DNA of 64,000 nucleotides, from the NCBI GenBank assembly GCA_965198005.1, contig CBDAOI010000004.1, positions 2,048,214 to 2,112,213 on the forward strand, read 5' to 3'. Numbering within the stretch: the first letter of the stretch is position 1; each line of letters begins with the position of its first letter. Made by a program: the position numbers and the translations under genes. This stretch comes from Spirochaetia bacterium (GTDB taxonomy: Bacteria > Spirochaetota > Spirochaetia > SZUA-6 > Bin103). Shown here piece by piece: positions 1-64,000 of this stretch. Below the pieces are notes generated by a model. That model did not search any database. It worked only from the letters and a program-made list of their open reading frames with translations, and was not told where the DNA came from.

Positions 1-196
1 CCTGGCGCGAAGCGTAGCTGATCGACCCGCCGTAGCGCGGCGCGAGAATCATCTCACCGGTGGTGGGATCGCGTACCATCTCCCGATCCGCCGCCGCTGC
101 CGGCTCCTCCTCGTCTGCGCCAGTGGCCCAGAGGCCGGTCGCGGTCAGAACTAGGACCAACGCAATCGCGAAGGTCCTTGCAAAAAATATCCTCAT
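1..196 (-). CDS. N-terminus of a secreted protein, probably a peptide/nickel ABC transporter substrate-binding protein; runs off the window
   Basis: Not in the ORF track. Minus-strand translation from ATG at 196 gives MRIFFARTFAIALVLVLTATGLWATGADEEEPAAAADREMVRDPTTGEMILAPRYGGSISYASR: signal peptide, acidic linker, then a PRYGG motif typical of family-5 solute-binding proteins. AAGGA SD upstream. Confidence 0.65.
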   Translation of the reverse strand, partial: MRIFFARTFAIALVLVLTATGLWATGADEEEPAAAADREMVRDPTTGEMILAPRYGGSISYASRQ

Positions 197-262
197 CGTT
201 TCTTCCTTGAATGTTATCTTGAGAGTATTGCGTAGCGGATTGCCGCTCCCTGGCTACTCTGA

Positions 263-297
263 CGCCCGCAACGCGGGCGCGCCCGCCAACGCGGGCG
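263..297. repeat. Two adjacent GC-rich palindromes
   Basis: cgcccgc-aac-gcgggcg (263-279) directly followed by cgcccgc-caac-gcgggcg (280-297), in the 5' region of the ABC gene. Confidence 0.7.
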
Positions 298-358
298 ACC
301 AGTCTGAGTCAAATTCACTAAAAGCGCGCGGCGTGTGACTCAACGGGTTCACCCCGGC

Positions 359-394
359 TCACGCCGCGCGCGCGTGCGGTTCTTTGAGTATCAT
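359..394 (-). CDS. Possible 11-aa upstream ORF (MILKEPHARAA)
   Basis: AAGGAGG Shine-Dalgarno (complement of 400-406) 5 nt before ATG at 394; TGA at 359. No other support. Confidence 0.3.
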   Translation of the reverse strand: MILKEPHARAA

Positions 395-686
395 TCGAAC
401 CTCCTTCTTCTCTAGATTTACGTCGGGATCTGCGTTACAACGCCACGCGTGGCGGTGGTCTGAGCAGCAGTGAGTCTGAATGGCCGCCAACGCAGGCGGT
501 GGGTTTTGCGCGCAGTTAGTCGCGGGCGGGGATCCGGGACGGTTGCGGTCGCCTGGAAGGACGCGGGCGGCCAGCATGCCGGTTCGGCGATGGACCGAGC
601 GGGCGCCACCGATAGCTACGGCGGTGGTGAAGGCGACGGTGTGCGCGGGGTCGCGTACGGGGCGATCAGCCCGAGCGGTTAGTTGT

Positions 687-744
687 TTCTCGGTTTGAAA
701 AAGTGGGGGGGTATGATGCACCGGTCGCGTCACAGCGAACCGGT
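687..744 (+). repeat. Left flanking direct repeat of the tandem array
   Basis: ttctcggt...agtgggggggtatgatgcaccggtcgcgtcacagcgaaccggt aligns with 1615-1674 ttctcggt...agtggtggtggtaggatgcaccggctacgttaccgctaaccggt. Confidence 0.7.
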
Positions 745-1610
745 CACTGCGCTGCCTGTCATCGTGACGCTTCATGACCATCCGTCGAACCCCAAGTGAG
801 GCACGCTAGCATAGGCGCGGCGCGCCGTCAACGACTCGTGGGGGTCACCGGGGTGAGCGAAGGTCACCGGCAACCCGTCACTGCGCTGACTGTCATCATG
901 GCGCTTCATCGGCATCCGTCGCCCCAGGCCAGGCATGATAGCGTGGGCGCGACCACCCTTTCAACCACTCGGAGGTCACCGAACATGACCGGCCACCGGC
1001 CACTGCGCTGACTGTCGTCATGGCGCTTCATCTCCGATCCGTCCGACCCCAGGCGAGGCAAGCTTGCTATGGACGCGACCACCCGGTCAACCACTCGGAA
1101 CTCACCAAACGTGAGCGCCAACCGGTCACTGCGCTGACTGTCATCATGGCGCTTCATCGGCATCCGTCGACCCCAAGCCAGGCATGATAGCGTGGGCGCG
1201 GCGCACTGTCAACGACTCGGAGCTCACCAAACGTGACCGCCAACCGGCCACTGCGCTGACTGTCATCATGGCGTTTCATCACCGTTCCATCGGACCCCAA
1301 GCGAAGCAAGCTTGCTCTGGACGCGGCCACCCTGTCAACGACTCGGACGTCACCGACCGTGACCGCCAACCGGTCACTGCGCTGACTGTCGTCATGGCGC
1401 GTCATCATCGATCGGTCGAACCCCAAGCGAGGCAAGCATGCTATGGACGCGACCAGCCTGTCAACGACTCGGAGGTGACCGACCCTGACCGCCAGCCGGT
1501 CACTGCGCTGACTGTCATCACGGCGCTTCATCATCGATCCGTCGAACCCCAGACGAGGCAAGCTTGCTATGGACGCGGCCATCCTGTCAACGACTCGGAC
1601 GTCATCGGCA
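745..1610. repeat. Tandem array of seven diverged 122-134 bp units, probably non-coding
   Basis: Anchor cactgcgctg at 745, 879, 1001, 1127, 1249, 1375, 1501 (periods 134, 122, 126, 122, 126, 126). Shared blocks: ctgactgtcatcatggcgcttcatc, cccc(a/ag)gcgaggca, tcaac(g/c)actcgg, gtgacc...ggtcac. Confidence 0.92.
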
Positions 1611-1614
1611 GCAG

Positions 1615-1674
1615 TTCTCGGTGAACGGGTAGTGGTGGTGGTAGGATGCACCGGCTACGTTACCGCTAACCGGT
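1615..1674 (+). repeat. Right flanking direct repeat of the tandem array
   Basis: Matches 687-744; core ggta(t/g)gatgcaccgg...cgt.ac.gc.aaccggt has the same 35-nt length in both copies (710-744 and 1640-1674). Confidence 0.7.
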
Positions 1675-2273
1675 GGGAGCGCTGGGACGTGTCGTCACGC
1701 ATCGCGGTGCCCGTGAGAACGCAGTCTGCCGCACGCGCGGCAAACAGTCAAGCGGGCATTCAGGTGCCCCCGCCAGCCGGTGGGAACTCTCCCACACGAT
1801 CGCCTCATGCCTCGCTCCGCTCCGCGGCCAGCCACTCACCGAGACTAACAGCACAATGAGGGTTGTAAGGCTTATTCCGGCGGTTGTCAACCTAAATTCG
1901 GTGACGTGGATGGGACCCGTTCGGCATCTGCTTCCCTCGCGCCCCCTTCCGTAGAGCTATCTGCTTACTCTGTCATAAAATACCGAACACTGCCCGCGTC
2001 CCTTCATCCCCAAGAATAGTTCAGTCGATTGCCCTGCGAGGGGTCGGAGGTGGCGGTGGGCGACCCGGCACAGGCAGCGTCGTGTGCTCAGCTGGCAGGG
2101 CGCGCCGGCTGACCCACACCGGAGCCCAGGGTGGAGCCGTGCACCAAGCGCCTGCTGGCGGCGCAGGGAGCACACCAGCCCCCCGGCCAGGTCTCCCGGC
2201 GCGGTTACCCGGACGCGGTATGCGCGGTACCCGGTCCGACGCAGGCACTAATCAGGGATGATAACGTTCAGCG

Positions 2274-3540
2274 CTACCCGGACAGCGGCTGCGGCGGCGA
2301 GTTCATCCGCACCAGCACCTGGTCCCACGACGGGAACAGGAATAGCCGAAACGTGGCGCGGACCGCGCCCCAGAACTCCCGGCGCGACCCGAACCCAGCC
2401 CGCACCTGCTGATACAGACCGTCCACCAGCTCGAATATCCGGTGCATGAAATAGGCCAGCAGATTGAGCACGAAGAACGCCTCCGACAAGTACTTGTCAC
2501 CGTGGCCGAAGTTGTGCTCCAGGTGGTAGCCCTGGTTCTTCAGCGTATCGAACCCCTCGTTCTCGATCTTCCAGCGTGCTCGTCCCGCACGCACGATCCG
2601 CGCTACGCTGCCAGCGGTGGGCACCAAGTCGGTCACCCAGGCGTTGTGACAGGTGGTCGTGCCGGCCCGTACGATGCGGTAGTGCACGAAGTTGATCTTG
2701 GGACTGCGGGGCTTGCCGTTCAGCGGCACCCCGGTAACCCACTCGTATTCATGCCGGTCCCCGGTCGCGTCGATGGTGCCGCAGTGGTCCAGCAGCCGAC
2801 CGCGGCGCAGCCCTTCGATATCCTGGTACAGGCTGGTGTGATCCTCCGGCTTGGCCACCAGCAGAAACGAGAAGCGGGCGGCGCGTACCTGTTCGATGAA
2901 CGGTTGCTTGGAGTACGGACTATCGGCGACGATCACCGCAGCCAGCCGGGGATGGTCGTTACGGATGCGCTGCAAGGCACGGTAGCCGGCTTTTATTTCA
3001 CAGTCCTGCTTGCGGCGTTTGGCATTCTTGGCGCCAGAGTCATCGGCGTTGTGAATGAACCCGGGAGCCAACGGCAGCACCTGCCGCTACGCACGATGTC
3101 GGGGTGGACGATGGCGGTCTGCAGGATGTCGTGGTGGTAGCGTACGGTGCCGTTCTTGGTGGCGGTCAGACAGCACTCACAGTTCACCTTGTACGAGCTG
3201 AAGTACTGGGAGCCGTCCATGGTGATGAGATAGCGACCGTCGAGGAACTGATAGTGCTGCAGCCATTTGGCGTCCTGCATGCGCCCTATCCAGTCGCCGA
3301 AGCAGTCGAGCAGCGGTTCATAGTCATGGCTGTCGAGCAGATCGCGGAACTGGGAGTCGGCAGGGATCTGAGCGACCCCAAACGTAGCGTTGAGCTTGTT
3401 GGTGCGGAGTTGGTCCTGGAAGCGGCGTTGGAACTCCAGCACGGAAGGGTCTTGGAGGAAAAACAAGGCGAAAGCACACACGTAGCAATCCTGCAGGGAG
3501 TACCGGACCTTGCTGTTTCCAGCCAGCCGCCGTTTCCAAA
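2274..3540 (-). pseudogene. ISNCY-type (IS4-like DDE) transposase, frameshifted
   Basis: Split over ORFs 2993-3481 and 2274-3080. Motifs KVRYSLQDC..AFALFFLQDPS, ITMDGSQYFSS, KQDCEIKA, RARWKIENEGFDTLKNQGYHLEHNFGHG. Frame break near 3089-3096. 5' limit uncertain; no start codon found. Confidence 0.8.
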
Positions 3541-3627
3541 CCGTGCCAAGCAGGGTTGCCAGCGCGTGCCAGCCTGTGATGCTGGTGTCCGCCAGCGGCG
3601 AACGCCAGCGGTGCCGGCTGTCGCGGT

Positions 3628-4389
3628 TTAGTCGTGGAGTTCATCGGCAACGATGTTGGTGGAGTCGATGATGCTGATGTCGTTGGCGACGGCGTGCAGG
3701 ATGGAGCGATAGCAGACGGCGTTGACCAAGCGCGGCACACCACCGGCGTGGCGGTGAATGTCAGCTTTGGCATCATCGGCGAAGATCGAGGCAGGGCGGC
3801 CACAGCGGACGGTGTGGTGGTCGATGTAGCGACAGGTCTCCTCCAGAGAGCCATGGCCGGCATGTGATAGGAGATACGGATGCGCTGGCGCAAGGAAGCG
3901 AAGGAAACATATCTGAGCAACTCGCGCAGCTCGGGTTGGCCGGCGAGGACGAAGGTGATGGAGTTTTTGGTGTCGAAGGCGAAGTTGACCATGTTCTTGA
4001 TGGCCGTCAGGGCGGTGGCCGCAAGGTCCTGAGCATCGTCGAGGATGACTAGTGGTTTCTTGGTCAGCTCGGGGATGGTCTTGAAGAACAGCTGCTTGGC
4101 CTGGCCGGCGAAGAACGGCGGATCGATCTTCAACTCATCGAGGATTGCCTTGTAGAGCTGGGCTTCCGAGAGGCCGGCGCCGCGGACGTAGAGGGGGCGG
4201 TAGCGGTTGCCGTCGAGTTCGCTGACGAAGGCGGCGAGGGCGACCGACTTGCCGCAACCGATGGGGCCGGTGAGGAGCAGGAGATCCTCGTCGGCGACGC
4301 CGAAGGAGAGGCGGGAGAGCGCCTCCTGATGGGCGGTGGAGGGGAACGTGTCGGCGGGCTGGAACGGTGCTTGCCGAGGACGTGATCAT
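3628..4389 (-). pseudogene. ExeA-like AAA ATPase (IstB/TnsC-type transposition helper), two frameshifts
   Basis: Reconstructed: ...PFQPADTFPSTAHQEALSRL...LLLTGPIGCGKS (Walker A)...PLVILDDAQDL (Walker B)...FVLAGQPEL...LRQRI; then in another frame LEETCRYIDHH...GGVPRLVNAVC...DELHD-stop at 3628. Frame breaks near 4365 and 3846-3850. Confidence 0.8.
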
Positions 4390-5462
4390 GCATCTGCATC
4401 GTGGTGCTCCTTGGGGGTAGTGCGGAACTGGCTGAACGAAGTCTGGTTACGGTCGCGAAGCCGGGCGTGGTGCTGCTCGCGCAGGCGGGTGAAGTAGTCC
4501 CGGGCGGCGGCCGACACCTCAGGCGGCTTGGCGCGGGACTCCTCGGGGACCGCCGGCACCTGTGTGGTGACCTGTTTGGAGGCGCTGGTGGTCTCCAGCA
4601 GGCCGCCGCCGGGGTCGTAGATGGCAAGCTGGGCGAGGTCGTAGGGGTCGAAGCGGACCTCGACGACGCTGCCATGGGGGACGCTGGTGACGGGGTATTG
4701 GTTGCCGTGCAGCTTGATCCTGCCATACTTGGTGACGGTGCGCCGTTCGCGCCACAGGAACAGGGCGTTGAAGGTCTCCAGATCGGTGATCCGGCGGTGG
4801 TCGGCGGGCAGCCCGTCGCGGAAACGAGCATCGGGACTCTGGCCGGTGGCTGAGTGGACGCGAACGTTGTATTCGAGATCCATCCAGGCCCAGAAGGCGG
4901 AGTTCAGTTCATCGAGGGTACGCATCCCGGCGACTTGGGCCTCGCGTTGGAACTGGTTCTTGATGATCTTGTTGGCGGCCTCGACCTTGCCCTTGCAATA
5001 ACTGCGCGAGTCTTCAGCGAGCATGCGGTAGCGGACCGCCTGGGTGAGGCCCTGCTCGGCCAGGAAGCGGTAGATGGTGCGATCTGAGATGCGTTTGATC
5101 TTGCTGCCCAACTGATCGTCGGTGGCGAGCAGCTTGCGCAGTTGGGGGACGCTCCTGGTGGGCAGCTCGTTGACCAGCGCGAGGAGCTTGGCGCGCAGCC
5201 CAGGATCGTGGACGCGCGGCGAGGTGGGCCGCGGCCGGTAGAACAGCAGCCCCCGGGGGCCCTTCTTGCGATAGCGGTGGAGGTAGCCTCTGATGGTGCG
5301 CTCCCCAACCCGATGCTGCTCGCAGTAGCGCCGGCGTTCCGCGCGTTTGTCGGCGTTCCCGATGTGCGGGTCGAGCAGCATCTCGACCAAGCGCAGGCGT
5401 TCGTCAAATGCCTCCATGGCCGCGTCCGGGATCTGCTCCCAAGGGAAGTCGCCGAGGCTCAT
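4386..5462 (-). pseudogene. Mu/IstA-like DDE transposase with an in-frame internal deletion
   Basis: N-terminal HTH region (GERTIRGYLHRYRKKG, ISDRTIYRFL) joins directly to the third-acidic-residue motif (KGKVEAANK). EYNVRVHSATGQSP and the Mu-transposase C-terminal domain (RTVTKYGRIKLHGNQY...VEVRFDPYDL) follow. ATGA overlaps with both neighbours. Confidence 0.78.
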
Positions 5463-6052
5463 TCGAGGTCCTCGCGCTCGCCGACGACGGCCCGCCGGCA
5501 CAGCCAATCGCGGTACTCGCTGGTGAGCTCGTCGAGGGACAGGCGCGGCTGCTCAGCGTACAGCTCACGCAGGCGCTCGACCTCCTCGGCGAGCTTCTGC
5601 AGCAGCACCTCGCCGGCTACCTCCAGGTGGTGTGAATCGAGCGGCTGCCACGGCTCGGGAGTGAGGAACAACTCCAGCACCCAGTCACAGAGAAACTGCA
5701 ACCGGTCGCCGATCAGCTGCAGCAGCTGGGAGAGTTCATCGAACCCGCCCAGCACGCACTGGGGAGCATCGATGAGCTGGCTCAGAATGTTCTCCCGCAC
5801 CAGCGCCGCCTGGCGGCTGAAGATCGACCCCCGAGTGTGGTCGGCGTGCAGCAACGCCGTCGCATCGCTGCTGCGGTAGCCAGCCAGGGCACGCCACAGA
5901 TCGCGCTCATCGGCGCTCCTGCGCCGGCAATGCTCCAGCAACCAGTCGCGGCGGCGTGGCGGTGGCGTCGGTTCGGTCAAGATCCGATGAAAGAGCAGCA
6001 GCAGCTCTTCCAGCTGCGCCAAACGGTCGGGGGAAACCAGTAGTTGATCCAC
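5459..6052 (-). CDS. Hypothetical alpha-helical protein of the transposon
   Basis: Intact ORF (track 5459-6091). GGAGG SD favours GTG at 6052. Stop overlaps the transposase start (ATGA). Confidence 0.6.
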   Translation of the reverse strand: MDQLLVSPDRLAQLEELLLLFHRILTEPTPPPRRRDWLLEHCRRRSADERDLWRALAGYRSSDATALLHADHTRGSIFSRQAALVRENILSQLIDAPQCVLGGFDELSQLLQLIGDRLQFLCDWVLELFLTPEPWQPLDSHHLEVAGEVLLQKLAEEVERLRELYAEQPRLSLDELTSEYRDWLCRRAVVGEREDLE

Positions 6053-6077
6053 TTTGATGCCTCCTGTGGGTGGATGC

Positions 6078-6749
6078 TTAAGTGGTATCAAACCAACAGC
6101 CGCCTCGAAATACTAGACTCAATGGAATCGGCGGGGGGCTCCGGGCGCGCTCCGCGACGTAGGCGAGGTGAACGCAGCCGATAACGGTGAACGCTACGGT
6201 GATACCGAGCGCGGCCTGTCTGGCCTTCTCCAGCGCGGCCACTGAGCGCCGCAACTGCGCCAGCGCATCTTCGCCCACGCGCACCGGTGGCAAGGCGGTG
6301 AACGGCGCCAGCTCGGCCACCCACTCGTTCACCTCCAGCAGCATCGCTGCGATGGTGTCGTCCACCCACAGCAGATGACGCGCTATGGTGCGCTCACAGG
6401 CGCTGCCGATCACCGCGTAGCCGTGGGCACGCGCGCTGCCGGCCGTGGGGTGCTTCTTCCGCAGCTCGAGCACCAGGTCGAGCCTGATGTTGCACTCGGG
6501 AATCACAAACCACGGCAGCATGCGTTTGGTGTACTGGGCGCCCGCTTCCCGCGCCCGCTCACAGATGATCACCACGATCAGGTGTTGGTGATTACTGCCG
6601 TCGGTGCACCGCACCAGGCGTTTGCAGTAGCAATGAATCACCACCGCATGGCTCTCCCCGCACAGCACGCAGGGACGCTTGCCGCCTTCTCTGATCAGGG
6701 ATTGGCGGTAGGCTTGAAAGTCGAAGCCGTCTAGTTCAGGATGATCCAG
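6078..6749 (-). CDS. DUF6431-like zinc-finger protein; 5' end damaged or non-canonical start
   Basis: CVLCGESH...IHCYCKRLVR...LIVVIICE...KRMLPWFVIP resembles the CxxC..H...R..C...LP.FL.P pattern of DUF6431 proteins that precede DDE integrase-ExeA pairs. Frame is open to 6749 and closed by an in-frame TAA just upstream. Confidence 0.5.
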   Translation of the reverse strand: MDHPELDGFDFQAYRQSLIREGGKRPCVLCGESHAVVIHCYCKRLVRCTDGSNHQHLIVVIICERAREAGAQYTKRMLPWFVIPECNIRLDLVLELRKKHPTAGSARAHGYAVIGSACERTIARHLLWVDDTIAAMLLEVNEWVAELAPFTALPPVRVGEDALAQLRRSVAALEKARQAALGITVAFTVIGCVHLAYVAERARSPPPIPLSLVFRGGCWFDTT

Positions 6750-7094
6750 CTTTTAGGTGGGGGTCACCGTTGTACCCGGAGTAAGTACTGGCGGTGGCCC
6801 CTATCTTTTTTCGTGATCTCCGGAACGCTTCCCGGACGAACCTATCCTACCCCCACTGGCGGATTTGTCCACATCTCGGAAATCTCACCTGGCGGGCAAC
6901 ACGCCTTGAAGGCATCGCGCGTTTCGAACACGCGAGCGTGGATCGCTGCCGGGTCGTGACCGCGGCGCCAAGGCTCTGACACTAGAAGCCTATCCCAGCC
7001 TACCACTACCACCGCCGCGTTGCCCGGCAGACTGACGCCCCGTCACCCGCGAATCAGCGACGCCGCCACGCGGCGTCCGCACTCAGCGTCGGTC

Positions 7095-7103
7095 TGCTAT
7101 CAT
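7095..7103 (+). promoter_or_regulatory. Extended -10 element (TGcTATCAT), probable leaderless transcript for the helicase
   Basis: TG at 7095-7096, TATCAT at 7098-7103, GTG start at 7110, no SD sequence. Confidence 0.45.
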
Positions 7104-7109
7104 CACCGA

Positions 7110-10100
7110 GTGAAGCTGGAAGACCTGCAGGCCACCGCCACCGTGCGCGGCATCCTGGCCGATGCCGCGGTGAGCGTCGTCAGCGTGCGCTGGTTCGGGT
7201 CGCAGGCGCTGGAGCTGACCTACCGCACGGCGGGTGGCGAGCTGGGCAGCGAGATCCTCTACCGCGATGACGAAGCCCGGCTGGAGATCGCCGAGCAGGG
7301 GCGCCCGTGGAGCTTCGATGGGGACGGGGAGCTGTTTCGGCTGGTGTCCGAGGCGCTGCGGATTCGCCTCGCGCACCTGTTCGATCCGGCGTTGGCGGTG
7401 CACACGTCGCTGGTGGAGCCGCTTCCCCACCAGATCACCGCGGTCTACGAGGCGATGCTGCCGCGCCAGCCGCTGCGCTTTCTGCTGGCCGACGATCCCG
7501 GCGCCGGTAAGACGATCATGGCCGGCCTGCTCATGAAGGAGCTGATTGCGCGCGGCGACCTGCAGCGCTGCCTGGTGGTGTGCCCCGGCAGCCTGGCGGA
7601 GCAGTGGCAGGATGAGCTGTACCGCCGTTTCCATCTGAACTTCGAGATCTTCACCAACGACAAGCTGGCCGCCGCCCGCACCGGCAACTGGTTCCTGGAA
7701 GCCGACCTGGTGATCGCCCGCCTGGACAAGCTCGCGCGCGACGCCGAGCTGCAGGACAAGCTCCAGGCGCCCGACTGTCGCTGGGACCTGATCGTCTGCG
7801 ACGAGGCGCACAAGATGGCGGCCACCTTCACCGGCGGTGAGGTCAAGTACACCAAGCGCTACCGCCTGGGCCAACTGCTCGGACGCCTGACGCGCCACTT
7901 CCTGCTGCTCACCGCCACCCCGCACAACGGCAAGGAGGAGGACTTCCAACTGTTCATGGCGCTGCTGGACGGCGACCGCTTCGAGGGACGGTTCCGCGAC
8001 GGCGTCCACGTGGTGGATGTCTCCGACCTGATGCGGCGCATGGTGAAGGAGCGCCTGCTCAAGTTCGACGGCACGCCGCTGTTCCCCGAGCGCGTGGCCC
8101 ACACCATCCCCTATCAACTCTCCACCGTAGAGGCGCACCTGTATCGGGCGGTCACCAGCTACGTGCGCGAGGAGTTCAACCGCGCTGAGGCGCTGGACAA
8201 CAACAAGCGGGCGGGTACGGTGGGATTCGCCCTGACGCTGCTGCAGCGCCGCCTCGCCTCGTCACCGGAGGCGATTTACCAGTCGCTACGGCGGCGGCGG
8301 CAGCGGCTGGAGAGTCGCCTGCGCGAGCTGGAACTGTTGCGTCGTGGTGATCAGGCGGCGGCTCGTGTCGCGCTGCCGCCCGGCGTCGAGTTGGACCCGG
8401 ATGACATCGACGATCTGGAAGACGCGCCCGCCGGCGAGTGGGAGGAGACGGCCCAGCAGATCCTCGACCAGGCGACTGCGGCGCGCTCCAGTGCCGAGCT
8501 GAGAGCCGAGATCCGGACCCTGCGCCACGTCGAGCAGGTGGCGCTCGGCGTGCGGCGCAGCGGCAACGATGCCAAGTGGCGCGAGCTCGCGGGGCTCCTG
8601 GGCGAGATTTTCTCGCGTCGCGCCACGGGGCAGGCGGCGGCACCCGGGCACGGCCGCAAGCTGGTGATCTTCACCGAACACCGCGACACCCTCGACTATC
8701 TGCGCGGCCGTATCGCCACGGTACAGGGACGTGACCAAGCGGTGGTGGTGATCCACGGCGGCATGGGCCGCGAGGAGCGGATGAAAGCGCAGGAGGCGTT
8801 CCTGCACAACCGCGACGTGCAGATCCTGCTGGCTACCGACGCGGCGGGCGAGGGGATCAACCTGCAGCGCGCCCATCTGATGGTGAACTACGACCTGCCG
8901 TGGAACCCGAACCGGCTCGAACAGCGTTTCGGCCGCATCCACCGCATCGGTCAAACCGAGGTGTGTCACCTGTGGAACCTGGTGGCGGATGAGACCCGCG
9001 AAGGCGATGTCTACCGGCGGCTGCTGGACAAGCTGGAGCAGGCGCGCCAGACCCTCGGCGGCCAGGTGTTCGACGTACTCGGCAAGCTGCAGTTCGGCGG
9101 CCGGCCGCTGCGCGACCTGCTGCTGGAGGCGATCCGTTATGGCGAGCAGCCGTCGGTCCGCGCGCGGCTCACCACTGCCCTGGAGCACGCCCTCGACCGC
9201 GCCGCGCTACGGGACCTGCTGGAGGACCAAGCCCTGGCACCGGACGCCATGGACGCCACCCGCGTGCAGCGGGTGCGGGAGGAGCTGGAGCGCGCCGCGG
9301 CCCGGCGGCTGCAACCTCACTACGTCGAGTCGTTCTTCCGTGCGGCGTTTGCGCGCCTGGGCGGCTCGATTGGCCGGCGCGAGCCGCGCCGCTACGAGAT
9401 CACCCACGTGCCCGGCGCGGTGCGCAATCGCGACCGGCTGATCGGTGTCGGCGAGCCGGTGTCGGCCCGCTATGAGCGCATCGCCTTCGACAAGGCTCTG
9501 GTGTCCCTGCCCGGCAAGCCGCAGGCAGCGTTCGTGTGCCCGGGCCACCCGCTGCTCGACGCGGTGCTCGACCTGACGCTGGAACGCCAGCGCGATCTGC
9601 TGAAACGGGGCACCGTGCTGGTCGACGAGGGTGACACGAGGTCTGCCCCGCGCGTGTTGTTCTACCTCGAACACGCCATCCAGGACGCGAGCCGGACGCG
9701 CACCGGCGAGCGGCGCGTGGTATCGAAACGCCTGCTCTATGTCGAGCTGGCGGAGTCCGGCGCGCCGTGCCACCTGCACTATGCGCCCTACCTCGACTAT
9801 CGGCCGCTGACTCCCGAGGAACCGGCGGTTGCGGCAGTCATGGAGCGGCCCGAGTGTGCCTGGATCACCGGCGACCTGGAGCAGCGCGCCCTTGAACACG
9901 CCGTGACCGACGTCGTCCCCGAACACCTCGACGAAGTCCGCAACGCCAAGCTGGGACTCATCGCCAAGACCGAGGCCGCGGTAAAGGAGCGGCTCACCAA
10001 GGAGATCGCGTATTGGGATCATCGTGCCGCGCAGCTCCAGCTCCAGGAGCAGGCGGGTCGCACCGGCGCCCGGCTGGTCTCCGGCGAGGCGCGCCGCCGC

Positions 10101-10649
10101 GCCGACGAGCTGCAGGCACGGCTCCAGCAGCGGCTGCGGGCACTGAAGCTGGAGGCCCAACTCGCCCCGCTGCCGCCGGTCGTGCTGGGCGGGGTGCTGG
10201 TGATGCCGGCGGGTTTGATCGCGGCCATGGGCGGCCGGAAGACTGAGCCTTCGTCCCGCACCACGGCAGACACCCAGGAGGCCGCCGCTCGGGCGCGCGC
10301 CATCGTCATGGACACCGAGCGTGCCCTCGGCTTCGAACCCACCGACCGCGAATTCGAGCGCCTCGGCTACGACCTCGAGAGCCGCGTCCCCGGCACCGGC
10401 AAGCTGCGCTTCATCGAGGTCAAGGGCCGCATCCACGGCGCCGCCACCATCACCGTGACCCGCAACGAGGTTCTCTACTCGCTCAACCAGCCCGACGACT
10501 ACCGCCTCGCCATCGTCGAGTTCCTGGACGGCGACACCCACCGCGTCCACTACGTCCGCGCACCGTTCCGCCGCGAGCCGGACTTCGGCGTCACCAGCAT
10601 CAACTACTCCTTCACCGACCTCCTCGCCCGCGCCGAGGCCCCATGCTGA
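7110..10649 (+). CDS. SNF2/RapA-family helicase with C-terminal DUF3883 (NO VEIN-type nuclease-like) domain
   Basis: [11 protein letters not shown] (Walker A), IVCDEAHKM (Walker B), [44 protein letters not shown]; C-terminal LGYDLESR...[8 protein letters not shown]. GTG at 7110 is preferred over the track start at 7020. Confidence 0.93.
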   Translation: [1179 protein letters not shown]

Positions 10650-10926
10650 CGCCCCCGTGCCCAGGGTACCCGTGCATGTGGCAGACAGGCGGTCAAGTAA
10701 GGCGTCGATCTGCTCGTCGAAAGATAGGTAACTCTATATTGCAGAGCCAATTAAAGTACAATAGATGGTGTCAAGTTCGGTGTCCTGCAACGCGCCAAGT
10801 TCCGAGATCGTTCCCGGTTGCGAGGCTGCCAACGGCGGGGCGACCACCGCGCACATCAGACGCCGCGCCACTTTGCCTTGACGGTGGGTGGCAATATACT
10901 CGAATACCTTCGAGGATGTGGAGCCG

Positions 10927-11157
10927 ATGAACGATAACGCGCGAGGAACGATCACGTACCTCGACGACGAAGAGCGTGATCTCATCAAGTGGATCGAAAA
11001 CGAGGAGTGGGTTCCCGTAACTGATGTCGAAACAGTTAAAGAGCGGGCTCGTCGGCATGCGATCGCGACTATGCAGCAAGACAAGAGACTCAACTCCGTG
11101 GGACTTGGTCCTAACCTGCCAACAGCACCAGTGTCACTCGATGGCCTCGATCGTTGA
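10927..11157 (+). pseudogene. Truncated CopG/BrnA-like antitoxin
   Basis: YLDDEERDLIKWIENEEWVPV...RHAIATMQQDKRLN resembles the N-terminal half of antitoxins that continue RINIRLS into a ribbon-helix-helix domain. Here the sequence turns unrelated after KRLN. GGAG SD before ATG 10927. Confidence 0.55.
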
Positions 11158-11226
11158 CATGGTTGACTCAAATTGTGGCGGCGTGAAATGGTACAGACGA
11201 TCCGGATCGCCGGCCAAGTGTGCAGC

Positions 11227-12264
11227 ATGACGACACCACAGCCCTCAGACAACCCTTGGATGCGCTCAACCTCGTTCGCCACGATGCTGCGCATACTGCA
11301 CATAGCAGCTGCCTCACCGCATGGCCTGACGTCGAGAGAGATCGACTCGAAGCTACTGGAAACGTTACCCGCTGCCCGACGAAGCATGCCTCCGGCAAGA
11401 ACGACACTCTATCACCATCGTAACACGTTGCTCAAGCTTCAGGCACTGCAGCGACATGGATCCACAATACAACCTAACCGCAGCCATCCAGCAGTGCAGA
11501 GACTACTGGGCCAGCACATTCTGGAAGATGGAGGACTTCACGAGACCGCTCAAGATCAGTTTGCAGATCTGGTGCTGAATAGCCCGGGGTGCCGGGAGCT
11601 GTTCTTTGATCTGTTTCTACCTCGTGGAGATAGCGAGTGCTTATCGGTGCGCGATTTTCGCTACTCTGGACTCCCGGTAATCTGGGTTAGGCAGGATTAT
11701 GGCGGCACTGCCTCTGTGCTTCTGAGGAATGATGTAACGGGTCGCACTCTTCTTTGTGAATCGGAAGTGGCCATCAAGGCTGTACTCTACGGGTTGCGGT
11801 ACTGGGCGCGAGATGAGCTCGCGCTCGTCGACGAGTACTCTCGGGTCGACGGAACCACCATTATGTTTCCGATCACTAGGGTTAGGTCGGTACGCTCAAT
11901 GGTCCATCTGATACTCTCCCTCCGTCACCAAGCTGACGAGTGGACCCTATTCTCCGTGGTGGAACTGATCGAGAGATGCTGCGTGCGTAGACGCCACCCG
12001 ATTGGGACCCTCTTCGAGGCTCTCAGGTGGCTTTCGAACGAATGGCATAGCCACGTTACGCTTATTCCGACCACATTCGCTCTTGCCACGCTCGCCGCCC
12101 GATCTCCGGGAAGAGAGCAGCTTGAACTCCGACGATACTTTCGGAGAACTGATACCGACGCCTATGTGTCCCATGTACGAATCCACCGCGACATTCCGCT
12201 TGATCCGGAACAGGTGAAACATCCACATGTCTACGATACCGCCGCAGCTCCGGCTCACGTTTAA
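11227..12264 (+). CDS. Hypothetical protein with probable N-terminal winged helix; gene 1 of a four-gene cassette
   Basis: ORF open from 11173, start uncertain. MLRILHIAAASPHGLTSREID...RTTLYHHRNTLLKLQAL fits a wHTH pattern. 3' end overlaps the ATPase gene. Confidence 0.6.
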   Translation: MTTPQPSDNPWMRSTSFATMLRILHIAAASPHGLTSREIDSKLLETLPAARRSMPPARTTLYHHRNTLLKLQALQRHGSTIQPNRSHPAVQRLLGQHILEDGGLHETAQDQFADLVLNSPGCRELFFDLFLPRGDSECLSVRDFRYSGLPVIWVRQDYGGTASVLLRNDVTGRTLLCESEVAIKAVLYGLRYWARDELALVDEYSRVDGTTIMFPITRVRSVRSMVHLILSLRHQADEWTLFSVVELIERCCVRRRHPIGTLFEALRWLSNEWHSHVTLIPTTFALATLAARSPGREQLELRRYFRRTDTDAYVSHVRIHRDIPLDPEQVKHPHVYDTAAAPAHV

Positions 12265-13408
12265 CCCGTTCGAGCCGGTTGCGTCCGGCGCACCGCACGG
12301 CAGCGACCTGGCTCCTCCGTTCGGCATTGCAGATGAGGTCCACACGTTGCTCGGCGGGTACCAGTCGGCGCGTGGGGCCAAGGGTGCGACGATAGTAGGA
12401 GAGTATGGGACTGGAAAGACCTGCCTGCTGCATTGGCTGCAGCAGCAAGAGCTTCCGAAGAATCGCATCGTGCCGTTCTATTTTGATAACCCAGGCGTAC
12501 AGTTCTATGATCTTGCGAACGAGTTGCTGCGTCAGATAGGTCGGAAGGACTTTGCTAAGTTCGTGTGGGAACTCGCCAGTCCACATGTTGGAGATCATCA
12601 GCTTGATCTTTTCGAGCGCGGCTTCGAGGCATATGTTCGGGCGTCTCCCCAGCGCAAGCAACGCGCGGACATAACCGCCCAGCTACAGCAAGCGATCGCG
12701 CGGACGGAAGTAACATCTGACGATGAGATAGCATATTGTCTTGCTCGCCTCGTTACCGAGACGGTGAGCAAACCGTACTTCGAATACCGTGATTTTGTAC
12801 CGGCTAACGCCGCCAGCATCGTTGCCGAGCGCGAGGAAGCACGCTACTTCCGTGCGATACTGAAGACGATATCGTCCGGATTGAAAGCGACTGGTATAGC
12901 CTTCTTGATCGATGAGTTCGAGGAAATTGGACTACAGAAAAGGCTCGGCAGACGCGCGGCACATGATTACCTCGCAACGGTTAAGCGGTTGCTGAATATC
13001 GCTGCAGGAGGCGAACCAGCTTTCTGGCTTTTTTTGTCGATGACACCGGAGGCTCATGACACCAGTCGGGAGCTTGAGCCGGCGCTTTTCGAGCGACTTC
13101 AGGCAGGTCTGGAACTGCGGCCGCTGACTGGAAAGGCTGCGTTGGACCTCATGAGGAACAGGATACGCTCAGCTCGAGCGGGGGAGCGGGAGCACGGCAA
13201 GAGTCAGCTGTTCCCGTTCCCAGAGCGCGTTGACTTTCTCCGACCGACTACTTATTCGAACCCGCGCAGGTTGGTCAAGACCTGCTCGTTCGCGATCGCC
13301 GACTCGACTGCGAATACCGCGGTTCCGTTCACCGCTGAATATCTTCAGGCCGTAGAGACGAAACTGTATCCTACCGATTCTCCGAGCGTAGGGAATTCTG
13401 CATCGTGA
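12227..13408 (+). CDS. AAA+/P-loop ATPase; cassette gene 2
   Basis: IVGEYGTGKT (Walker A), AFLIDEFEEI (Walker B), SNPRRLVKTC (sensor-2-like helix). 393 aa. Confidence 0.85.
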   Translation: MSTIPPQLRLTFNPFEPVASGAPHGSDLAPPFGIADEVHTLLGGYQSARGAKGATIVGEYGTGKTCLLHWLQQQELPKNRIVPFYFDNPGVQFYDLANELLRQIGRKDFAKFVWELASPHVGDHQLDLFERGFEAYVRASPQRKQRADITAQLQQAIARTEVTSDDEIAYCLARLVTETVSKPYFEYRDFVPANAASIVAEREEARYFRAILKTISSGLKATGIAFLIDEFEEIGLQKRLGRRAAHDYLATVKRLLNIAAGGEPAFWLFLSMTPEAHDTSRELEPALFERLQAGLELRPLTGKAALDLMRNRIRSARAGEREHGKSQLFPFPERVDFLRPTTYSNPRRLVKTCSFAIADSTANTAVPFTAEYLQAVETKLYPTDSPSVGNSAS

Positions 13409-14157
13409 GTCATGCTTCTTACCACTACAAGAAAGTGGCATTTCTGGACACGAACACAATTCACTACGTGCGACTCTGTTTGAGCTACGCACAAGAGCGT
13501 GTCCTGCACCCGTTCGGTCCGGCATCGACAAGTAGCTGGGACGACCTTAATCCGAGCATCCGCACGTTGTCCAGAGGCCTTCGACAGCATCTTAAGATTG
13601 GAATCAAGGTCCTCCAGTTCCTCGAACACAGAGGTGTGGACGTCAAATACTCCCGGATCTCAGAGATCGAATTAATTGCCGGCATGATTCGTGGCAAAGC
13701 AATTGAGAGCGCTGCTCGCGACGAGGTCCCGCACCGCATGCTGACCAGGATGCCGGAATCCGAAATCGCCGACCGAGTGAGCGAACAGGATCTGAGTCAG
13801 GTAGGCGCTGCCCTTGATGAACTCCCGTCGCTACTGGACGCGTTGAATATTACGATCACTGCGACGGACAGAAATAGGGAATCTGATGTACTGGGACTCG
13901 CAGCGAGGATCGCCCGGTTGCGCTATCTCGAACCGGTGGATGTCGTCATCTACGCCGAGGCGGTGCTAGCTCAGGCCGACTACTTGATTACCAGCGATGG
14001 CTATCTGCGTACGGTCACGAATGACATTCGAAACACCAAAAGGGCTCCGTTCGGCAATATCCGTACCCAGGTGATCCAAATCGCAGCAGATGCCCTACTC
14101 CAGGAACCCGGTAGTGTGATCCTGCCGGATGCACCAAAGAAGCTCGTTAGGAGCTGA
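13405..14157 (+). CDS. PIN-domain nuclease; cassette gene 3
   Basis: VAFLDTN at the N-terminus, SEIEL, EPVDVVIYAEA, YLITSDGYL supply the PIN acidic tetrad. GTGA overlap with the ATPase gene. Confidence 0.78.
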   Translation: MSHASYHYKKVAFLDTNTIHYVRLCLSYAQERVLHPFGPASTSSWDDLNPSIRTLSRGLRQHLKIGIKVLQFLEHRGVDVKYSRISEIELIAGMIRGKAIESAARDEVPHRMLTRMPESEIADRVSEQDLSQVGAALDELPSLLDALNITITATDRNRESDVLGLAARIARLRYLEPVDVVIYAEAVLAQADYLITSDGYLRTVTNDIRNTKRAPFGNIRTQVIQIAADALLQEPGSVILPDAPKKLVRS

Positions 14158-15388
14158 TCTCGACTTCAGCGTGGCATATCATGTCGTCGAATACCCGGCA
14201 GCGAGGCGTTGGGTAACACCTCAGACAGCCCGCGCACAACCGGTCCACCGATGGTACCTGTTCCCGCATAGTTTCACCGGCGATCTCGTGCACGCTCTCG
14301 TCGATGAATGGGGTCTGAGTAACCACGATCGGATTCTCGACCCGTTCGTTGGCGCAGGGACGACATTGGTCAGTGCCAGGGAGCGTAACGTGTCAGCGTT
14401 TGGCTATGACATATCGCCACTTGCGGTTCTGATTGCTAACACCAAGACATCGAGATATTCCGAGGAGCGCCTCGCCACGTGCTGGCGCTCTCTCTTGGCA
14501 TCTCAAGGCCTATTCGACGATAGGGTCTCCGTAGATGTTGCTGATTTGGTTCGTCGGGCGCTTCCCGACGGACGACTGGAGGCGTTTCAGTCTCTCCACA
14601 ATTGCATCATGGAACTTGACGGTGCTTCGCCCGAACGCGACTTCTTTCGGCTGGCGTTGCTTGCCATACTCCCTCAATTCAGTGCGACTGCTGCAAATGG
14701 AGGGTGGCTGCGATGGAGGGTGGCCGGTCTTCCTGCCGAGCAGGTCGTCCATGCGTTTGCCGAACGGGTAAGGATGATGCTGGCTGAAGTCGAGCATTAC
14801 CGGCGACCAGTGACGGGCACTTGGAGCGCAGCCCTCGCCGATGCCCGCGACCTGCCGGATGCGGAGGCCACCTACTCGGCAGTCATCACCTCGCCACCGT
14901 ATCCTAACCGACACGACTACACTCGGGTCTTCGGTGTAGAGCTGATGTTCGCGTTCCTGAGCTCGGAGGAAACGCGACAACTTCGCCATCGTAGTTTCCA
15001 TTCTCATCCGGAAGCCCGTCCAAGTCGTGGTAATGCACCGGAGTACGACTCTCCACGGCGTCTGGAAAGGGACTTGCACCTGTTTGGCGACGCTCGGATC
15101 CAACGGATGCTGCGCGGGTATTTCCTGGATATGTATCTGTGCTTGCGCGAGATAAGGCGAGTATGTCGCGTCGGCGCCAGAATTGCCTTGGTAGTCGGCA
15201 ACGTACGGTATAGAGGCCACCCGATCATGGTAGATGAGCTGACCGCTGAGGTTGGTGAGCAGGCCGGATTGAGCTGTCGTGAGATCCGTGTGGCACGATG
15301 GCGGGGGAACAGCGCGCAGCAGATGGGCCGGTTTGGCCGCACGGCATCGCGCGAGAGCCTGGTTGTGTTTGAGAACGACGGGGCGTAA
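14129..15388 (+). CDS. Amino-DNA methyltransferase, probably N4-cytosine (BsoBI/AvaI-like); cassette gene 4
   Basis: VHRWYLFPHSF, ILDPFVGAGTT (SAM-binding), VITSPPYPNRHDYTR (SPPY catalytic motif), ALVVGNVRY, SRESLVVF. Start uncertain (14129 or a nearby GTG). Confidence 0.85.
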   Translation: MHQRSSLGADLDFSVAYHVVEYPAARRWVTPQTARAQPVHRWYLFPHSFTGDLVHALVDEWGLSNHDRILDPFVGAGTTLVSARERNVSAFGYDISPLAVLIANTKTSRYSEERLATCWRSLLASQGLFDDRVSVDVADLVRRALPDGRLEAFQSLHNCIMELDGASPERDFFRLALLAILPQFSATAANGGWLRWRVAGLPAEQVVHAFAERVRMMLAEVEHYRRPVTGTWSAALADARDLPDAEATYSAVITSPPYPNRHDYTRVFGVELMFAFLSSEETRQLRHRSFHSHPEARPSRGNAPEYDSPRRLERDLHLFGDARIQRMLRGYFLDMYLCLREIRRVCRVGARIALVVGNVRYRGHPIMVDELTAEVGEQAGLSCREIRVARWRGNSAQQMGRFGRTASRESLVVFENDGA

Positions 15389-15397
15389 CAAAGCGAA

Positions 15398-15453
15398 GCG
15401 GCTCTCGATGTCGTAGCCGAGGCGCTCGACTTGCGGGCGGTGGGCTCGAAGCC
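15398..15453 (-). repeat. Inverted near-copy of the helicase DUF3883 coding sequence
   Basis: Reverse complement ggcttcgagcccaccgcccgcaagtcgagcgcctcggctacgacatcgagagccgc matches 10329-10385 ggcttcgaacccaccgaccgcgaattcgagcgcctcggctacgacctcgagagccgc with 5 differences in 57 nt. Confidence 0.85.
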
Positions 15454-15715
15454 CGGGCTGCCTTCCATAGTCCTCTCGGTGCACGAGTCCGTTGCCGCGC
15501 TCTGGCCGGCGTCAGGCCGCAGCGGGGTGCAACGCGTGCGGCGCTCCGCGCCCGACCGCCGCAGCAGGGGGAGGGGCGAACGCATGTGCCATAGCCGCTG
15601 TGGGCCATTGCTCACCTGCGCGTTGCCATGCTCGTCGCAACACCCCCGTACGCCGGTCGTCTGTCACGCCACGTCGGTCGACTGGCTGCTCGGTGTGGCC
15701 AGGCCATTATATTAG

Positions 15716-15750
15716 TTTACAAACGATGGCCAGAGGTGCTATACTGTAAA
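15716..15750 (+). promoter_or_regulatory. Sigma70-type promoter overlapped by an inverted repeat
   Basis: TTTACA (15716-15721), 18-nt spacer, TGc-TATACT (15740-15745). TTTACA and TGTAAA (15745-15750) form an inverted pair. GAGGAGG SD at about 15758-15764, ATG at 15773. Confidence 0.7.
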
Positions 15751-15772
15751 TCGTCCGAGGAGGGGACCGGTC

Positions 15773-16867
15773 ATGGTTGGGAGAAGGCTCAAACTCGCTC
15801 GCGCGGCTACTGGGCTGTCCCTGCGCGGGCTGGAACGGCGAATCGGCGGCCGCGTGACGGCCCAGGCGATAGGAAAATATGAGCGCGATGAATCGATGCC
15901 GAGTTCCGGGGTTCTCATTGCGTTGGTGGAAGCGCTGGGCGTATCCGTCGAGTACCTGGTGAGTGAGCAGCACCTTGTACTCGAAACGGTCGAGTTCAGG
16001 AAGAAGACGATCTCGCGCAAACGCGACGAGGCGCGAGTGCAAGCCCGGGTGGTGGACATGATGGAGCGCTATCTTACCGTTGAGCAGGTACTTGCTCTAC
16101 CGAGCGTCGCTTGGGCAAGGCCCCGTGAGGCGCCCTATCCCGTGGTCGGCGACCTGACGGGTGCCGAGCGAGCAGCCCGCAGCCTGCGCCGACACTGGGA
16201 TCTTGGACGAAAACCGATCGCAAGCATGGTTGAGTTGCTGGAGGAGTCCGGTATCAAGGTTCTGGCATCCGAGCTCACCGACATTGCGGGCCTGACCGCG
16301 TACGCGCGTTTGGGTGATAGACAGGTCGAACCGTTTATCGTGCTAAACGGACAGCACTCGGGAGAGCGGCAACGTTTCACGCTGGCCCACGAACTCGGAC
16401 ACTTGGTGCTCGCCGTGGATGCCGACATCAATGCGGAGAAGGCGGCTCATCGCTTCGCAGCCGCCTTCCTCATGCCGCCCGACGCCCTGCGGATGGAGAT
16501 CGGCGCCCGCCGCACCTCCATTGGATGGAGCGAGCTGCTCAGCCTGAAGCGCGTGTTCGGGGTCAGCGTGCAGGCACTCGTGTATCGCTGCCGCGACCTC
16601 GCCATCATCAGCGAGGCGTTGTACCGGCGCCTGTTTCGAGAAATGTCGCGGCTTGGCTGGAGAACCCCACCCTACACCGAGCCGCACCCGATCCCAGTGG
16701 AGGAGCCCACCCGGTTCGTGCGGCTATGCCTGCGCGCCATGGCCGAGAACGTCATCTCCGAGCGCAAGGCCGCCGAGTTGCTTGATATGTCGGTCCACGA
16801 TTTGAACCGTAGTATCGCGACGCCCCCTGAGGTAGTGGACGCCGTCCGAGCAATGGTAGGGACTTGA
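15773..16867 (+). CDS. XRE-family HTH fused to ImmA/IrrE (peptidase M78) metallopeptidase
   Basis: RLKLARAATGLSLRGLE...AIGKYERDESMP (XRE HTH); RQRFTLAHELGHLVL (HExxH); AHRFAAAFLMP. Confidence 0.92.
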   Translation: MVGRRLKLARAATGLSLRGLERRIGGRVTAQAIGKYERDESMPSSGVLIALVEALGVSVEYLVSEQHLVLETVEFRKKTISRKRDEARVQARVVDMMERYLTVEQVLALPSVAWARPREAPYPVVGDLTGAERAARSLRRHWDLGRKPIASMVELLEESGIKVLASELTDIAGLTAYARLGDRQVEPFIVLNGQHSGERQRFTLAHELGHLVLAVDADINAEKAAHRFAAAFLMPPDALRMEIGARRTSIGWSELLSLKRVFGVSVQALVYRCRDLAIISEALYRRLFREMSRLGWRTPPYTEPHPIPVEEPTRFVRLCLRAMAENVISERKAAELLDMSVHDLNRSIATPPEVVDAVRAMVGT

Positions 16868-16934
16868 TGACTATCCGTTCGCAGATTATCGAACCGACGT
16901 TGCTCGTCCACCTGGTATACCTTGGAACTCGCCA

Positions 16935-18491
16935 ATGAAACAGAGCAAAGACAGTATCAGTCAACAAGCAATAGAATGGTCGATACTGCACCTTCAAAAG
17001 CACGGCGACACGGATATTTTTCCAAAGCCATTTGAGTACACAGCAGTGGGAGATCAGGCCATCCGTGAACATGTAGCGAAAGTTGATCTCGCATGTTACA
17101 AGACGAGAGATGCGCGGATGATTCTCGTGCCGAAAGCGGGATATGGGTTTCGTGTGAGCCATCAGCTCGATCCTATCGACTCAATCGTCTACACGGCATC
17201 AGTATATGAGATCAGCAAAGATATTGAGCGTTGGAGAGTACCAGTCGACGAGCGTATTGCATGTTCCTATCGGATACAACCTACGGACGATGGTGATTTC
17301 TTCCCGCGTGATAACGGATGGTCAAGCTACTACGAGCAGTCCTCCATGCTCGCCAATATTCATCGATACGTTCTGCACATCGACGTTGCCGCATTCTATA
17401 ACCAGATCTATCATCACCGACTTCAAGGAGCGCTTGACGAAGCTGGAATATCTCTAGAACGGTCGAAGAACATTGAACGATTCCTAGGTAGTTTAACGGC
17501 AAGACAGTCTCAGGGTATACCGATCGGTCCTGCAGCGTCTCATGTTCTCGCGGAAGCATGCTTGAACGACGTGGACCGATCTCTGAAGGATAAGGGATAC
17601 AACTTCACGCGCTATGTCGATAATATCCGGATGTTTTTTAGCGATCGACGGACATCCTGGAATGCGCTGCATCATGTTACTCAGTATCTCTACACGGCTC
17701 ACCGGTTATCCATTCAGGACTCGAAGACACAATTCGAGGCAGCGACGGAGTTCAAGTCGGAACGATTGGAAGATCCGCAATTCCGGGAAGATCAACAGAA
17801 GGAGCGAGCACTAGACGATCTCATTAGCGAGATGCGGGAGGCGAGCGGATACGAGGACATCGGGATTCACGATCTGGGAGAAGATGCTGACAAGGAGTTG
17901 CGCAGGGTCTTGGAGGAGCTGTTTCGCGAGGCGATTGATCATACACCGGTGAAGTTTGGCATGATACGACACGTGCTGCGCAGAGCGAAGTCGATGCGAT
18001 CGCGTGTGCTGCATCCTGGAGTGCTTGAGAAACTCGAGAGCCTCATTCCCGTTTTTCGTGACGTTTGTCTCTATCTTATGCACACCTTGCCCACCGATCA
18101 ATGTCGGGCACGCGAAGTGGGTGACAGGCTACTCGAGATCGCGTGCCGGTCGGATTGGTCCTGTGCATTTGTTCAGCTCTGGGTGCTTCACGTACTACAG
18201 GAGAAGCCGCGTGCGGCGAGGTATGAGGATGCTGTCAAACTTGCTCGTTCAGCGGAGAGCGAGTTGGGAATCAGGCCGATGGCGCTGCTCGCGCGGGCCT
18301 TCAAGAAGACCCACTGGGTACGTGGCAAAAAGGAGACCGTGATGGCTTTGTCGCCATGGGATCGACGAGCGGTAATCTACGCGGGACAGATTCTCCCTGC
18401 CAAGGAGAAGAAGATCTGGTTGAATATGATCAAGGAGAAGGGAGATCATTTGGATATAGCGGTGGCTAACTGCCTGCTGTCTTCGAGCTAG
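16935..18491 (+). CDS. Reverse transcriptase of the Abi/unknown-group (DRT-like) class with alpha-helical C-terminus; YVDN active site
   Basis: HGDTDIFP N-terminal motif, VPKAGYGFR, HIDVAAFYNQIYHH, GIPIGPAASHVLAE, RYVDNIRMF, LSIQDSKT. No group II intron X/En domain. 518 aa. Visibly more AT-rich than the core genome. Confidence 0.85.
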   Translation: MKQSKDSISQQAIEWSILHLQKHGDTDIFPKPFEYTAVGDQAIREHVAKVDLACYKTRDARMILVPKAGYGFRVSHQLDPIDSIVYTASVYEISKDIERWRVPVDERIACSYRIQPTDDGDFFPRDNGWSSYYEQSSMLANIHRYVLHIDVAAFYNQIYHHRLQGALDEAGISLERSKNIERFLGSLTARQSQGIPIGPAASHVLAEACLNDVDRSLKDKGYNFTRYVDNIRMFFSDRRTSWNALHHVTQYLYTAHRLSIQDSKTQFEAATEFKSERLEDPQFREDQQKERALDDLISEMREASGYEDIGIHDLGEDADKELRRVLEELFREAIDHTPVKFGMIRHVLRRAKSMRSRVLHPGVLEKLESLIPVFRDVCLYLMHTLPTDQCRAREVGDRLLEIACRSDWSCAFVQLWVLHVLQEKPRAARYEDAVKLARSAESELGIRPMALLARAFKKTHWVRGKKETVMALSPWDRRAVIYAGQILPAKEKKIWLNMIKEKGDHLDIAVANCLLSSS

Positions 18492-18580
18492 GTGAGTGCT
18501 GACTACTTTGGATGGGTATTGCAGAGTCTTGCTTGTGTTAAAGCGCTTAGCCGTACCCGACGGCTGGCGCGGCGGATACG

Positions 18581-21474
<2,894 letters not shown>

Positions 21475-21478
<4 letters not shown>

Positions 21479-24180
21479 GTGCTGCCTGGAACTGGCCCGG
21501 CTCACGCTGGTGGCGCGTTGATCTGCATGCGCATTCGCCGGCGTCGCACGACTTCGGCACCCAGCCGGACCGTGATCGTCCAGATTGGGTGCGCTGGATC
21601 ACCGCCGCACGGGACGCCGGGCTGCACGCCGTCGCGGTGACCGATCATAACACGGCAGCGGCGGTCTCAGATCTCCAACATGCCGCTCAGCAGGTGGATG
21701 GGAGTCCGGTGCTGTTCCCCGGCGTCGAGGTTACGTCCAGCGACGGCGTACACATTATCCTTCTGGTGGACCCGGGTCAGTCGCAACAGCACGTCGACGA
21801 CTTGCTGTCAAGGGCGGACATCAGTGTGGCGAAGCGGGGTGACGAGACCGCCCGTTCACCGCTGAGCATCGAGCAAATCATAGCTGCATGCGCGGATGAT
21901 GCGCTGATCATCGCTCCGCACATCAACCGGCCGAGTGGGTTGCTTGAGCATGATGGTCAGCAGCGCATCGCAGAGTTGGGGGATGCCCGCCTGGCAGCGG
22001 TCGAGGTGGATCCCGAGGTGAGTATCGACGACTCCTGGATCGATGGGAGCAAACCTGAGATCGGGCGCCGTATCCCCCAGGTATGGAATTCCGATGCCCA
22101 CGCTTTCGATCAGTTGGGCCGACGCTGTACCTGGGTCAAGATGACCAAACCGGATGTCGGAGGTCTGAGGCTGGCCCTGCTCGACGGTGAAGACTCAGTC
22201 CAACGTGCGGTAGCGGAAGGAGCACCCGACCCGAACACGCACGCCGCAGCGGCCATCGAAGCCGTAACGGTACGAGATGCGAAGTATCTCGGTCGATCCC
22301 GACCGTGGCCCGTGACGTTCAACCCTTGGCTCAACGCAATCATTGGCGGACGCGGGACCGGCAAGTCGACGCTCGTGGACTTCTGTCGTGCGGCCCTTCG
22401 GCGCGACGCTGAGCTCCGCGATCACGCTGAGTTGCGTGACGCGTTACAACTAAGGCTGCGGGTCCCTCCCGAACGTGGCAAAGAGGGCCTCCTGACAGAC
22501 CGAACGACGATTGAGCTGATCTACCGGAAAGATGGGGAGCGTTTCGCCCTTTCCTGGAGTCTCGATGGATCCGTCATAGCAATCGAGCGCTGTGACGGGG
22601 AGCAACGGATTCCCGAGGAGGGCGACATCCGCGAGCGGTTTCCGGTACGTATCTACAGCCAAAAACAACTATTCGAAGTTGCCCGTAACCCGAATGCATT
22701 GCTCGCGGTGATCGACGATAGTGCGGAGGTCAAGGGAACTCATCTGCACCGGCATCGGGACGAAGTCGCCGCCCGCTACATGGCACTCCGAGCGGAGGCG
22801 CGCGCGCTACGGGCTGAAGCGGCTGACCTCCCCGCGCGCAGAGCCGCGCTTGCCGATGTGCGGAGGAAACTAAACGTGCTTCAAACTGGGAGCCACGAGT
22901 CGGTCATGAAGACCTATCGGAAGTACCACCGCTACGACGGCGCTTGGCAGTCGATCCAGAAGGATATTCGCGAGGCGGTTGCCGAGATCGGTCGTATGGT
23001 CGAGGACCTTGCGGTCGCAGATTTGGAGTGGGAAGAAACCAACGAAGACGACCCGGCAACGGCCGCACTGCGGAACGCGCACGAAGAACTCGGCCGGACG
23101 GTTGGCGCTCTCCAACAAGGCCTGCGGGCGGCCGTAGCGCTTGCTGAGCACCAACTCAAGGGGCTCGAAGGAAGTGCGGATGTGAACACTTGGCGCCAGG
23201 CGGTAAACGCAAGCACGTCACACTACGAGCTCGTTTCGTTGAATCTTGAGGCGGCGGGTATCGCCAATCCGGCGGAATACCGCACGTTGCTTGATGAGGC
23301 AGCCGCTCTTAAACAAGAAACTGTGCATCGAACTCAGCAAGATACCGTGGCAGAGCAGCGAGAAGAAGACGCAGCGGCCGTACTCAAGGAGTACCGCTCG
23401 CTGTGTGTCGAATTGAGCCGGAGGCGCGAGCGATTCGCGGCCCTGACCTCCAGCGACCTGGTGCGTATTGAGATCGATGCTGCCGGCCAGCGCAGCTATC
23501 TTGAGGAGTTTCTGCGCGAGACCTTGGGGATCGAGCGATTCGATAGAGACTACACGGAGCTGGCGCAGCGGATCCAACCCAACGGCGGGCAGAGTTGGAC
23601 TTGGGAGGCTCTGGATACCGTTGTCGACAAGCTGCGTTCGTTGGTAGCGGGAGTCGATCCAAGGTGGCCCGTACGGGATCGTCGGTTTTTGAATGCTCTG
23701 CAGCGGCTCCAGCCGGAGCGGCTAGACCGACTGGCGCTCTACCTGCCGGAAGACGCCGTCACGGTGAGCTTTCGCGACCAGCGTCAACCGGGAGCGCCGT
23801 GGCGGCCTCTCGCGCAAGGATCACCGGGGCAGCAAACTGCGGCCCTGCTGGCGTTCGTACTGGGGTACGGTGACGAGCCGATCATCCTGGATCAGCCCGA
23901 GGACGACCTGGACAATTCCTTCATCTACGAACTGCTCGTGCGTCGACTGCGGGAACAGAAGCTCCAGCGGCAAGTCATCGTCGTGACGCACAACCCCAAC
24001 ATCGTCGTACATGGAGATGCGGAACTCGTCGTGTCGTTGGAGACACGCTGCGGAGAGACTCACATCGTCTGTTTGGGCGGCCTGCAGGAGCGCGCGGTAC
24101 GAGACGAGATCTGTCGGGTGATGGAAGGTGGACGAGAAGCGTTTCTCAGTCGCTATCGGCGTATCATCCCCGGCGATTAG
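21475..24180 (+). CDS. PHP-domain + SMC/ABC-type ATPase fusion (Ppl/TrlF-like defence protein)
   Basis: DLHAHSPASHD, AVTDHN, GVEVT, H...PHIN, NSDAH (PHP metal ligands); IIGGRGTGKST; long coiled coil; LAQGSPGQQTAALL and IILDQPEDDLDN...VVTHNPN. ATGA overlap with the methyltransferase gene. Confidence 0.88.
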
Positions 24181-24187
24181 GCCACCG

Positions 24188-25405
24188 ATGACCGACACCG
24201 ACCTGCTCCGACAGATCCGACTCGGCGAAGATGGACGGGTAGAGTTCAAGCAGGTGTTCTTCTCCGGAGATCGAGTGACGAATCCGACCAGGAACGCGCT
24301 CGCCAATGAGCTGGCCGGGCTGGCCAACGGACGTGGCGGCACCCTGCTCCTGGGAGTTCATGACAAGACCAAAGAGATTCTTGGCATACCGCTGCCGCGT
24401 GTCGACACCGCAGAAGGCTGGGTGCGCGAGATTTGCAACGACTCGATCAAGCCGCCGCTTGACGCCGATATTCGCAAGATCGAGCTGCCAAATGATGACG
24501 GCGACCTGGTGCCGATCATTCGCGTCGACGTGCCACGCAGCCTGTTCGTACACGAGAGCCCTGGCGGATACTTCCGCCGCATCGGGAGTTCGCACCGCAA
24601 GCTTCCGGCGGAGGCACTGGCGCGGCTGTTTCAAGAGCGCAGTCAAAGCCGCGTGATCCGCTTCGACGAGTCGATCGTGCCGAGGGCTGCTGCCCGCGAC
24701 GTGGATGACCAGTTGTCCCAGCGTTTCCTGCGGGACGACGTCGCGGCGACGGAGGACACGCTACGCAAGCTGCGTATCGTGAGCGACGACCTGGACGGTG
24801 TTCCACGGCTGACGCTCGCAGGAGCGCTCATGTGCACGCTCGATCCGCAGCAATGGCTGCCGCACGCGCAGATTCAGGCCGTGAGCTACGCCGGCGAACG
24901 GTATGATGTGAACTACCAGAACGACGCCCGCGACCTGAATGGGCCGCTCGACGCCCAGGTCGCCGAGGCGCTCCACTTCGTGCGCCGCAACATGCTGGTC
25001 CGCGCTACCAAGCTGACCGGGCGTACCGAGCGCCCTCAGTTCAGCGAGCGGGCGGTGTTCGAGGCGCTGGTGAACGCCGTGGCACACCGGGATTACTCGA
25101 TAGCAGGGGCGAGGATTCGTTTGCATTTGTTCGGGAATCGACTCGAACTCTACGTTCCGGGCGGTCTCGCCAACACGCTCACACCCGACAGCTTGCATCT
25201 GCGGCAGGCCAGCCGTAACGAACTGATCGTGTCGCTGCTTGCCCGCTGCCCCGCGCCCGAGGGAGTCGGACGCTCGCACCTCATGGACCGGCGTGGCGAT
25301 GGTGTTCCCATCATCCTGCGTGAGAGTCGGGCGCTGTCGGGTCGACTGCCGGAGTACACGCTGATCGACGACAGCGAGCTGCGGCTCGTCATCTGGGCGG
25401 CGTAG
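24188..25405 (+). CDS. Schlafen/AlbA_2 domain + HATPase_c_4 (RecG-C-like) protein
   Basis: LGEDGRVEFK, LAGLANGRGGTLLLGVHD, AVFEALVNAVAHRDYS, RLELYVPGGL, SRNELIVSLL, MDRRGDGVP. ATG at 24188, 7 nt after the previous stop. Confidence 0.85.
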   Translation: MTDTDLLRQIRLGEDGRVEFKQVFFSGDRVTNPTRNALANELAGLANGRGGTLLLGVHDKTKEILGIPLPRVDTAEGWVREICNDSIKPPLDADIRKIELPNDDGDLVPIIRVDVPRSLFVHESPGGYFRRIGSSHRKLPAEALARLFQERSQSRVIRFDESIVPRAAARDVDDQLSQRFLRDDVAATEDTLRKLRIVSDDLDGVPRLTLAGALMCTLDPQQWLPHAQIQAVSYAGERYDVNYQNDARDLNGPLDAQVAEALHFVRRNMLVRATKLTGRTERPQFSERAVFEALVNAVAHRDYSIAGARIRLHLFGNRLELYVPGGLANTLTPDSLHLRQASRNELIVSLLARCPAPEGVGRSHLMDRRGDGVPIILRESRALSGRLPEYTLIDDSELRLVIWAA

Positions 25406-25417
25406 AATGGAGCGGTC

Positions 25418-25952
25418 ATGTCGCTGATTGCCAGGGAACTGCGCGAGGTATGGAACGCGCTGCGCGCCAGCAGCCGTCACCGGGACGACGCGCTGTCCGA
25501 GGTCCGCATCAGGAAGCTGCGCGGCATCCGGGATGCCCAGCAGCCTGTTCCCGAACTTCAGCAATCGCCAGGAGGATGTGCTCTCGGATACGGTGCAACG
25601 GACGGAGCTCGAGTTTCACTATCTCCACCAGGGCGATCGGCTGTCCATGGCTTGGCGGCGGAGCAAGAGCTGGAATCGCAGTTTCATGGGCCGCAAGGGA
25701 GACTACGCTCCGCGTCTCGGCCTCACGCCAGCCGACATGGAACGCAAGATGCGCGACCTGGAGCAATTGGTCGGAGGGGCGGTACAGCAGCGTGACTTGG
25801 CCAAGACCGCCTTGAGCACCTTCGCAGCCGATCTCGACCGCACCGTGGCGGAGATCGCTCGGATTGTTGGCCAGCGGGAAGCGGAGCGAAACGCGATTCC
25901 GGAGCTCCTGGTGGACCTGAAAGAGCAGGTCAGCGCATGGAGACGACTGTAA
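25418..25952 (+). pseudogene. Hypothetical coiled-coil protein, probably frameshifted
   Basis: GGAG SD and ATG at 25418 open MSLIARELREVWNAL...; plausible coding continues in the overlapping frame (LFPNFSNRQEDVLSD...AWRRL, stop at 25952). Inferred switch at about 25520-25545. Confidence 0.45.
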
Positions 25953-25973
25953 AACGGACGACCAAGGATTGAC

Positions 25974-28900
25974 ATGGCAGTAACCAATCACGAACGAGTA
26001 GGCAAGGGACTGGAGCTTCTGCGCAGCGGGCTGGGGCCGTTCGTTGAGCGCGAGCTGAAGCGGGCGGTGCAGGCACGCGAGCTGGACGACTACCGCCTGC
26101 GCGAGATAGCGGGTGACCCCTCGTTGCGGCGCGGCTCCGCGGAGTGGGACGTGGCCATGCTCCTGAAGCTGATGTGGGAGATGTGGAACGAGGTGTTTCG
26201 CACGATTCTCGGACGCTCCGACCGCAGTCTGGTCAGCGAGTTGCGCGAGCATCGCAACAAGTGGGCACACCAGGAGCTGTTCTCGAGTGACGACGCCTAC
26301 CGCGTCCTGGACTCGGCGCAGCGCCTGCTGACCTCGGTGTCGGCGCCGCAGGTGCAGGAGATCGACACCCTCAAGCAGGAGCTGCTGCGGGTGCGGTACC
26401 AGGAGCAGGTGCGTGGCGAGCAGCGCAAGAAGGGCAGGACCACCGTCGCCGATGGGGCGGTTGCCGGGCTTAAGCCGTGGCGGGAGGTGGTGACCCCGCA
26501 CCAGGACGTCGCCAGCGGCCGCTATCAGCAGGCTGAGTTCGCCGCCGATTTGTGGCAGATCTACCTTGGTCAGGGTACCGCCGAGTATCGCGATCCCGTG
26601 GAGTTCTTCCGCCGAACCTATCTCACCGACAGCCTGCGGGCAATGCTGACCGGCGCCGTGCAGCGGCTGGCTGGGCTGGGCAGTGACCCGGTGGTCCAAC
26701 TGCAGACCAACTTCGGCGGCGGCAAGACCCACTCGATGCTGGCCTTGTATCACCTGTTCTCAGGGACGCCCCCGACGAGCCTGGCCGGAATCGACGGAGT
26801 GTTGAAGGCAGCAGATGCCGGCGAGCTGCCTGCGGTGCGGCGCGTCGTGTTGGTCGGTAACCGAATCTCTCCCGGCAACCCGGTAACCAAAGACGACGGC
26901 ACCGTCGTGCGCACCCTCTGGGGGGAGCTGGCGTGGCAGCTCGGTGGCAAGGAGGCGTTCGCCCGGCTGGCGGCCGACGATGAAAACGCCACCAGTCCCG
27001 GCGACCGCCTGCGCGAGTTGCTCATCGAGCACGGACCCTGCCTGATCCTGATCGACGAGTGGGTGGCCTACGCCCGGCAGCTCCACGATCAGAGCGATCT
27101 GCCGGCGGGCAGTTTCGAGACCCAGTTCACCTTTGCGCAGGCGCTGACCGAGTCGGCCAAGCTGGCCGGCAACTGTCTGTTGGTAATAAGCTTGCCCGCC
27201 TCGGACGCCGATGAGTCGCCGCATACCCAGGCGGACGACGCGGAAGTGGGCGGCCAGCGCGGACGGGAGGCGCTCGACCGCCTGCGCAACGTTATCGGCC
27301 GCATCGAATCCTCGTGGCGACCGGCCACGGCGGAGGAGAGCTTCGAGATCGTGCGCCGGCGCCTGTTCCAGCCGTTCAACGATCCGGCGCAATTCACGGC
27401 GCGAGATGTGGTAGCACGCGGGTTCTCCGAGCTCTACGGTGCACAGCAGCAGGAGTTTCCCCGCGAGTGTCGGGAAGGCGACTACGAGAAGCGGATCAAG
27501 GCCGCCTATCCAATCCACCCCGAGGTGTTCAATCGGCTGTACACCGACTGGTCGGCGCTGGCGAAGTTTCAGCGTACCCGCGGCGTGCTGCGGCTCATGG
27601 CGGCGGTCATTCACAGCCTGTGGGAGAAGGGAGATAGCAGCCCGCTCATCCTGCCGGCCAGCGTGGCGATTGACGATGTGCGGGTGCAGTCCGAGTTGAC
27701 CCGCTACCTCGACGACAACTGGACGCCGATCATCGAGAAGGATGTAGACGGCGCGGGCTCCCTGCCGATGCGGATCGACGCCGAGCAACCCAACCTGGGC
27801 AAGTTCGCGGCGGCGCGCCGCGTCGCACGGGCGATCTTTCTCGGATCCGCACCGACGACCGCGGCCGCCCACCGTGGCATCGACGACCGGCGCGTAAAGC
27901 TGGGCTGCGTCATGCCGGGCGAGACACCGGCGGTGTTCGGGGATGCCCTCCGGCGCCTGGCCACGGTTGCCACCTATCTGTACGAGGACAGCGCCCGCTA
28001 TTGGTACGACACGCAGCCCACGGTCACCAAGTTGGCCGAGGATCGCGCCGAGCAACTGCTGCGTAGTCGCGACCGCGTTGCGCACGAGATCGCCACACAT
28101 ACCCGCGCCAAACTGCGCGAAGCCGGCGATTTCAGCCGCGTGCACCCCTTTCCCCAATCGGGCCAGGATGTTCCCGACGATCTCGACACCCGTCTCGTCG
28201 TTCTGGATCCGGAACACCCCTACACCAGAGGTGGAGTGAGCCCGGCGGAGACCCAGGCGCAGGCAATCTTCGAATCCCGCGGCAACGCCCCGCGCATCTA
28301 TCGCAACACCCTGGTGTTCCTCGCCGCCGACGCCACGCGGCTGCAGGAGCTGGACCAGGCGGTGCGCCGACTCCTCGCCTGGGAATCGATCGTCGGCGAG
28401 AAAGAGCAGCTCAATCTCGCCCCTCACCAGGTGCGGCAAGCCGACACGCAGCGCGAGGCAGCCGCTACCGAGATGGTTTCGCGTATTCCGGAGACCTACC
28501 GCTGGCTGCTGGTGCCGGGACAAGCCACGCCACAGTCCGAAGTGACCTGGGATGCCTTGAACCTGACCGGGTCGGATTCACTGGCCGTGCGTGCGGCCAA
28601 CAAGCTCAAGAGTCAGGAGGGGTTGGTAACCGGTTACGCCGCCTCGCTCCTGCGGATGGAGTTGGACCGCGTCCCGCTGTGGCGGCAGAATCACGTGTCG
28701 GTTGCCCAACTGGTCGAGGATTTTGCCCGCTACCTCTACCTGCCACGGCTGCGCGACCCGCAGGTGCTGCTGGGCAGCATCACCGATGGGGTGTCCTCGA
28801 TGACCTGGGAACAGGACGGCTTCGCCTTCGCCGACAGCTACGATGAGGCGAAAGGCCGCTACCCGAACCTGCGCACCTCACAACAGATCATGCTCCCGGA

Positions 28901-29273
28901 CGCCCACTCTCCAGGACTGCTCGTCAAGCCCGAGGTGGCACGGCAGCAGCTCGACGAGGAAGTGCCTCTGCCCCCGGGACCTGATCCACGCCCGGGACCC
29001 GACCCGCCCCCACCGCCGCCTCCATCACCAAAGCCGACGCTGAAGCGCTACCACGGCTCCGTAACCCTCGACACCGCCCGCGTCGGGCTCTCGGCCAGTC
29101 AGATTGCCGAGGAAGTGATCGCCCACCTCAACGGCCTTCCGGGAGCGCAGGTCACGGTGACGCTGGACATCCAGGCCGACATCCCCGAGGGCGCGCCGGA
29201 TCACGTCGTGCGCACGGTTACCGAGAACAGCCGCACGCTCAGGTTCACAGATCTGGGATTCGAGCCGGAGTAG
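25974..29273 (+). CDS. DUF499-family AAA+ ATPase with N-terminal Swt1-like HEPN domain
   Basis: N-terminal ELREHRNKWAHQ (Rx4H HEPN motif); LKPWREVVTPHQDV, QTNFGGGKTHSMLALYHL, ILIDEWVAY, YPIHPEVF, FQRTRGVLRLMA. Confidence 0.93.
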   Translation: MAVTNHERVGKGLELLRSGLGPFVERELKRAVQARELDDYRLREIAGDPSLRRGSAEWDVAMLLKLMWEMWNEVFRTILGRSDRSLVSELREHRNKWAHQELFSSDDAYRVLDSAQRLLTSVSAPQVQEIDTLKQELLRVRYQEQVRGEQRKKGRTTVADGAVAGLKPWREVVTPHQDVASGRYQQAEFAADLWQIYLGQGTAEYRDPVEFFRRTYLTDSLRAMLTGAVQRLAGLGSDPVVQLQTNFGGGKTHSMLALYHLFSGTPPTSLAGIDGVLKAADAGELPAVRRVVLVGNRISPGNPVTKDDGTVVRTLWGELAWQLGGKEAFARLAADDENATSPGDRLRELLIEHGPCLILIDEWVAYARQLHDQSDLPAGSFETQFTFAQALTESAKLAGNCLLVISLPASDADESPHTQADDAEVGGQRGREALDRLRNVIGRIESSWRPATAEESFEIVRRRLFQPFNDPAQFTARDVVARGFSELYGAQQQEFPRECREGDYEKRIKAAYPIHPEVFNRLYTDWSALAKFQRTRGVLRLMAAVIHSLWEKGDSSPLILPASVAIDDVRVQSELTRYLDDNWTPIIEKDVDGAGSLPMRIDAEQPNLGKFAAARRVARAIFLGSAPTTAAAHRGIDDRRVKLGCVMPGETPAVFGDALRRLATVATYLYEDSARYWYDTQPTVTKLAEDRAEQLLRSRDRVAHEIATHTRAKLREAGDFSRVHPFPQSGQDVPDDLDTRLVVLDPEHPYTRGGVSPAETQAQAIFESRGNAPRIYRNTLVFLAADATRLQELDQAVRRLLAWESIVGEKEQLNLAPHQVRQADTQREAAATEMVSRIPETYRWLLVPGQATPQSEVTWDALNLTGSDSLAVRAANKLKSQEGLVTGYAASLLRMELDRVPLWRQNHVSVAQLVEDFARYLYLPRLRDPQVLLGSITDGVSSMTWEQDGFAFADSYDEAKGRYPNLRTSQQIMLPDAHSPGLLVKPEVARQQLDEEVPLPPGPDPRPGPDPPPPPPPSPKPTLKRYHGSVTLDTARVGLSASQIAEEVIAHLNGLPGAQVTVTLDIQADIPEGAPDHVVRTVTENSRTLRFTDLGFEPE

Positions 29274-29277
29274 CGAA

Positions 29278-30332
29278 ATGGCGAGCGAGCAATTGCTGCA
29301 AGATCACGTAGCCGAGATTCAGGCTATTGGGCGCCGGCTCGCGTCGTTGAAGGCCTCACGCGAAGCCCTCTACGACGCAGTGAGGGGGCTCGATCACGGC
29401 ACGGCGCAAGCGCTCAAGGAGAGCAACGAGAAGGCGGCGATGGCCGCGCGTCCGGTTAACCTCGTACGCTACGAGATCCTGCGCCGGGTGCTTGCCGGCG
29501 AGGAGGTGGACGCGACAGGGACGGAACGCCTGCAAGACGCGATCGTGCGACGAGAGGAGTCGGCTTTCCCCGGCTACCCCGAAGCGTTCTACCAGCAACT
29601 GCGCGCGGCGGACATCAAGGCCAACGCGTTTCGCAATTGGAAAGATCATTTTCGCCTCTTCTACTCCTTTTTCTACTCCGGCGAAGATCGAGATCGTGTA
29701 CCGAAGGTGCTCGACGAGATTTGTGACGGAACTAAGAGAGAGTTGAGACTCGAAGACCATGGTCACGTCACAACTTCGGTGACACATCCTGCTGGTTGGC
29801 AGTTTCCCCCCGTGAAAAGACTTCTCACAAGACTGCCTACCAACTCTTCGTGGGTATTAGTCCGACCAGTGTGAGATACGGTATTCATCCGGGATCTCTG
29901 GTTGCTCGCGGGAACGCGTCGTTCAAGTTGAACAATGGAAAGACTCTTAGGGAGGCTGTGAATCACTTCCACGACAACCGAGAGCGGTACGTTCGACTCA
30001 ACAAGGAGCTCGTGACGATCTAGAAGTACGCGCCGGGGCCGCGTGCCGATCATTGGGAAGAGTTCTACAATCCCTCCAATTCCAACACGGTATGGAATCT
30101 GGAGAACTTTCGCGATGCCAGTATCGGAGATATTGTAGTCGCAAATCGAGGCCTCAGCGAGGTGGTCGGCATCGGTGTGGTCGCCGGTCCATACGAGTAC
30201 GACGGTGATCGCAGCGAATTCTGGCATGTGCGCAAAACCCGTTGGATCGTTTCTACCGCGCTGACGTTCGACCGGCCCATTTTCCGGTTCGACACGTTTG
30301 CTCCTACGTTGAAGTGGGCTCTCATCCGATAG
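29278..30332 (+). pseudogene. Decayed McrB-N-like gene with an EVE/PUA-like domain, truncated before any AAA domain
   Basis: Frame 1 runs 29278 to about 29765. A second frame gives NFGDTSCWLAVSP..SHKTAYQLFVGI. In-frame TAG at 30021 lies inside I*KYAPG (probably IWKYAPG), followed by IGDIVVANRGLSEVVGIGVVAGPYEYD...HVRKTRW and a stop at 30332. Confidence 0.6.
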
Positions 30333-30434
30333 CGCGTTCTCGAGAGCCACCCGGAGCTCGCTGCGGAGATGGACGGTGGCTGGGAGGGATTCTCCTGCAA
30401 GGCAGCCTCGGCGAATCACTGATGGGCCACGGGA

Positions 30435-30710
30435 GTGGTGGGCGGCGTCATCATGGGCGTGGCTGCTCTGAGCTTCCTCGGCTACGGTCTGCCGCTCGGG
30501 ATTCCCCAGTGGGGCGGCATGCTCAGCCGCGAAGGACGCGTCTACATGGAGGCGGCGCCGCGGCTGGCGCTGTGGCCCGGCCTGTGCCTGACGGTCACCG
30601 TCTACAGTCTCAACATGCTCGGCGACGCGGTGCGCGACCTGCTCGACCCGCGGCTGCGGGGTGGGGTGGGGTGGGGCGTCCGGGCGCATGACGCACGAAG
30701 CGCGCGTTGA
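30435..30710 (+). pseudogene. 3' fragment of a DppC/OppC-type peptide ABC permease
   Basis: AALSFLGYGLP..PQWGGMLS.EGR.YM..AP.LALWPGLCLTVTVYSLNMLGDAVRDLLDPRLR is the DppC C-terminus; the N-terminal part of the protein is absent. Confidence 0.8.
30658..30676 (+). other. Perfect G-quadruplex motif (GGGGT)3GGGG
   Basis: Four G4 runs separated by single T at 30658-61, 30663-66, 30668-71, 30673-76. Confidence 0.7.
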
Positions 30711-30736
30711 CGGCGCCGGCGGCCGGCTGCTACTGT
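30707..30736 (+). promoter_or_regulatory. Probable sigma70 promoter of the yebC-ruvCAB-queA operon
   Basis: TTGACG (30707-30712), 18-nt spacer, TGc-TACTGT (30731-30736); GGAGGAG SD follows. Confidence 0.55.
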
Positions 30737-30755
30737 GGGCGGGAGGAGTACGTCA

Positions 30756-31502
30756 GTGTCCGGTCACAGCAAATGGCACTCGATACGGCACAAGAAGGGT
30801 ATCACCGACGCCAAGCGGGGCAAGATCTTCACCAAGCTGATCAAGGAGATCACGGTTTCGGCGCGCCTCGGCGGCGGCGACCCCGAGGCCAATCCACGGC
30901 TGCGAACCGCGGTGATGAAGGCCAAGGAGGCCAACATGCCGCGCGACAACATCGACCGCGCCATCAAGAAGGGTGCCGGCGGCGGCGACGGCACCGAGTT
31001 TCACGAGTTGCGGTACGAGGCCTACGGACCGGGCGGCGTCGCCCTCCTGATCGAGGTGCTGACCGACAACAAGAACCGCTCCGCGGCCGAGATTCGCAAT
31101 ATCCTCACCAAAGGGGGAGGCAGCCTCGGGGACTCGGGGTCGGTCGCTTACTTGTTTCATCGCAAGGGGATAATCGCGTTCGCCGCGGACCGGTACGATG
31201 AGGATCAGGTGATGGAGGTGGTGCTCGAAGGCGGCGCCGAGGACGTCGCCACCGAGTCCGATACCATCGAGGTGCTCACCGAGCCGGAGGACTTCATGGC
31301 GACCCTGGGACTGGTGGGCCGGGCTGGGCTGGAGCACACCATGGCCGAGGTGTCCTGGGTCCCTGAGGCGAGCGTCACCCTCGACTCCGGCAAGGCGCAA
31401 CGCGCATTGCGGCTGATCGAAAACCTGGAGGACCATGACGACGTCCAGCAGGTGTCGACCAACATGGCGGCACCGGACGAAGTCGCCGTCGAGCAGCGTT
31501 AG
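30756..31502 (+). CDS. yebC: YebC/PmpR family protein
   Basis: SGHSKWHSIRHKKG..DAKRGKIFTKL, YEAYGPGGVAL, DHDDVQQVSTN; GTG at 30756 with SD. Confidence 0.96.
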   Translation: MSGHSKWHSIRHKKGITDAKRGKIFTKLIKEITVSARLGGGDPEANPRLRTAVMKAKEANMPRDNIDRAIKKGAGGGDGTEFHELRYEAYGPGGVALLIEVLTDNKNRSAAEIRNILTKGGGSLGDSGSVAYLFHRKGIIAFAADRYDEDQVMEVVLEGGAEDVATESDTIEVLTEPEDFMATLGLVGRAGLEHTMAEVSWVPEASVTLDSGKAQRALRLIENLEDHDDVQQVSTNMAAPDEVAVEQR

Positions 31503-31531
31503 GAGTCTGTCGGATTGCGACAGACTCCTAA
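31499..31531. repeat. Perfect 14-bp inverted repeat with a 5-nt loop (terminator-like or IS-end scar)
   Basis: ttaggagtctgtcg-gattg-cgacagactcctaa, overlapping the yebC stop. A second imperfect hairpin follows at about 31548-31578. Confidence 0.75.
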
Positions 31532-31593
31532 CGGTGGGACGGGATGGGCCAAAAGCGTCGCCCCGGGCGGCGGTTTTGGGGCGTTAGGCGTCT

Positions 31594-32133
31594 GTGTCTG
31601 TCGTACTGGGCATCGATCCGGGCTTGGCCGCTACCGGCTACGGGGTGCTGGCCGTGGCCGGCAACCGTGCGCGCCATCTCGGCGACGGCGTGATCCGTAC
31701 CGCGGCCGGCGCCGACTACGGCAGCCGGCTGGTGGCGCTGCACGACCACCTGCACCGGGTGGTGGAGCAGTTCCGGCCGGACGCGGCCGCGCTGGAGCAG
31801 ATGTTCTTTTCGCGCAACGTGCGCACGGCGTTCCCGGTGGCGCAGGCGCGGGGCGTGGCGATCCTGGTGCTCGCCCAGCGCGGCATTCCGTATAGTGAGT
31901 ACTCGCCCGGCGCGGTCAAGCAGGCTCTGGCGGGGCACAGCCGGGCCGACAAGAGCCAGATGGTGAATGCCGTCCGCCTGGTGCTCGGGTTTGACGAGCA
32001 TCCGATCAGCGACCACGGCGCCGACGCCCTGGCGGTGGCGCTGTGCCACGTGCAGCACGCGCCGGTGCGGGCGGCGCTGGCGCGGGCGGCGCTGGCGCGG
32101 GCCGCGCGCACGCCCGCCGGGACCGAGGCTTAG
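31594..32133 (+). CDS. ruvC: Holliday junction resolvase RuvC
   Basis: VLGIDPGLAATGYG, ALEQMFF, QARGV, VKQALAGHSRADKSQM, DHGADALAVALCH. Confidence 0.96.
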   Translation: MSVVLGIDPGLAATGYGVLAVAGNRARHLGDGVIRTAAGADYGSRLVALHDHLHRVVEQFRPDAAALEQMFFSRNVRTAFPVAQARGVAILVLAQRGIPYSEYSPGAVKQALAGHSRADKSQMVNAVRLVLGFDEHPISDHGADALAVALCHVQHAPVRAALARAALARAARTPAGTEA

Positions 32134-32136
32134 GCC

Positions 32137-32769
32137 ATGTGGAACAGCATCGCCGGCCGCCTGACCCATGCCGGGGTCGAGGTGGCCCACCTGCAGGTCG
32201 GCGGCCTGGAATGGGAGATCCACACCTCGGTGCGCAGCATCGCGGCCCTGCCGGCGCCCGGCAGCGAGGTGAAGCTGTACACCTTCCTGCATCACCGCGA
32301 CGACCAGATGCGGCTGTACGGGTTCGTCACCGCGGCGGAGCGCAACCTGTTCCTGGACCTGTTGCGGGTGGACGGGGTCGGGCCGCGGCTGGTGGTGCGC
32401 ATCCTGTCGGGGATCGACGCGGCGGAGCTGGTGCAGGCGCTGGAGACCAGCGACCTGGAGCGGCTCATCCGGATTCCGGGGCTGGGCAAGAGGACGGCGC
32501 AGAAGATGGTGCTCGCATTGCAGGGTAAGTTGACGCTGGCCCCGGCGCCGCCGGGCGCCGCCGAGCCGGCGCTGGAGAACGACATTACCGCGGCGCTGGT
32601 CAACCTGGGATTCGGCCAGCGGGAGGCGCGCGCCGCGGTGCGCGCGGCGCTCCGGGAGAGTGCCGGCAGCGGCGCTGCCGCCGGCGCCGCGCGCGAGCAG
32701 GAGATCCTGCGCGCCGCCATCGCGCGCCTCAGCGCGCTCACCGGTGAGCGCGCCGGCAGCGGCCGATGA
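32137..32769 (+). CDS. ruvA: Holliday junction branch migration protein RuvA
   Basis: LYTFLHHRDDQMRLYGF, LLRVDGVGPR, IPGLGKRTAQKMVLAL. Confidence 0.96.
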   Translation: MWNSIAGRLTHAGVEVAHLQVGGLEWEIHTSVRSIAALPAPGSEVKLYTFLHHRDDQMRLYGFVTAAERNLFLDLLRVDGVGPRLVVRILSGIDAAELVQALETSDLERLIRIPGLGKRTAQKMVLALQGKLTLAPAPPGAAEPALENDITAALVNLGFGQREARAAVRAALRESAGSGAAAGAAREQEILRAAIARLSALTGERAGSGR

Positions 32770-33794
32770 GCGACCGGCCCGTAACCGGCTCCTACGTGCC
32801 GGGCGAGGACGGCGACGAGAGCAGCCTGCGCCCGAAGCTGCTGCGCGACTTCGTCGGCCAGCCCCGGCTGCGCGAAAACCTGGCGGTGTTCGTCGCCGCC
32901 GCGCGCGGCCGGTCCGAGAGCCTGGATCACGTGTTCTTCAGCGGCCCGCCCGGACTCGGCAAGACCACCCTGGCGGCCATCATCGCGCACGAGATGGGGG
33001 CGGAGCTGACCTCGACGTCGGCCCCGGCGCTGGAGAAGGCCGGCGACCTGGTGGCGATTCTGACCAACATCGGGGCCTACAACGTGTTCTTCATCGACGA
33101 GATCCACCGCCTGCGGCCGCCGGTGGAAGAACTGCTGTACACGGCGATGGAGGACCGCGAGATCGACGTCGTCATCGGCCAGGGGCCGGGGGCGCGGACC
33201 ATCAAGATCCCGCTGCCGCCGTTCACGCTGGTGGGCGCCACCACCAAGACCGGGCTGGTGTCCGGCCCCCTGTACTCCCGCTTCGGGATTACCGCGCGGC
33301 TCGACTTCTACGGCCCCGAGGAGATCGCGGCCATCATCCGCCGGTCGGCGGCCATCCTGGAGGTGGAGATGGCCCCCGAGGTGGTGGCCCGGGTCGCGGG
33401 CTGCGCGCGCGGCACGCCGCGCGTGGCCAACCGGCTGGTGCGGCGGATGCGCGACTTCGCCCAGGTCTGGAACAACGGCGCGGTGTCGCCCGAGATCGTG
33501 CGGCGCGGTCTGGAGGCGCTCGAAATCGACCACTACGGGCTGGACAAGGTGGACCGCATGATCCTCGACACCATCATCACCAAGTACGACGGCGGCCCGG
33601 TGGGCTCGGAAACGCTGGCGATCTCGATCAGTGAAGCGGTCGACACCCTGGAGGACATCTACGAGCCCTACCTGATTCAGCGCGGGTTTCTGAAACGGAC
33701 CGCGCGCGGGCGCGTGGTGACCCCGTTGGCCTACGAGCACCTGGGCAGGCGGCCGGATCAGGAAGGCGATGCAGACCAGCAGGTTATGTTTTGA
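32766..33794 (+). CDS. ruvB: Holliday junction helicase RuvB
   Basis: LRPKLLRDFVGQ, GPPGLGKTTLA, FIDEIHRL, RGTPRVANRL, EPYLIQRGFLKRTARGR. Confidence 0.98.
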   Translation: MSDRPVTGSYVPGEDGDESSLRPKLLRDFVGQPRLRENLAVFVAAARGRSESLDHVFFSGPPGLGKTTLAAIIAHEMGAELTSTSAPALEKAGDLVAILTNIGAYNVFFIDEIHRLRPPVEELLYTAMEDREIDVVIGQGPGARTIKIPLPPFTLVGATTKTGLVSGPLYSRFGITARLDFYGPEEIAAIIRRSAAILEVEMAPEVVARVAGCARGTPRVANRLVRRMRDFAQVWNNGAVSPEIVRRGLEALEIDHYGLDKVDRMILDTIITKYDGGPVGSETLAISISEAVDTLEDIYEPYLIQRGFLKRTARGRVVTPLAYEHLGRRPDQEGDADQQVMF

Positions 33795-34788
33795 GCTGCC
33801 GCCCGAGCTGATCGCGCAGCGGCCGGCGGCGCGCCGCGACCGGGCGCGCCTGATGGTGGTGGAACGGCGCGGCGGGCTGCGCCACACCCGGATCGACCGG
33901 CTGCCCGCCCTGGTGCCGCCGGGCGCGGTGCTGGTGCTGAACGACACGCGCGTGCTGCACGCCCGGCTCACCGGACGGCTTGAGCGCGGGCGCGCGGTGC
34001 GGTTGCTGCTGCTGGAACCGCTGCCGGACGGCGCCGGCTGGCGCGCACTGGCCCGCGCCGCGCGCCGCCTGCACCCCGGCACGCGCATCCTGCTGCCCGG
34101 CGGCGTGACCGCCACGGTCGGCGCGGGCGACGGACACGAGGGCATCGTCCTGGCCTGCACCCCGGCGCTCGACCCCGCCTATCTGCAGCGCCACGGCACG
34201 GTCCCGCTGCCGCCCTACGTCAAGCGCGCCGCCGACCGGGCCGATGCCGAGCGCTACCAGACGGTGTACGCCCGGCAGGCGGGGTCCGCGGCCGCCCCCA
34301 CCGCCGGCCTGCACTTCACGGCCGCGCTGCTGGACCGACTGCGCGCGCGCGGCGTGACCGTGGCTACCGTCACTCTGCACGTCGGCCGCGGCACGTTCAC
34401 GCCGATTCGGACCGCCACCGTGGAGCAGCACGCGATGCACCGCGAACGGTACTCGATACCGCAGTCGACCGCGGCGGCGATCGCGCGCGCGCGCCGGGCG
34501 CGGCAGCCGGTGGTGGCGGTGGGCACCACGGTGGTGCGAACGCTGGAATCGGCCTGGAACGGCGCGGGAGTGCAACCCGGGCCGGCCGGCACCGACCTGT
34601 TCATCTACCCCGGATTCCGGTTTCGGGTGGTGGACCAGCTCCTGACCAACTTCCACACCCCCCGGTCGTCGCTGCTGGCGCTGGTCTGCGCGCTGGCGGG
34701 CGAGGAACGCATCCGCGACGCCTACGCGGTTGCCGTTCGCCGGCGCTACCGCTTGTTCTCGTACGGCGACGCCATGCTCATCCGTTGA
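33769..34788 (+). CDS. queA: SAM:tRNA ribosyltransferase-isomerase
   Basis: LPPELIAQRP, LNDTRVLHARL, PLPPYVKR, YQTVYA, GSAAAPTAGLHFT, LTNFHTPRSSL, FSYGDAMLI. Confidence 0.97.
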   Translation: MQTSRLCFELPPELIAQRPAARRDRARLMVVERRGGLRHTRIDRLPALVPPGAVLVLNDTRVLHARLTGRLERGRAVRLLLLEPLPDGAGWRALARAARRLHPGTRILLPGGVTATVGAGDGHEGIVLACTPALDPAYLQRHGTVPLPPYVKRAADRADAERYQTVYARQAGSAAAPTAGLHFTAALLDRLRARGVTVATVTLHVGRGTFTPIRTATVEQHAMHRERYSIPQSTAAAIARARRARQPVVAVGTTVVRTLESAWNGAGVQPGPAGTDLFIYPGFRFRVVDQLLTNFHTPRSSLLALVCALAGEERIRDAYAVAVRRRYRLFSYGDAMLIR

Positions 34789-34908
34789 CGGGCGGTCGGC
34801 CCGGCCGCAACCGCCGGCCCGCCGGGCGCTTGGACACGGCAGGCATGGCGCGGGTACCATTGTAATATGGAATCGGTGGCGAACCGAGACGGCGTCAGCG
34901 CGGCTCCG

Positions 34909-35538
34909 TCAGCCCGGCTCCAGGTGACGCCAGATGCGCGCGAACACCGCGCCGCGGTCGCCGGTGCCGTCGATGGTGTGGACCGCGACCCCGAGCCGGG
35001 CGAACTGTTCCAGCACCTCCGCGTAGCGCGCGCGCAGCCGGCGTTGGCGCGCCGGGTCGTCGAACAGCTCGAGCTGGCGGCGCGCGGCCAGGCGGCGTTG
35101 GCACAGTTCGGGCGGCGTGTCGACGTAGAACAGGTGGCGCGGCAGCGGAAACCGCTGGTTCAGGGCGGCAACGTAGTCGGGAGAGCACTCCAATGATTGA
35201 TAGACCAGACTGGAGAACAGATAGCGGTCGCTGGCCACGTAGTCGCCGGCGCGGAGCCGGGCAACGATCCCGCCGGGCTCCCGGTACAGGTGCTCGGTCC
35301 GGTCCGCCGCGAACAGCAGCGCGAGCGCGCACGCCGTCACCCGCAGGTCGCCCCGCAGCACGTCCCGGATCACCCGGCCGATCGGGCCGCCGGTGGGCTC
35401 GCAGGTAGCGCAACACTGGTCGCCGCGCCGGTCCAAGGCTGCCCGCAGCAACTCCAACTGGGTGGTGGTGCCCGCACCGTCGAGCCCCTCCAGCACGATG
35501 AATCGGTCGAGAATGGTGCCCTGCCAGTTCCGTGCCAC
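34909..35538 (-). CDS. tmk: Thymidylate kinase
   Basis: FIVLEGLDGAGTTTQ, TCEPTGG, LLFAADRTEH, SDRYLFSSLVYQ; GTG at 35538 inside the longer track ORF. Confidence 0.93.
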   Translation of the reverse strand: MARNWQGTILDRFIVLEGLDGAGTTTQLELLRAALDRRGDQCCATCEPTGGPIGRVIRDVLRGDLRVTACALALLFAADRTEHLYREPGGIVARLRAGDYVASDRYLFSSLVYQSLECSPDYVAALNQRFPLPRHLFYVDTPPELCQRRLAARRQLELFDDPARQRRLRARYAEVLEQFARLGVAVHTIDGTGDRGAVFARIWRHLEPG

Positions 35539-35562
35539 GACGCCGCCGGCGCAGTGTACACC

Positions 35563-36045
35563 ATGCCGCACACCAGCGCGCAGAGCGTAAGCCGCAGCGT
35601 CATGCTGCCGGTGCTGCCGGTACTGCCGGTACTGCCGGTACTGCTGCTGGTGCTGCTGGTGCCGGCCGGGACCGGCGCGGCCCAGTCGCCGCCGGCCCCG
35701 CCGGTCGAGCTGCAGATCCCCGACCTGACGGTGACCGCCGAGGACCCGCTCATTCTGCTGCCGCCCCTGCCGCCCCTGGGTCCCGCCGGCCCCCTGCCGC
35801 CGATCCTGGTGCCCGAGCTGGTCCTGGTTCCGGTGACGCTGGCCGAGCGCCCGGTGCGCGCCGCCGTGCCCGGTCCCATGCTCCCCGCCGCGCGCGCGGT
35901 GTTGCGGTCGGTGCTCGCTGCCGCGGGGCCGGCAACCGCCCGCGGCGCCTTCGATGAGGTTCGGCACCGGCTCATGACCCTGCAGCCGGTGCTCTACGCC
36001 TCCGCCGCAGGTCACGGCAACCGGTACCTTGCGAGCTCGCCATGA
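35563..36045 (+). CDS. Exported Pro-rich hypothetical protein with a TonB-box-like motif
   Basis: Signal-like N-terminus with (LPV)4 from a 9-bp tandem repeat, then ELQIPDLTVTAED and a Pro-rich segment. ATGA overlap with the exbB start. Confidence 0.5.
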   Translation: MPHTSAQSVSRSVMLPVLPVLPVLPVLLLVLLVPAGTGAAQSPPAPPVELQIPDLTVTAEDPLILLPPLPPLGPAGPLPPILVPELVLVPVTLAERPVRAAVPGPMLPAARAVLRSVLAAAGPATARGAFDEVRHRLMTLQPVLYASAAGHGNRYLASSP

Positions 36046-36647
36046 TCAGTCTGATCGCGCAGGGCGGGTTCCTGCTCATTCCGATCCTGCTGTTGTCGCT
36101 GATCGCGGTGTTCCTGATCGTCGAGCGCTCACTGTACTACTGGCAGGTACGCGAGCCGGAGCGGGACCTGGCCGCCACCGTGCTGGCCGCGCTGTCCCGC
36201 ACCTCGCCGGCGGAGCTGAACGCCCGGCTGGCGGGCAAGCGCTCGCCTGAAGCCCGCGTGCTGCGGGCCGCGCTGTCCGGCGGCGTGCACCGCGGGCCGC
36301 CCGCCCACCGCCGCGCGCTCGACACCATCGTGGTGCGGGAGATCACCGCGCTGGAGCGCAATGTCCCGTACCTGCAGAGCATCGCCAACATCGCCACCCT
36401 GCTGGGCCTGCTCGGCACCGTGCTCGGGATGATCGTGTCGTTCGTCAATATGCGCGCCGCCGGCAGCGCCGATCTGGCGGCGCTGTCGGGCGGCATCGCC
36501 CAGGCCCTGATCACCACCGCCGCCGGGCTCACCGTGGCCATCCCCAGCACCCTGTTCCATCACCTGTTCGCGCACCACCTCCACCGTTCGGTTGCCCGCC
36601 TCAACCTGGTGGTGAGCGAGCTCGCCGCCCACACCGGCCATGGCTGA
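36042..36647 (+). CDS. exbB: MotA/TolQ/ExbB proton channel protein
   Basis: Three TM segments; IATLLGLLGTVLGMI, GGIAQALITTAAGL. Confidence 0.9.
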   Translation: MISLIAQGGFLLIPILLLSLIAVFLIVERSLYYWQVREPERDLAATVLAALSRTSPAELNARLAGKRSPEARVLRAALSGGVHRGPPAHRRALDTIVVREITALERNVPYLQSIANIATLLGLLGTVLGMIVSFVNMRAAGSADLAALSGGIAQALITTAAGLTVAIPSTLFHHLFAHHLHRSVARLNLVVSELAAHTGHG

Positions 36648-37065
36648 CGAACCCCGGCGCTACCGCAGCGCACTGATCACCGGCGGCTCGCTGCCGCTGA
36701 CGCCGCTGATCGACGTGGTGTTCCTGATCGTGGTGTTCTTCATGATCAACGCGACCTTCGCCGTTCATTCCGTGATCCCCGTGGAGCTTCCCGGCGCCGA
36801 CGCGGGGGCGGTTGCCGGCGCCCGCGCGCTGGTCATCACCGTCGCCGCCGACGGCCGCATCTTCGTGGAGCACGCCGGCGCCACGAGCGCGGTCGCGCTG
36901 CCTGACCTGCGCGACCTGCTGCCCGGCGCGGACCACGGCCGGGTCGTCCTGCGCGGCGATGCGCGGGCGCCCTACGGCCGGCTGGTCGAGGTACTGGACG
37001 CCGTGCGCGCGGCCGGCGTCACCGACCTGGAACTGGTGACCGTGACCGCCCCCACCGGCTCGTGA
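36640..37065 (+). CDS. exbD: ExbD/TolR protein
   Basis: LTPLIDVVFLIVVFFMI, VLRGDARAPYGRLVEVLD. Confidence 0.92.
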   Translation: MADEPRRYRSALITGGSLPLTPLIDVVFLIVVFFMINATFAVHSVIPVELPGADAGAVAGARALVITVAADGRIFVEHAGATSAVALPDLRDLLPGADHGRVVLRGDARAPYGRLVEVLDAVRAAGVTDLELVTVTAPTGS

Positions 37066-37760
37066 CCGCAACCCGCCAGGCGCACGCGGCAATCGCCAGC
37101 GTCGCGCTCCACCTCATGGCGCTGGCCGCACTGGTGCTGGTGCGGCCGCCGGCAGCCGACCCGCCGCGGCCGCCGGTGCTGCGGCTGAACTTGACCGGCT
37201 TCGGCGCGGCCGCGGAGGCACCGCCCGCGCCCGCACCACGGTCTACCGAGACCCCCGCGCCGCCTGCTCCCGAACCGGCGGCTCCGCCCACGCCGCCGGC
37301 CGCCACCCCGAACTCCGCCGGCCAGCCCGCCCCGGCCGCGGGCGCCGCCGCGGAGTCGGTCGCGGAGCGGTTGCCGCCGGCCGCGGCGCCCGCGCATCCG
37401 GCCGGCAGCGCGGAGGTCTCCACCCCGCCCCGAAACCCGCCGGCCGCCGCGGCCGGCGCTCTGATAGAATGGCACGATGCCGAAGCACGGGCGGCGGTGC
37501 GCGCGTTCACGCTGGAGTATCCGGCGGTGCTGCGCGCCAACGGCCTGGAGGCGGACGTCGTCGCGGAGATGACGGTAGCCGCCGACGGCAGCGTGACCGC
37601 GGTCGAGATCCGGACCAGCTCCGGTTTCAGTACGGTTGACGCCGCGGTCCTGCAGGCGTTGCGCCGCCACCTGTTCGCGGCCGCGAACGGCGCCGCCACC
37701 GCTACGGTACGGGTAAACTTCCGCATGCGGCGATCGTTCTGGAGCGGACAATTTGAATAA
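37062..37760 (+). CDS. tonB: TonB energy transducer
   Basis: N-terminal anchor ASVALH, Pro/Ala-rich linker, C-terminal YPAVLRANGLE...VAADGSV...SSGFSTVDAAVL. Confidence 0.88.
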   Translation: MTATRQAHAAIASVALHLMALAALVLVRPPAADPPRPPVLRLNLTGFGAAAEAPPAPAPRSTETPAPPAPEPAAPPTPPAATPNSAGQPAPAAGAAAESVAERLPPAAAPAHPAGSAEVSTPPRNPPAAAAGALIEWHDAEARAAVRAFTLEYPAVLRANGLEADVVAEMTVAADGSVTAVEIRTSSGFSTVDAAVLQALRRHLFAAANGAATATVRVNFRMRRSFWSGQFE

Positions 37761-40700
37761 CGGCAACCGGCGCGGGCGGCCCTGGCGGCGCCGGCGCTGG
37801 CGCCCGTCGGTGGTCGAGCTGGCGCTCGTGGCGCTGCTGCTGGCGGGACTCGGCGCCGGGGCGCGCACGCTCGGCGCCTTTATCGAAGAGAGCATGGCGC
37901 AGTTGCGCGACGACACGATGGCCATGCTGAACGCCCGCATCGGGCGCCAGATCACGTACGGCCGCATTTCGCCGTCACTGCTGCGCGCGTTCGAGATTCG
38001 CGATCTCACGATCTTCAGCGCCAACCGTCCGGATGAGCCGCTGCTGTCGATCAATCGGATCCGTATCCGGTACAGCCTGACGCGGCTCATCCTCGCCCGC
38101 GACCCGGTCGCCGCGCTGCGCGAGATCCAGTTGTTGAACTCGGACTTCACGGTCAACCTGAACCGCGACCAGGAACTGCGTGAGTTTCTCGGCCAGCTCA
38201 GCTATCCGGTACGCGCGACGCCGGGCGCCGCGGAGCCCGCAGACGGGGCGGTCGACCTCTCCGGCGCCAACCTGGGCCTGGTCATCGAACAGGACGGGTA
38301 CCGGTTGATCGTGGAGCAACTGTTCTTCCGGGCGCGCGCCGGCGACCGGGTACGGATCACCGCCCGCGGCCGTCTGAGCGCGCGGCTGCCGGCCAGCGCG
38401 GCGATCGGCCCGCTGCTCGGCGGCCAGCTCGACGCTCAGGTCCAGGTCGATGGCCACGTCGCCAACGACCTGAGCGCAGCCGAGCTGAGCGTGCGGCTCG
38501 ACGATCTTGCGACCCCCGCGGTTTCCGTCAGCGCGCAGGAACTGCGATTTACGCTGCGCGACGAGGTGGTGCAGGTGGCCAGCGCGGAGCAGGGTGGCGC
38601 CCTGGAACTGGCGCTGACCCACGATCCGGGTACCGGCCGGACTGAGCTGCGCTACTCCTGCGTGGCCCTCCCGGTCGCCGATCTGGTCACGCTGCACGCG
38701 CCGCCGGCCGTGCTCGAGCCGTTGCTCGCCGCCGTGGTCACCGGTTCCGGGCGGGTGTGGACGGCGCCCGACTCGACCGGCGGCGTCCGCTACGAGGCCG
38801 ATCTCCAGGGCCGCATTCCGCGCGGCGCGAACAGCCCGCCGGGCACGGTCGCGGTGCGGGTCCACAGCGAACCGGACGGCGTCATTGTCGATCGCCTGGT
38901 GGTCGATACCGAGCGGGGAGGAATACGATTCACCGGCGATCTGCTGCACGACCGCTTTCTTCCCGACGGCACGCTGGAGCTGAGGGCGCTCGACCTGGGA
39001 CTCCCGCACCGCCTCGACGCGCGGATGACGATAACCCGCGACGGAGAGCGGTTGCTGCTGCACAGCGATTACGTCGCCATCGGCGCGACCACGGTCCCGG
39101 AACTCACCGTAGAGCTGCGACCGGCAACCGCCGAGTCGCTGGCCTACCACTATCGGCTCGCCGCGCGGGTGGCCCAGCCGGCCGCCAACGCCATCACCGC
39201 ACGCGGCCTGCTGAACCTGGCGGGCGGCCTGACCCTGTCCCTGGCGAGCACGGTCGAGGGCTTGTCCGCCGACCACGCGTACCGGCTGCTTACCCCCGAG
39301 AGCAACCGGGTGCCGTGGCTGGCGCGGGTTCTGCCGCGGCTCACGCTCGGGGCGGAGATCGATGCCACCACCGACTTTCGGACCATGCTGCTGCGGCGCG
39401 CGTCCGTGCACCTCGGCGACGCCGAACAACCGGACCACACGGTCACCTTCGGTCTGACCTCCACCGAGCGCGGGCTGCTGATCGACCGGATGACGGCGGA
39501 CTGGCGCGGGATCGCGCTGCGCGGCGGCGCCCGCCTGACCGCCGCTGGCAACGGCGTATGGGAACTGGACACCGACGGACTCACGGTAAACGGGGAGTCG
39601 TACGAATTGCACGGCCGGCTGCACCCCGCGGGGGTGAACCTCACCGGCAGCCACGAGCTGCGAGTGACCGCCACCGTCGACGCCGACGGCCTGCGGGTGC
39701 GCGGCGCCGCCACCCGCCTGCCGTTGCCGCTGCCGCGGCCCGCCCACGCCGCGGCACCGCGCGTGACGCTGGAATTCGAGGGACAGGTGGCGGACGACGA
39801 CTGGTCGCTGCGCAGCGACCGTATGGTGGTGACCGGAATCCCGTTGCAGATCCTGGCCGACGCCCGCCTGGAGCTGGGGTTCGAGGCGAATCCGCAGGAG
39901 CTGCGGCTGACCGGCATTACCTACCGCGACTCGATGACCGAACTGCAGGGTACCGGCTCCTTCAGATTCTCCGACGGCCTCGGCTCGCTCGCCGGAAGCG
40001 GCGCGCTGGCGCTGTCCGGGGCCCGCGAAAACTACAACCTCGCCCTGACCATGACCGGGGATGGCGTCGACCTCACCGTGCAGGGCAGCGGACTGCCGCT
40101 GGCGCGGCTTGGCGAACTTCCCGTGGACGGCACCCTGGGCGGGCGGGCGCGCATTACCGGATCGTTGCAGCAGCCGCGGGTGAGCGCGGAGCTGGACCTG
40201 GAAAACGGCCGCCTGAATGCCGATCCGGTGCGCTTGAACGCCCGCGTCGAATTGGTGGAGCAGGTGCTCACGGTACACGACCTGAATGCCGAACTGTACA
40301 GCCACCGGCTGCGCGGCGGGACCGGGGCGATCGATCTGAACCGGGGGACGCTCGCCTTCGGGGCCGACTACCGCGCGCACCACTTCGGCGACTCGGTTGC
40401 GGCCCGGCTGGTGCTCAGGTCGGACGATTTCATGCTGTCCCTCCCGGAATCGCTGGCGGATACGCCCCGCTTGGCGTTGGCCGACGTGGTGCATGCGGTA
40501 CTGCAGGCCGAGTCGCTGAGCGTGAACGGAGAACCGGTGCCGTCGTGGACGGTGCAATTCCGGCTCGAACAGGTGGTTGCCGGCCGCGAGCCCTCCGGCG
40601 CTGCCGCCGCCGCCGGATCCCGCCTGCGGTTCAACGGCGGCCCGGGCGGCGCGTTCTCGGGCCATCTGCAAACCGACGGCGGCTTCGCACTCGCGGTGCG

Positions 40701-42165
40701 CGAGCCGTTCGAGGTGCGGGGAACGGCCGTCGGCAGCATCAGCAAGGGCCAGGTAGACGCGCAGATCAATCTTTCCCACGCGGATACGACCATGTTGAAC
40801 GGCCCGATCGAGGGTGACGCCCTGGAGTTTCGGGGCGGGGTCGCGAGCGGCAACGTCAGAGTGGTGGGCCCGCTCAACGATCCCGACATGTGGGGCACGA
40901 TCCAGGTCGCCGGCGGCAGCGTGACCTTGCCGTTCACGCCGGATCCGGTGCGGACGATCGAGTCGCGCCTGCGGGTGGCGGAGAAACTGCTGACCCTGGA
41001 GAGCGTCAGCGCGGACACGCGGCTGCAAGGGACCGCGCAGCTCGAACGCTGGGTGCCGCGCAGCTTCATCCTGGAGCTGGAAACGATCACCGACCGCGGC
41101 ATCCGGCTCGAATCCCAGTTCGGGCCGCTCCGCTTCGACGGCTACGCCACGGGAGCGCTCACGGTGACCGTGGACGCCGCGGGCGTGGGGCTGGAGGGCA
41201 CGGTGCAGGCGCACAGCGCCGAGATCTTCGTGCCCGAGGTTGCGGGGAATGGAGACCCCGGAGGGCTGCGGCACGTGAAGCTGGCGGTCTCCACCGGCCG
41301 GCACGTGGAGTTCACCTGGCCGTCGCCGCGGATCCCGATTCTCCGGGTCCCGCTGAAACCGGGCGAGCGGATCGCCATCGAGTACGATGGCGCCAGCGGA
41401 GACTTCATGGTCGACGGCGACGTCGAGGTGCGCGGCGGCGAGCTGTTCTACTTCAACCGTCAGTTTCTCCTGCGCGAGGGCACGATCGGATTCACCGGCG
41501 ACCAGATCCGGTTCGATCCACGCGTGCAGGTGCGCGCGGAAACGCGGGAACGGGACGCCGACGGGCAGGACCTGCGGATCATCCTGGAGGCCGACACCAC
41601 TCTGAACAACCTCAGCCCGGACACGGTGCGACTCTCCACCGACCCGCCCCGCAGCCGGGTGGCGATCGAGTCCCTGGTGCGGGGTGGGACGGCGGGCGAG
41701 GACGGCCCCGGCGCGGATGCCACGACCGCCGGGTCCGCCGCCGGCTACTCGGGCGATCTGGTTGCCCAGGTTACCCTGCTGCGGCCGGTGGAGCGGGCGC
41801 TCCGCGAGCTGCTGGGCGTAGACTTCGTCAGCATCCGGTCGCCGTTCGTCCAGAACCTGGTGGTCGACCGGCTGCTGGCCCCCGCAGGTACGACTGCCGC
41901 ACCCGGCGGCGCCGATCTACTTGACAACACCTCGCTCTCTCTTGGAAAGTACTTCGGGAGCGACCTGTTCCTGAAAATGCTGCTACGTCTGGAGACACCC
42001 GAGTTAGATGTGGTCGACGCCGCCCCGATTCAACCCGACCTCGAGTTGAGCCTGGAATGGGAAACACCGTTCTTCCTCATCGAGTGGTCGTTTCTGCCGC
42101 AGAACGCAGAGGCGCTGTTTGTCACGGACAACTGGATTTCCGTCCGTTGGAGGGTAAACTATTGA
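37753..42165 (+). CDS. tamB: Large AsmA-like/TamB-type envelope protein
   Basis: 1470 aa, single N-terminal TM, beta-rich body, C-terminal DUF490-like region (VRGGELFYFNRQFLLREG...FDPRV). Lies directly upstream of bamA, as in other spirochaetes. Confidence 0.75.
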   Translation: MNNGNRRGRPWRRRRWRPSVVELALVALLLAGLGAGARTLGAFIEESMAQLRDDTMAMLNARIGRQITYGRISPSLLRAFEIRDLTIFSANRPDEPLLSINRIRIRYSLTRLILARDPVAALREIQLLNSDFTVNLNRDQELREFLGQLSYPVRATPGAAEPADGAVDLSGANLGLVIEQDGYRLIVEQLFFRARAGDRVRITARGRLSARLPASAAIGPLLGGQLDAQVQVDGHVANDLSAAELSVRLDDLATPAVSVSAQELRFTLRDEVVQVASAEQGGALELALTHDPGTGRTELRYSCVALPVADLVTLHAPPAVLEPLLAAVVTGSGRVWTAPDSTGGVRYEADLQGRIPRGANSPPGTVAVRVHSEPDGVIVDRLVVDTERGGIRFTGDLLHDRFLPDGTLELRALDLGLPHRLDARMTITRDGERLLLHSDYVAIGATTVPELTVELRPATAESLAYHYRLAARVAQPAANAITARGLLNLAGGLTLSLASTVEGLSADHAYRLLTPESNRVPWLARVLPRLTLGAEIDATTDFRTMLLRRASVHLGDAEQPDHTVTFGLTSTERGLLIDRMTADWRGIALRGGARLTAAGNGVWELDTDGLTVNGESYELHGRLHPAGVNLTGSHELRVTATVDADGLRVRGAATRLPLPLPRPAHAAAPRVTLEFEGQVADDDWSLRSDRMVVTGIPLQILADARLELGFEANPQELRLTGITYRDSMTELQGTGSFRFSDGLGSLAGSGALALSGARENYNLALTMTGDGVDLTVQGSGLPLARLGELPVDGTLGGRARITGSLQQPRVSAELDLENGRLNADPVRLNARVELVEQVLTVHDLNAELYSHRLRGGTGAIDLNRGTLAFGADYRAHHFGDSVAARLVLRSDDFMLSLPESLADTPRLALADVVHAVLQAESLSVNGEPVPSWTVQFRLEQVVAGREPSGAAAAAGSRLRFNGGPGGAFSGHLQTDGGFALAVREPFEVRGTAVGSISKGQVDAQINLSHADTTMLNGPIEGDALEFRGGVASGNVRVVGPLNDPDMWGTIQVAGGSVTLPFTPDPVRTIESRLRVAEKLLTLESVSADTRLQGTAQLERWVPRSFILELETITDRGIRLESQFGPLRFDGYATGALTVTVDAAGVGLEGTVQAHSAEIFVPEVAGNGDPGGLRHVKLAVSTGRHVEFTWPSPRIPILRVPLKPGERIAIEYDGASGDFMVDGDVEVRGGELFYFNRQFLLREGTIGFTGDQIRFDPRVQVRAETRERDADGQDLRIILEADTTLNNLSPDTVRLSTDPPRSRVAIESLVRGGTAGEDGPGADATTAGSAAGYSGDLVAQVTLLRPVERALRELLGVDFVSIRSPFVQNLVVDRLLAPAGTTAAPGGADLLDNTSLSLGKYFGSDLFLKMLLRLETPELDVVDAAPIQPDLELSLEWETPFFLIEWSFLPQNAEALFVTDNWISVRWRVNY

Positions 42166-42181
42166 CCGGAGGGACCGCATC

Positions 42182-44740
42182 GTGTTGAAGCGGTGGCTGG
42201 CCGCAGTACTGGTCCTGGGGGCGGGAATGGCCGTTCCCGCCACGTTGATTGCCCAGGAGGCCGACTCCGGAGACGGGGAGTGGTACCTGGGCAAGCCGAT
42301 TGCCGAGGTCCGGTTCTCCGGGCTCCGTCACGTCCCCGAGAGCGAACTGACGCCGATCGTCAGCCCGTACCTCGAGCAGCCGTTCACGCTCGACCTGTTC
42401 TGGGAGCTGCAGGGCAAGCTGTACGCCACCGATCAGTTCGATGGTCTCGAGTCGAATGCGGTAGCGGCCGATGCCGCCCGCTCGGCCGTGATCGTGGAGT
42501 TCATCGTCCAGGAGCGCCCGCTGGTGGCGGAGATCCTGGTGACCGGCAATCAACGGGTCCGTACCGGCGACATCCTGGCCGAAGTGCTGATCCAGCGCGG
42601 CGACCCGTTCGACACCACCGCGTTGGCGACCGACGAGGCCAACGTGCGCGCCCTGTACCTTGGCCGCGGATACCCCGACGTGGTGGTGAGCACCGACATC
42701 GATCGGGATGAGGCCGGGGGCGAGGTTGCGGTGACCTTCGAGGTTGCCGAGGGCGTGCTGGTCACGGTTGAAGACCTCGAGTTCGTCGGCAACGAGTTCG
42801 CGTCCGACGGCACTCTGCGCCGCCGCATGCGCACCAAGCCACGCTCCCTGTTCTCGTCAGGCGCGTTTCGCGAGAGCGCCCTCCAGGACGATCAGCAGCT
42901 GATCGAGCACTACTACGCGTCCAACGGGTTCGTCGACGCCAAGGTGGAGCGGATCGAACGTGAGCTGCGTGCCGATGACCGGGAGGACCGGCGTTCGATG
43001 ATCCTCACCGTGTACGTCAACGAGGGGCGCCAGTACCTGTACGGCGGGATGACCTTCGCCGGCAATGAGCTGTTCACCACCGAAGAGCTCCTGGAGCTGG
43101 TCCGCCACCGGCCCGACACCGTCGTCAACCGCGAGACCGTCGACGCCGACTTTCTCCGGATCCAGGATCTCTACTTCGAGAACGGCTACATCTTCAACCT
43201 GATCGAGCTGGAGGAGCGGCGCGACGAGGTCACCGCGACCATCTCGTTTCACGTCACCATCGTCGAGCAGGACCGCGCGCACATCGAGAACATCATTCTC
43301 TCCGGCAACGAGAAGACCCGCGACTCGGTCTTGCTGCGGGAGCTGCCGTTCGAGGTCGGCGACGTGTTCAACAAGGCGCAGATCGTGCAGGGACTGCGCA
43401 ATCTCTACAACACCCAGTTCTTCTCGGTGGTCGAACCGGAGACCCCTCCGGGCCGCGTGCCGGGATTGATGGACGTCGTCATCAACGTCGAAGAACAGAG
43501 CACGGCCGACATCAACTTCGGCATTTCGTTCGGCGGCGCGGACTTCCCGCTGTCGGGGAGCGTCCGCTGGAACGAACGCAACTTCCTCGGCGGCGGCCAG
43601 GCGCTCGGCGCAGGGCTGGAAGTCTCTCCGGTCAAGCAGACGGTGACTCTGAGCTTCACCGAGCCGTGGCTGCTGGGCCTGCGCTGGTCGGGCGGCGTCG
43701 AGCTGGGGGTGGAGCGGATCCGGGTGCGCAACGTGCCGCAGGACGTGCTGCCGCCGGTTTTTCCCGACGATGCGCTCAACCCGGTGCCCGACCCGTATCG
43801 CACCGAGGCGGAGTATCAGGCCGCGGGCAACGTGCTCGATGAGCGCTACGCGATGGAGTACAACGAGTGGGCGATCAGCCTGGGAGTCTCTACGTCGTAC
43901 CGCAATTTTCCCCCGCCGTTCGAGTTCCTGGGGATCGGCGGCGGCCTCGCCACGTCGCTCGAGTTCCTCACCTACGATGCCGAGAAATTCCGTCCGTTCA
44001 ACCAATTGCTGCGCGAGGAGCGGCTCCGCTGGGTGCTCGTGAACCGGTTGCGGGCCAGAGTGTCGTGGGATCAGCGTGACATCTTCTACAACCCGACCGA
44101 GGGGTTTTTGCTGTCGCAGTCCGCTACCTTCACCGGCGGGTTTCTGTTCGGCAACCGGCACTACGTCCGCCTCGACAGCCGGGCCGAGGCGTTCGTCACG
44201 CTGTTGCAGCTACCCGTGTTCGCCAACTGGGATCTCAAGCTGGTGCTGGCCGCGCACTCGGGGTTCTCCGTCATCCTGCCCCAGATCTGGGTCCCCGAGG
44301 GGCGCCACGCGCTTGAAATCGACTCGACCGACCTGCTGATTATCGACGGCTCGCGCATCGGCCGCGGCTGGCGGCTCGCTCGAACCGGCCGCGCCCGTTG
44401 GAACAACCAGGTGGAGCTGCGGGTCCCGATTGCGGAGCAGATCCTGTGGGCCGTGCTGTTCCTTGACGGCACCGTGCTGTGGACCCCCACGGACATTCCG
44501 GGCAAGCCGGGCAAGCTGTCGCAGGAGATCGCCGCGACCAGTCTCGACGACTTCTACTTCAGCTACGGCCTCGGAATCCGCTTTTCGATTCCGCAGTTTC
44601 CGATCCGGATCTACCTCGCCTCGCGCTTCCGATTCGATGACGCCGGAAGAATCGTACGCCCGGAGCGCCACGAGGGGGACCTCGAGATTTTCGGCCTTCC
44701 GACGCAATTCGTAATCACGCTCGGCGGCGATGTCTTTTGA
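42182..44740 (+). CDS. bamA: Outer membrane protein assembly factor BamA
   Basis: Signal peptide, repeated POTRA domains (GNEKTRDSVLLREL...GDVFN...LRNLYNTQFF), NFLGGGQ, FTEPWLLG, C-terminal barrel ending in F. Confidence 0.95.
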   Translation: MLKRWLAAVLVLGAGMAVPATLIAQEADSGDGEWYLGKPIAEVRFSGLRHVPESELTPIVSPYLEQPFTLDLFWELQGKLYATDQFDGLESNAVAADAARSAVIVEFIVQERPLVAEILVTGNQRVRTGDILAEVLIQRGDPFDTTALATDEANVRALYLGRGYPDVVVSTDIDRDEAGGEVAVTFEVAEGVLVTVEDLEFVGNEFASDGTLRRRMRTKPRSLFSSGAFRESALQDDQQLIEHYYASNGFVDAKVERIERELRADDREDRRSMILTVYVNEGRQYLYGGMTFAGNELFTTEELLELVRHRPDTVVNRETVDADFLRIQDLYFENGYIFNLIELEERRDEVTATISFHVTIVEQDRAHIENIILSGNEKTRDSVLLRELPFEVGDVFNKAQIVQGLRNLYNTQFFSVVEPETPPGRVPGLMDVVINVEEQSTADINFGISFGGADFPLSGSVRWNERNFLGGGQALGAGLEVSPVKQTVTLSFTEPWLLGLRWSGGVELGVERIRVRNVPQDVLPPVFPDDALNPVPDPYRTEAEYQAAGNVLDERYAMEYNEWAISLGVSTSYRNFPPPFEFLGIGGGLATSLEFLTYDAEKFRPFNQLLREERLRWVLVNRLRARVSWDQRDIFYNPTEGFLLSQSATFTGGFLFGNRHYVRLDSRAEAFVTLLQLPVFANWDLKLVLAAHSGFSVILPQIWVPEGRHALEIDSTDLLIIDGSRIGRGWRLARTGRARWNNQVELRVPIAEQILWAVLFLDGTVLWTPTDIPGKPGKLSQEIAATSLDDFYFSYGLGIRFSIPQFPIRIYLASRFRFDDAGRIVRPERHEGDLEIFGLPTQFVITLGGDVF

Positions 44741-45288
44741 GACTGTCGGCCCACGCGCACGCGCCGCGCCGGTTGCTCGTACTCGCGCTGGCGGTGCTCG
44801 GCAGCGGCGCGCTGGCCGCTGAACGGATCACCAATATCGGAATCCTCGACCTGCGGCGGGTCACCACCTCATACTTCCGTGAATCCCGGGCGGTGCGTGA
44901 CCTGGAGGAGATGCGCGCCCAGGTCGACGCCAAGCGGGCGCGGTTGGAAGCGGAGATCTACGACCTGGAGGCGCGCCGGCTACAGGCCAGGACCGACGGC
45001 GATCGGCAGGACGTGCTGGCGCTGGACCAGCGGCTGTTCGAACAGCGGCAGTACCTGCGCGACTATATAACCGTGAAGAACCAGCAGCTCGCGCAGCAGC
45101 AGGAGCGGCTGGCCGAGTCGGACAGTTTTCTCGACGATCTTGCGGCTGCCATTGCCTTCGTCGCCGAAAGCGAGGGGCTGTCGCTGGTGATGGACCGCAA
45201 CAACAATGGGGTCCTGTTTTTCGTCCCCGAGATCGACGTCACCGATCTGGTGATAGCCGAGCTCGGACGCAGGTCCGGGAGGAACTGA
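44737..45288 (+). CDS. skp: Skp/OmpH periplasmic chaperone
   Basis: Signal peptide, IGILDLRRV, coiled coil, VAESEGLSLVMD...IDVTDLVI; follows bamA. Confidence 0.88.
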   Translation: MRLSAHAHAPRRLLVLALAVLGSGALAAERITNIGILDLRRVTTSYFRESRAVRDLEEMRAQVDAKRARLEAEIYDLEARRLQARTDGDRQDVLALDQRLFEQRQYLRDYITVKNQQLAQQQERLAESDSFLDDLAAAIAFVAESEGLSLVMDRNNNGVLFFVPEIDVTDLVIAELGRRSGRN

Positions 45289-45295
45289 GCACACC

Positions 45296-45727
45296 ATGCC
45301 GCGGGTATTGGGTCTCGACGTGGGCACGCAGCGCGTGGGAGTGGCACTGAGCGACGCCGGCGCGACCATCGCGACTCCATTCGCGACACTTCCCAATCGG
45401 GGCGTGCGCGGACTCGTCAGTGAACTCCTGAGGCTGTGCCGCACGCGCCAAGTGGAGCTGGTAGTTGTCGGCCTTCCCCTGCAGGCGGACGGCGCGGCCG
45501 GCCCGGCGGCGCGCCTCCCGCAGCGAGTCGCCGCGGCATTGGACGCCGCCGGCCTCGCGACCCGGCTATGGGACGAACGCGATACCAGTGCCGCCGCGAG
45601 ACGGGTGCTCAGAGGCAGCGTCTCCGCCCGTGCGGCCCGCGCCCGCGGACTGGTGGACCGGGTGGCCGCCGCGCTGATCCTGCAGTCGTACCTGGAGCGG
45701 GCGCCCGTCACCCCGACCACCGCTTAG
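45296..45727 (+). CDS. yqgF: YqgF/RuvX RNase H-like protein
   Basis: RVLGLDVGTQRVGVALSD, VVVGLP, WDERDTS, VDRVAAALILQSYL. Confidence 0.93.
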   Translation: MPRVLGLDVGTQRVGVALSDAGATIATPFATLPNRGVRGLVSELLRLCRTRQVELVVVGLPLQADGAAGPAARLPQRVAAALDAAGLATRLWDERDTSAAARRVLRGSVSARAARARGLVDRVAAALILQSYLERAPVTPTTA

Positions 45728-45752
45728 CTGTAGCTGACCGTAGCCCGTACGC

Positions 45753-48431
45753 ATGGCGCCAACCGCTACTACTCCAATGATGGCGCAGTACCAGGAACTG
45801 AAGCGCCGCCATCGGGACGCCATTCTGCTGTTTCGCCTGGGAGACTTCTACGAAATGTTCGATGCCGACGCCAGGGAGGCGTCGGACCTGCTGGAGATCG
45901 CACTCACCCAGCGCAACGGCGTGCCGATGTGCGGCGTGCCGCATCACGCCGCGCGCTCCTACATTGCGCGCCTGTTGAAGGCGGGCCGCAGCGTGGCGGT
46001 GTGCGAGCAGACCGAGCCGCCCGCCGCCGGACGCGGGTTGGCACGGCGCGAGGTGGTGGAGGTGGTCACCCCGGGCACCGTGCTGGACGAGGAGTTGCTG
46101 GACGGACGCAGCAACAACTTCCTGGTAGCCGTCGGCACCGTCGCCGGCGGTGCGAACGCGGCCGCGCGCCGGGTAGCGGTGGCAGCGCTTGACCTGTCCA
46201 CCGCCGATTTTCGCGCCACGGCATTTCCGATGTCCGAAGCGGCATCCCGGCTGGCCGATGAACTTGCGCGCCTGGCACCGCGTGAGCTGCTCGCGCAGGA
46301 GTCCTTGCTGGCGGAGTCGCCGGAGATCGCCCGCACGGTCCGCCAGCACGTGGCGTCGTCCACCGTCATCCACCGGTATCCCGACTGGCACTTCGACCCG
46401 GCCGGCGGGCACGAGCTCCTGTGCGACCTGTTTCAGGTTGCGAACCTCAAGGCGTTCGGGCTGGAGCGGGGCGCCGCCGAGCTGGCCGCGCTCGGGCTGG
46501 TCGTGACCTTCGCCCAGCAGACCGCAAAGACTGCGCTGTCTCACCTGCGCACGGTGACGGTATACGGCGCCGACTCGTTCATGACCCTGGACGAGACCGC
46601 GCAGCGCAGTCTCGAGCTGGTGCGCAACCTGGAGGATGGTTCCCGCGAGCGCACCCTGTTGGCGGTGCTCGATCATACCCGCACGGCAATGGGAGCCCGC
46701 CTGCTGCGCTCGTCCCTGCTCGAGCCGCTGTGTGACCGCCCGGCCATCGAGACCCGCTTGAACGCGGTGGAACATCTGTTCCGGCGCCAGCACACGTTGG
46801 CTACGGTCCGGGACGAGTTGCGCAGGGTGGCCGACCTGGAGCGTCTCGCCGGGCGGCTGGCGCTGGGTCGCGCCCACCCGCGCGACCTGCGCGCCATGGC
46901 CGCGAGCATCCGCGCCGCCCAACAGCTCGCCGAGATCCTGGGGCGCGCGGACCCGCCGGATCCGGGCAAGCCGGCGCCGGAGCCGTGCGCGGAGGTGTTC
47001 GGCGCCACGATCGGCCGGGCGGCCGCCACGGTAGACGAAGTCGCCCGCCTGACGGAAGAAGCGCTGGTGGACGAACCACCGTTGTCAATTACCGAGGGGG
47101 GATTGATGCGACCGGGCTTCGACCGTCAGATCGATCGGCTGCGCACCGTGACCGCGGACGGCGAGAACCTGCTCCAGGCGTACGCCGACGAAGAGCGGGA
47201 AGCTACCGGCATCGGCCTCAAGCTGGGGCATAACCGGGTGTTGGGCTGGTACTTCGAGGTTACCGCGGCGCAGGCGCCGCGCGTGCCGGACTACTTCGTG
47301 CGCCGGCAGGGGCTGGTCGGATGCGAGCGGTTCGCGACCGCCCGGCTCGCCCAACTCGACCGCGAGATCGCCACCGCGGGTGAGCAGCAGCGCGAACTCG
47401 AGCGCAACGCGTTTCTGCGCCTGCGGGAACGGGTCGCCGCCTTCGTGCCCGGCGTGTTGGCGCTGGCCCGGGAGCTGGCCGCGCTCGATCTGGCCCAGAG
47501 TCTGGCACTGGCCGCAACCGTGGGGGGCTACACGCGGCCGCGGCTGCGACCACCGGGGAGCGGCATCGCCATCCGGGAAGGACGCCACCCGGTGGTGGAG
47601 GCGATGGTGCCGGCCGGCGCATTCGTGCCCAACGACCTGAGGCTCGCGCCGGACGGTACCCGGTTCGTGGTGCTGACCGGCCCCAACATGGCCGGCAAGT
47701 CCACCTACCTCAGACAGGGTGCCCTGATCGTGCTGATGGCACAGGTCGGGTCGTTCGTCCCCGCCGCCGAGGCCGAGATCGGCATGGTCGACGGCATCTA
47801 CTGCCGGATCGGAGCGAGCGACAACCTGGCGCGCGGCGAGTCCACGTTCCTGGTGGAGATGAACGAGACGGCGCGCATTCTGCGGGCAGCCAGTGCCAGT
47901 AGTCTGGTGATTCTCGACGAGATCGGACGCGGTACCAGCACCGAGGACGGACGCGCGATCGCTTGGGCGGTGTGTGAGCACCTGCTGGACGTGGTAGGTG
48001 CGCAGACCCTGTTTGCCACCCACCTGCGAGAGCTGACCCAGCTCACCCACCCGCGTGCCGCCAACTGGACCATGCAGGTGGTCGAGCGGGACCACGAGGT
48101 GGTGTTTCTGAAGCGGGTCGGCCCCGGCTCGGCCGATCAGTCCTACGGCGTCCACGTGGCGGCTCTCGCCGGCGTGCCGCCGGCGGTGGTGCAGCGGGCG
48201 CGCGCGTTGCTCCACGAGATGGGGGCAGCCCAATCGGCGCCGGCGGCGCCGGCGGCGCCACCACCGGAGCGGCAGGCACCGGCAGCCTACGCGCAGCCGG
48301 ATCTGTTTTCTCCCCACGAGCTGATCGGCCGGGCGGTCGCCGCGGTCGACGTGGAGTCCACCACGCCGCTCGAAGCGCTGGACCTGCTGGTCCGCTGGCA
48401 GCACGATTTGCGGCACACTACCGAGCCATGA
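45753..48431 (+). CDS. mutS: DNA mismatch repair protein MutS
   Basis: TPMMAQY, FRLGDFYEMF, TGPNMAGKSTYLRQ, GESTFLVEM, ILDEIGRGTST, SYGVHVA. Confidence 0.98.
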   Translation: MAPTATTPMMAQYQELKRRHRDAILLFRLGDFYEMFDADAREASDLLEIALTQRNGVPMCGVPHHAARSYIARLLKAGRSVAVCEQTEPPAAGRGLARREVVEVVTPGTVLDEELLDGRSNNFLVAVGTVAGGANAAARRVAVAALDLSTADFRATAFPMSEAASRLADELARLAPRELLAQESLLAESPEIARTVRQHVASSTVIHRYPDWHFDPAGGHELLCDLFQVANLKAFGLERGAAELAALGLVVTFAQQTAKTALSHLRTVTVYGADSFMTLDETAQRSLELVRNLEDGSRERTLLAVLDHTRTAMGARLLRSSLLEPLCDRPAIETRLNAVEHLFRRQHTLATVRDELRRVADLERLAGRLALGRAHPRDLRAMAASIRAAQQLAEILGRADPPDPGKPAPEPCAEVFGATIGRAAATVDEVARLTEEALVDEPPLSITEGGLMRPGFDRQIDRLRTVTADGENLLQAYADEEREATGIGLKLGHNRVLGWYFEVTAAQAPRVPDYFVRRQGLVGCERFATARLAQLDREIATAGEQQRELERNAFLRLRERVAAFVPGVLALARELAALDLAQSLALAATVGGYTRPRLRPPGSGIAIREGRHPVVEAMVPAGAFVPNDLRLAPDGTRFVVLTGPNMAGKSTYLRQGALIVLMAQVGSFVPAAEAEIGMVDGIYCRIGASDNLARGESTFLVEMNETARILRAASASSLVILDEIGRGTSTEDGRAIAWAVCEHLLDVVGAQTLFATHLRELTQLTHPRAANWTMQVVERDHEVVFLKRVGPGSADQSYGVHVAALAGVPPAVVQRARALLHEMGAAQSAPAAPAAPPPERQAPAAYAQPDLFSPHELIGRAVAAVDVESTTPLEALDLLVRWQHDLRHTTEP

Positions 48432-49153
48432 CGCCCCGCCGCGGCGCCCGACGGTTCGGTGCGGTGGCGCTCGACCTGCTGTTTCCTCAGCCGTGCGTGT
48501 GCTGTGGGCGCGAGCTGGCGCCGGGCACGGGGCGTGTTCCCCTGTGCGAATCCTGTCACCGCGCGCTCCGCCGGCAGCAGCGCACGCCGGCGGAGCGCTG
48601 CGGCACGTGCGGCACGCTCCTCATTCCCGAACAGGAAAGTCCGTGCCACTCCTGCCGCGCCACGGCCCCGGCGTTCCGTTCGCACGAATCGCTGTTCGAC
48701 TACGGCGGCGTGGTGGAGGAAGTGCTGCACGCGTTCAAGTTTCGGGGGTATAGCGGGTTGGCCTGGTTGCTGGCGGACTTGATCGCGCCCTGCGTCGTGG
48801 CGCGCTACGGGGACGCGACCGTGGTGCCGGTGCCCGCACGCCCGCAACGGATCCGCCGCTACGGTTACGACACGGTCGACCAGATCACCCGGGCACTCCG
48901 GACCCGCTACCGCCTGCCGGTGCGGCGGCTGCTGCGGCGCACCGGCGGCCGCCAGCAGAAGAGCCTCGACCAGGAGGCGCGCCGGCGCAATGTTCACGGC
49001 CGCTTCCGCCTGCGGCTGCCGCCGCCTGCCGACCGGCCGCTGCTGGTGATCGACGACGTGTACACCACGGGCGCTACCGTCGGCGAGTGTGCCTCGGTGC
49101 TGCGGGCATCCGGTGCAACTTCGGTCTACGCCCTCACCGTGACGCAGGACTGA
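48428..49153 (+). CDS. comF: ComF family protein
   Basis: LLFPQPCVCC zinc finger, VPVP, LVIDDVYTTGATV phosphoribosyltransferase motif. Confidence 0.92.
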   Translation: MTPRRGARRFGAVALDLLFPQPCVCCGRELAPGTGRVPLCESCHRALRRQQRTPAERCGTCGTLLIPEQESPCHSCRATAPAFRSHESLFDYGGVVEEVLHAFKFRGYSGLAWLLADLIAPCVVARYGDATVVPVPARPQRIRRYGYDTVDQITRALRTRYRLPVRRLLRRTGGRQQKSLDQEARRRNVHGRFRLRLPPPADRPLLVIDDVYTTGATVGECASVLRASGATSVYALTVTQD

Positions 49154-49159
49154 TCTCGG

Positions 49160-49189
49160 TTGACAAACCAGGCAGAGGAGGCGTAGCTT
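49160..49189 (+). promoter_or_regulatory. Probable promoter of the rimP-nusA-infB operon
   Basis: TTGACA (49160-49165), 18-nt spacer, TAGCTT (49184-49189). Confidence 0.55.
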
Positions 49190-49232
49190 ATCGGTGAACT
49201 CTGACCGTAGCCTGTGCGATGTCCGAGGGGAG

Positions 49233-49258
49233 AAGAGTCGTCCGCCGGCTCTTTTTTT
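49233..49258 (+). terminator. Intrinsic terminator in the rimP 5' leader (attenuator candidate)
   Basis: Stem aagagtcg / cggctctt (one G-U pair), loop tccgc, then a run of 7 T; ends 12 nt before the rimP ATG. Confidence 0.7.
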
Positions 49259-49270
49259 ATTGTGGGACCG

Positions 49271-49744
49271 ATGGTGCGACAGCAACCGAGCGCGGTCGGC
49301 GCCGTAGAGGATCTCGGCGCGGCACTGGAGCCGTTGATCCGCGCGGAGGGGTTTCGATGCGTGGAGGTTCAGCTCCACGGCAACCGCCACACGCGCCGGA
49401 TCAGAACCGTCGTCTACCGTCGGAGCGGGATGGACGCGGCGGCTCTGGAACGACTCGCGCGCGCGATCCGGTTCCATCTGTCGCTCGGTACGGAACTGGG
49501 AGATGCGGCAATCGAGGTGAGCTCGCCGGGCATCGATCGCGTCCTCAAGGCGCCGCACGAGTATGCGATCTTTACCGGCAAGGCGGTCCGCGTGCTGCGC
49601 GCGGACGCGACCGAGTGGGAGCATGCAGTGATCGATGCGGGCAACGGCGACGTGGTGACCTTGCGCTTCGGGGATGCGATCGAGGCGCTGCCGGTCGCCA
49701 TGATCCGGCGGGCGCAGCTCACCGGGACCGAACGAGGGGAGTAG
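49271..49744 (+). CDS. rimP: Ribosome maturation factor RimP
   Basis: IEVSSPGIDRVLK, FTGKAV; first gene before nusA. Confidence 0.92.
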   Translation: MVRQQPSAVGAVEDLGAALEPLIRAEGFRCVEVQLHGNRHTRRIRTVVYRRSGMDAAALERLARAIRFHLSLGTELGDAAIEVSSPGIDRVLKAPHEYAIFTGKAVRVLRADATEWEHAVIDAGNGDVVTLRFGDAIEALPVAMIRRAQLTGTERGE

Positions 49745-49749
49745 CAGCT

Positions 49750-51453
49750 ATGTCGAGTCAGATGGCGCTGGCAATTCGACAACTGATCCAGGAACGCGGC
49801 ATATCCGAGGAACTGGTGATGCATACGATCGAAGACACCCTGTTGGCGGCCTACAAGCGCAAGTACGGAACGGTCGACAATGCGGTCGTACGATTCGCGG
49901 AGGACGCCAGCCAAGTCTCCATCTACGCCCAGCGCAGAATCGTGGAGGAGGAAGACCTGGAGGATCCGGCGCTGGAGATTTCGTTGCAGGAAGCGCTCGC
50001 GTACAACGATGATGCCGAGATCGGGGACGAGCTCTTGATCGAAATCAACCCGCGCGATTTCGACCGCGTCTCGATTCAGAGTGCCAAGCAGAAGGCACGG
50101 CAGTCTCTGCGCGAGATTCAGAAAGACACCTTGTACTCCGAATTCAAGGACCGCGAGGGGGAGTTGATCGTCGGCTACTACCAGCGGGAACGGAACGGCA
50201 CCATATTCGTCGACCTCGGCCGTACCGAGGGCATCCTGCCGCGGCGCTACCAGTCGCCGCGTGAAGTCTATCGGCCCAGCGACCGGGTGCGGGCGATGAT
50301 CTTCGAGGTGGAAAAGTCTCCCCTGGGGCTGCAGATCGTGTTGACCCGCACGCACACGGAATTCGTAAAGAAGATTTTCGAGCTGGAGGTGCCCGAGATC
50401 TACGACCGGACCATCGAAATTCACAAGATGGTCCGAGAACCCGGCTATCGCACCAAGATGTCGGTGTATTCCAGCCGCGATGACGTGGATCCGGTGGGGG
50501 CTTGCGTCGGCATGCGTGGCGTCCGTATTCAGACCGTCGTGCGCGAGCTTGAAGGGGAAAAGATCGACGTGCTGCGCTACGACCCCGACGCCCGCTCGTT
50601 CATTACCGAGGCGCTCAAGCCGGCCGAGGTGGAACAGGTGATCATTCTCGACGAGGCCAAACGCCAAGCCCTCGCGGTGGTGCCGGAAACGCAGTTCTCA
50701 CTGGCGATCGGCAAACAGGGACTGAACGTGCGGCTGGCAAACCGGCTCACCGACTGGAGCATCGACGTACGTACCCGCAGCCAGGTTAACGAGCTGGACC
50801 TCGGCTCCGAATCCCAGCGCGCCGCCGCCGCACTGTTCGGGGAGGTGCAGGAGGAGATCACCGACGTCGCCGAGCTGCCCGGCATCGAGCCTCGGGTTGC
50901 CGCAGCCCTGAAGGTGGCGGGTATCGAGTTGATCGAGACTCTGGTAGCGATGGACGCGGCGCGGCTGGGAGCGGTGCCCGCCCTGACGGCACACGACGTC
51001 GCCGATCTGCGCAAGTTGATCGACGAGAACGTGGAGATCGTGGAAGAGGCGCCGGAAGCGGCCGGCGGGGACGAAGGCGCGCGCGCAGACCGGGCCACGC
51101 CGCGGCGTTCGCCGGCCGGCGAACCACCGGCACCCGCCGAACCCGCGGCAGTCAAGCCTGAGCCCGCGGCTGCCGTGACGGCCGCCGGAGGCGTGCCGCC
51201 GGCGGCCGAGGAAGCTGACGCAACGGAGGAGGCGCTCGGGGTCCGCGACCTGCCGGGACTGCCGGAATCGATTGCCACCGTGCTGACTGCGGCCGGGCTG
51301 GATGACATCGTCGAGCTGGTGTCGATGACCGAGCAACAGCTGCTCGAGGTGGAGGGACTCTCGCCGGACGACGTGGCCACACTGCTGCGCGTAGTCGACG
51401 AGAACGTGGAAGTGCTTGAAGAAGATGAAGACGGTGAGGAGGAAGCCACCTGA
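49750..51453 (+). CDS. nusA: Transcription factor NusA with long acidic C-terminal extension
   Basis: AAYKRKYG, RVSIQSAKQ, S1 and KH domains (REPGYRTKM, DPVGACVGMRGVRI, SLAIGKQGLNVRLA), two C-terminal HhH-like repeats. Confidence 0.97.
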   Translation: MSSQMALAIRQLIQERGISEELVMHTIEDTLLAAYKRKYGTVDNAVVRFAEDASQVSIYAQRRIVEEEDLEDPALEISLQEALAYNDDAEIGDELLIEINPRDFDRVSIQSAKQKARQSLREIQKDTLYSEFKDREGELIVGYYQRERNGTIFVDLGRTEGILPRRYQSPREVYRPSDRVRAMIFEVEKSPLGLQIVLTRTHTEFVKKIFELEVPEIYDRTIEIHKMVREPGYRTKMSVYSSRDDVDPVGACVGMRGVRIQTVVRELEGEKIDVLRYDPDARSFITEALKPAEVEQVIILDEAKRQALAVVPETQFSLAIGKQGLNVRLANRLTDWSIDVRTRSQVNELDLGSESQRAAAALFGEVQEEITDVAELPGIEPRVAAALKVAGIELIETLVAMDAARLGAVPALTAHDVADLRKLIDENVEIVEEAPEAAGGDEGARADRATPRRSPAGEPPAPAEPAAVKPEPAAAVTAAGGVPPAAEEADATEEALGVRDLPGLPESIATVLTAAGLDDIVELVSMTEQQLLEVEGLSPDDVATLLRVVDENVEVLEEDEDGEEEAT

Positions 51454-51597
51454 CTGTCGAGCGGATGTTGCCGCGTGCCGTCAGGCCGGTAGATTGACAG
51501 TGATGACCACGTTGCGCAACTATAGTGCTTCCGCCCGCGTGTGGCTCTTCCGCGCTCTCTGGAACGCCGTGTGCCGCATCCCGGGTGGTGCTTGAGC

Positions 51598-54471
51598 ATG
51601 AGCAACGACGATAAGGCCGCCGAGTCCCGGGAGGCGCCGGCACCCGAGGAGCAAAGCCGTCCCAAGGCAACGCTGATCAAACGCAAACCGGAGCCCCCGC
51701 CGGTGGTCGAGACTCAGCCGCGCCCCGAAGCCGAGCGCCGGCGCATCATCGTCGTCAAGAAGCAGCGTAAAACGGTGGTGGTGAAGCGGCGACGCCCGGC
51801 CCGGGAACCGGTGCCGGAACCGCCGCCGGCCGCCTCCCCCACGCCGGACGAACAGCCACCGGCGCCGGCGGAGCCGGCGCGCCCGGCCGCGGTCACGCCC
51901 GGGGAGGCCCCCCAACCCCACGACCGGTCGCGGCGCCCGGCGGCCGACGCGCCGCGCCCGGACCGACCGGACAAGCCGGCGGCTGACAAGCCGGCGGTGG
52001 ACCCGCCGCCCCGTCAGCAGGCGAGTCCGCCGCAACCGGCGGCTGGCGCCCCGCCCGCGGTAGACGCCGCGCCGCGGCCGGCCGCGGGCCCCCCGGCTCC
52101 GGCACGTACTCCAGCCGGCCCGGCGGGCCGGCGGCCCTCCAGCCGGCCACGAGGCACGGACTCACCGCGGCGTCTGACCACGCCCGCGGCCCGGATACGC
52201 GCGGCCGAGGCGCCGTTGCGGCCGATCGCGCGCGCCCGCGACAGCGACCAGCCGCTGCCCGATACGCGCGACCGCTTCCGCCGCCGGCCGTCGTCGTCGG
52301 GGCCGTCCGGACGCGGCAACGACCGCCCTGCCGCCCGGCGGCCGCCGCCGCGCAGCACCGCCCCCGGCCGCCCGCCGGTGGGGCGCGCTGCGCCGGGTGC
52401 GGTCCGCGAAGCACCCCCGGGGCGTGGGCGGCCGGCCGTGGCGAGGGGAACCGGCCGGCCGTCTCCGGCGCGCAACGGTGCACCGGAGACGCCGCTGACC
52501 GACGGCCGCACCGGCGGCAGGAAGTTCTTCCGCACCCGGCGCCGGAGCAACCTCGGCTATCAGATCGGTCCGGAAGAGCACCAAGAGAAACTGACCCTCG
52601 CCAAGAAGAAGGCCGTGCCGGTGGCCAACCCGGTGCCGAAGGAGATCGACATCCTGGAGGCAATCACGGTCTCCGAGCTGGCGCGCAAGCTCAACCTCAA
52701 GGCGTCCGACCTGATTGCGAAGCTGATGGGCATGGGCACCATGGTGACCATCAACCAACAGATCGATTCCGATACCGCCACCCTGCTGGCCGAAGAGTTC
52801 GGCTCCAAGGTCAACGTCGTGTCGCTGTTCGACGAGACCGTGATCGAGGAGGACGAAGATCCGGACGACCAGATGGTGTCCAGGCCGCCGATCGTGACCA
52901 TCATGGGGCACGTGGACCACGGCAAGACCAAGTTGCTCGACGCGATTCGGGAAACGAACGTGGCCGAGGGCGAGGCCGGCGGCATCACGCAACATATCGG
53001 CGCGTATTCCGTCGCCACCGAGCGCGGCCGCATTTCGTTTCTCGATACGCCCGGCCACGCGGCATTCACCGAGATGCGCGCGCGGGGCGCGCAACTCACC
53101 GACATCGTGGTCCTCGTGGTGGCTGCCGATGACGGGTTGATGCCGCAAACCGTGGAAGCGACAAATCACGCCAAGGCCGCCGCGGTGCCGATCATCGTTG
53201 CCGTCAACAAGATCGATCTGCCGGACGCCAATCCGGACCGCGTCCGGCAGCAGCTCTCCGACTTCGACCTGATCCCGGAGGAGTGGGGTGGGGCCACCTT
53301 GTTCACCGAGATCTCGGCGCTGCGCGGAGACGGCATCGACGTACTGCTCGAGAATATCCTGCTGCAGGCTGAGCTGCTCGAGCTCAAGGCCAACTACGAG
53401 GCGCGCGCGGTCGGTCGAGTGGTCGAATCGCAGGTCGACCTCGGGCGCGGCATCGTGGCCACCGTGATGATCCAGAAAGGCACCCTGCGCACGGGGGATT
53501 CGTTCGTGGCGGGTGTGTACTCGGGCAAGGTACGGGCGATGTTCGACGACCGGGGCGAGCGGATTGCCGCAGCAACACCGGCGCAGCCGGTTCAGATCGT
53601 GGGCCTTACCGGACTGCCGAAGGCCGGAGATCCGTTTCAGGCTACGGAGAACGAGAAGACGGCGCGTCAGGTCGGCACCAAACGTCAAGAACTCAAGAAG
53701 GTCGAGGAGGCGCAGAACATAACCAAGGTAACCCTGGACAATCTGTACGAGCAGATCAGCGAAGGCGACGTGCAGGAACTCAAGCTGATCATCAAGGGCG
53801 ACGTGCATGGTTCGGTGGAGGCACTGCGCGGCGCCCTGGAACGGCTCAGCACCAACGAGATCAAGTTGAGCGTGATTCATTCCGCGGCCGGCGCGGTAAA
53901 CAAGGACGACGTGGCGCTGGCCTCCGCTTCCAATGCGATCATCATCGGCTTTCACATCCGGGCGACCCCCAACGCGCAGGCGATGGCCGACCGCGAAAAA
54001 GTCGAGATCCGCAAGTACGACATAATCTACGAGGTCATCGATGACATCCGCGATGCGATGGAGGGCCTGCTGGCGCCCGAGATCGTCGAGGACACCATTG
54101 GCACGGTGGAAGTGCGCGAGCTGTTTCGGATCTCTCGAGTCGGTACCGTTGCCGGCAGTTACGTGGTGTCCGGCGCGGCGCGGCGCGGTGCCACTGGACA
54201 GATCGTGCGCGACGGGCGCCCGCTCTTTCGTGGCCGGATCGTCACGTTGCGCCGGTTCAAGGACGACACCCGCGAGGTCGACGCGGGATACGAATGCGGT
54301 ATCCGGATCGAGGGATTCAACGACGTCAAGGTAGGCGACCTCATCGAGGTGCTCGAGCAACGCGCCGTGGCCAAGAAACTTGGGGCGCCTACCGCTGAAC
54401 TGGCCGCGGCCTCGGGAGCGGGCAGCCCCCGGACACGATCACATGTCGCAACTCCGGCTCAAGAGGGTTGA
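51598..54471 (+). CDS. infB: Translation initiation factor IF-2
   Basis: Pro/Arg-rich N-terminus, [55 protein letters not shown]...GYECG; ATG 51598 inferred. Confidence 0.98.
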
Positions 54472-54790
54472 GAGCCTGCTCGGCGCCGAGATCAGCCAAT
54501 TGATCTGTGGCAACCAGCTCAAGGATCCCCGCATCGAGTCTCTGGTAACGGTTGCGGGCGTACGGGTTGCTCGCGACCTTGCCTCGGCGCGGGTCTACGT
54601 GTCGTACTACGGCGCGGAAGAGGTGCTCGCCGCCACGGTGGCGGCGCTCAACCATGCCGCCGGCCATATCCAGGCGCGCGTCGGTCGGGGACTGCGCATG
54701 CGCCATACCCCGAAGCTGCGGTTCATCGAGGATACGTCGATCGGAGACGGATTTCGCGTTACCCAGCAGCTCAAGGAACTCAACCCCTGA
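54443..54790 (+). CDS. rbfA: Ribosome-binding factor A
   Basis: [37 protein letters not shown]. Confidence 0.95.
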   Translation: MSQLRLKRVESLLGAEISQLICGNQLKDPRIESLVTVAGVRVARDLASARVYVSYYGAEEVLAATVAALNHAAGHIQARVGRGLRMRHTPKLRFIEDTSIGDGFRVTQQLKELNP

Positions 54791-54816
54791 CCACCCCCGC
54801 CACGTCTGTCGACACC

Positions 54817-55704
54817 GTGGGCGGCCTCGTGCTGCTGGACAAGCCGGAGGGGGTATCCAGCTTTCAGTGTCTGGCCCGGGTAAAACAGATCCTCGAGACG
54901 CGCCGGGTCGGCCACGTCGGTACGCTGGATCCGTTTGCGAGCGGACTGATCGGCGCGCTGACGCACCGCTGCACCCGTCTGGCACGGCTGCTGAGCGGAT
55001 TGGACAAGACGTATCTGGCGACCATGCGCTTCGGGGTCGAAACCGACACGCTGGATCCCGAGGGACAGGTGGTCGGCGAGGGGCCGGTGCCCGATCCGGC
55101 GGCCCTGCAACGCCTGGTGCCGCGCTTTACCGGTGGGCTGCGCCAGCAGCCTCCGGCATTCTCGGCGGTGCACGTCGCGGGAGAACGCGCCTACGCGATC
55201 GCGCGCCGCGGCGGCCGGCCGGTGATGCCGGTCCGGGAGGTCACCGTTCACGCCGTGGAGGTGGTGGCGTGGTGTGCGCCGGAGCTGGTGGTGAAGCTCG
55301 CCTGCAGCGCGGGCACCTACGTGCGCGCGTGGGCCCGCGACTTCGCGCGCGCCGCGGGGACGCGTGCATACCTGACCGCCCTCCGCCGGCTTGCGGTGGG
55401 GCCGTTCCGGGTAGCCGACGCCGTGGCCCCGGAGGCGTTCCGCCGGGCCGATCTGGTGCCTCCCGCGCAGTGGCTGGAGCTGCTGCCGGAGGTCGCGTCG
55501 CTGCGCGTACGTCCCGAGTTCCGCTGCCAGGTGGTCCGCGGCCGGCCGCTGCGCGACCACTTCCTGACCACGGAGCCGCCGCCGCATGCCCGGTACTGGG
55601 CTCTGTTCGACGAACAGCGGCGGCTGCTGGCTCTGCTGCAGCGGGCGCAGGGCCCGGCCGGGCGTCCGGCCTGGCGCTACGCCGCCGTGTTCGCGGACGC
55701 CTGA
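54817..55704 (+). CDS. truB: tRNA pseudouridine(55) synthase
   Basis: LDKPEGVSS, RVGHVGTLDPFASG, PPAFSAVHVAGERAY, CSAGTYVRA, LRRLAVGPF. Confidence 0.97.
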   Translation: MGGLVLLDKPEGVSSFQCLARVKQILETRRVGHVGTLDPFASGLIGALTHRCTRLARLLSGLDKTYLATMRFGVETDTLDPEGQVVGEGPVPDPAALQRLVPRFTGGLRQQPPAFSAVHVAGERAYAIARRGGRPVMPVREVTVHAVEVVAWCAPELVVKLACSAGTYVRAWARDFARAAGTRAYLTALRRLAVGPFRVADAVAPEAFRRADLVPPAQWLELLPEVASLRVRPEFRCQVVRGRPLRDHFLTTEPPPHARYWALFDEQRRLLALLQRAQGPAGRPAWRYAAVFADA

Positions 55705-56570
55705 TGCCGGCCGCGGCGACCACCACCCCCACCAACATCTGCCGCTGGGACGACTTCGTCGGCGGCCGCCCGCCCATCCGCGGCACGGCGGCGGCGACCA
55801 TCGGCACCTTCGACGGTGTCCACCTCGGACATCGCGCAATCCTGCGACGACTGGGGGCCACCGGCGCCGACGCCCGCGTCGTGCTGACGTTTCGGCGCCA
55901 CCCGCGGGCCGTATTGACCGGTACGGCGCCGCCCGCTCTGACCAGTTTGCGGCAGCGTCGGGAACGGTTTGCGGATCATGCCGTGACGCACGTCGTTTTG
56001 ATTGACTTTTCCGAACAGTTCAGTAGACTGTCGGGCGTAGAATTCATCCGTATGCTCCGGAGCCGGATGTCACTCCGGGCTTTGGTGGCGGGTGTGGATT
56101 TTCGCTGCGGTTGCGGGCGGGACACCGACGTGGCGGCTTTGCGGCGGCTGCTGACGCCGGCGAATATCGGCGTCTTCCCCGTGCCACCAGTGACCTGGGG
56201 CGGCGAACCGGTGAGCAGCAGCAGAATCCGCGCTGCCGTGCATGCAGGGAACTTCGACGCGACCCGGGAAATGATGGGCGCGCCGTTCGAGATCGATCTT
56301 TGTGCCGCGGCCGACGCGCTCCCGCCGCCGACGTCGCGGTTCCATTTCGCCGCCGAACAGGTGGGATATCTGGTCCCGAACACGGACCAGATCCTTCCAC
56401 GGACAGGAGCGTACGCAGCATCAGTGATCACCTCAGGCGGCGAGTCGATCGACAGCGTGGCCGAGGTATCCCTGGCTGGCGTGCGCTATACGCTGCCGCC
56501 CGGTAACCGGCATGCTCCGTTGAGCCTTCGGTTTCACCGTCGGGTGGCTGGGAACGACGACGCACTATGA
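55704..56570 (+). CDS. ribF: RibF-like FAD synthetase with degenerate riboflavin-kinase domain
   Basis: ATIGTFDGVHLGHRAI, VLTFRRHP, VAGVDFRCG, VSSSRIR; C-terminus lacks GRTLGFPTAN. Confidence 0.85.
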   Translation: MPAAATTTPTNICRWDDFVGGRPPIRGTAAATIGTFDGVHLGHRAILRRLGATGADARVVLTFRRHPRAVLTGTAPPALTSLRQRRERFADHAVTHVVLIDFSEQFSRLSGVEFIRMLRSRMSLRALVAGVDFRCGCGRDTDVAALRRLLTPANIGVFPVPPVTWGGEPVSSSRIRAAVHAGNFDATREMMGAPFEIDLCAAADALPPPTSRFHFAAEQVGYLVPNTDQILPRTGAYAASVITSGGESIDSVAEVSLAGVRYTLPPGNRHAPLSLRFHRRVAGNDDAL

Positions 56571-56593
56571 TAGACACACTACGATAGGAGTAC

Positions 56594-56869
56594 ATGAACG
56601 TGGCTTTCGACTCTCAGGAACTGACTTCCGTCATCAGCAAGTTTGGTACTGGTGACCAGGACACGGGACGCGCGGAGGTGCAGGTTGCGTTGCTTACGAA
56701 ACGCATCCAGCATCTGACCACGCATTTTCGCGAACATGGCAAGGACCACGCCTCACGCCGCGGCCTGCTCAAGATGGTCGGCAAGCGCCGGCGCCTGCTC
56801 GGCTATCTGCGCCGCAACGACCTCGGGCGGTACCGCTCCGTTCTGGCCGACCTCGGCCTGCGCCGTTGA
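56594..56869 (+). CDS. rpsO: 30S ribosomal protein S15
   Basis: [33 protein letters not shown]. Confidence 0.98.
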
Positions 56870-56878
56870 GGGACGATC

Positions 56879-59173
56879 ATGACTCACCGAGTGACACTGC
56901 CGCTGGGGCGTGAGGAGTTGGTCCTCGAAACCGGCCGGCTCGCCAAACAGGCCAACGGAGCGGTGTACGCGGAGTACGCCGGATCGGCGGTGCTCGCCAC
57001 CGTCTGCTGCTCGGCCGGCGCCATCGAAGGATTGGATTACGTTCCGCTGCAGGTGGAGTACAACGAGAAGGCGTACGCCGCGGGCAAGATACCGGGCTCC
57101 ATCTTCAAGCGCGAGGGACGGCCGAAGGATCGCGAGATCCTGGTGTCGCGGCTGATCGACCGGCCGCTGCGGCCGCTGTTCAGCAAGCAGTTCAAGCGCG
57201 ACATTCAGGTCGTGCCGACCGTGGTCTCCGCCGACCAGGTGAATCCGCCCGACATGGTGGCGATGGTGGCGGCGTCGGCGGCCGTGACCCTGTCCGACAT
57301 CCCGTTCGACGGGCCGGTGGGCGCGGTGCGGGTGGCCGAGGTGGACGGCAGCCTGATCGTCAATCCCACCTACGAGGAACGCGACCGCGCCCGCCTCGAG
57401 ATCGTGGTGGCCGGCACCGGCACCGGGATCACCATGGTGGAGGGAGGGGCGCTGGAGGCCGAGGAGCAGCGCCTGGTCGAAGCGATCAATCTCGCGCACG
57501 AACAGATCAAGGCACTGTGCGCGCTGCAGCTCGACCTCGCCGGGCGCGCCAACGCCGGTGCCAAGCTGCCCCTGCCCGAGTCCATGCCGCCGCTCGCGGT
57601 GCACGACGAGCTGTGGCAGTGGGCGCTCCCGAAGATGGAAGAAGCGTGCTTCGTGCGCGGCAAGTTCGAACGTGCGGCGGCGGTCAAGGCGGTCGGTACG
57701 AGTGCGCTGGACCAGTTCGCGGAGCGGATCCCCGAAGAAGACAGCGCGCGCGCCGAAGCCCTGCTGGAGGAACTCGAGACCCAGGTGGTGCGGGAATCGA
57801 TTCTCGGCCGGCAGGTCCGGACCGACGGACGAGGACCGGACGACATCCGGCCGATTGCGTGCGAGGTGGACGTGCTGCCGCGCGCCCACGGCGCGGCGCT
57901 GTTCACCCGTGGCGAAACCCAGGCCCTGGCGTTGACCACCTTGGGCAGCGAAGGCGACGAACTGCGCGTCCTCGACGCGCTGGAAACCGATCAGGACACG
58001 CGCAAGCACTTCATGCTGCACTACAACTTTCCTCCGTTCTCGGTCGGCGAGACCGGGCGCCTCGGCACCGGACGGCGTGAGGTCGGCCACGGTCATCTGG
58101 CGGAGCGCGCGCTGGAAGCGGTCATCCCGGCCAAGGAAACGTTTCCGTACACCATCCGGCTGGTGTCCGAGATCCTGGAGTCGAACGGTTCGTCGTCCAT
58201 GGCTTCGGTCTGCGGCGGGACCTTGAGTCTGTTGAACGCGGGCGTGCCGATTACCAAGTCGGTGGCTGGAATCGCGATGGGCCTGGTTACCGACGGCAAC
58301 CGGCACGTCGTGCTGAGCGATATCCTGGGCGAGGAAGATCACCTCGGTGACATGGACTTCAAGGTGGCCGGAACCCGCGACGGCATCACCGCGTTTCAGA
58401 TGGACATCAAGGTGGCGGGCGTCGACCAGGCGGTATTGCAGCAAGCCTTGGAGCGGGCCCGCGCCGGGCGTCTCAAGATCCTGGACATCATGGCCGAGAC
58501 CATCGACGCGCCGCGCGCGGAGATCTCGGACTACGCCCCCAAGATCATGTCGACCTCGATTCCCGAGGACAAGATCGGTGCCCTGATCGGGACCGGCGGC
58601 GCCAACATCCGTTCGATCACCGAGCAGAGCGGGGCGGACGTGAACATTCGGGACGACGGGACGGTGTTCATCTACGCCCGCCGCAAGGAGGGCGCGGACA
58701 AGGCGCTGGCGCTGATCAACGCCGCCGTGGAGGAGCCGGAAGTGGGCAAGGACTACGACGGGGTCGTGAAGCGGATCATGGACTTCGGCGCATTCGTGGA
58801 GTTTCTGCCGGGCAAGGAGGGCCTGCTCCACATCTCCAGAATCTCACGCGAACACGTCGACGCCGTGTCCGATGTGCTCAAGGTGGGGCAGAAGGTGCGC
58901 GTACGGCTGATCGAGGTCGATCGCCTCGGGCGCTGCAACTTGGCGAACGCCGATGCCTTCGAGGGCGGCGCGGAGCCGACAGGACGGTTCAGCGACTCAC
59001 GGCCGGCGCTGGCCAGCAGACGCGGCCACGGCGACCGGCCCCCCCCCGGCGGGGGCGGGCGCCCGCGTGGTCCGCGGCGCGAGGGGCGCGACGGCGGCTG
59101 GTCCCGCGACGGGGGCCGCGAGCGGGACCGGCGCCGGCCGCCGCGTGGCGGTCGCGGCAGGAGTGACGATTGA
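56879..59173 (+). CDS. pnp: Polyribonucleotide nucleotidyltransferase
   Basis: ETGRLAKQANG, SRLIDRPLRPLF, FTRGETQ, SEILESNGSSSMAS, GDMDFKVAG, KH and S1 domains, Arg/Gly tail. Confidence 0.98.
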   Translation: MTHRVTLPLGREELVLETGRLAKQANGAVYAEYAGSAVLATVCCSAGAIEGLDYVPLQVEYNEKAYAAGKIPGSIFKREGRPKDREILVSRLIDRPLRPLFSKQFKRDIQVVPTVVSADQVNPPDMVAMVAASAAVTLSDIPFDGPVGAVRVAEVDGSLIVNPTYEERDRARLEIVVAGTGTGITMVEGGALEAEEQRLVEAINLAHEQIKALCALQLDLAGRANAGAKLPLPESMPPLAVHDELWQWALPKMEEACFVRGKFERAAAVKAVGTSALDQFAERIPEEDSARAEALLEELETQVVRESILGRQVRTDGRGPDDIRPIACEVDVLPRAHGAALFTRGETQALALTTLGSEGDELRVLDALETDQDTRKHFMLHYNFPPFSVGETGRLGTGRREVGHGHLAERALEAVIPAKETFPYTIRLVSEILESNGSSSMASVCGGTLSLLNAGVPITKSVAGIAMGLVTDGNRHVVLSDILGEEDHLGDMDFKVAGTRDGITAFQMDIKVAGVDQAVLQQALERARAGRLKILDIMAETIDAPRAEISDYAPKIMSTSIPEDKIGALIGTGGANIRSITEQSGADVNIRDDGTVFIYARRKEGADKALALINAAVEEPEVGKDYDGVVKRIMDFGAFVEFLPGKEGLLHISRISREHVDAVSDVLKVGQKVRVRLIEVDRLGRCNLANADAFEGGAEPTGRFSDSRPALASRRGHGDRPPPGGGGRPRGPRREGRDGGWSRDGGRERDRRRPPRGGRGRSDD

Positions 59174-60432
59174 TCGAGCAGGGGACGCTTGACAACGGCG
59201 TCACCCTGCTGTGCGATCCGGTGCCCACCACCGAAGTCTGCGCTATCGGGTTCTGGTACCCGCACGGCTCGCGCGACGAGGCCGCGGCCGAGCGGGGCTA
59301 CTCGCATTTCCTCGAGCATATGCTGTTCAAGGGGACCGCGCACCGATCGGCGCTGGACATTGCCGTGGACGTGGATCGGGTCGGCGGCTCGATAAACGCC
59401 TTTACGGACCGCGAGGTCACCTGTTATTACTGTGTGCTGCCGGCCGACCACGCCGATCTGGCGCTGGAGATTCTGTGCGACATGGTCAGCTCGGCCGTGC
59501 TGACCGAAGCGGAGATCGCCAAAGAGAAGCTGGTGGTGATCAATGAGATCCGGGCCGCCGAGGATTCGCCGGACGAGAAGGGCTACCAGATGTTCGTCGA
59601 CGGCCTGTGGCGCTCACACCCCCTGGCCGCAAAGGTCGCAGGCGAGGAGCAGCAGGTAGAGCGCATCGATCGGACTCCCCTGGTGGAGTTCTATCGCCGT
59701 CGCTACCGGCCGTGCAATCTCACGGTGTCCGCGGCCGGCGCGCTCGAATTCGACCACGTCGCCGGCGTACTGAGCACTCACTTGGTACGGGACGGGGCGC
59801 CGCCGGGCACGGCGGCGTCCCGCGAGCGGCCGCAACGCTTCGTGACCCGCGAGTTCGTCCGTGACCGCTACCACCAGGCTCAGATCTACGTCGGCACCAC
59901 GCTGGAACCGGTCGTGGACTTCGAAACCTATCTCGCGTTCGTACTGCTCTCCACCGCGTTCGGCGAGTCGATGAGCTCGCGACTGTTCCAACGCATCCGC
60001 GAAGACCTGGGGCTGTGCTACTCGGTGGGGTCGTTCCGCACTCACTTCACCGACACCTGGAGCTGGGTGATCTACGCCAACGCGATGCCGGAACTCGTGC
60101 CGCAACTGCTCGGCGCCCTCAATCGCGAGATGGACCGGCTGGCTCAGGAGCCGCTGTCGGTGCAGGAGGTGAGCGACGCGGTCAGTCACATTGCCGGGAG
60201 CATGGTGTTCGCGAAGGAAGACATGGAATCCCGCATGAAGCGGCTCGCGAGTCAGTATCAGATGTTCGGCCGCACGATCGAGCTGTCGGAATCGGCGCGG
60301 ACGCTGCGGCAGGTGTCGGCCACCGAGGTGGCGAGCTTGACGGCCCGGATCATGCAACGCGGATGCTTCAATCTGCTCTCGTATGGCACCAGCAACATGA
60401 GCGGCATGCGCAGCGTGCCGTTCGACTGGTAG
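59170..60432 (+). CDS. M16 (pitrilysin-family) zinc peptidase
   Basis: GSRDE, HFLEHMLFKGT (HxxEH), NAFTDRE, SSRLFQRIREDLGLCYSV. Confidence 0.93.
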   Translation: MIEQGTLDNGVTLLCDPVPTTEVCAIGFWYPHGSRDEAAAERGYSHFLEHMLFKGTAHRSALDIAVDVDRVGGSINAFTDREVTCYYCVLPADHADLALEILCDMVSSAVLTEAEIAKEKLVVINEIRAAEDSPDEKGYQMFVDGLWRSHPLAAKVAGEEQQVERIDRTPLVEFYRRRYRPCNLTVSAAGALEFDHVAGVLSTHLVRDGAPPGTAASRERPQRFVTREFVRDRYHQAQIYVGTTLEPVVDFETYLAFVLLSTAFGESMSSRLFQRIREDLGLCYSVGSFRTHFTDTWSWVIYANAMPELVPQLLGALNREMDRLAQEPLSVQEVSDAVSHIAGSMVFAKEDMESRMKRLASQYQMFGRTIELSESARTLRQVSATEVASLTARIMQRGCFNLLSYGTSNMSGMRSVPFDW

Positions 60433-60446
60433 GCCGGTACCGCCGG

Positions 60447-62114
60447 GTGTCACCTGACCGTGGCCCGGCGGCGCCCCGCACCGGCCGGCGCCGGCGGGTG
60501 CAGGTGGCGTGGGCGGCGCTGTGGCTGAGTGCCGGCGCCGTGGTGGCCGGGCCGGCACTGGCCCGGGCCGCGCCCGCGGGGGCCGATCCCGCGTCTCTGA
60601 TCTCCCAGGCCCAGGACGAGCTGGCGACCGGGGCGTACGGCAATGTCATTGCCATCCTCGACCAGATGCGGGTCCACCATGCCGATTCGCCGGTACTGCC
60701 CGAAGCGCTGCTGCTGGCCGCGCTGGCGGCGGTGGGACGGGATGACCGGCTTCAGGAACGGCTCCTGCTGGAGCAGGCGTCGGCCGCCGCGCGCCGGCTG
60801 GCGGACTCCGCCGTGCTGTCGCCCGCGGCCGCCGGCCGGTACCAGGTAACCGCGGCCCGCCGGCTGGGGGTTTCGCTGGAGCAGACCCGTGACTACGACC
60901 GGGCACTCGGCCATTACGAGCAGGCAATCGAGCTGCTGGTAACCCGCTCCCGCAAACCGCCGCGGCCGGGGTCGGCCGCCGCGCGCGAGCTGAGCGGGCT
61001 GCGGCTGGCCGCGGCGCGGCTCGCCCACCGGCATGGCGCGGGCCTGCCCGGCGACGGCGAACGCTACTTCGATCAGGTAGAGCCGTCCGAGTTGGGCGCC
61101 GCCGACCTGGCCGCCTACCGCCCGCTTGCGCGCGACCTGATGTGGCGCTACTTCCCGCCCGACCGCTTGGGAATGGACGCCACCAACGTCTCCGCGCTTG
61201 CCACCGACGGCGATGACCTGTGGGTGGGGGGGTGGCTTGGCGGCCTGGTGCGCTACGCCGAGCCGACCGGTCGCCTGCGGGTGTTCCGGGAACCGCCGGA
61301 TTCGCTCGCCGCCCACAGCGTGCGGGACATCGTACGGATCGGGGGGCACATCTGGGTGGCGACCAACCGCGGGCTGTCGGTCTATGCGCGCGCCAGCGAC
61401 CACTGGCATCATGAGCCGCCGTTCGGTGGCGGGCCGGAGCCCAATCGGGTGTCCGCCATCGCCGCGGCCGGCAAGGCGGTATACGTCGGTACTCTCGGCC
61501 AGGGACTGTGGCGCCGCGACGCCCGCGGCTGGAGCACCGTCGGCGCCGGCGATCTTCCGGGACCGTTCATCAGCGCCTTGCAGATCGGGGGGGACAGCCT
61601 GTGGATCGGGACGCTCGACCTGGGACTGCTGCAACTCGACTTGGCGACCGGCACGGTGCGCAGCTTCGACGAGATCAACCCCGACCTCGGACGGCAGAAC
61701 GTCACCACCATCGTTCCGGGACCCGACGCGTCGCTGTGGGTCGGAACGTTCGGCGCCGGGCTGTTCCGATGGGAACCGAACCGCAGCGTCGTCACCCACT
61801 ATTCCGTCGCCACCGGCGACCTGCCCGACGACTGGGTTCTGGACGGTGCCGCCGGTGAGGCCGGCATCTACTTCGGGACCTTCGGCGGCGGGGTGGTGCG
61901 CTACGCGCCCACCGCGAGCGGAGCCGGGGAGTGGCTGAACATCGGGCTGGCCCAGGGACTGCCGTCGCTGGACGTGTCGGTGGTCACCGCGGCCGGCGGC
62001 CAGGTCTACTTCGGAACCCTGGGCGCGGGGGTGGCGGTAATCTCGGAACGGCGCGGCATTCACGGCTTGGCGCCGCGGGAGTCGGTCGGGTGGCGCGGGC
62101 TTCCCGGACGGTAG
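60447..62114 (+). CDS. Exported TPR-like + beta-propeller protein
   Basis: Signal-like segment, helical N-half, repeated xLWVGTxxxGL blades (DDLWVGG, HIWVATNRGL, SLWIGTLDLGL, VYFGTLGAGV). Start uncertain (GTG 60447 or 60498). Confidence 0.7.
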   Translation: MSPDRGPAAPRTGRRRRVQVAWAALWLSAGAVVAGPALARAAPAGADPASLISQAQDELATGAYGNVIAILDQMRVHHADSPVLPEALLLAALAAVGRDDRLQERLLLEQASAAARRLADSAVLSPAAAGRYQVTAARRLGVSLEQTRDYDRALGHYEQAIELLVTRSRKPPRPGSAAARELSGLRLAAARLAHRHGAGLPGDGERYFDQVEPSELGAADLAAYRPLARDLMWRYFPPDRLGMDATNVSALATDGDDLWVGGWLGGLVRYAEPTGRLRVFREPPDSLAAHSVRDIVRIGGHIWVATNRGLSVYARASDHWHHEPPFGGGPEPNRVSAIAAAGKAVYVGTLGQGLWRRDARGWSTVGAGDLPGPFISALQIGGDSLWIGTLDLGLLQLDLATGTVRSFDEINPDLGRQNVTTIVPGPDASLWVGTFGAGLFRWEPNRSVVTHYSVATGDLPDDWVLDGAAGEAGIYFGTFGGGVVRYAPTASGAGEWLNIGLAQGLPSLDVSVVTAAGGQVYFGTLGAGVAVISERRGIHGLAPRESVGWRGLPGR

Positions 62115-62148
62115 GCGCAATGGACCGGCATCGACGCCGGACTGGGGT

Positions 62149-63414
62149 GTGCCCCTGATCGGTCTGTTCAACCGGCACGTCGCCGGGGAGCTGCTGTTCT
62201 CCGTTCTGATCGCGTTTCTGTTTTTCTTCGTCGTGTTCTTCATCAACGTGCTGCTGGTGACCGCCGACGACATTCTGTCCAGACAGGTGCCGTTCGCAGA
62301 CGCGGTACGGCTGATTACCTACGCACTGCCCCAGATCCTGGCGCTGGCGTTTCCCTTCGCGACCCTGCTCGGCGCCCAGATAAGTCTGGGACGGCTCAGC
62401 GCCGATCGCGAGCTGCTGGCCGCGCAGGCGTGCGGCATGCCGCTGCCGCGTGTGTTCGCCCCGCTGGTGGCGATCGGGGTGTTGCTGTCGGGCCTGTCGT
62501 TCGCGACCAACGATCTCCTGTTGCCGGCCGGAACCATCGAGTTCAACCGCCTGTACCGGCGCATCCTGTTCCAGCATCCCGCGGTCGAGCTGGCTCCCAA
62601 CTCGGTGCACCGGTTCGAGGACGTGGCGATCGTCACCGGCGACCTGATCGGCGACGAACTGCAGGACGTGACGATCATCGATCGGATCCGGGGCGGCGAG
62701 AAACGCGTAATTGCCGCGCGCACCCTGCGCCTCGCTGCCAGCGAACGCCAACCGGGCGTATTGTCGTTGCGTCTCGGCGGCGTGTTTACCCACTCGGTGG
62801 AGGCCGCCAGCGACGACTTCGAGTATGCGCAGGCCGACGGCATGGAGTACAACATCGCGCTGCCGGACATCGACGACAGCAGCATCGGCCCCAACGAGCA
62901 GAGCTCGGTGGACGTCTGGCGGGAGATAGCCGCGCGCCGCGCCGAACGGGAGCAACGGCAGCGACAGCTCGCCGCCGGCTTGGCGCACGCGCTGCTGTTC
63001 GACCTGGTGGCCGCGGTCGAGCGGCTGGCGGGAACGCCGGCCGGGCAGCGGCCGCGGGCGCTGGTCGAGGAGCGGCTGCTGCTGGATCGGCAGTATCGAG
63101 CCCTGGCCGAGGAAGTGGAGAACGCACCGTACGAGCCGGTGCGGAACCATCTGTTCGAGTTTCACAAGAAGTTCGCCGTGCCGGCGGCGTGCCTGGTGTT
63201 CATGCTGTTCGCGCTGGCCGCCGGGGTGGTGGCGCCGCACAGCGGGCGTACCTACGGCCTGGTGGTGGGGATGGCGATGGCCGTAGTCTACTGGGGATTG
63301 CTGGTCTCGGCCCACGGGGTCGGGGAACGCACCCTGCATCCGGCGCTGGCGATCTGGATGCCCAACCTGGCGGTGCTGGCAATCGCCGGCACGCTGTACG
63401 CGGTGCGGCGATGA
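62149..63414 (+). CDS. lptF: LptF/LptG family permease
   Basis: TM pattern, LGRLSADRELLAAQACG, FHKKFAVPAACLVF. Confidence 0.88.
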   Translation: MPLIGLFNRHVAGELLFSVLIAFLFFFVVFFINVLLVTADDILSRQVPFADAVRLITYALPQILALAFPFATLLGAQISLGRLSADRELLAAQACGMPLPRVFAPLVAIGVLLSGLSFATNDLLLPAGTIEFNRLYRRILFQHPAVELAPNSVHRFEDVAIVTGDLIGDELQDVTIIDRIRGGEKRVIAARTLRLAASERQPGVLSLRLGGVFTHSVEAASDDFEYAQADGMEYNIALPDIDDSSIGPNEQSSVDVWREIAARRAEREQRQRQLAAGLAHALLFDLVAAVERLAGTPAGQRPRALVEERLLLDRQYRALAEEVENAPYEPVRNHLFEFHKKFAVPAACLVFMLFALAAGVVAPHSGRTYGLVVGMAMAVVYWGLLVSAHGVGERTLHPALAIWMPNLAVLAIAGTLYAVRR

Positions 63415-64000
63415 CCCGGCTGCAACGCATGATCCTGAGTGCGGTACTGCCGGCGTTCGGCAGTGCGGTGGTGTTTCTGGCGCTGATCATCGAGCTCGCG
63501 GACATCTTCCCGAACCTGTTCCGGTATCTCGATCACGGCGTGGGGTTCGTGGTGATCGCGCGGATCGCGCTGCTCTATCTTCCGCAGTGCGTGGTGTTTT
63601 CGGTGCCGATTGCGCTGTTGTTCGCCATTGCCTACGGGCTGGGCACGTTCTACGTTCGCAACGAGCTGATGGCGATGTTCGGCTCCGGCGTCAGCCTCCG
63701 GCGGCTGGTGCTCCCGCTGGTCGCGCTGGGCGCGCTGTTGAGCGCCGCGCTGTTTCTGTTCGAGAATGAGGTGGCGATTCACACGTTGCGCATGAAGAAC
63801 CAGTTGTACCGTACCGCGCTCGACATCCGCATCCGGCTCGATGACGCCAACGTGGCGGTGGCCACGCCGGACCGGCGGACGATTACCCACGCCGACTTCT
63901 ATGACGACGAGCGGGTCGAGCTGTCGCGGGTGCTGCTGCTCGAGCGTGCCGCGGGCGGCCGGGTGACGGCTCGGATCGATGCCGAGCGGGCGCGCTGGGA
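63411..64000 (+). CDS. lptG: LptF/LptG family permease, partial
   Basis: ATG at 63411 overlapping the previous stop; MTRLQRMIL...LFRYLD...LPQCVVFSVPIALLFA...RNELMAMFGSGVSLRRL; runs off the window. Confidence 0.85.
   Translation, partial: MTRLQRMILSAVLPAFGSAVVFLALIIELADIFPNLFRYLDHGVGFVVIARIALLYLPQCVVFSVPIALLFAIAYGLGTFYVRNELMAMFGSGVSLRRLVLPLVALGALLSAALFLFENEVAIHTLRMKNQLYRTALDIRIRLDDANVAVATPDRRTITHADFYDDERVELSRVLLLERAAGGRVTARIDAERARW

Follow-up and report, generated by a model that had tools for sequence, protein, structure and literature searches.

The window analysed here, a stretch of 64,000 nucleotides (C4:2048214-2112213 of a 4.9-Mb, 66% GC, four-contig Spirochaetia MAG assembly), carries near its left end seven tandem units of 108-134 bp each (positions 745-1608), and the question raised by this locus is what such an array does and to which of its neighbours it belongs. 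An earlier note, made from the sequence, had considered a multi-copy structured RNA cassette, a protein-binding or decoy array and an amplified miniature element, and had placed the array at the edge of a defence island. The analysis points to the operon on the left: the array probably consists of seven head-to-tail copies of the distal promoter module and leader start of an SBP ABC-importer operon, whose start codon lies at window position 196 on the minus strand. Confidence is high in the structural identity of the units as tandem copies of a distal promoter and leader start; that several of them fire, and that their number tunes expression, we infer. The array is most likely one case of a genus-wide type of control region, variable in copy number, in this sponge-associated spirochaete.

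The array itself, with the unit starts and the two subtypes described earlier, proved real by Tandem Repeats Finder, by alignment and by a repeat finder. Tandem Repeats Finder called one array (858-1604, period 126, 6.0 copies, 83% matches) together with higher-order periods of 248 and 374. Aligned at the start positions first proposed, the seven units have a mean column identity of 81%, and the repeat finder recovered seven of seven copies at spacings of 134, 122, 126, 122, 126, and 126 bp. The two 122-bp type-A units (879 and 1127) both contain ggcatgatagcgtgggcgcg, and the 126-bp type-B units have gcaagc(t/a)tgct in common. The features of the region are listed in Table 1.

Table 1. Features at the left end of the window, in window coordinates; arrows run in the operon sense.
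Feature	Positions	Strand	Details
Family-5 SBP gene, 5' end (first 65 codons); first gene of ABC-importer operon	1-196	-	Pfam SBP_bac_5, E 3.5e-58
Proximal 5' UTR	197-404	-	Two CGCCCGC..GCGGGCG hairpins (263-297); ~70 genomic repeats
B leader module	405-704	-	Ends at distal anchor GCGGTTAGTTGTTTCTCGGTTTGAAAAAGT (plus-strand letters)
Homopolymer tract	705-711	-	G7 on plus strand = C7 in operon sense
L	712-745	-	TATGAT (operon sense ATCATA) and hairpin segment CACCGGTCGC-GTCACA-GCGAACCGGT; spanned by RNA contig of X9, 682-758
U1, 134 bp	745-878	-	-35 TTGACG 831->826, 17 nt, -10 TAGCGT 808->803; leader-ORF ATG at 781/775
U2, 122 bp, type A	879-1000	-	TTGAAA 964->959, 18 nt, TATCAT 940->935; 10/12
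U3, 126 bp, type B	1001-1126	-	TTGACC 1090->1085, 18 nt, CAAGCT 1066->1061, weak -10
U4, 122 bp, type A	1127-1248	-	TTGACA 1212->1207, 17 nt, TATCAT 1189->1184; 11/12
U5, 126 bp, type B	1249-1374	-	TTGACA 1338->1333, 18 nt, CAAGCT 1314->1309
U6, 126 bp	1375-1500	-	TTGACA 1464->1459, 18 nt, CATGCT 1440->1435
U7, cut at unit position 108	1501-1608	-	TTGACA 1590->1585, 18 nt, CAAGCT 1566->1561
L' segment, paralogous leader cut just after B-like start (GTTCACCGAGAACTGCTG)	1609-2244	-	7 copies at 92-98%
IS, DDE_Tnp_1 transposase split into two ORFs	2270-3515	-	Pfam E 1.8e-6; outside array

The view that the array is non-coding is supported by the unit lengths: full units range from 104 to 149 bp, just 22 of 79 lengths are divisible by three, and two long ORFs had no Pfam family above cut-off. 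The same lengths rule out a decayed gene for a 42-aa repeat protein. A CRISPR array is likewise ruled out, as whole units are homologous and there are no spacers. Within the units, GGTCAC, GTGACC, and GGTCAC arms at unit positions ~100-126 plus 1-3 (e.g., 1348-1380) can form two mutually exclusive hairpins; compensatory pairs (GCTCAC/GTGAGC, GGTGA/TCACC) occur in some units, and other units lack pairing in this three-arm segment. An attenuator-like switch formed by the segment is possible, judging from these arms.

What the units do carry is a promoter-like arrangement on the minus strand. According to a consensus scan of window positions 150-2300, only two sigma-70-like sites are present, both on that strand and both in type-A units: TTGACA-17-TATCAT (1212->1184, 11/12) and TTGAAA-18-TATCAT (964->935, 10/12). 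Shuffles in this window scan gave a mean of 0.4 promoter-like sites. Every unit has a conserved 'GTCAAC' box, which is a -35 hexamer in reverse complement. Genome-wide, a sigma-70-type layout of TTGAC[A/G/C], a spacer of 16-18 nt and an nAnnnT hexamer is present on the strand of the downstream gene (minus in the window) in 110 of 114 units. In this family-wide comparison, the best plus-strand score per unit is at most 8/12, and 87% of shuffles lack any site. The -35 is TTGACA in 75 units and TTGACG in 23. At least 15 different -10 hexamers occur, for instance CAAGCT (40 units), TAGCGT (28), TATCAT (10), and GAGAGT (7), and all of them keep A2 and T6; these two positions are retained even though the hexamers and the segment between -35 and -10 are the most variable part of the unit. 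Units of related genomes conform in 27 of 29 cases. Leaders with a single unit have the same layout, e.g., C4:2350925, in which TTGACG-16-TATACT is followed by the reverse complement of unit positions 47-1, a hairpin, ATTCTA, a C tract, and B. Four of the seven window units have only nAnnnT -10 hexamers and, on this ground, may be silent.

Downstream of the operon-nearest unit, the leader can be followed to the SBP gene. The full SBP, read from the genome, has 602 aa; the gene after it encodes a BPD_transp_1 permease (Pfam), and ABC permeases follow the SBP. Its first ~50 codons belong to a conserved 5' cassette: window positions 26-196 are repeated ~30-90 times in the genome, and the SBP start with the proximal 5' UTR (26-400) ~70 times. 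The proximal 5' UTR has the highest RNA/DNA ratio of the leader. It also contains an 11-codon ORF, MILKEPHARAA (minus strand, 394->359), behind a strong GAAGGAGG ribosome-binding site, and many leaders keep this ORF. The B module (400-700) has about 40 genomic repeats, and its distal anchor is present in 51 copies; the anchor GCGGTTAGTTGTTTCTCGGTTCGAAAAAGT terminates all 51 B-module copies. B was aligned in 22 copies, and a protein gene in this module was ruled out, since the third codon position is the least variable.

Beyond the anchor, 49 of 51 B copies continue with a G run of 4-28, and nine of them have (GT)3-8 in addition. The distal modules after this run are alternatives to one another, and the module of L plus units is one of them. 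The G/C tract is the exact point where these alternative distal modules, at least four of them, are attached; from its position, the tract may also be a recombination hot spot, and the tract lengths may be partly long-read assembly error. In the operon sense, the 45-nt conserved start of the unit reads ATG AAG CGC CAT GAT GAC AGT CAG CGC AGT, or MKRHDDSQRS, and the ORF that it opens in the operon-nearest unit passes the C tract as a proline run. Among 32 leaders, this ORF ends at the anchor TAA in 13 (...FFEPRNN), 26 nt into the anchor in 4 and 150-490 nt into B in 12, and therefore all three reading frames occur among the paralogues. A slippage-prone repeat within a small upstream ORF is one trait of leaders with leader-peptide phase variation or attenuation, and this trait is found here. 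Codon-position analysis of the ORF start gave no clear codon periodicity or coding signal, so that MKRHDD... is best called a predicted leader ORF, its translation not being proven by codon-position statistics. A window scan found no canonical terminator after L.

The leader belongs to a large family of paralogues. In total, 83 paralogous SBP operon starts of family 5 are 75-99% identical in DNA over the first ~50 codons and the leader. At the loci compared, the SBP bodies are merely 40-55% identical at the protein level, whereas the cassette of promoter, leader and signal peptide is 90-99% identical; the DNA similarity begins ~50 codons into the SBP gene and extends via the leader into the units. 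Conserved 5' DNA on divergent SBP bodies means that the 5' cassette has been homogenised between non-orthologous operons, and the shared starts point to gene conversion or a portable 5' cassette, as far as sequence comparison can tell.

The search of this genome and its relatives for the unit, which the earlier note had proposed, shows how closely the arrays are tied to these operons. A whole-genome nhmmer search with an HMM built from the seven units gave 142 matches, spread over 50 loci whose arrays hold one to seven units. Of 11 genomes of the genus, 8 have the family, as against 0 of 30 outside it, and the arrays of the relatives have the same layout as that of the window. Of the 83 SBP start-region copies, 38 have one to seven units at most 2.5 kb upstream. 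Seen from the units, an SBP start lies downstream of the unit promoters at 39 of 50 loci and none of the loci faces away, the distance from units to SBP ATG being mostly 446-885 bp; some of the remaining 11 loci adjoin a more divergent SBP gene. Fixed position and orientation at SBP operons tie the arrays to the operon control region and argue against a mobile element or a component of the defence island; indeed, no link to that island was found, and position and orientation point to the importer operon on the left. As for an amplified miniature element, the unit is indeed amplified, but the fixed position of the arrays relative to SBP genes argues against mobility. A mobile element was rejected on this position together with the lack of terminal inverted repeats at the one locus examined for them. 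The orientation also rules out dispersed repeats of the REP/BIME, BOX or MIRU kind, so that the array is, as had been supposed, neither a CRISPR array nor a short REP.

The arrays also vary between loci and species. The order of a U1-type unit (133 bp), type A (121-122 bp) and type B (126 bp) recurs in many arrays and in other species, and therefore arrays have been passed between loci as blocks and then changed. For instance, over L and U1-U3 the leader at C4:408989-409698 matches that of the window at 99% identity but has five units vs seven, and a leader from another species is 97% identical over 386 nt and has about 2.4 units.

On the right, the array ends against a different element. The earlier note had described the units as bracketed by flanking repeats, L and L', containing TATGAT and TAGGAT. 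The likeness holds (75% over 48 nt between 707-754 and 1637-1684, by the repeat finder), and both boxes are where they were said to be, at 712-717 and 1643-1648. The bracketing does not, as L' forms the initial ~60 nt of a distinct repeated segment of ~640 bp (1609-2244) with copies of its own, which rules it out as a terminus or terminal repeat of the array. The segment has a sharp left boundary at 1609 and contains a C-rich stretch, ATCCTA, a hairpin, TTGACT (1751->1746), 17 nt, and CAGACT (1728->1723), with ~490 bp of conserved DNA upstream of this promoter motif. It resembles a truncated leader that has changed place, at times together with the IS at 2270-3515. The sharp left end falls at GCAGTTCTCGG in all seven copies, and the segment adjoins a cut unit three times (at unit positions 60, 106, and 108).

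The array is transcribed, as had been predicted. Runs containing the sequence include sponge metagenomes and metatranscriptomes; the RNA data are unstranded Logan contigs, for which RNA depth was compared with DNA depth and the strand of the RNA is deduced. The IS at 2270-3515, of which the genome has at least 15 copies, served as a multi-copy untranscribed control. With depths summed over all paralogues and several related strains, which masks individual starts within the units, single-copy genes of the organism lie at ~5-15 in DNA run X1, the arrays at 800-2600 and the IS at ~1400-2200; in RNA runs, array depth is 50-1080 vs 0-36 for the IS. The RNA/DNA depth ratio is 0.1-0.75 for arrays vs about 0-0.02 for the IS at equal DNA depth, and the near-silence of the IS at like DNA depth means that DNA contamination does not explain the array signal. 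At the intact array L007, RNA covers the units and is at 0 on the conserved 1.2 kb past the array end, where DNA depth is 200-1000. In the single-unit leader L043, the unique parts of the operon had no RNA in the runs used. A type III toxin-antitoxin RNA array was ruled out, given that no ORF recurs after arrays and the segment past the array is untranscribed.

Individual contigs indicate how the transcripts run. An RNA contig of X9 (682-758) joins B to U1 across the G tract, TATGAT, and the hairpin, and therefore TATGAT lies inside a transcript. An RNA contig of X14 (1609-1699) includes both the TAGGAT box and the hairpin of L' and ends at ~1700; no RNA was seen right of ~1703 in the L' segment, though DNA depth continues. 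The end of this contig is ~15 nt short of the start (near 1716) predicted from TTGACT-17-CAGACT (1751->1723), the paralogous L' promoter, and other RNA contigs continue leftward from 1609 into differing flanks. A common right edge at a promoter with varied continuations on the left fits minus-strand transcription. TATGAT and TAGGAT, which had been likened to -10 boxes, are thus probably not plus-strand -10 boxes, as RNA contigs run across them and there is no -35 at a fixed distance. RNA per DNA copy, summed over loci, is lower over B than over the arrays and proximal UTR (3-4x in X14, 10-50x in X8); this dip could stem from attenuation beyond L, from a further promoter close to the proximal UTR, or from the sets of loci being different.

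These data also bear on the idea that the product of the array is an RNA in its own right. Such a plus-strand non-coding repeat RNA would be transcribed away from the operon off a phase-variable promoter (G tract and TATGAT) and either be processed into small RNAs or act as a sponge that takes up an RNA-binding protein. It could draw on the TATGAT, TAGGAT, or TAGAAT that comes right after the variable G tract in ~20 leaders, on array transcription being bounded near L and the array end, and on the amount of array RNA per DNA copy in X8, 10-50x that of the adjoining B module. Nevertheless, we consider it decidedly unlikely: with a G tract of 4-28 there is no fixed-distance -35, RNA contigs extend over the supposed -10 boxes as well as the DNA lying upstream, and the minus-strand TTGACA and nAnnnT at 16-18 nt in each unit would be left unexplained. 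Nor did the array behave as the multi-copy structured RNA cassette that had been suggested. Rfam gave no match for window positions 1-4000 even at a permissive threshold (cmscan, E<=1); RNAalifold of 76 distinct units yielded just 6-8 pairs and energies of -2.6 kcal/mol for one strand and -3.0 for the other; and single-strand folds of the whole region had no modular structure, a brute-force pair scan of units being too noisy for use. A plus-strand RNA would lack conserved secondary structure, an Rfam match and a terminator at the array end. An AbcR-like mode of action was considered as well, but unit RNA paired with the SBP leader no better than shuffled sequence did.

The minus-strand motifs could, on the other hand, be debris. 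If the array were a neutral minisatellite of functionless duplicated promoter and leader pieces among ~80 paralogous leaders, with one promoter or an outside promoter driving the operon, the poor -10 of many units (CAAGCT in 40 of 114), the frequent cutting of arrays by IS or leader fragments, the erratic copy number, and a region rich in IS and group II introns would all be expected. It would not be expected that the -35 box and A2 and T6 of the -10 are retained in 110 of 114 units despite the variable stretch between them, that the order of U1, type A, and type B recurs across arrays and species, or that about half of the leaders keep arrays in at least six related genomes, and this account is held to be unlikely. 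An array of DNA operators or decoys, in which the palindrome TGACTGTCA and GTCAC motifs spaced about one helical turn apart bind a regulator and transcription is incidental, agrees with the near invariance of TGACTGTCA among units and with the 2-5 GTCACC motifs per unit, which change in copy number; however, no cognate regulator gene was found adjoining the arrays, and the palindrome sits in the segment predicted to be transcribed and to open the ORF. As a sole account it is highly improbable, and it is compatible with the main explanation more than it is an alternative to it.

Under the promoter-array explanation, each unit would read, in operon sense, as a -35 (TTGAC[A/G/C]), a 17-18 nt spacer, a -10 of variable quality, and a predicted transcription start, then a 45-nt conserved segment with the palindrome TGACAGTCA and the putative small ORF start M(K/T)RHDDSQRS, and last the GGTCAC/GTGACC hairpin segment. 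The operon-nearest unit would continue into the L hairpin, a presumably hypermutable C tract, the ~300-nt B leader, the proximal 5' UTR, and the SBP gene. RNA polymerase would start at several units, chiefly the near-consensus ones, and transcripts would then pass through the units that follow and enter the leader. Unequal recombination among the units would alter both the number of promoters and the length of the leader, and unit number, jointly with the C tract of the leader ORF, could tune each importer operon separately.

No description of this repeat family was found in the literature, and parts of the proposed arrangement have counterparts elsewhere. Tandem promoters in front of one operon are exemplified by rrn P1/P2. 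Another example is the E. coli kps cluster, with three PR1 promoters (PMC5738388). With such systems the array would share serial sigma-70-type promoters on one strand, ahead of one operon, with upstream transcripts reading through. By contrast, the predicted promoters here are all copies of a single 122-134-bp repeat, of which an operon has as many as seven; paralogues and species differ in this number, and every copy adds a leader-ORF start and a hairpin. The pil1 locus of Streptococcus gallolyticus reportedly undergoes leader-peptide phase variation, in which a slippage-prone repeat in a small upstream ORF, itself part of a long leader, determines in what frame that ORF terminates. The present leaders similarly have a slippage-prone C tract of 4-28 in the leader ORF, with three frames among paralogues. 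In contrast to pil1, the repeat is a homopolymer and the tandem promoter units have no counterpart; the likeness rests on the ORF and the tract, not on terminator logic.

In the variable-lipoprotein families vlp and vsp of Mycoplasma, a conserved 5' region with a homopolymer tract is joined to divergent coding bodies. The same holds here for the promoter/leader/signal-peptide cassette, with a homopolymer in each copy, but the proteins are nutrient-binding ABC-importer proteins and not surface antigens, the organism is a high-GC spirochaete, and the tract is in the leader, not between -35 and -10. BOX of Streptococcus pneumoniae (boxA-boxB(n)-boxC) and mycobacterial MIRU-VNTR are modular intergenic repeats with variable internal units at tens of loci, and the array resembles them in its variable number of internal units, its dispersal over tens of loci and its transcription with neighbours. 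To our knowledge, BOX and MIRU elements are not bound to one gene family or orientation and are not promoters, whereas the units described here have full promoter motifs and face the SBP operon at most of their loci. By analogy with these systems, the array may be a new combination of tandem promoters, a minisatellite, and pil1-kind leader-ORF phase variation on a vlp-like 5' cassette.

For annotation, such arrays are to be treated as operon control regions, not as small-RNA genes, CRISPR-like arrays, or defence elements. If the units fire, promoter dosage would be set by a minisatellite, with one to seven full promoters per operon at dozens of importers in an uncultured sponge symbiont, there would be a simple, testable tie between repeat number and expression, and the logic of contingency loci, known mainly from the surface antigens of pathogens, would extend to nutrient uptake in a mutualist. 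A broader proposal, put forward tentatively and more readily doubted than accepted, is that ~80 paralogous importer operons each have a portable 5' cassette (units, leader, and signal peptide) that is homogenised among them and holds two independent hypermutable dials: one is how many units there are and of which type, the other how long the C tract is. Were this so, a clonal symbiont population would have a combinatorial repertoire of nutrient-uptake states.

Other elements were noted in and around the leaders. In several leaders, ORFs resembling group II intron reverse transcriptases (MNGAGKSDRP...; judged by eye) lie between B and the SBP gene; the loci in question are at G000 C4:358-359 kb, 379-381 kb, and 409-412 kb, where the array is displaced ~2 kb from the operon. 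Beyond many arrays, on their distal side, lies a conserved segment of ~400 bp (at L007:1954-2400 and at 10 further loci) with a 14-bp perfect hairpin, CCACCCGTGGCGCC-ATCCCT-GGCGCCACGGGTGG, which is multi-copy in DNA and absent from RNA. In the window, repeated elements are piled up at 2270-6903: the IS at 2270-3515 is followed by a ~1.5-kb element (3514-5003, about 7 copies), which carries an AAA_22 ATPase fragment, and by a 1.9-kb element at 5002-6903 with 6 copies.

What the first reader, a model, noticed from the sequence alone, without database searches (positions are those of the whole stretch)
15716..18491. XRE-ImmA/IrrE metallopeptidase regulator directly upstream of an Abi/UG-type reverse transcriptase
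Seen: a strong promoter with an overlapping TTTACA/TGTAAA inverted repeat, the XRE-HExxH gene, a 67-bp gap, then a 518-aa RT on the same strand. Established: HTH-M78 peptidase fusions are the antitoxin RmrA of RosmerTA, where the partner toxin is variable, and CapH/CapP-type repressor-peptidase modules control defence operons. Abi/UG RTs (AbiK, DRT systems) are anti-phage effectors. Inference: the RT occupies the toxin slot of a RosmerTA-like pair, or is a damage-inducible DRT under XRE-peptidase autoregulation. Neither flank (67 bp and 89 bp) leaves room for a large ncRNA, which suggests a template-independent or protein-primed RT.
Basis: partly seen in the sequence, partly recalled or inferred. 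Interest (0 to 1): 0.7.

Follow-up and report, generated by a model that had tools for sequence, protein, structure and literature searches.

The report
Repressor-peptidase gene with swapped-in reverse transcriptase
A self-repressing regulator-peptidase gene that normally sits in front of a small PIN toxin is here followed by a defence-type reverse transcriptase, which suggests that bacteria plug different suicide effectors into one inducible control module.

Summary
A 364-aa XRE-HTH + M78 peptidase gene (15773-16867; PADLOC RmrA, E 8e-64) lies 67 bp upstream of a 518-aa reverse transcriptase (RT) gene (16935-18491; PADLOC Drt8/UG7, E 4e-136). A promoter-like site with an inverted repeat precedes the pair.

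The repeat is a family-wide operator. GTTTACA-N23-TGTAAAC occurs in 24 of 33 distinct relatives, four of them with both half-sites changed together.

In 28 of 35 relatives the regulator is followed directly by a ~165-aa PIN-like (DUF3368) toxin. Here the PIN gene is replaced by the low-GC RT, and in two other relatives by a Dsr2-like sirtuin. So the RT does sit in the toxin slot.

None of about 95 RT homologues has an adjacent XRE-M78 gene. The RT's nearest clade carries fused HicB antitoxin modules instead. The pairing is therefore a local cargo swap, not a conserved two-gene system.

The RT folds like the ncRNA-free, template-independent polymerases DRT6, DRT4 and AbiK. Its active-site motif is YVDN, shared with part of its clade.

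The most likely mechanism is stress-inducible expression of a stand-alone abortive-infection RT from the RmrA-repressed promoter. No function was tested. I rate it a new variant of known kinds, of moderate interest.

The parts
15715..15751 (+). Operator: inverted repeat GTTTACA-N23-TGTAAAT. It overlaps the -35 (TTTACA) and the -10 (TATACT) of the regulator's promoter.
   Evidence: site and repeat; the same repeat is in 24 of 33 distinct homologous upstream regions, 4 with compensatory TTGACA/TGTCAA; unique in the window.
15773..16867 (+). RmrA-type regulator/antitoxin (364 aa). It has an N-terminal XRE helix-turn-helix, an M78 (ImmA/IrrE) zinc peptidase with HELGH, and a helical C-terminal part.
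   Evidence: Pfam HTH_3 + Peptidase_M78. PADLOC RmrA 7.8e-64. 2769 homologues with E<1e-30. Model pLDDT 84, with the peptidase core matching PprI/IrrE and CapP.
16867..16938 (+). 23-codon ORF (MTIRSQIIEPTLLVHLVYLGTRQ) that fills the 67-bp gap. Its ATG overlaps the regulator's stop (TGATG) and its stop overlaps the RT start (ATGA). It may be a translational-coupling spacer. It is not conserved as a peptide.
   Evidence: No significant similarity to PIN 5' ends or to the equivalent spacer in L088. In L134 the equivalent stretch is in frame with the Dsr2-like gene.
16935..18491 (+). UG7/DRT8-class reverse transcriptase (518 aa). It comprises an RT palm/fingers domain plus an all-helical C-terminal repeat domain. 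Its GC content is 52%, against 63% for the regulator.
   Evidence: PADLOC Drt8 3.8e-136 over residues 8-513. Pfam RVT_1. Model pLDDT 94. Fold closest to DRT6, DRT4/UG15, AbiK and Abi-P2. GC content. Tree placement.
17613..17624 (+). RT motif C reads YVDN (residues 227-230) instead of YxDD.
   Evidence: 109 of 113 aligned homologues have xxDD. YxDN occurs only in the window, P0001, P0002 and P0006, plus the partial P0008. The motif A Asp150 is invariant.
18492..18580 (+). 89-bp spacer to hmaB. It holds a weak 6-bp hairpin (18549-18565) without a T-run. No terminator-like site is predicted.
18581..21478 (+). Context: HmaB (DUF1156 adenine methylase) of an Hma (DISARM-like) system. Its genes HmaA (7020-10649) and HmaC (25974-29273) bracket the island in which the pair is embedded.
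   Evidence: PADLOC HmaB E=0. HmaA and HmaC E=0.

Best explanation
The pair is a cargo swap inside a RosmerTA-like / CapH-CapP-fusion-like module.

Shown:
- The regulator belongs to a large, well conserved XRE-M78 family.
- That family has its own operator-promoter. Its canonical downstream partner is a PIN-like DUF3368 toxin.
- In this lineage the PIN gene has been replaced by a horizontally acquired, low-GC UG7/DRT8-class RT.
- That RT lacks the fused HicB module carried by its closest relatives.
- No consensus promoter or terminator-like site was predicted between the two genes. The stop and start codons are chained through a 23-codon ORF.

Inferred:
- The RT is transcribed from the RmrA promoter. 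A dimer of the regulator's XRE domains represses this promoter by binding GTTTACA-N23-TGTAAAC across the -35 and -10 elements.
- A stress or phage cue activates the M78 peptidase to cut the regulator. The cue could be ssDNA or DNA damage, as for CapP, IrrE and ImmA.
- De-repression then raises the level of the RT, and perhaps of downstream hmaB.
- By analogy with DRT4, DRT6 and AbiK, the RT then makes untemplated or protein-primed DNA that arrests the infected cell.
- The YVDN active site may mean attenuated or metal-altered catalysis.
For: Regulator identity and its slot:
- Identity.
- PIN-like partner directly downstream in 28 of 35 distinct relatives (23 full length), at -40 to +14 bp from the stop in most.
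- Alternative cargo at the same place: Dsr2-like SIR2 (PADLOC 3.3e-165) in L088 and L134. The regulator there is under strong purifying selection (dN/dS 0.125 at dS 0.45), so PIN-less arrangements are stable.
- PIN cargo has the regulator's GC (63-64%). The RT (52%) and Dsr2 (56-58%) do not.

Operator:
- Conservation and covariation; unique in the window.

Coupling of the two genes:
- No promoter-like or terminator-like site between the genes.
- Overlapping stop and start codons.

RT side:
- The window RT sits in a 7-member clade (support 100/97). Five of the other six members are HicB-fused; the sixth (P0005) is on a 2.8-kb contig. Other subclades are fused to DUF4926 or BrnA-type modules. 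Antitoxin-type front ends therefore recur in this RT lineage, and here that place is taken by a separate regulator gene.
- Fold like single-gene template-independent polymerases.

Population and expression:
- The locus is identical, with an intact RT, in three independent DNA data sets. A 163-nt identical contig inside the RT is present in a sponge metatranscriptome.

Precedents for regulatory use of this family:
- The same regulator family lies divergent to CBASS operons in L083, L130 and L133.
- Lau et al. report CapH-CapP fusions with a vapC-like gene at DISARM systems.
Against: - None of about 95 loci of RT homologues has an adjacent XRE-M78 gene. Members of this RT family evidently work without one.
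- The pairing is seen in one lineage only: the window, near-identical copies in other samples, and L085.
- The regulator stays intact in relatives where the PIN gene is decayed or absent and nothing comparable follows (L089, L129, L131). Its retention therefore need not depend on the downstream gene.
- Co-transcription is not shown. The single RNA contig lies inside the RT and could be DNA carry-over.
- YVDN may mean the RT is catalytically impaired.
- The regulator lacks CapP's GAF domain, so the ssDNA trigger is only an analogy.
Confidence: 0.5

Rival explanations
1. Mere adjacency. The RT is an autonomous single-gene DRT8-like system that landed in a recombination-prone spot of an Hma defence island and destroyed the PIN gene. 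The regulator is an orphaned antitoxin, or a regulator with other targets, and has no functional tie to the RT beyond incidental read-through.
For: - RT homologues are stand-alone everywhere, with no conserved neighbour in 80 loci.
- There is a sharp GC break at the junction.
- PIN loss with an intact regulator is common in this clade (L086 IS66 insertion, L089, L129, L131).
- The island is a mosaic of inserted systems: a four-gene module, Ppl, and a Schlafen/AlbA_2 protein.
Against: - No promoter-like site was found for the RT, and stop and start codons are chained across the gap.
- The RT lost the HicB front end typical of its clade, together with whatever promoter preceded it.
- The parallel RmrA-Dsr2-HmaB arrangement is kept across dS 0.45.
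Confidence: 0.25
2. A true toxin-antitoxin pair. The regulator neutralises the RT at the protein level, by binding it or by M78 cleavage, as RmrA does for RmrT. The RT is toxic when the regulator is removed.
For: - The RT occupies the RmrT slot.
- RosmerTA toxins are diverse and partner swapping is the rule for ImmA-type antitoxins (PMC10440598).
- Relatives of the RT are fused to antitoxin-type domains HicB, BrnA and DUF4926.
Against: - A protein-protein interface evolved for a 165-aa PIN toxin is unlikely to fit a 518-aa RT straight after a cargo swap.
- No co-variation or recurrence of the pair was found.
- Stand-alone homologues show that the RT is tolerated without such a partner.
Confidence: 0.15
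3. The RT is a catalytically dead relic (YVDN). The locus is a decaying remnant with no current role.
For: - The second Asp of YxDD is Asn.
- In L085 the RT region is split into three ORFs.
Against: - The ORF is intact and identical in three DNA data sets.
- YxDN is shared by lineages 56-63% identical with otherwise conserved motifs.
- The YADN pair P0001/P0002 shows dN/dS 0.33 in the RT part.
- L085 is a 2.19x-coverage assembly, so its frameshifts may be sequencing errors.
Confidence: 0.1

Closest known systems
RosmerTA (RmrT/RmrA) toxin-antitoxin defence systems
   Same: An XRE-HTH + M78/ImmA-type peptidase protein (PADLOC RmrA 7.8e-64) sits next to a variable effector gene in one orientation. 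The family's canonical partner found here (PIN-like) matches the ImmA-PIN association reported by NetFlax (PMC10440598).
   Different: The effector is a 518-aa UG7/DRT8 reverse transcriptase, which no paper I read reports as an RmrT. It lies 67 bp away rather than at -40 to +14 bp. The pairing is not recurrent. Toxicity and neutralisation are untested.
CapH/CapP (and ImmR/ImmA, DdrO/IrrE) repressor-peptidase regulators of defence operons, including the CapH-CapP fusions with a vapC-like gene at DISARM systems (Lau et al., bioRxiv 10.1101/2022.04.27.489752)
   Same: An HTH repressor plus an M78 peptidase, with a palindromic operator over the promoter. Relatives are placed divergently from CBASS operons, and the gene lies inside a DISARM-like (Hma) island. 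The peptidase core matches CapP and PprI structures.
   Different: The two functions are fused in one protein. The C-terminal part is helical, with no GAF domain. Here the gene is co-directional with, and upstream of, the gene presumed to be controlled. The trigger is unknown.
DRT8 (UG7) of Mestre et al. 2022 (PMC9226505)
   Same: The RT belongs to the same family (Drt8 HMM 3.8e-136, nearly full length). It has a Class 1 helical-repeat C-terminal domain and lies in a defence island.
   Different: The validated DRT8 needs a PD-(D/E)XK nuclease partner, and none is present here. The motif is YVDN instead of YxDD. An XRE-M78 gene lies upstream. Sister sequences carry HicB fusions, a co-occurrence noted only in a table of the myRT paper (PMC8934634).
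DRT4 (UG15), DRT6 (UG12), AbiK and Abi-P2: single-gene template-independent or protein-primed DNA polymerases
   Same: These are the best structural matches to the RT model (Foldseek E 1e-13 to 1e-10, TM about 0.6). There is no ncRNA and no room for one.
   Different: Only 13-18% sequence identity. The oligomeric state, priming residue and product are unknown. The active site is altered.

Membership tests
RosmerTA | Antitoxin RmrA: XRE HTH + M78 zinc peptidase with HExxH | tested here: met
   Pfam HTH_3 and Peptidase_M78. 14 PADLOC RmrA models with E 7.8e-64 to 2.5e-29. HELGH is conserved.
RosmerTA | Adjacent co-oriented partner gene in the toxin position | tested here: met
   The RT starts 67 bp after the stop, on the same strand. 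Relatives have a PIN-like toxin in that position in 28 of 35 loci.
RosmerTA | Partner is toxic and is neutralised by RmrA; the pair protects against phage | not testable with these tools
   Needs expression and phage assays.
RosmerTA | Pairing recurs among homologues of the partner | tested here: not met
   0 of about 95 RT-homologue loci have an adjacent XRE-M78 gene.
DRT8 / UG7 | RT of the UG7 clade | tested here: met
   PADLOC Drt8 3.8e-136, residues 8-513 on profile positions 2-488 of 493. The next best model, RT_UG21, scores 1.7e-44.
DRT8 / UG7 | Catalytic YxDD in motif C (RT activity is required for DRT8 defence) | tested here: not met
   YVDN at residues 227-230. 109 of 113 homologues have xxDD.
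DRT8 / UG7 | PD-(D/E)XK nuclease partner (cluster 17) of the experimentally validated variant | tested here: not met
   The neighbours are the regulator and HmaB. The locus corresponds to the partner-less UG7 variant of Mestre et al..
Class 1 UG/Abi polymerases (AbiK, DRT4, DRT6) | RT domain followed by a helical-repeat C-terminal domain; no ncRNA | tested here: met
   Model pLDDT 94; residues 281-517 are all helical. Top PDB matches are DRT6, DRT4/UG15, AbiK and Abi-P2. No Rfam match.
Class 1 UG/Abi polymerases (AbiK, DRT4, DRT6) | Template-independent or protein-primed DNA synthesis | not testable with these tools
   Needs biochemistry.
CapH/CapP | HTH repressor with a palindromic operator at the promoter | tested here: met
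   Conserved, covarying inverted repeat across the -35 and -10 elements. DNA binding itself was not tested.
CapH/CapP | CapP architecture: M78 peptidase + GAF domain with a cysteine-switch loop; two separate genes divergent from the operon | tested here: not met
   A single fused protein. After residue 275 there are only helices. Foldseek aligns only about 170 columns to CapP and PprI. The capP HMM covers profile positions 5-152 of 242. The gene is co-directional here.
CapH/CapP | ssDNA/DNA-damage-stimulated cleavage of the repressor | not testable with these tools
   Needs cleavage assays.

The most novel reading that the evidence does not exclude
The RmrA-type repressor-peptidase with its operator acts as a plug-and-play inducible socket inside Hma/DISARM-like islands. 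Otherwise autonomous abortive-infection effectors (PIN toxin, Dsr2 sirtuin, UG7 RT, an unknown 480-aa protein) are swapped into it by recombination at the regulator's stop codon. Within this, a YxDN subclade of UG7 RTs, otherwise fused to HicB/BrnA/DUF4926 antitoxin-type modules, would be intrinsically toxic polymerases that always need a cis-encoded brake. This would give the still mechanism-less DRT8 family a regulatory logic.
Probability: 0.3. Interest if true: 0.65.

Novelty: new variant of a known kind. Interest (0 to 1): 0.45.

Why it matters
DRT8/UG7 is still listed as having no established mechanism (PMC13213688). How toxic single-gene defence enzymes are kept silent is also an open question.

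This locus, together with the HicB-, BrnA- and DUF4926-fused relatives and the parallel RmrA-Dsr2 loci, gives a concrete and testable case. A repressor-peptidase module appears to have been re-used to gate different stand-alone effectors.

The locus also provides a natural YxDN variant of a defence RT for biochemistry.

If the adjacency is only incidental, the finding reduces to two known families sitting side by side in a defence island.

Tried and rejected
- PIN relic in the gap. I tested whether the 67-bp gap or its 23-codon ORF is a leftover of the PIN gene's 5' end. Local DNA alignments to 15 PIN starts gave z-scores of at most 2.8, which is not significant after multiple tests. A PIN HMM gave E 0.45. 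Rejected as unsupported.\n- Shared spacer. I tested whether the window's spacer and the equivalent spacer in L088 are homologous beyond the shared ATGACTATC. Result: z 0.34, p 0.36. Rejected.\n- Separate antitoxin-type genes. I looked for HicB, BrnA, DUF4926 or RmrA as separate genes next to RT homologues in 84 loci. Only the fused HicB forms appeared.\n- Conserved neighbour of the RT. All-against-all clustering of flanking ORFs found none. A Pfam scan of 74 upstream ORFs gave alanyl-tRNA synthetase in 5 cyanobacterial loci as the most frequent family.\n- ncRNA. Rfam at E up to 1 over 15300-18900 gave no match.\n- Viral contigs. The regulator has no relatives there. The 11 RT relatives found there have no M78 neighbour.\n- Further operator copies in the window: none.\n- RNA evidence for co-transcription.
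Full report
**What is there**

The window holds two co-oriented ORFs exactly as described. One runs 15773-16867 (364 aa) and the other 16935-18491 (518 aa). The gaps are 67 bp before the second ORF and 89 bp after it.

The first protein has Pfam HTH_3 and Peptidase_M78 domains with an HELGH motif. It matches fourteen PADLOC RmrA models, the best at 7.8e-64, and the capP model at 6.5e-19.

The second protein has Pfam RVT_1. It matches the PADLOC Drt8 (UG7) model at 3.8e-136 over almost its full length. The next model, RT_UG21, scores 1.7e-44.

Upstream of the first gene the scan finds TTTACA-18-TATACT with an extended-10 TG. The hexamers TTTACA and TGTAAA flank it as an inverted repeat. No terminator-like site lies between or after the two genes, and no promoter-like site lies between them. 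Rfam finds nothing in 15300-18900.

**The inverted repeat is a real operator**

I fetched 40 metagenome loci and 10 further contigs that encode relatives of the regulator. I then lined up the 100 nt before each start codon.

GTTTACA-N(22-24)-TGTAAAC is present in 24 of 33 distinct upstream regions, usually 20-31 nt before the start. Most of the rest differ by one base. Four loci carry TTGACA...TGTCAA, a change on both half-sites together. The left half-site is the -35 element, and the right half-site abuts the -10 element.

The motif occurs once in the 64-kb window. I read this as an autoregulated promoter that belongs to the regulator module, not to the RT. Binding itself is inferred.

**What the regulator normally controls**

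The regulator family is large: 2769 proteins with E<1e-30, many at 60-75% identity.

Among 35 distinct loci with at least 300 bp downstream, 28 have a PIN-like DUF3368 gene of about 165 aa directly after the regulator. In most it lies at -40 to +14 bp. It is full length in 23 of them. This matches the ImmA-PIN association in the NetFlax network and the RosmerTA logic (PMC10440598).

The exceptions are informative.
- The window and its 98%-identical counterpart L085 carry the RT.
- L088 and L134 carry a 1274-1276-aa Dsr2-like sirtuin (PADLOC 3.3e-165) at +76 to +78 bp, followed by hmaB.
- L129 keeps about 25 PIN codons followed by an unknown 480-aa gene.
- L089 keeps a PIN remnant.
- L086 has an IS66 insertion in the PIN gene.

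The two Dsr2 loci differ by dS 0.45, yet the regulator shows dN/dS 0.125. A PIN-less regulator in front of a foreign effector is therefore an evolutionarily stable arrangement.

PIN cargo shares the regulator's GC content (63-64%). The RT (52%) and Dsr2 (56-58%) do not.

**Island context**

The window encodes a complete Hma system: HmaA at 7020-10649, HmaB at 18581-21478 and HmaC at 25974-29273, all with PADLOC E=0. Other modules are inserted between these genes:
- a four-gene wHTH/AAA/PIN-like/methylase set;
- the regulator-RT pair;
- Ppl;
- a Schlafen/AlbA_2 protein.

Nearly all relatives of the regulator at 72% identity or more sit in the same kind of island. In three of them the regulator is divergent from a CBASS operon. 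This mirrors the CapH/CapP arrangement. Lau et al. described CapH-CapP fusions with a vapC-like gene at DISARM systems.

The regulator model (pLDDT 84) aligns to PprI/IrrE and CapP only over the peptidase core. It ends in helices rather than a GAF domain. So it works like these regulators but is not a CapP.

**The RT side**

I collected 80 species-representative genome loci, 11 viral loci and 4 metagenome loci that encode RT relatives. None has an adjacent XRE-M78 gene, whether searched with the single protein, with a family HMM, or with Pfam on 74 upstream ORFs. No other neighbour is conserved either. This fits the partner-less UG7 variant of Mestre et al., who mention no XRE or M78 partner.

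The pairing is local.

The closest relatives show something else.
- In a maximum-likelihood tree the window RT falls in a 7-member clade (support 100/97). Five of the other six members carry an N-terminal HicB module, some with its ribbon-helix-helix part. The sixth (P0005) is unfused and sits on a 2.8-kb contig.
- Other subclades carry DUF4926 or BrnA/DUF4415 modules.
- A HicB co-occurrence with a UG7 RT appears only as a table entry in the myRT paper.

The window RT starts exactly where the RT core begins in those fusions. It has therefore lost that front end, together with whatever promoter preceded it.

In L083 and L133 the HicB-RT and a regulator-PIN pair lie 3.4 kb apart in the same island.

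**Junction**

The 67-bp gap is one 23-codon ORF. Its ATG overlaps the regulator's TGA, and its TGA overlaps the RT's ATG.

It is not detectably a PIN relic. It is also not homologous to the L088 spacer beyond the first nine bases. In L134 the equivalent stretch is in frame with the Dsr2-like gene.

I take it as a hint of translational coupling, not as a gene.

**What kind of enzyme**

The AlphaFold model (pLDDT 94) has an RT domain followed by an all-helical repeat domain.

Its best PDB matches are hexameric DRT6, DRT4/UG15, AbiK, Abi-P2 and AbiA. These are the single-gene polymerases that work without an ncRNA. DRT4 makes untemplated ssDNA (PMC13213688).

DRT8 itself has no established mechanism. 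The validated example needs a PD-(D/E)XK nuclease that is absent here.

- In 113 aligned homologues, 109 have xxDD. YxDN occurs only in the window, P0001, P0002 and P0006, plus the partial P0008.
- These sequences are 56-63% identical to the window RT.
- The YADN pair has dN/dS 0.33 in the RT part.

So the change is an old, maintained state rather than a fresh lesion. Its biochemical meaning is open.

**Population and expression**

Contigs from three independent DNA data sets cover 15300-18678 with 0-1 differences and an intact RT. A sponge metatranscriptome has one identical 163-nt contig at 17107-17269. This is compatible with expression but says nothing about the transcript's start.

L085's RT is split into three ORFs. 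That assembly has 2.19x coverage.

**Verdict**

Best explanation (0.5). A RosmerTA-like / CapH-CapP-fusion-like repressor-peptidase has lost its PIN toxin to a cargo swap. It now drives a stand-alone Class 1 UG7 RT from its operator-controlled promoter, making the RT inducible.

Rivals:
- functionless adjacency in a mosaic island (0.25);
- a true protein-level toxin-antitoxin pair (0.15);
- a dead RT relic (0.1).

Both parts belong to known families, and the combination is new in the literature I could search. However, it is seen in one lineage only and is untested. I rate it a new variant of known kinds, with interest 0.45.

Noticed in passing
window 7020-29273: A complete Hma system is split by inserted defence modules. 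HmaA is at 7020-10649, HmaB at 18581-21478 and HmaC at 25974-29273 (HmaC has an N-terminal HEPN_Swt1 domain). The inserts are a four-gene wHTH/AAA/PIN-like/N4-N6 methylase set (11173-15388), the regulator-RT pair, Ppl (21475-24180, overlapping the hmaB stop) and a Schlafen/AlbA_2 + HATPase_c_4 protein (24128-25405).
   Followed up: partly
P0001, P0002, P0003, P0004, P0007 (L001 5683-7536; L083 6001-7935; L133 5001-6935): The closest RT relatives are single ORFs with an N-terminal HicB antitoxin module, some including its ribbon-helix-helix part, fused to the RT. Other subclades carry DUF4926 (P0009, P0017, P0018) or BrnA/DUF4415-CopG (P0044, P0081) fusions. The UG/Abi survey I read does not describe these.
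   Followed up: partly
window 17613-17624: YVDN in motif C is shared with a small subclade (YADN in P0001, P0002 and P0008; YIDN in P0006). It appears to be maintained under purifying selection. The tree needs two changes of state to explain its distribution.
   Followed up: partly
L088 6089-6181 and L134 6089-6170: A Dsr2-like SIR2 effector follows the regulator, at about +77 bp. In L134 an ATG that overlaps the regulator's stop codon is in frame with the Dsr2-like ORF, giving a possible coupled N-terminal extension. In L088 the same stretch is a separate 30-codon ORF.
   Followed up: partly
L131 6164-11116: Downstream of a regulator homologue lie a 779-aa DUF1156 fragment on the opposite strand, two tandem phage-integrase genes, and then a full DUF1156 gene. 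This looks like an invertible or shufflon-like methylase locus.
   Followed up: no
window 18567-18900: In sponge-associated DNA runs, summed contig depth over the 5' end of hmaB (the DUF1156 domain) is 900-3200, against 3-10 for the neighbouring RT. Very many related DUF1156 genes are present in those communities.
   Followed up: no
L083 10390-13935, L130 1988-6077, L133 7232-11399: The same regulator family, with its PIN partner, lies divergent from CBASS operons (SMODS cyclase, E2-CBASS, patatin), as CapH/CapP does.
   Followed up: partly
L129 6399-7841: A 480-aa protein with no Pfam or PADLOC match follows a regulator homologue and a truncated PIN remnant. It is a candidate for another swapped-in effector.
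   Followed up: partly
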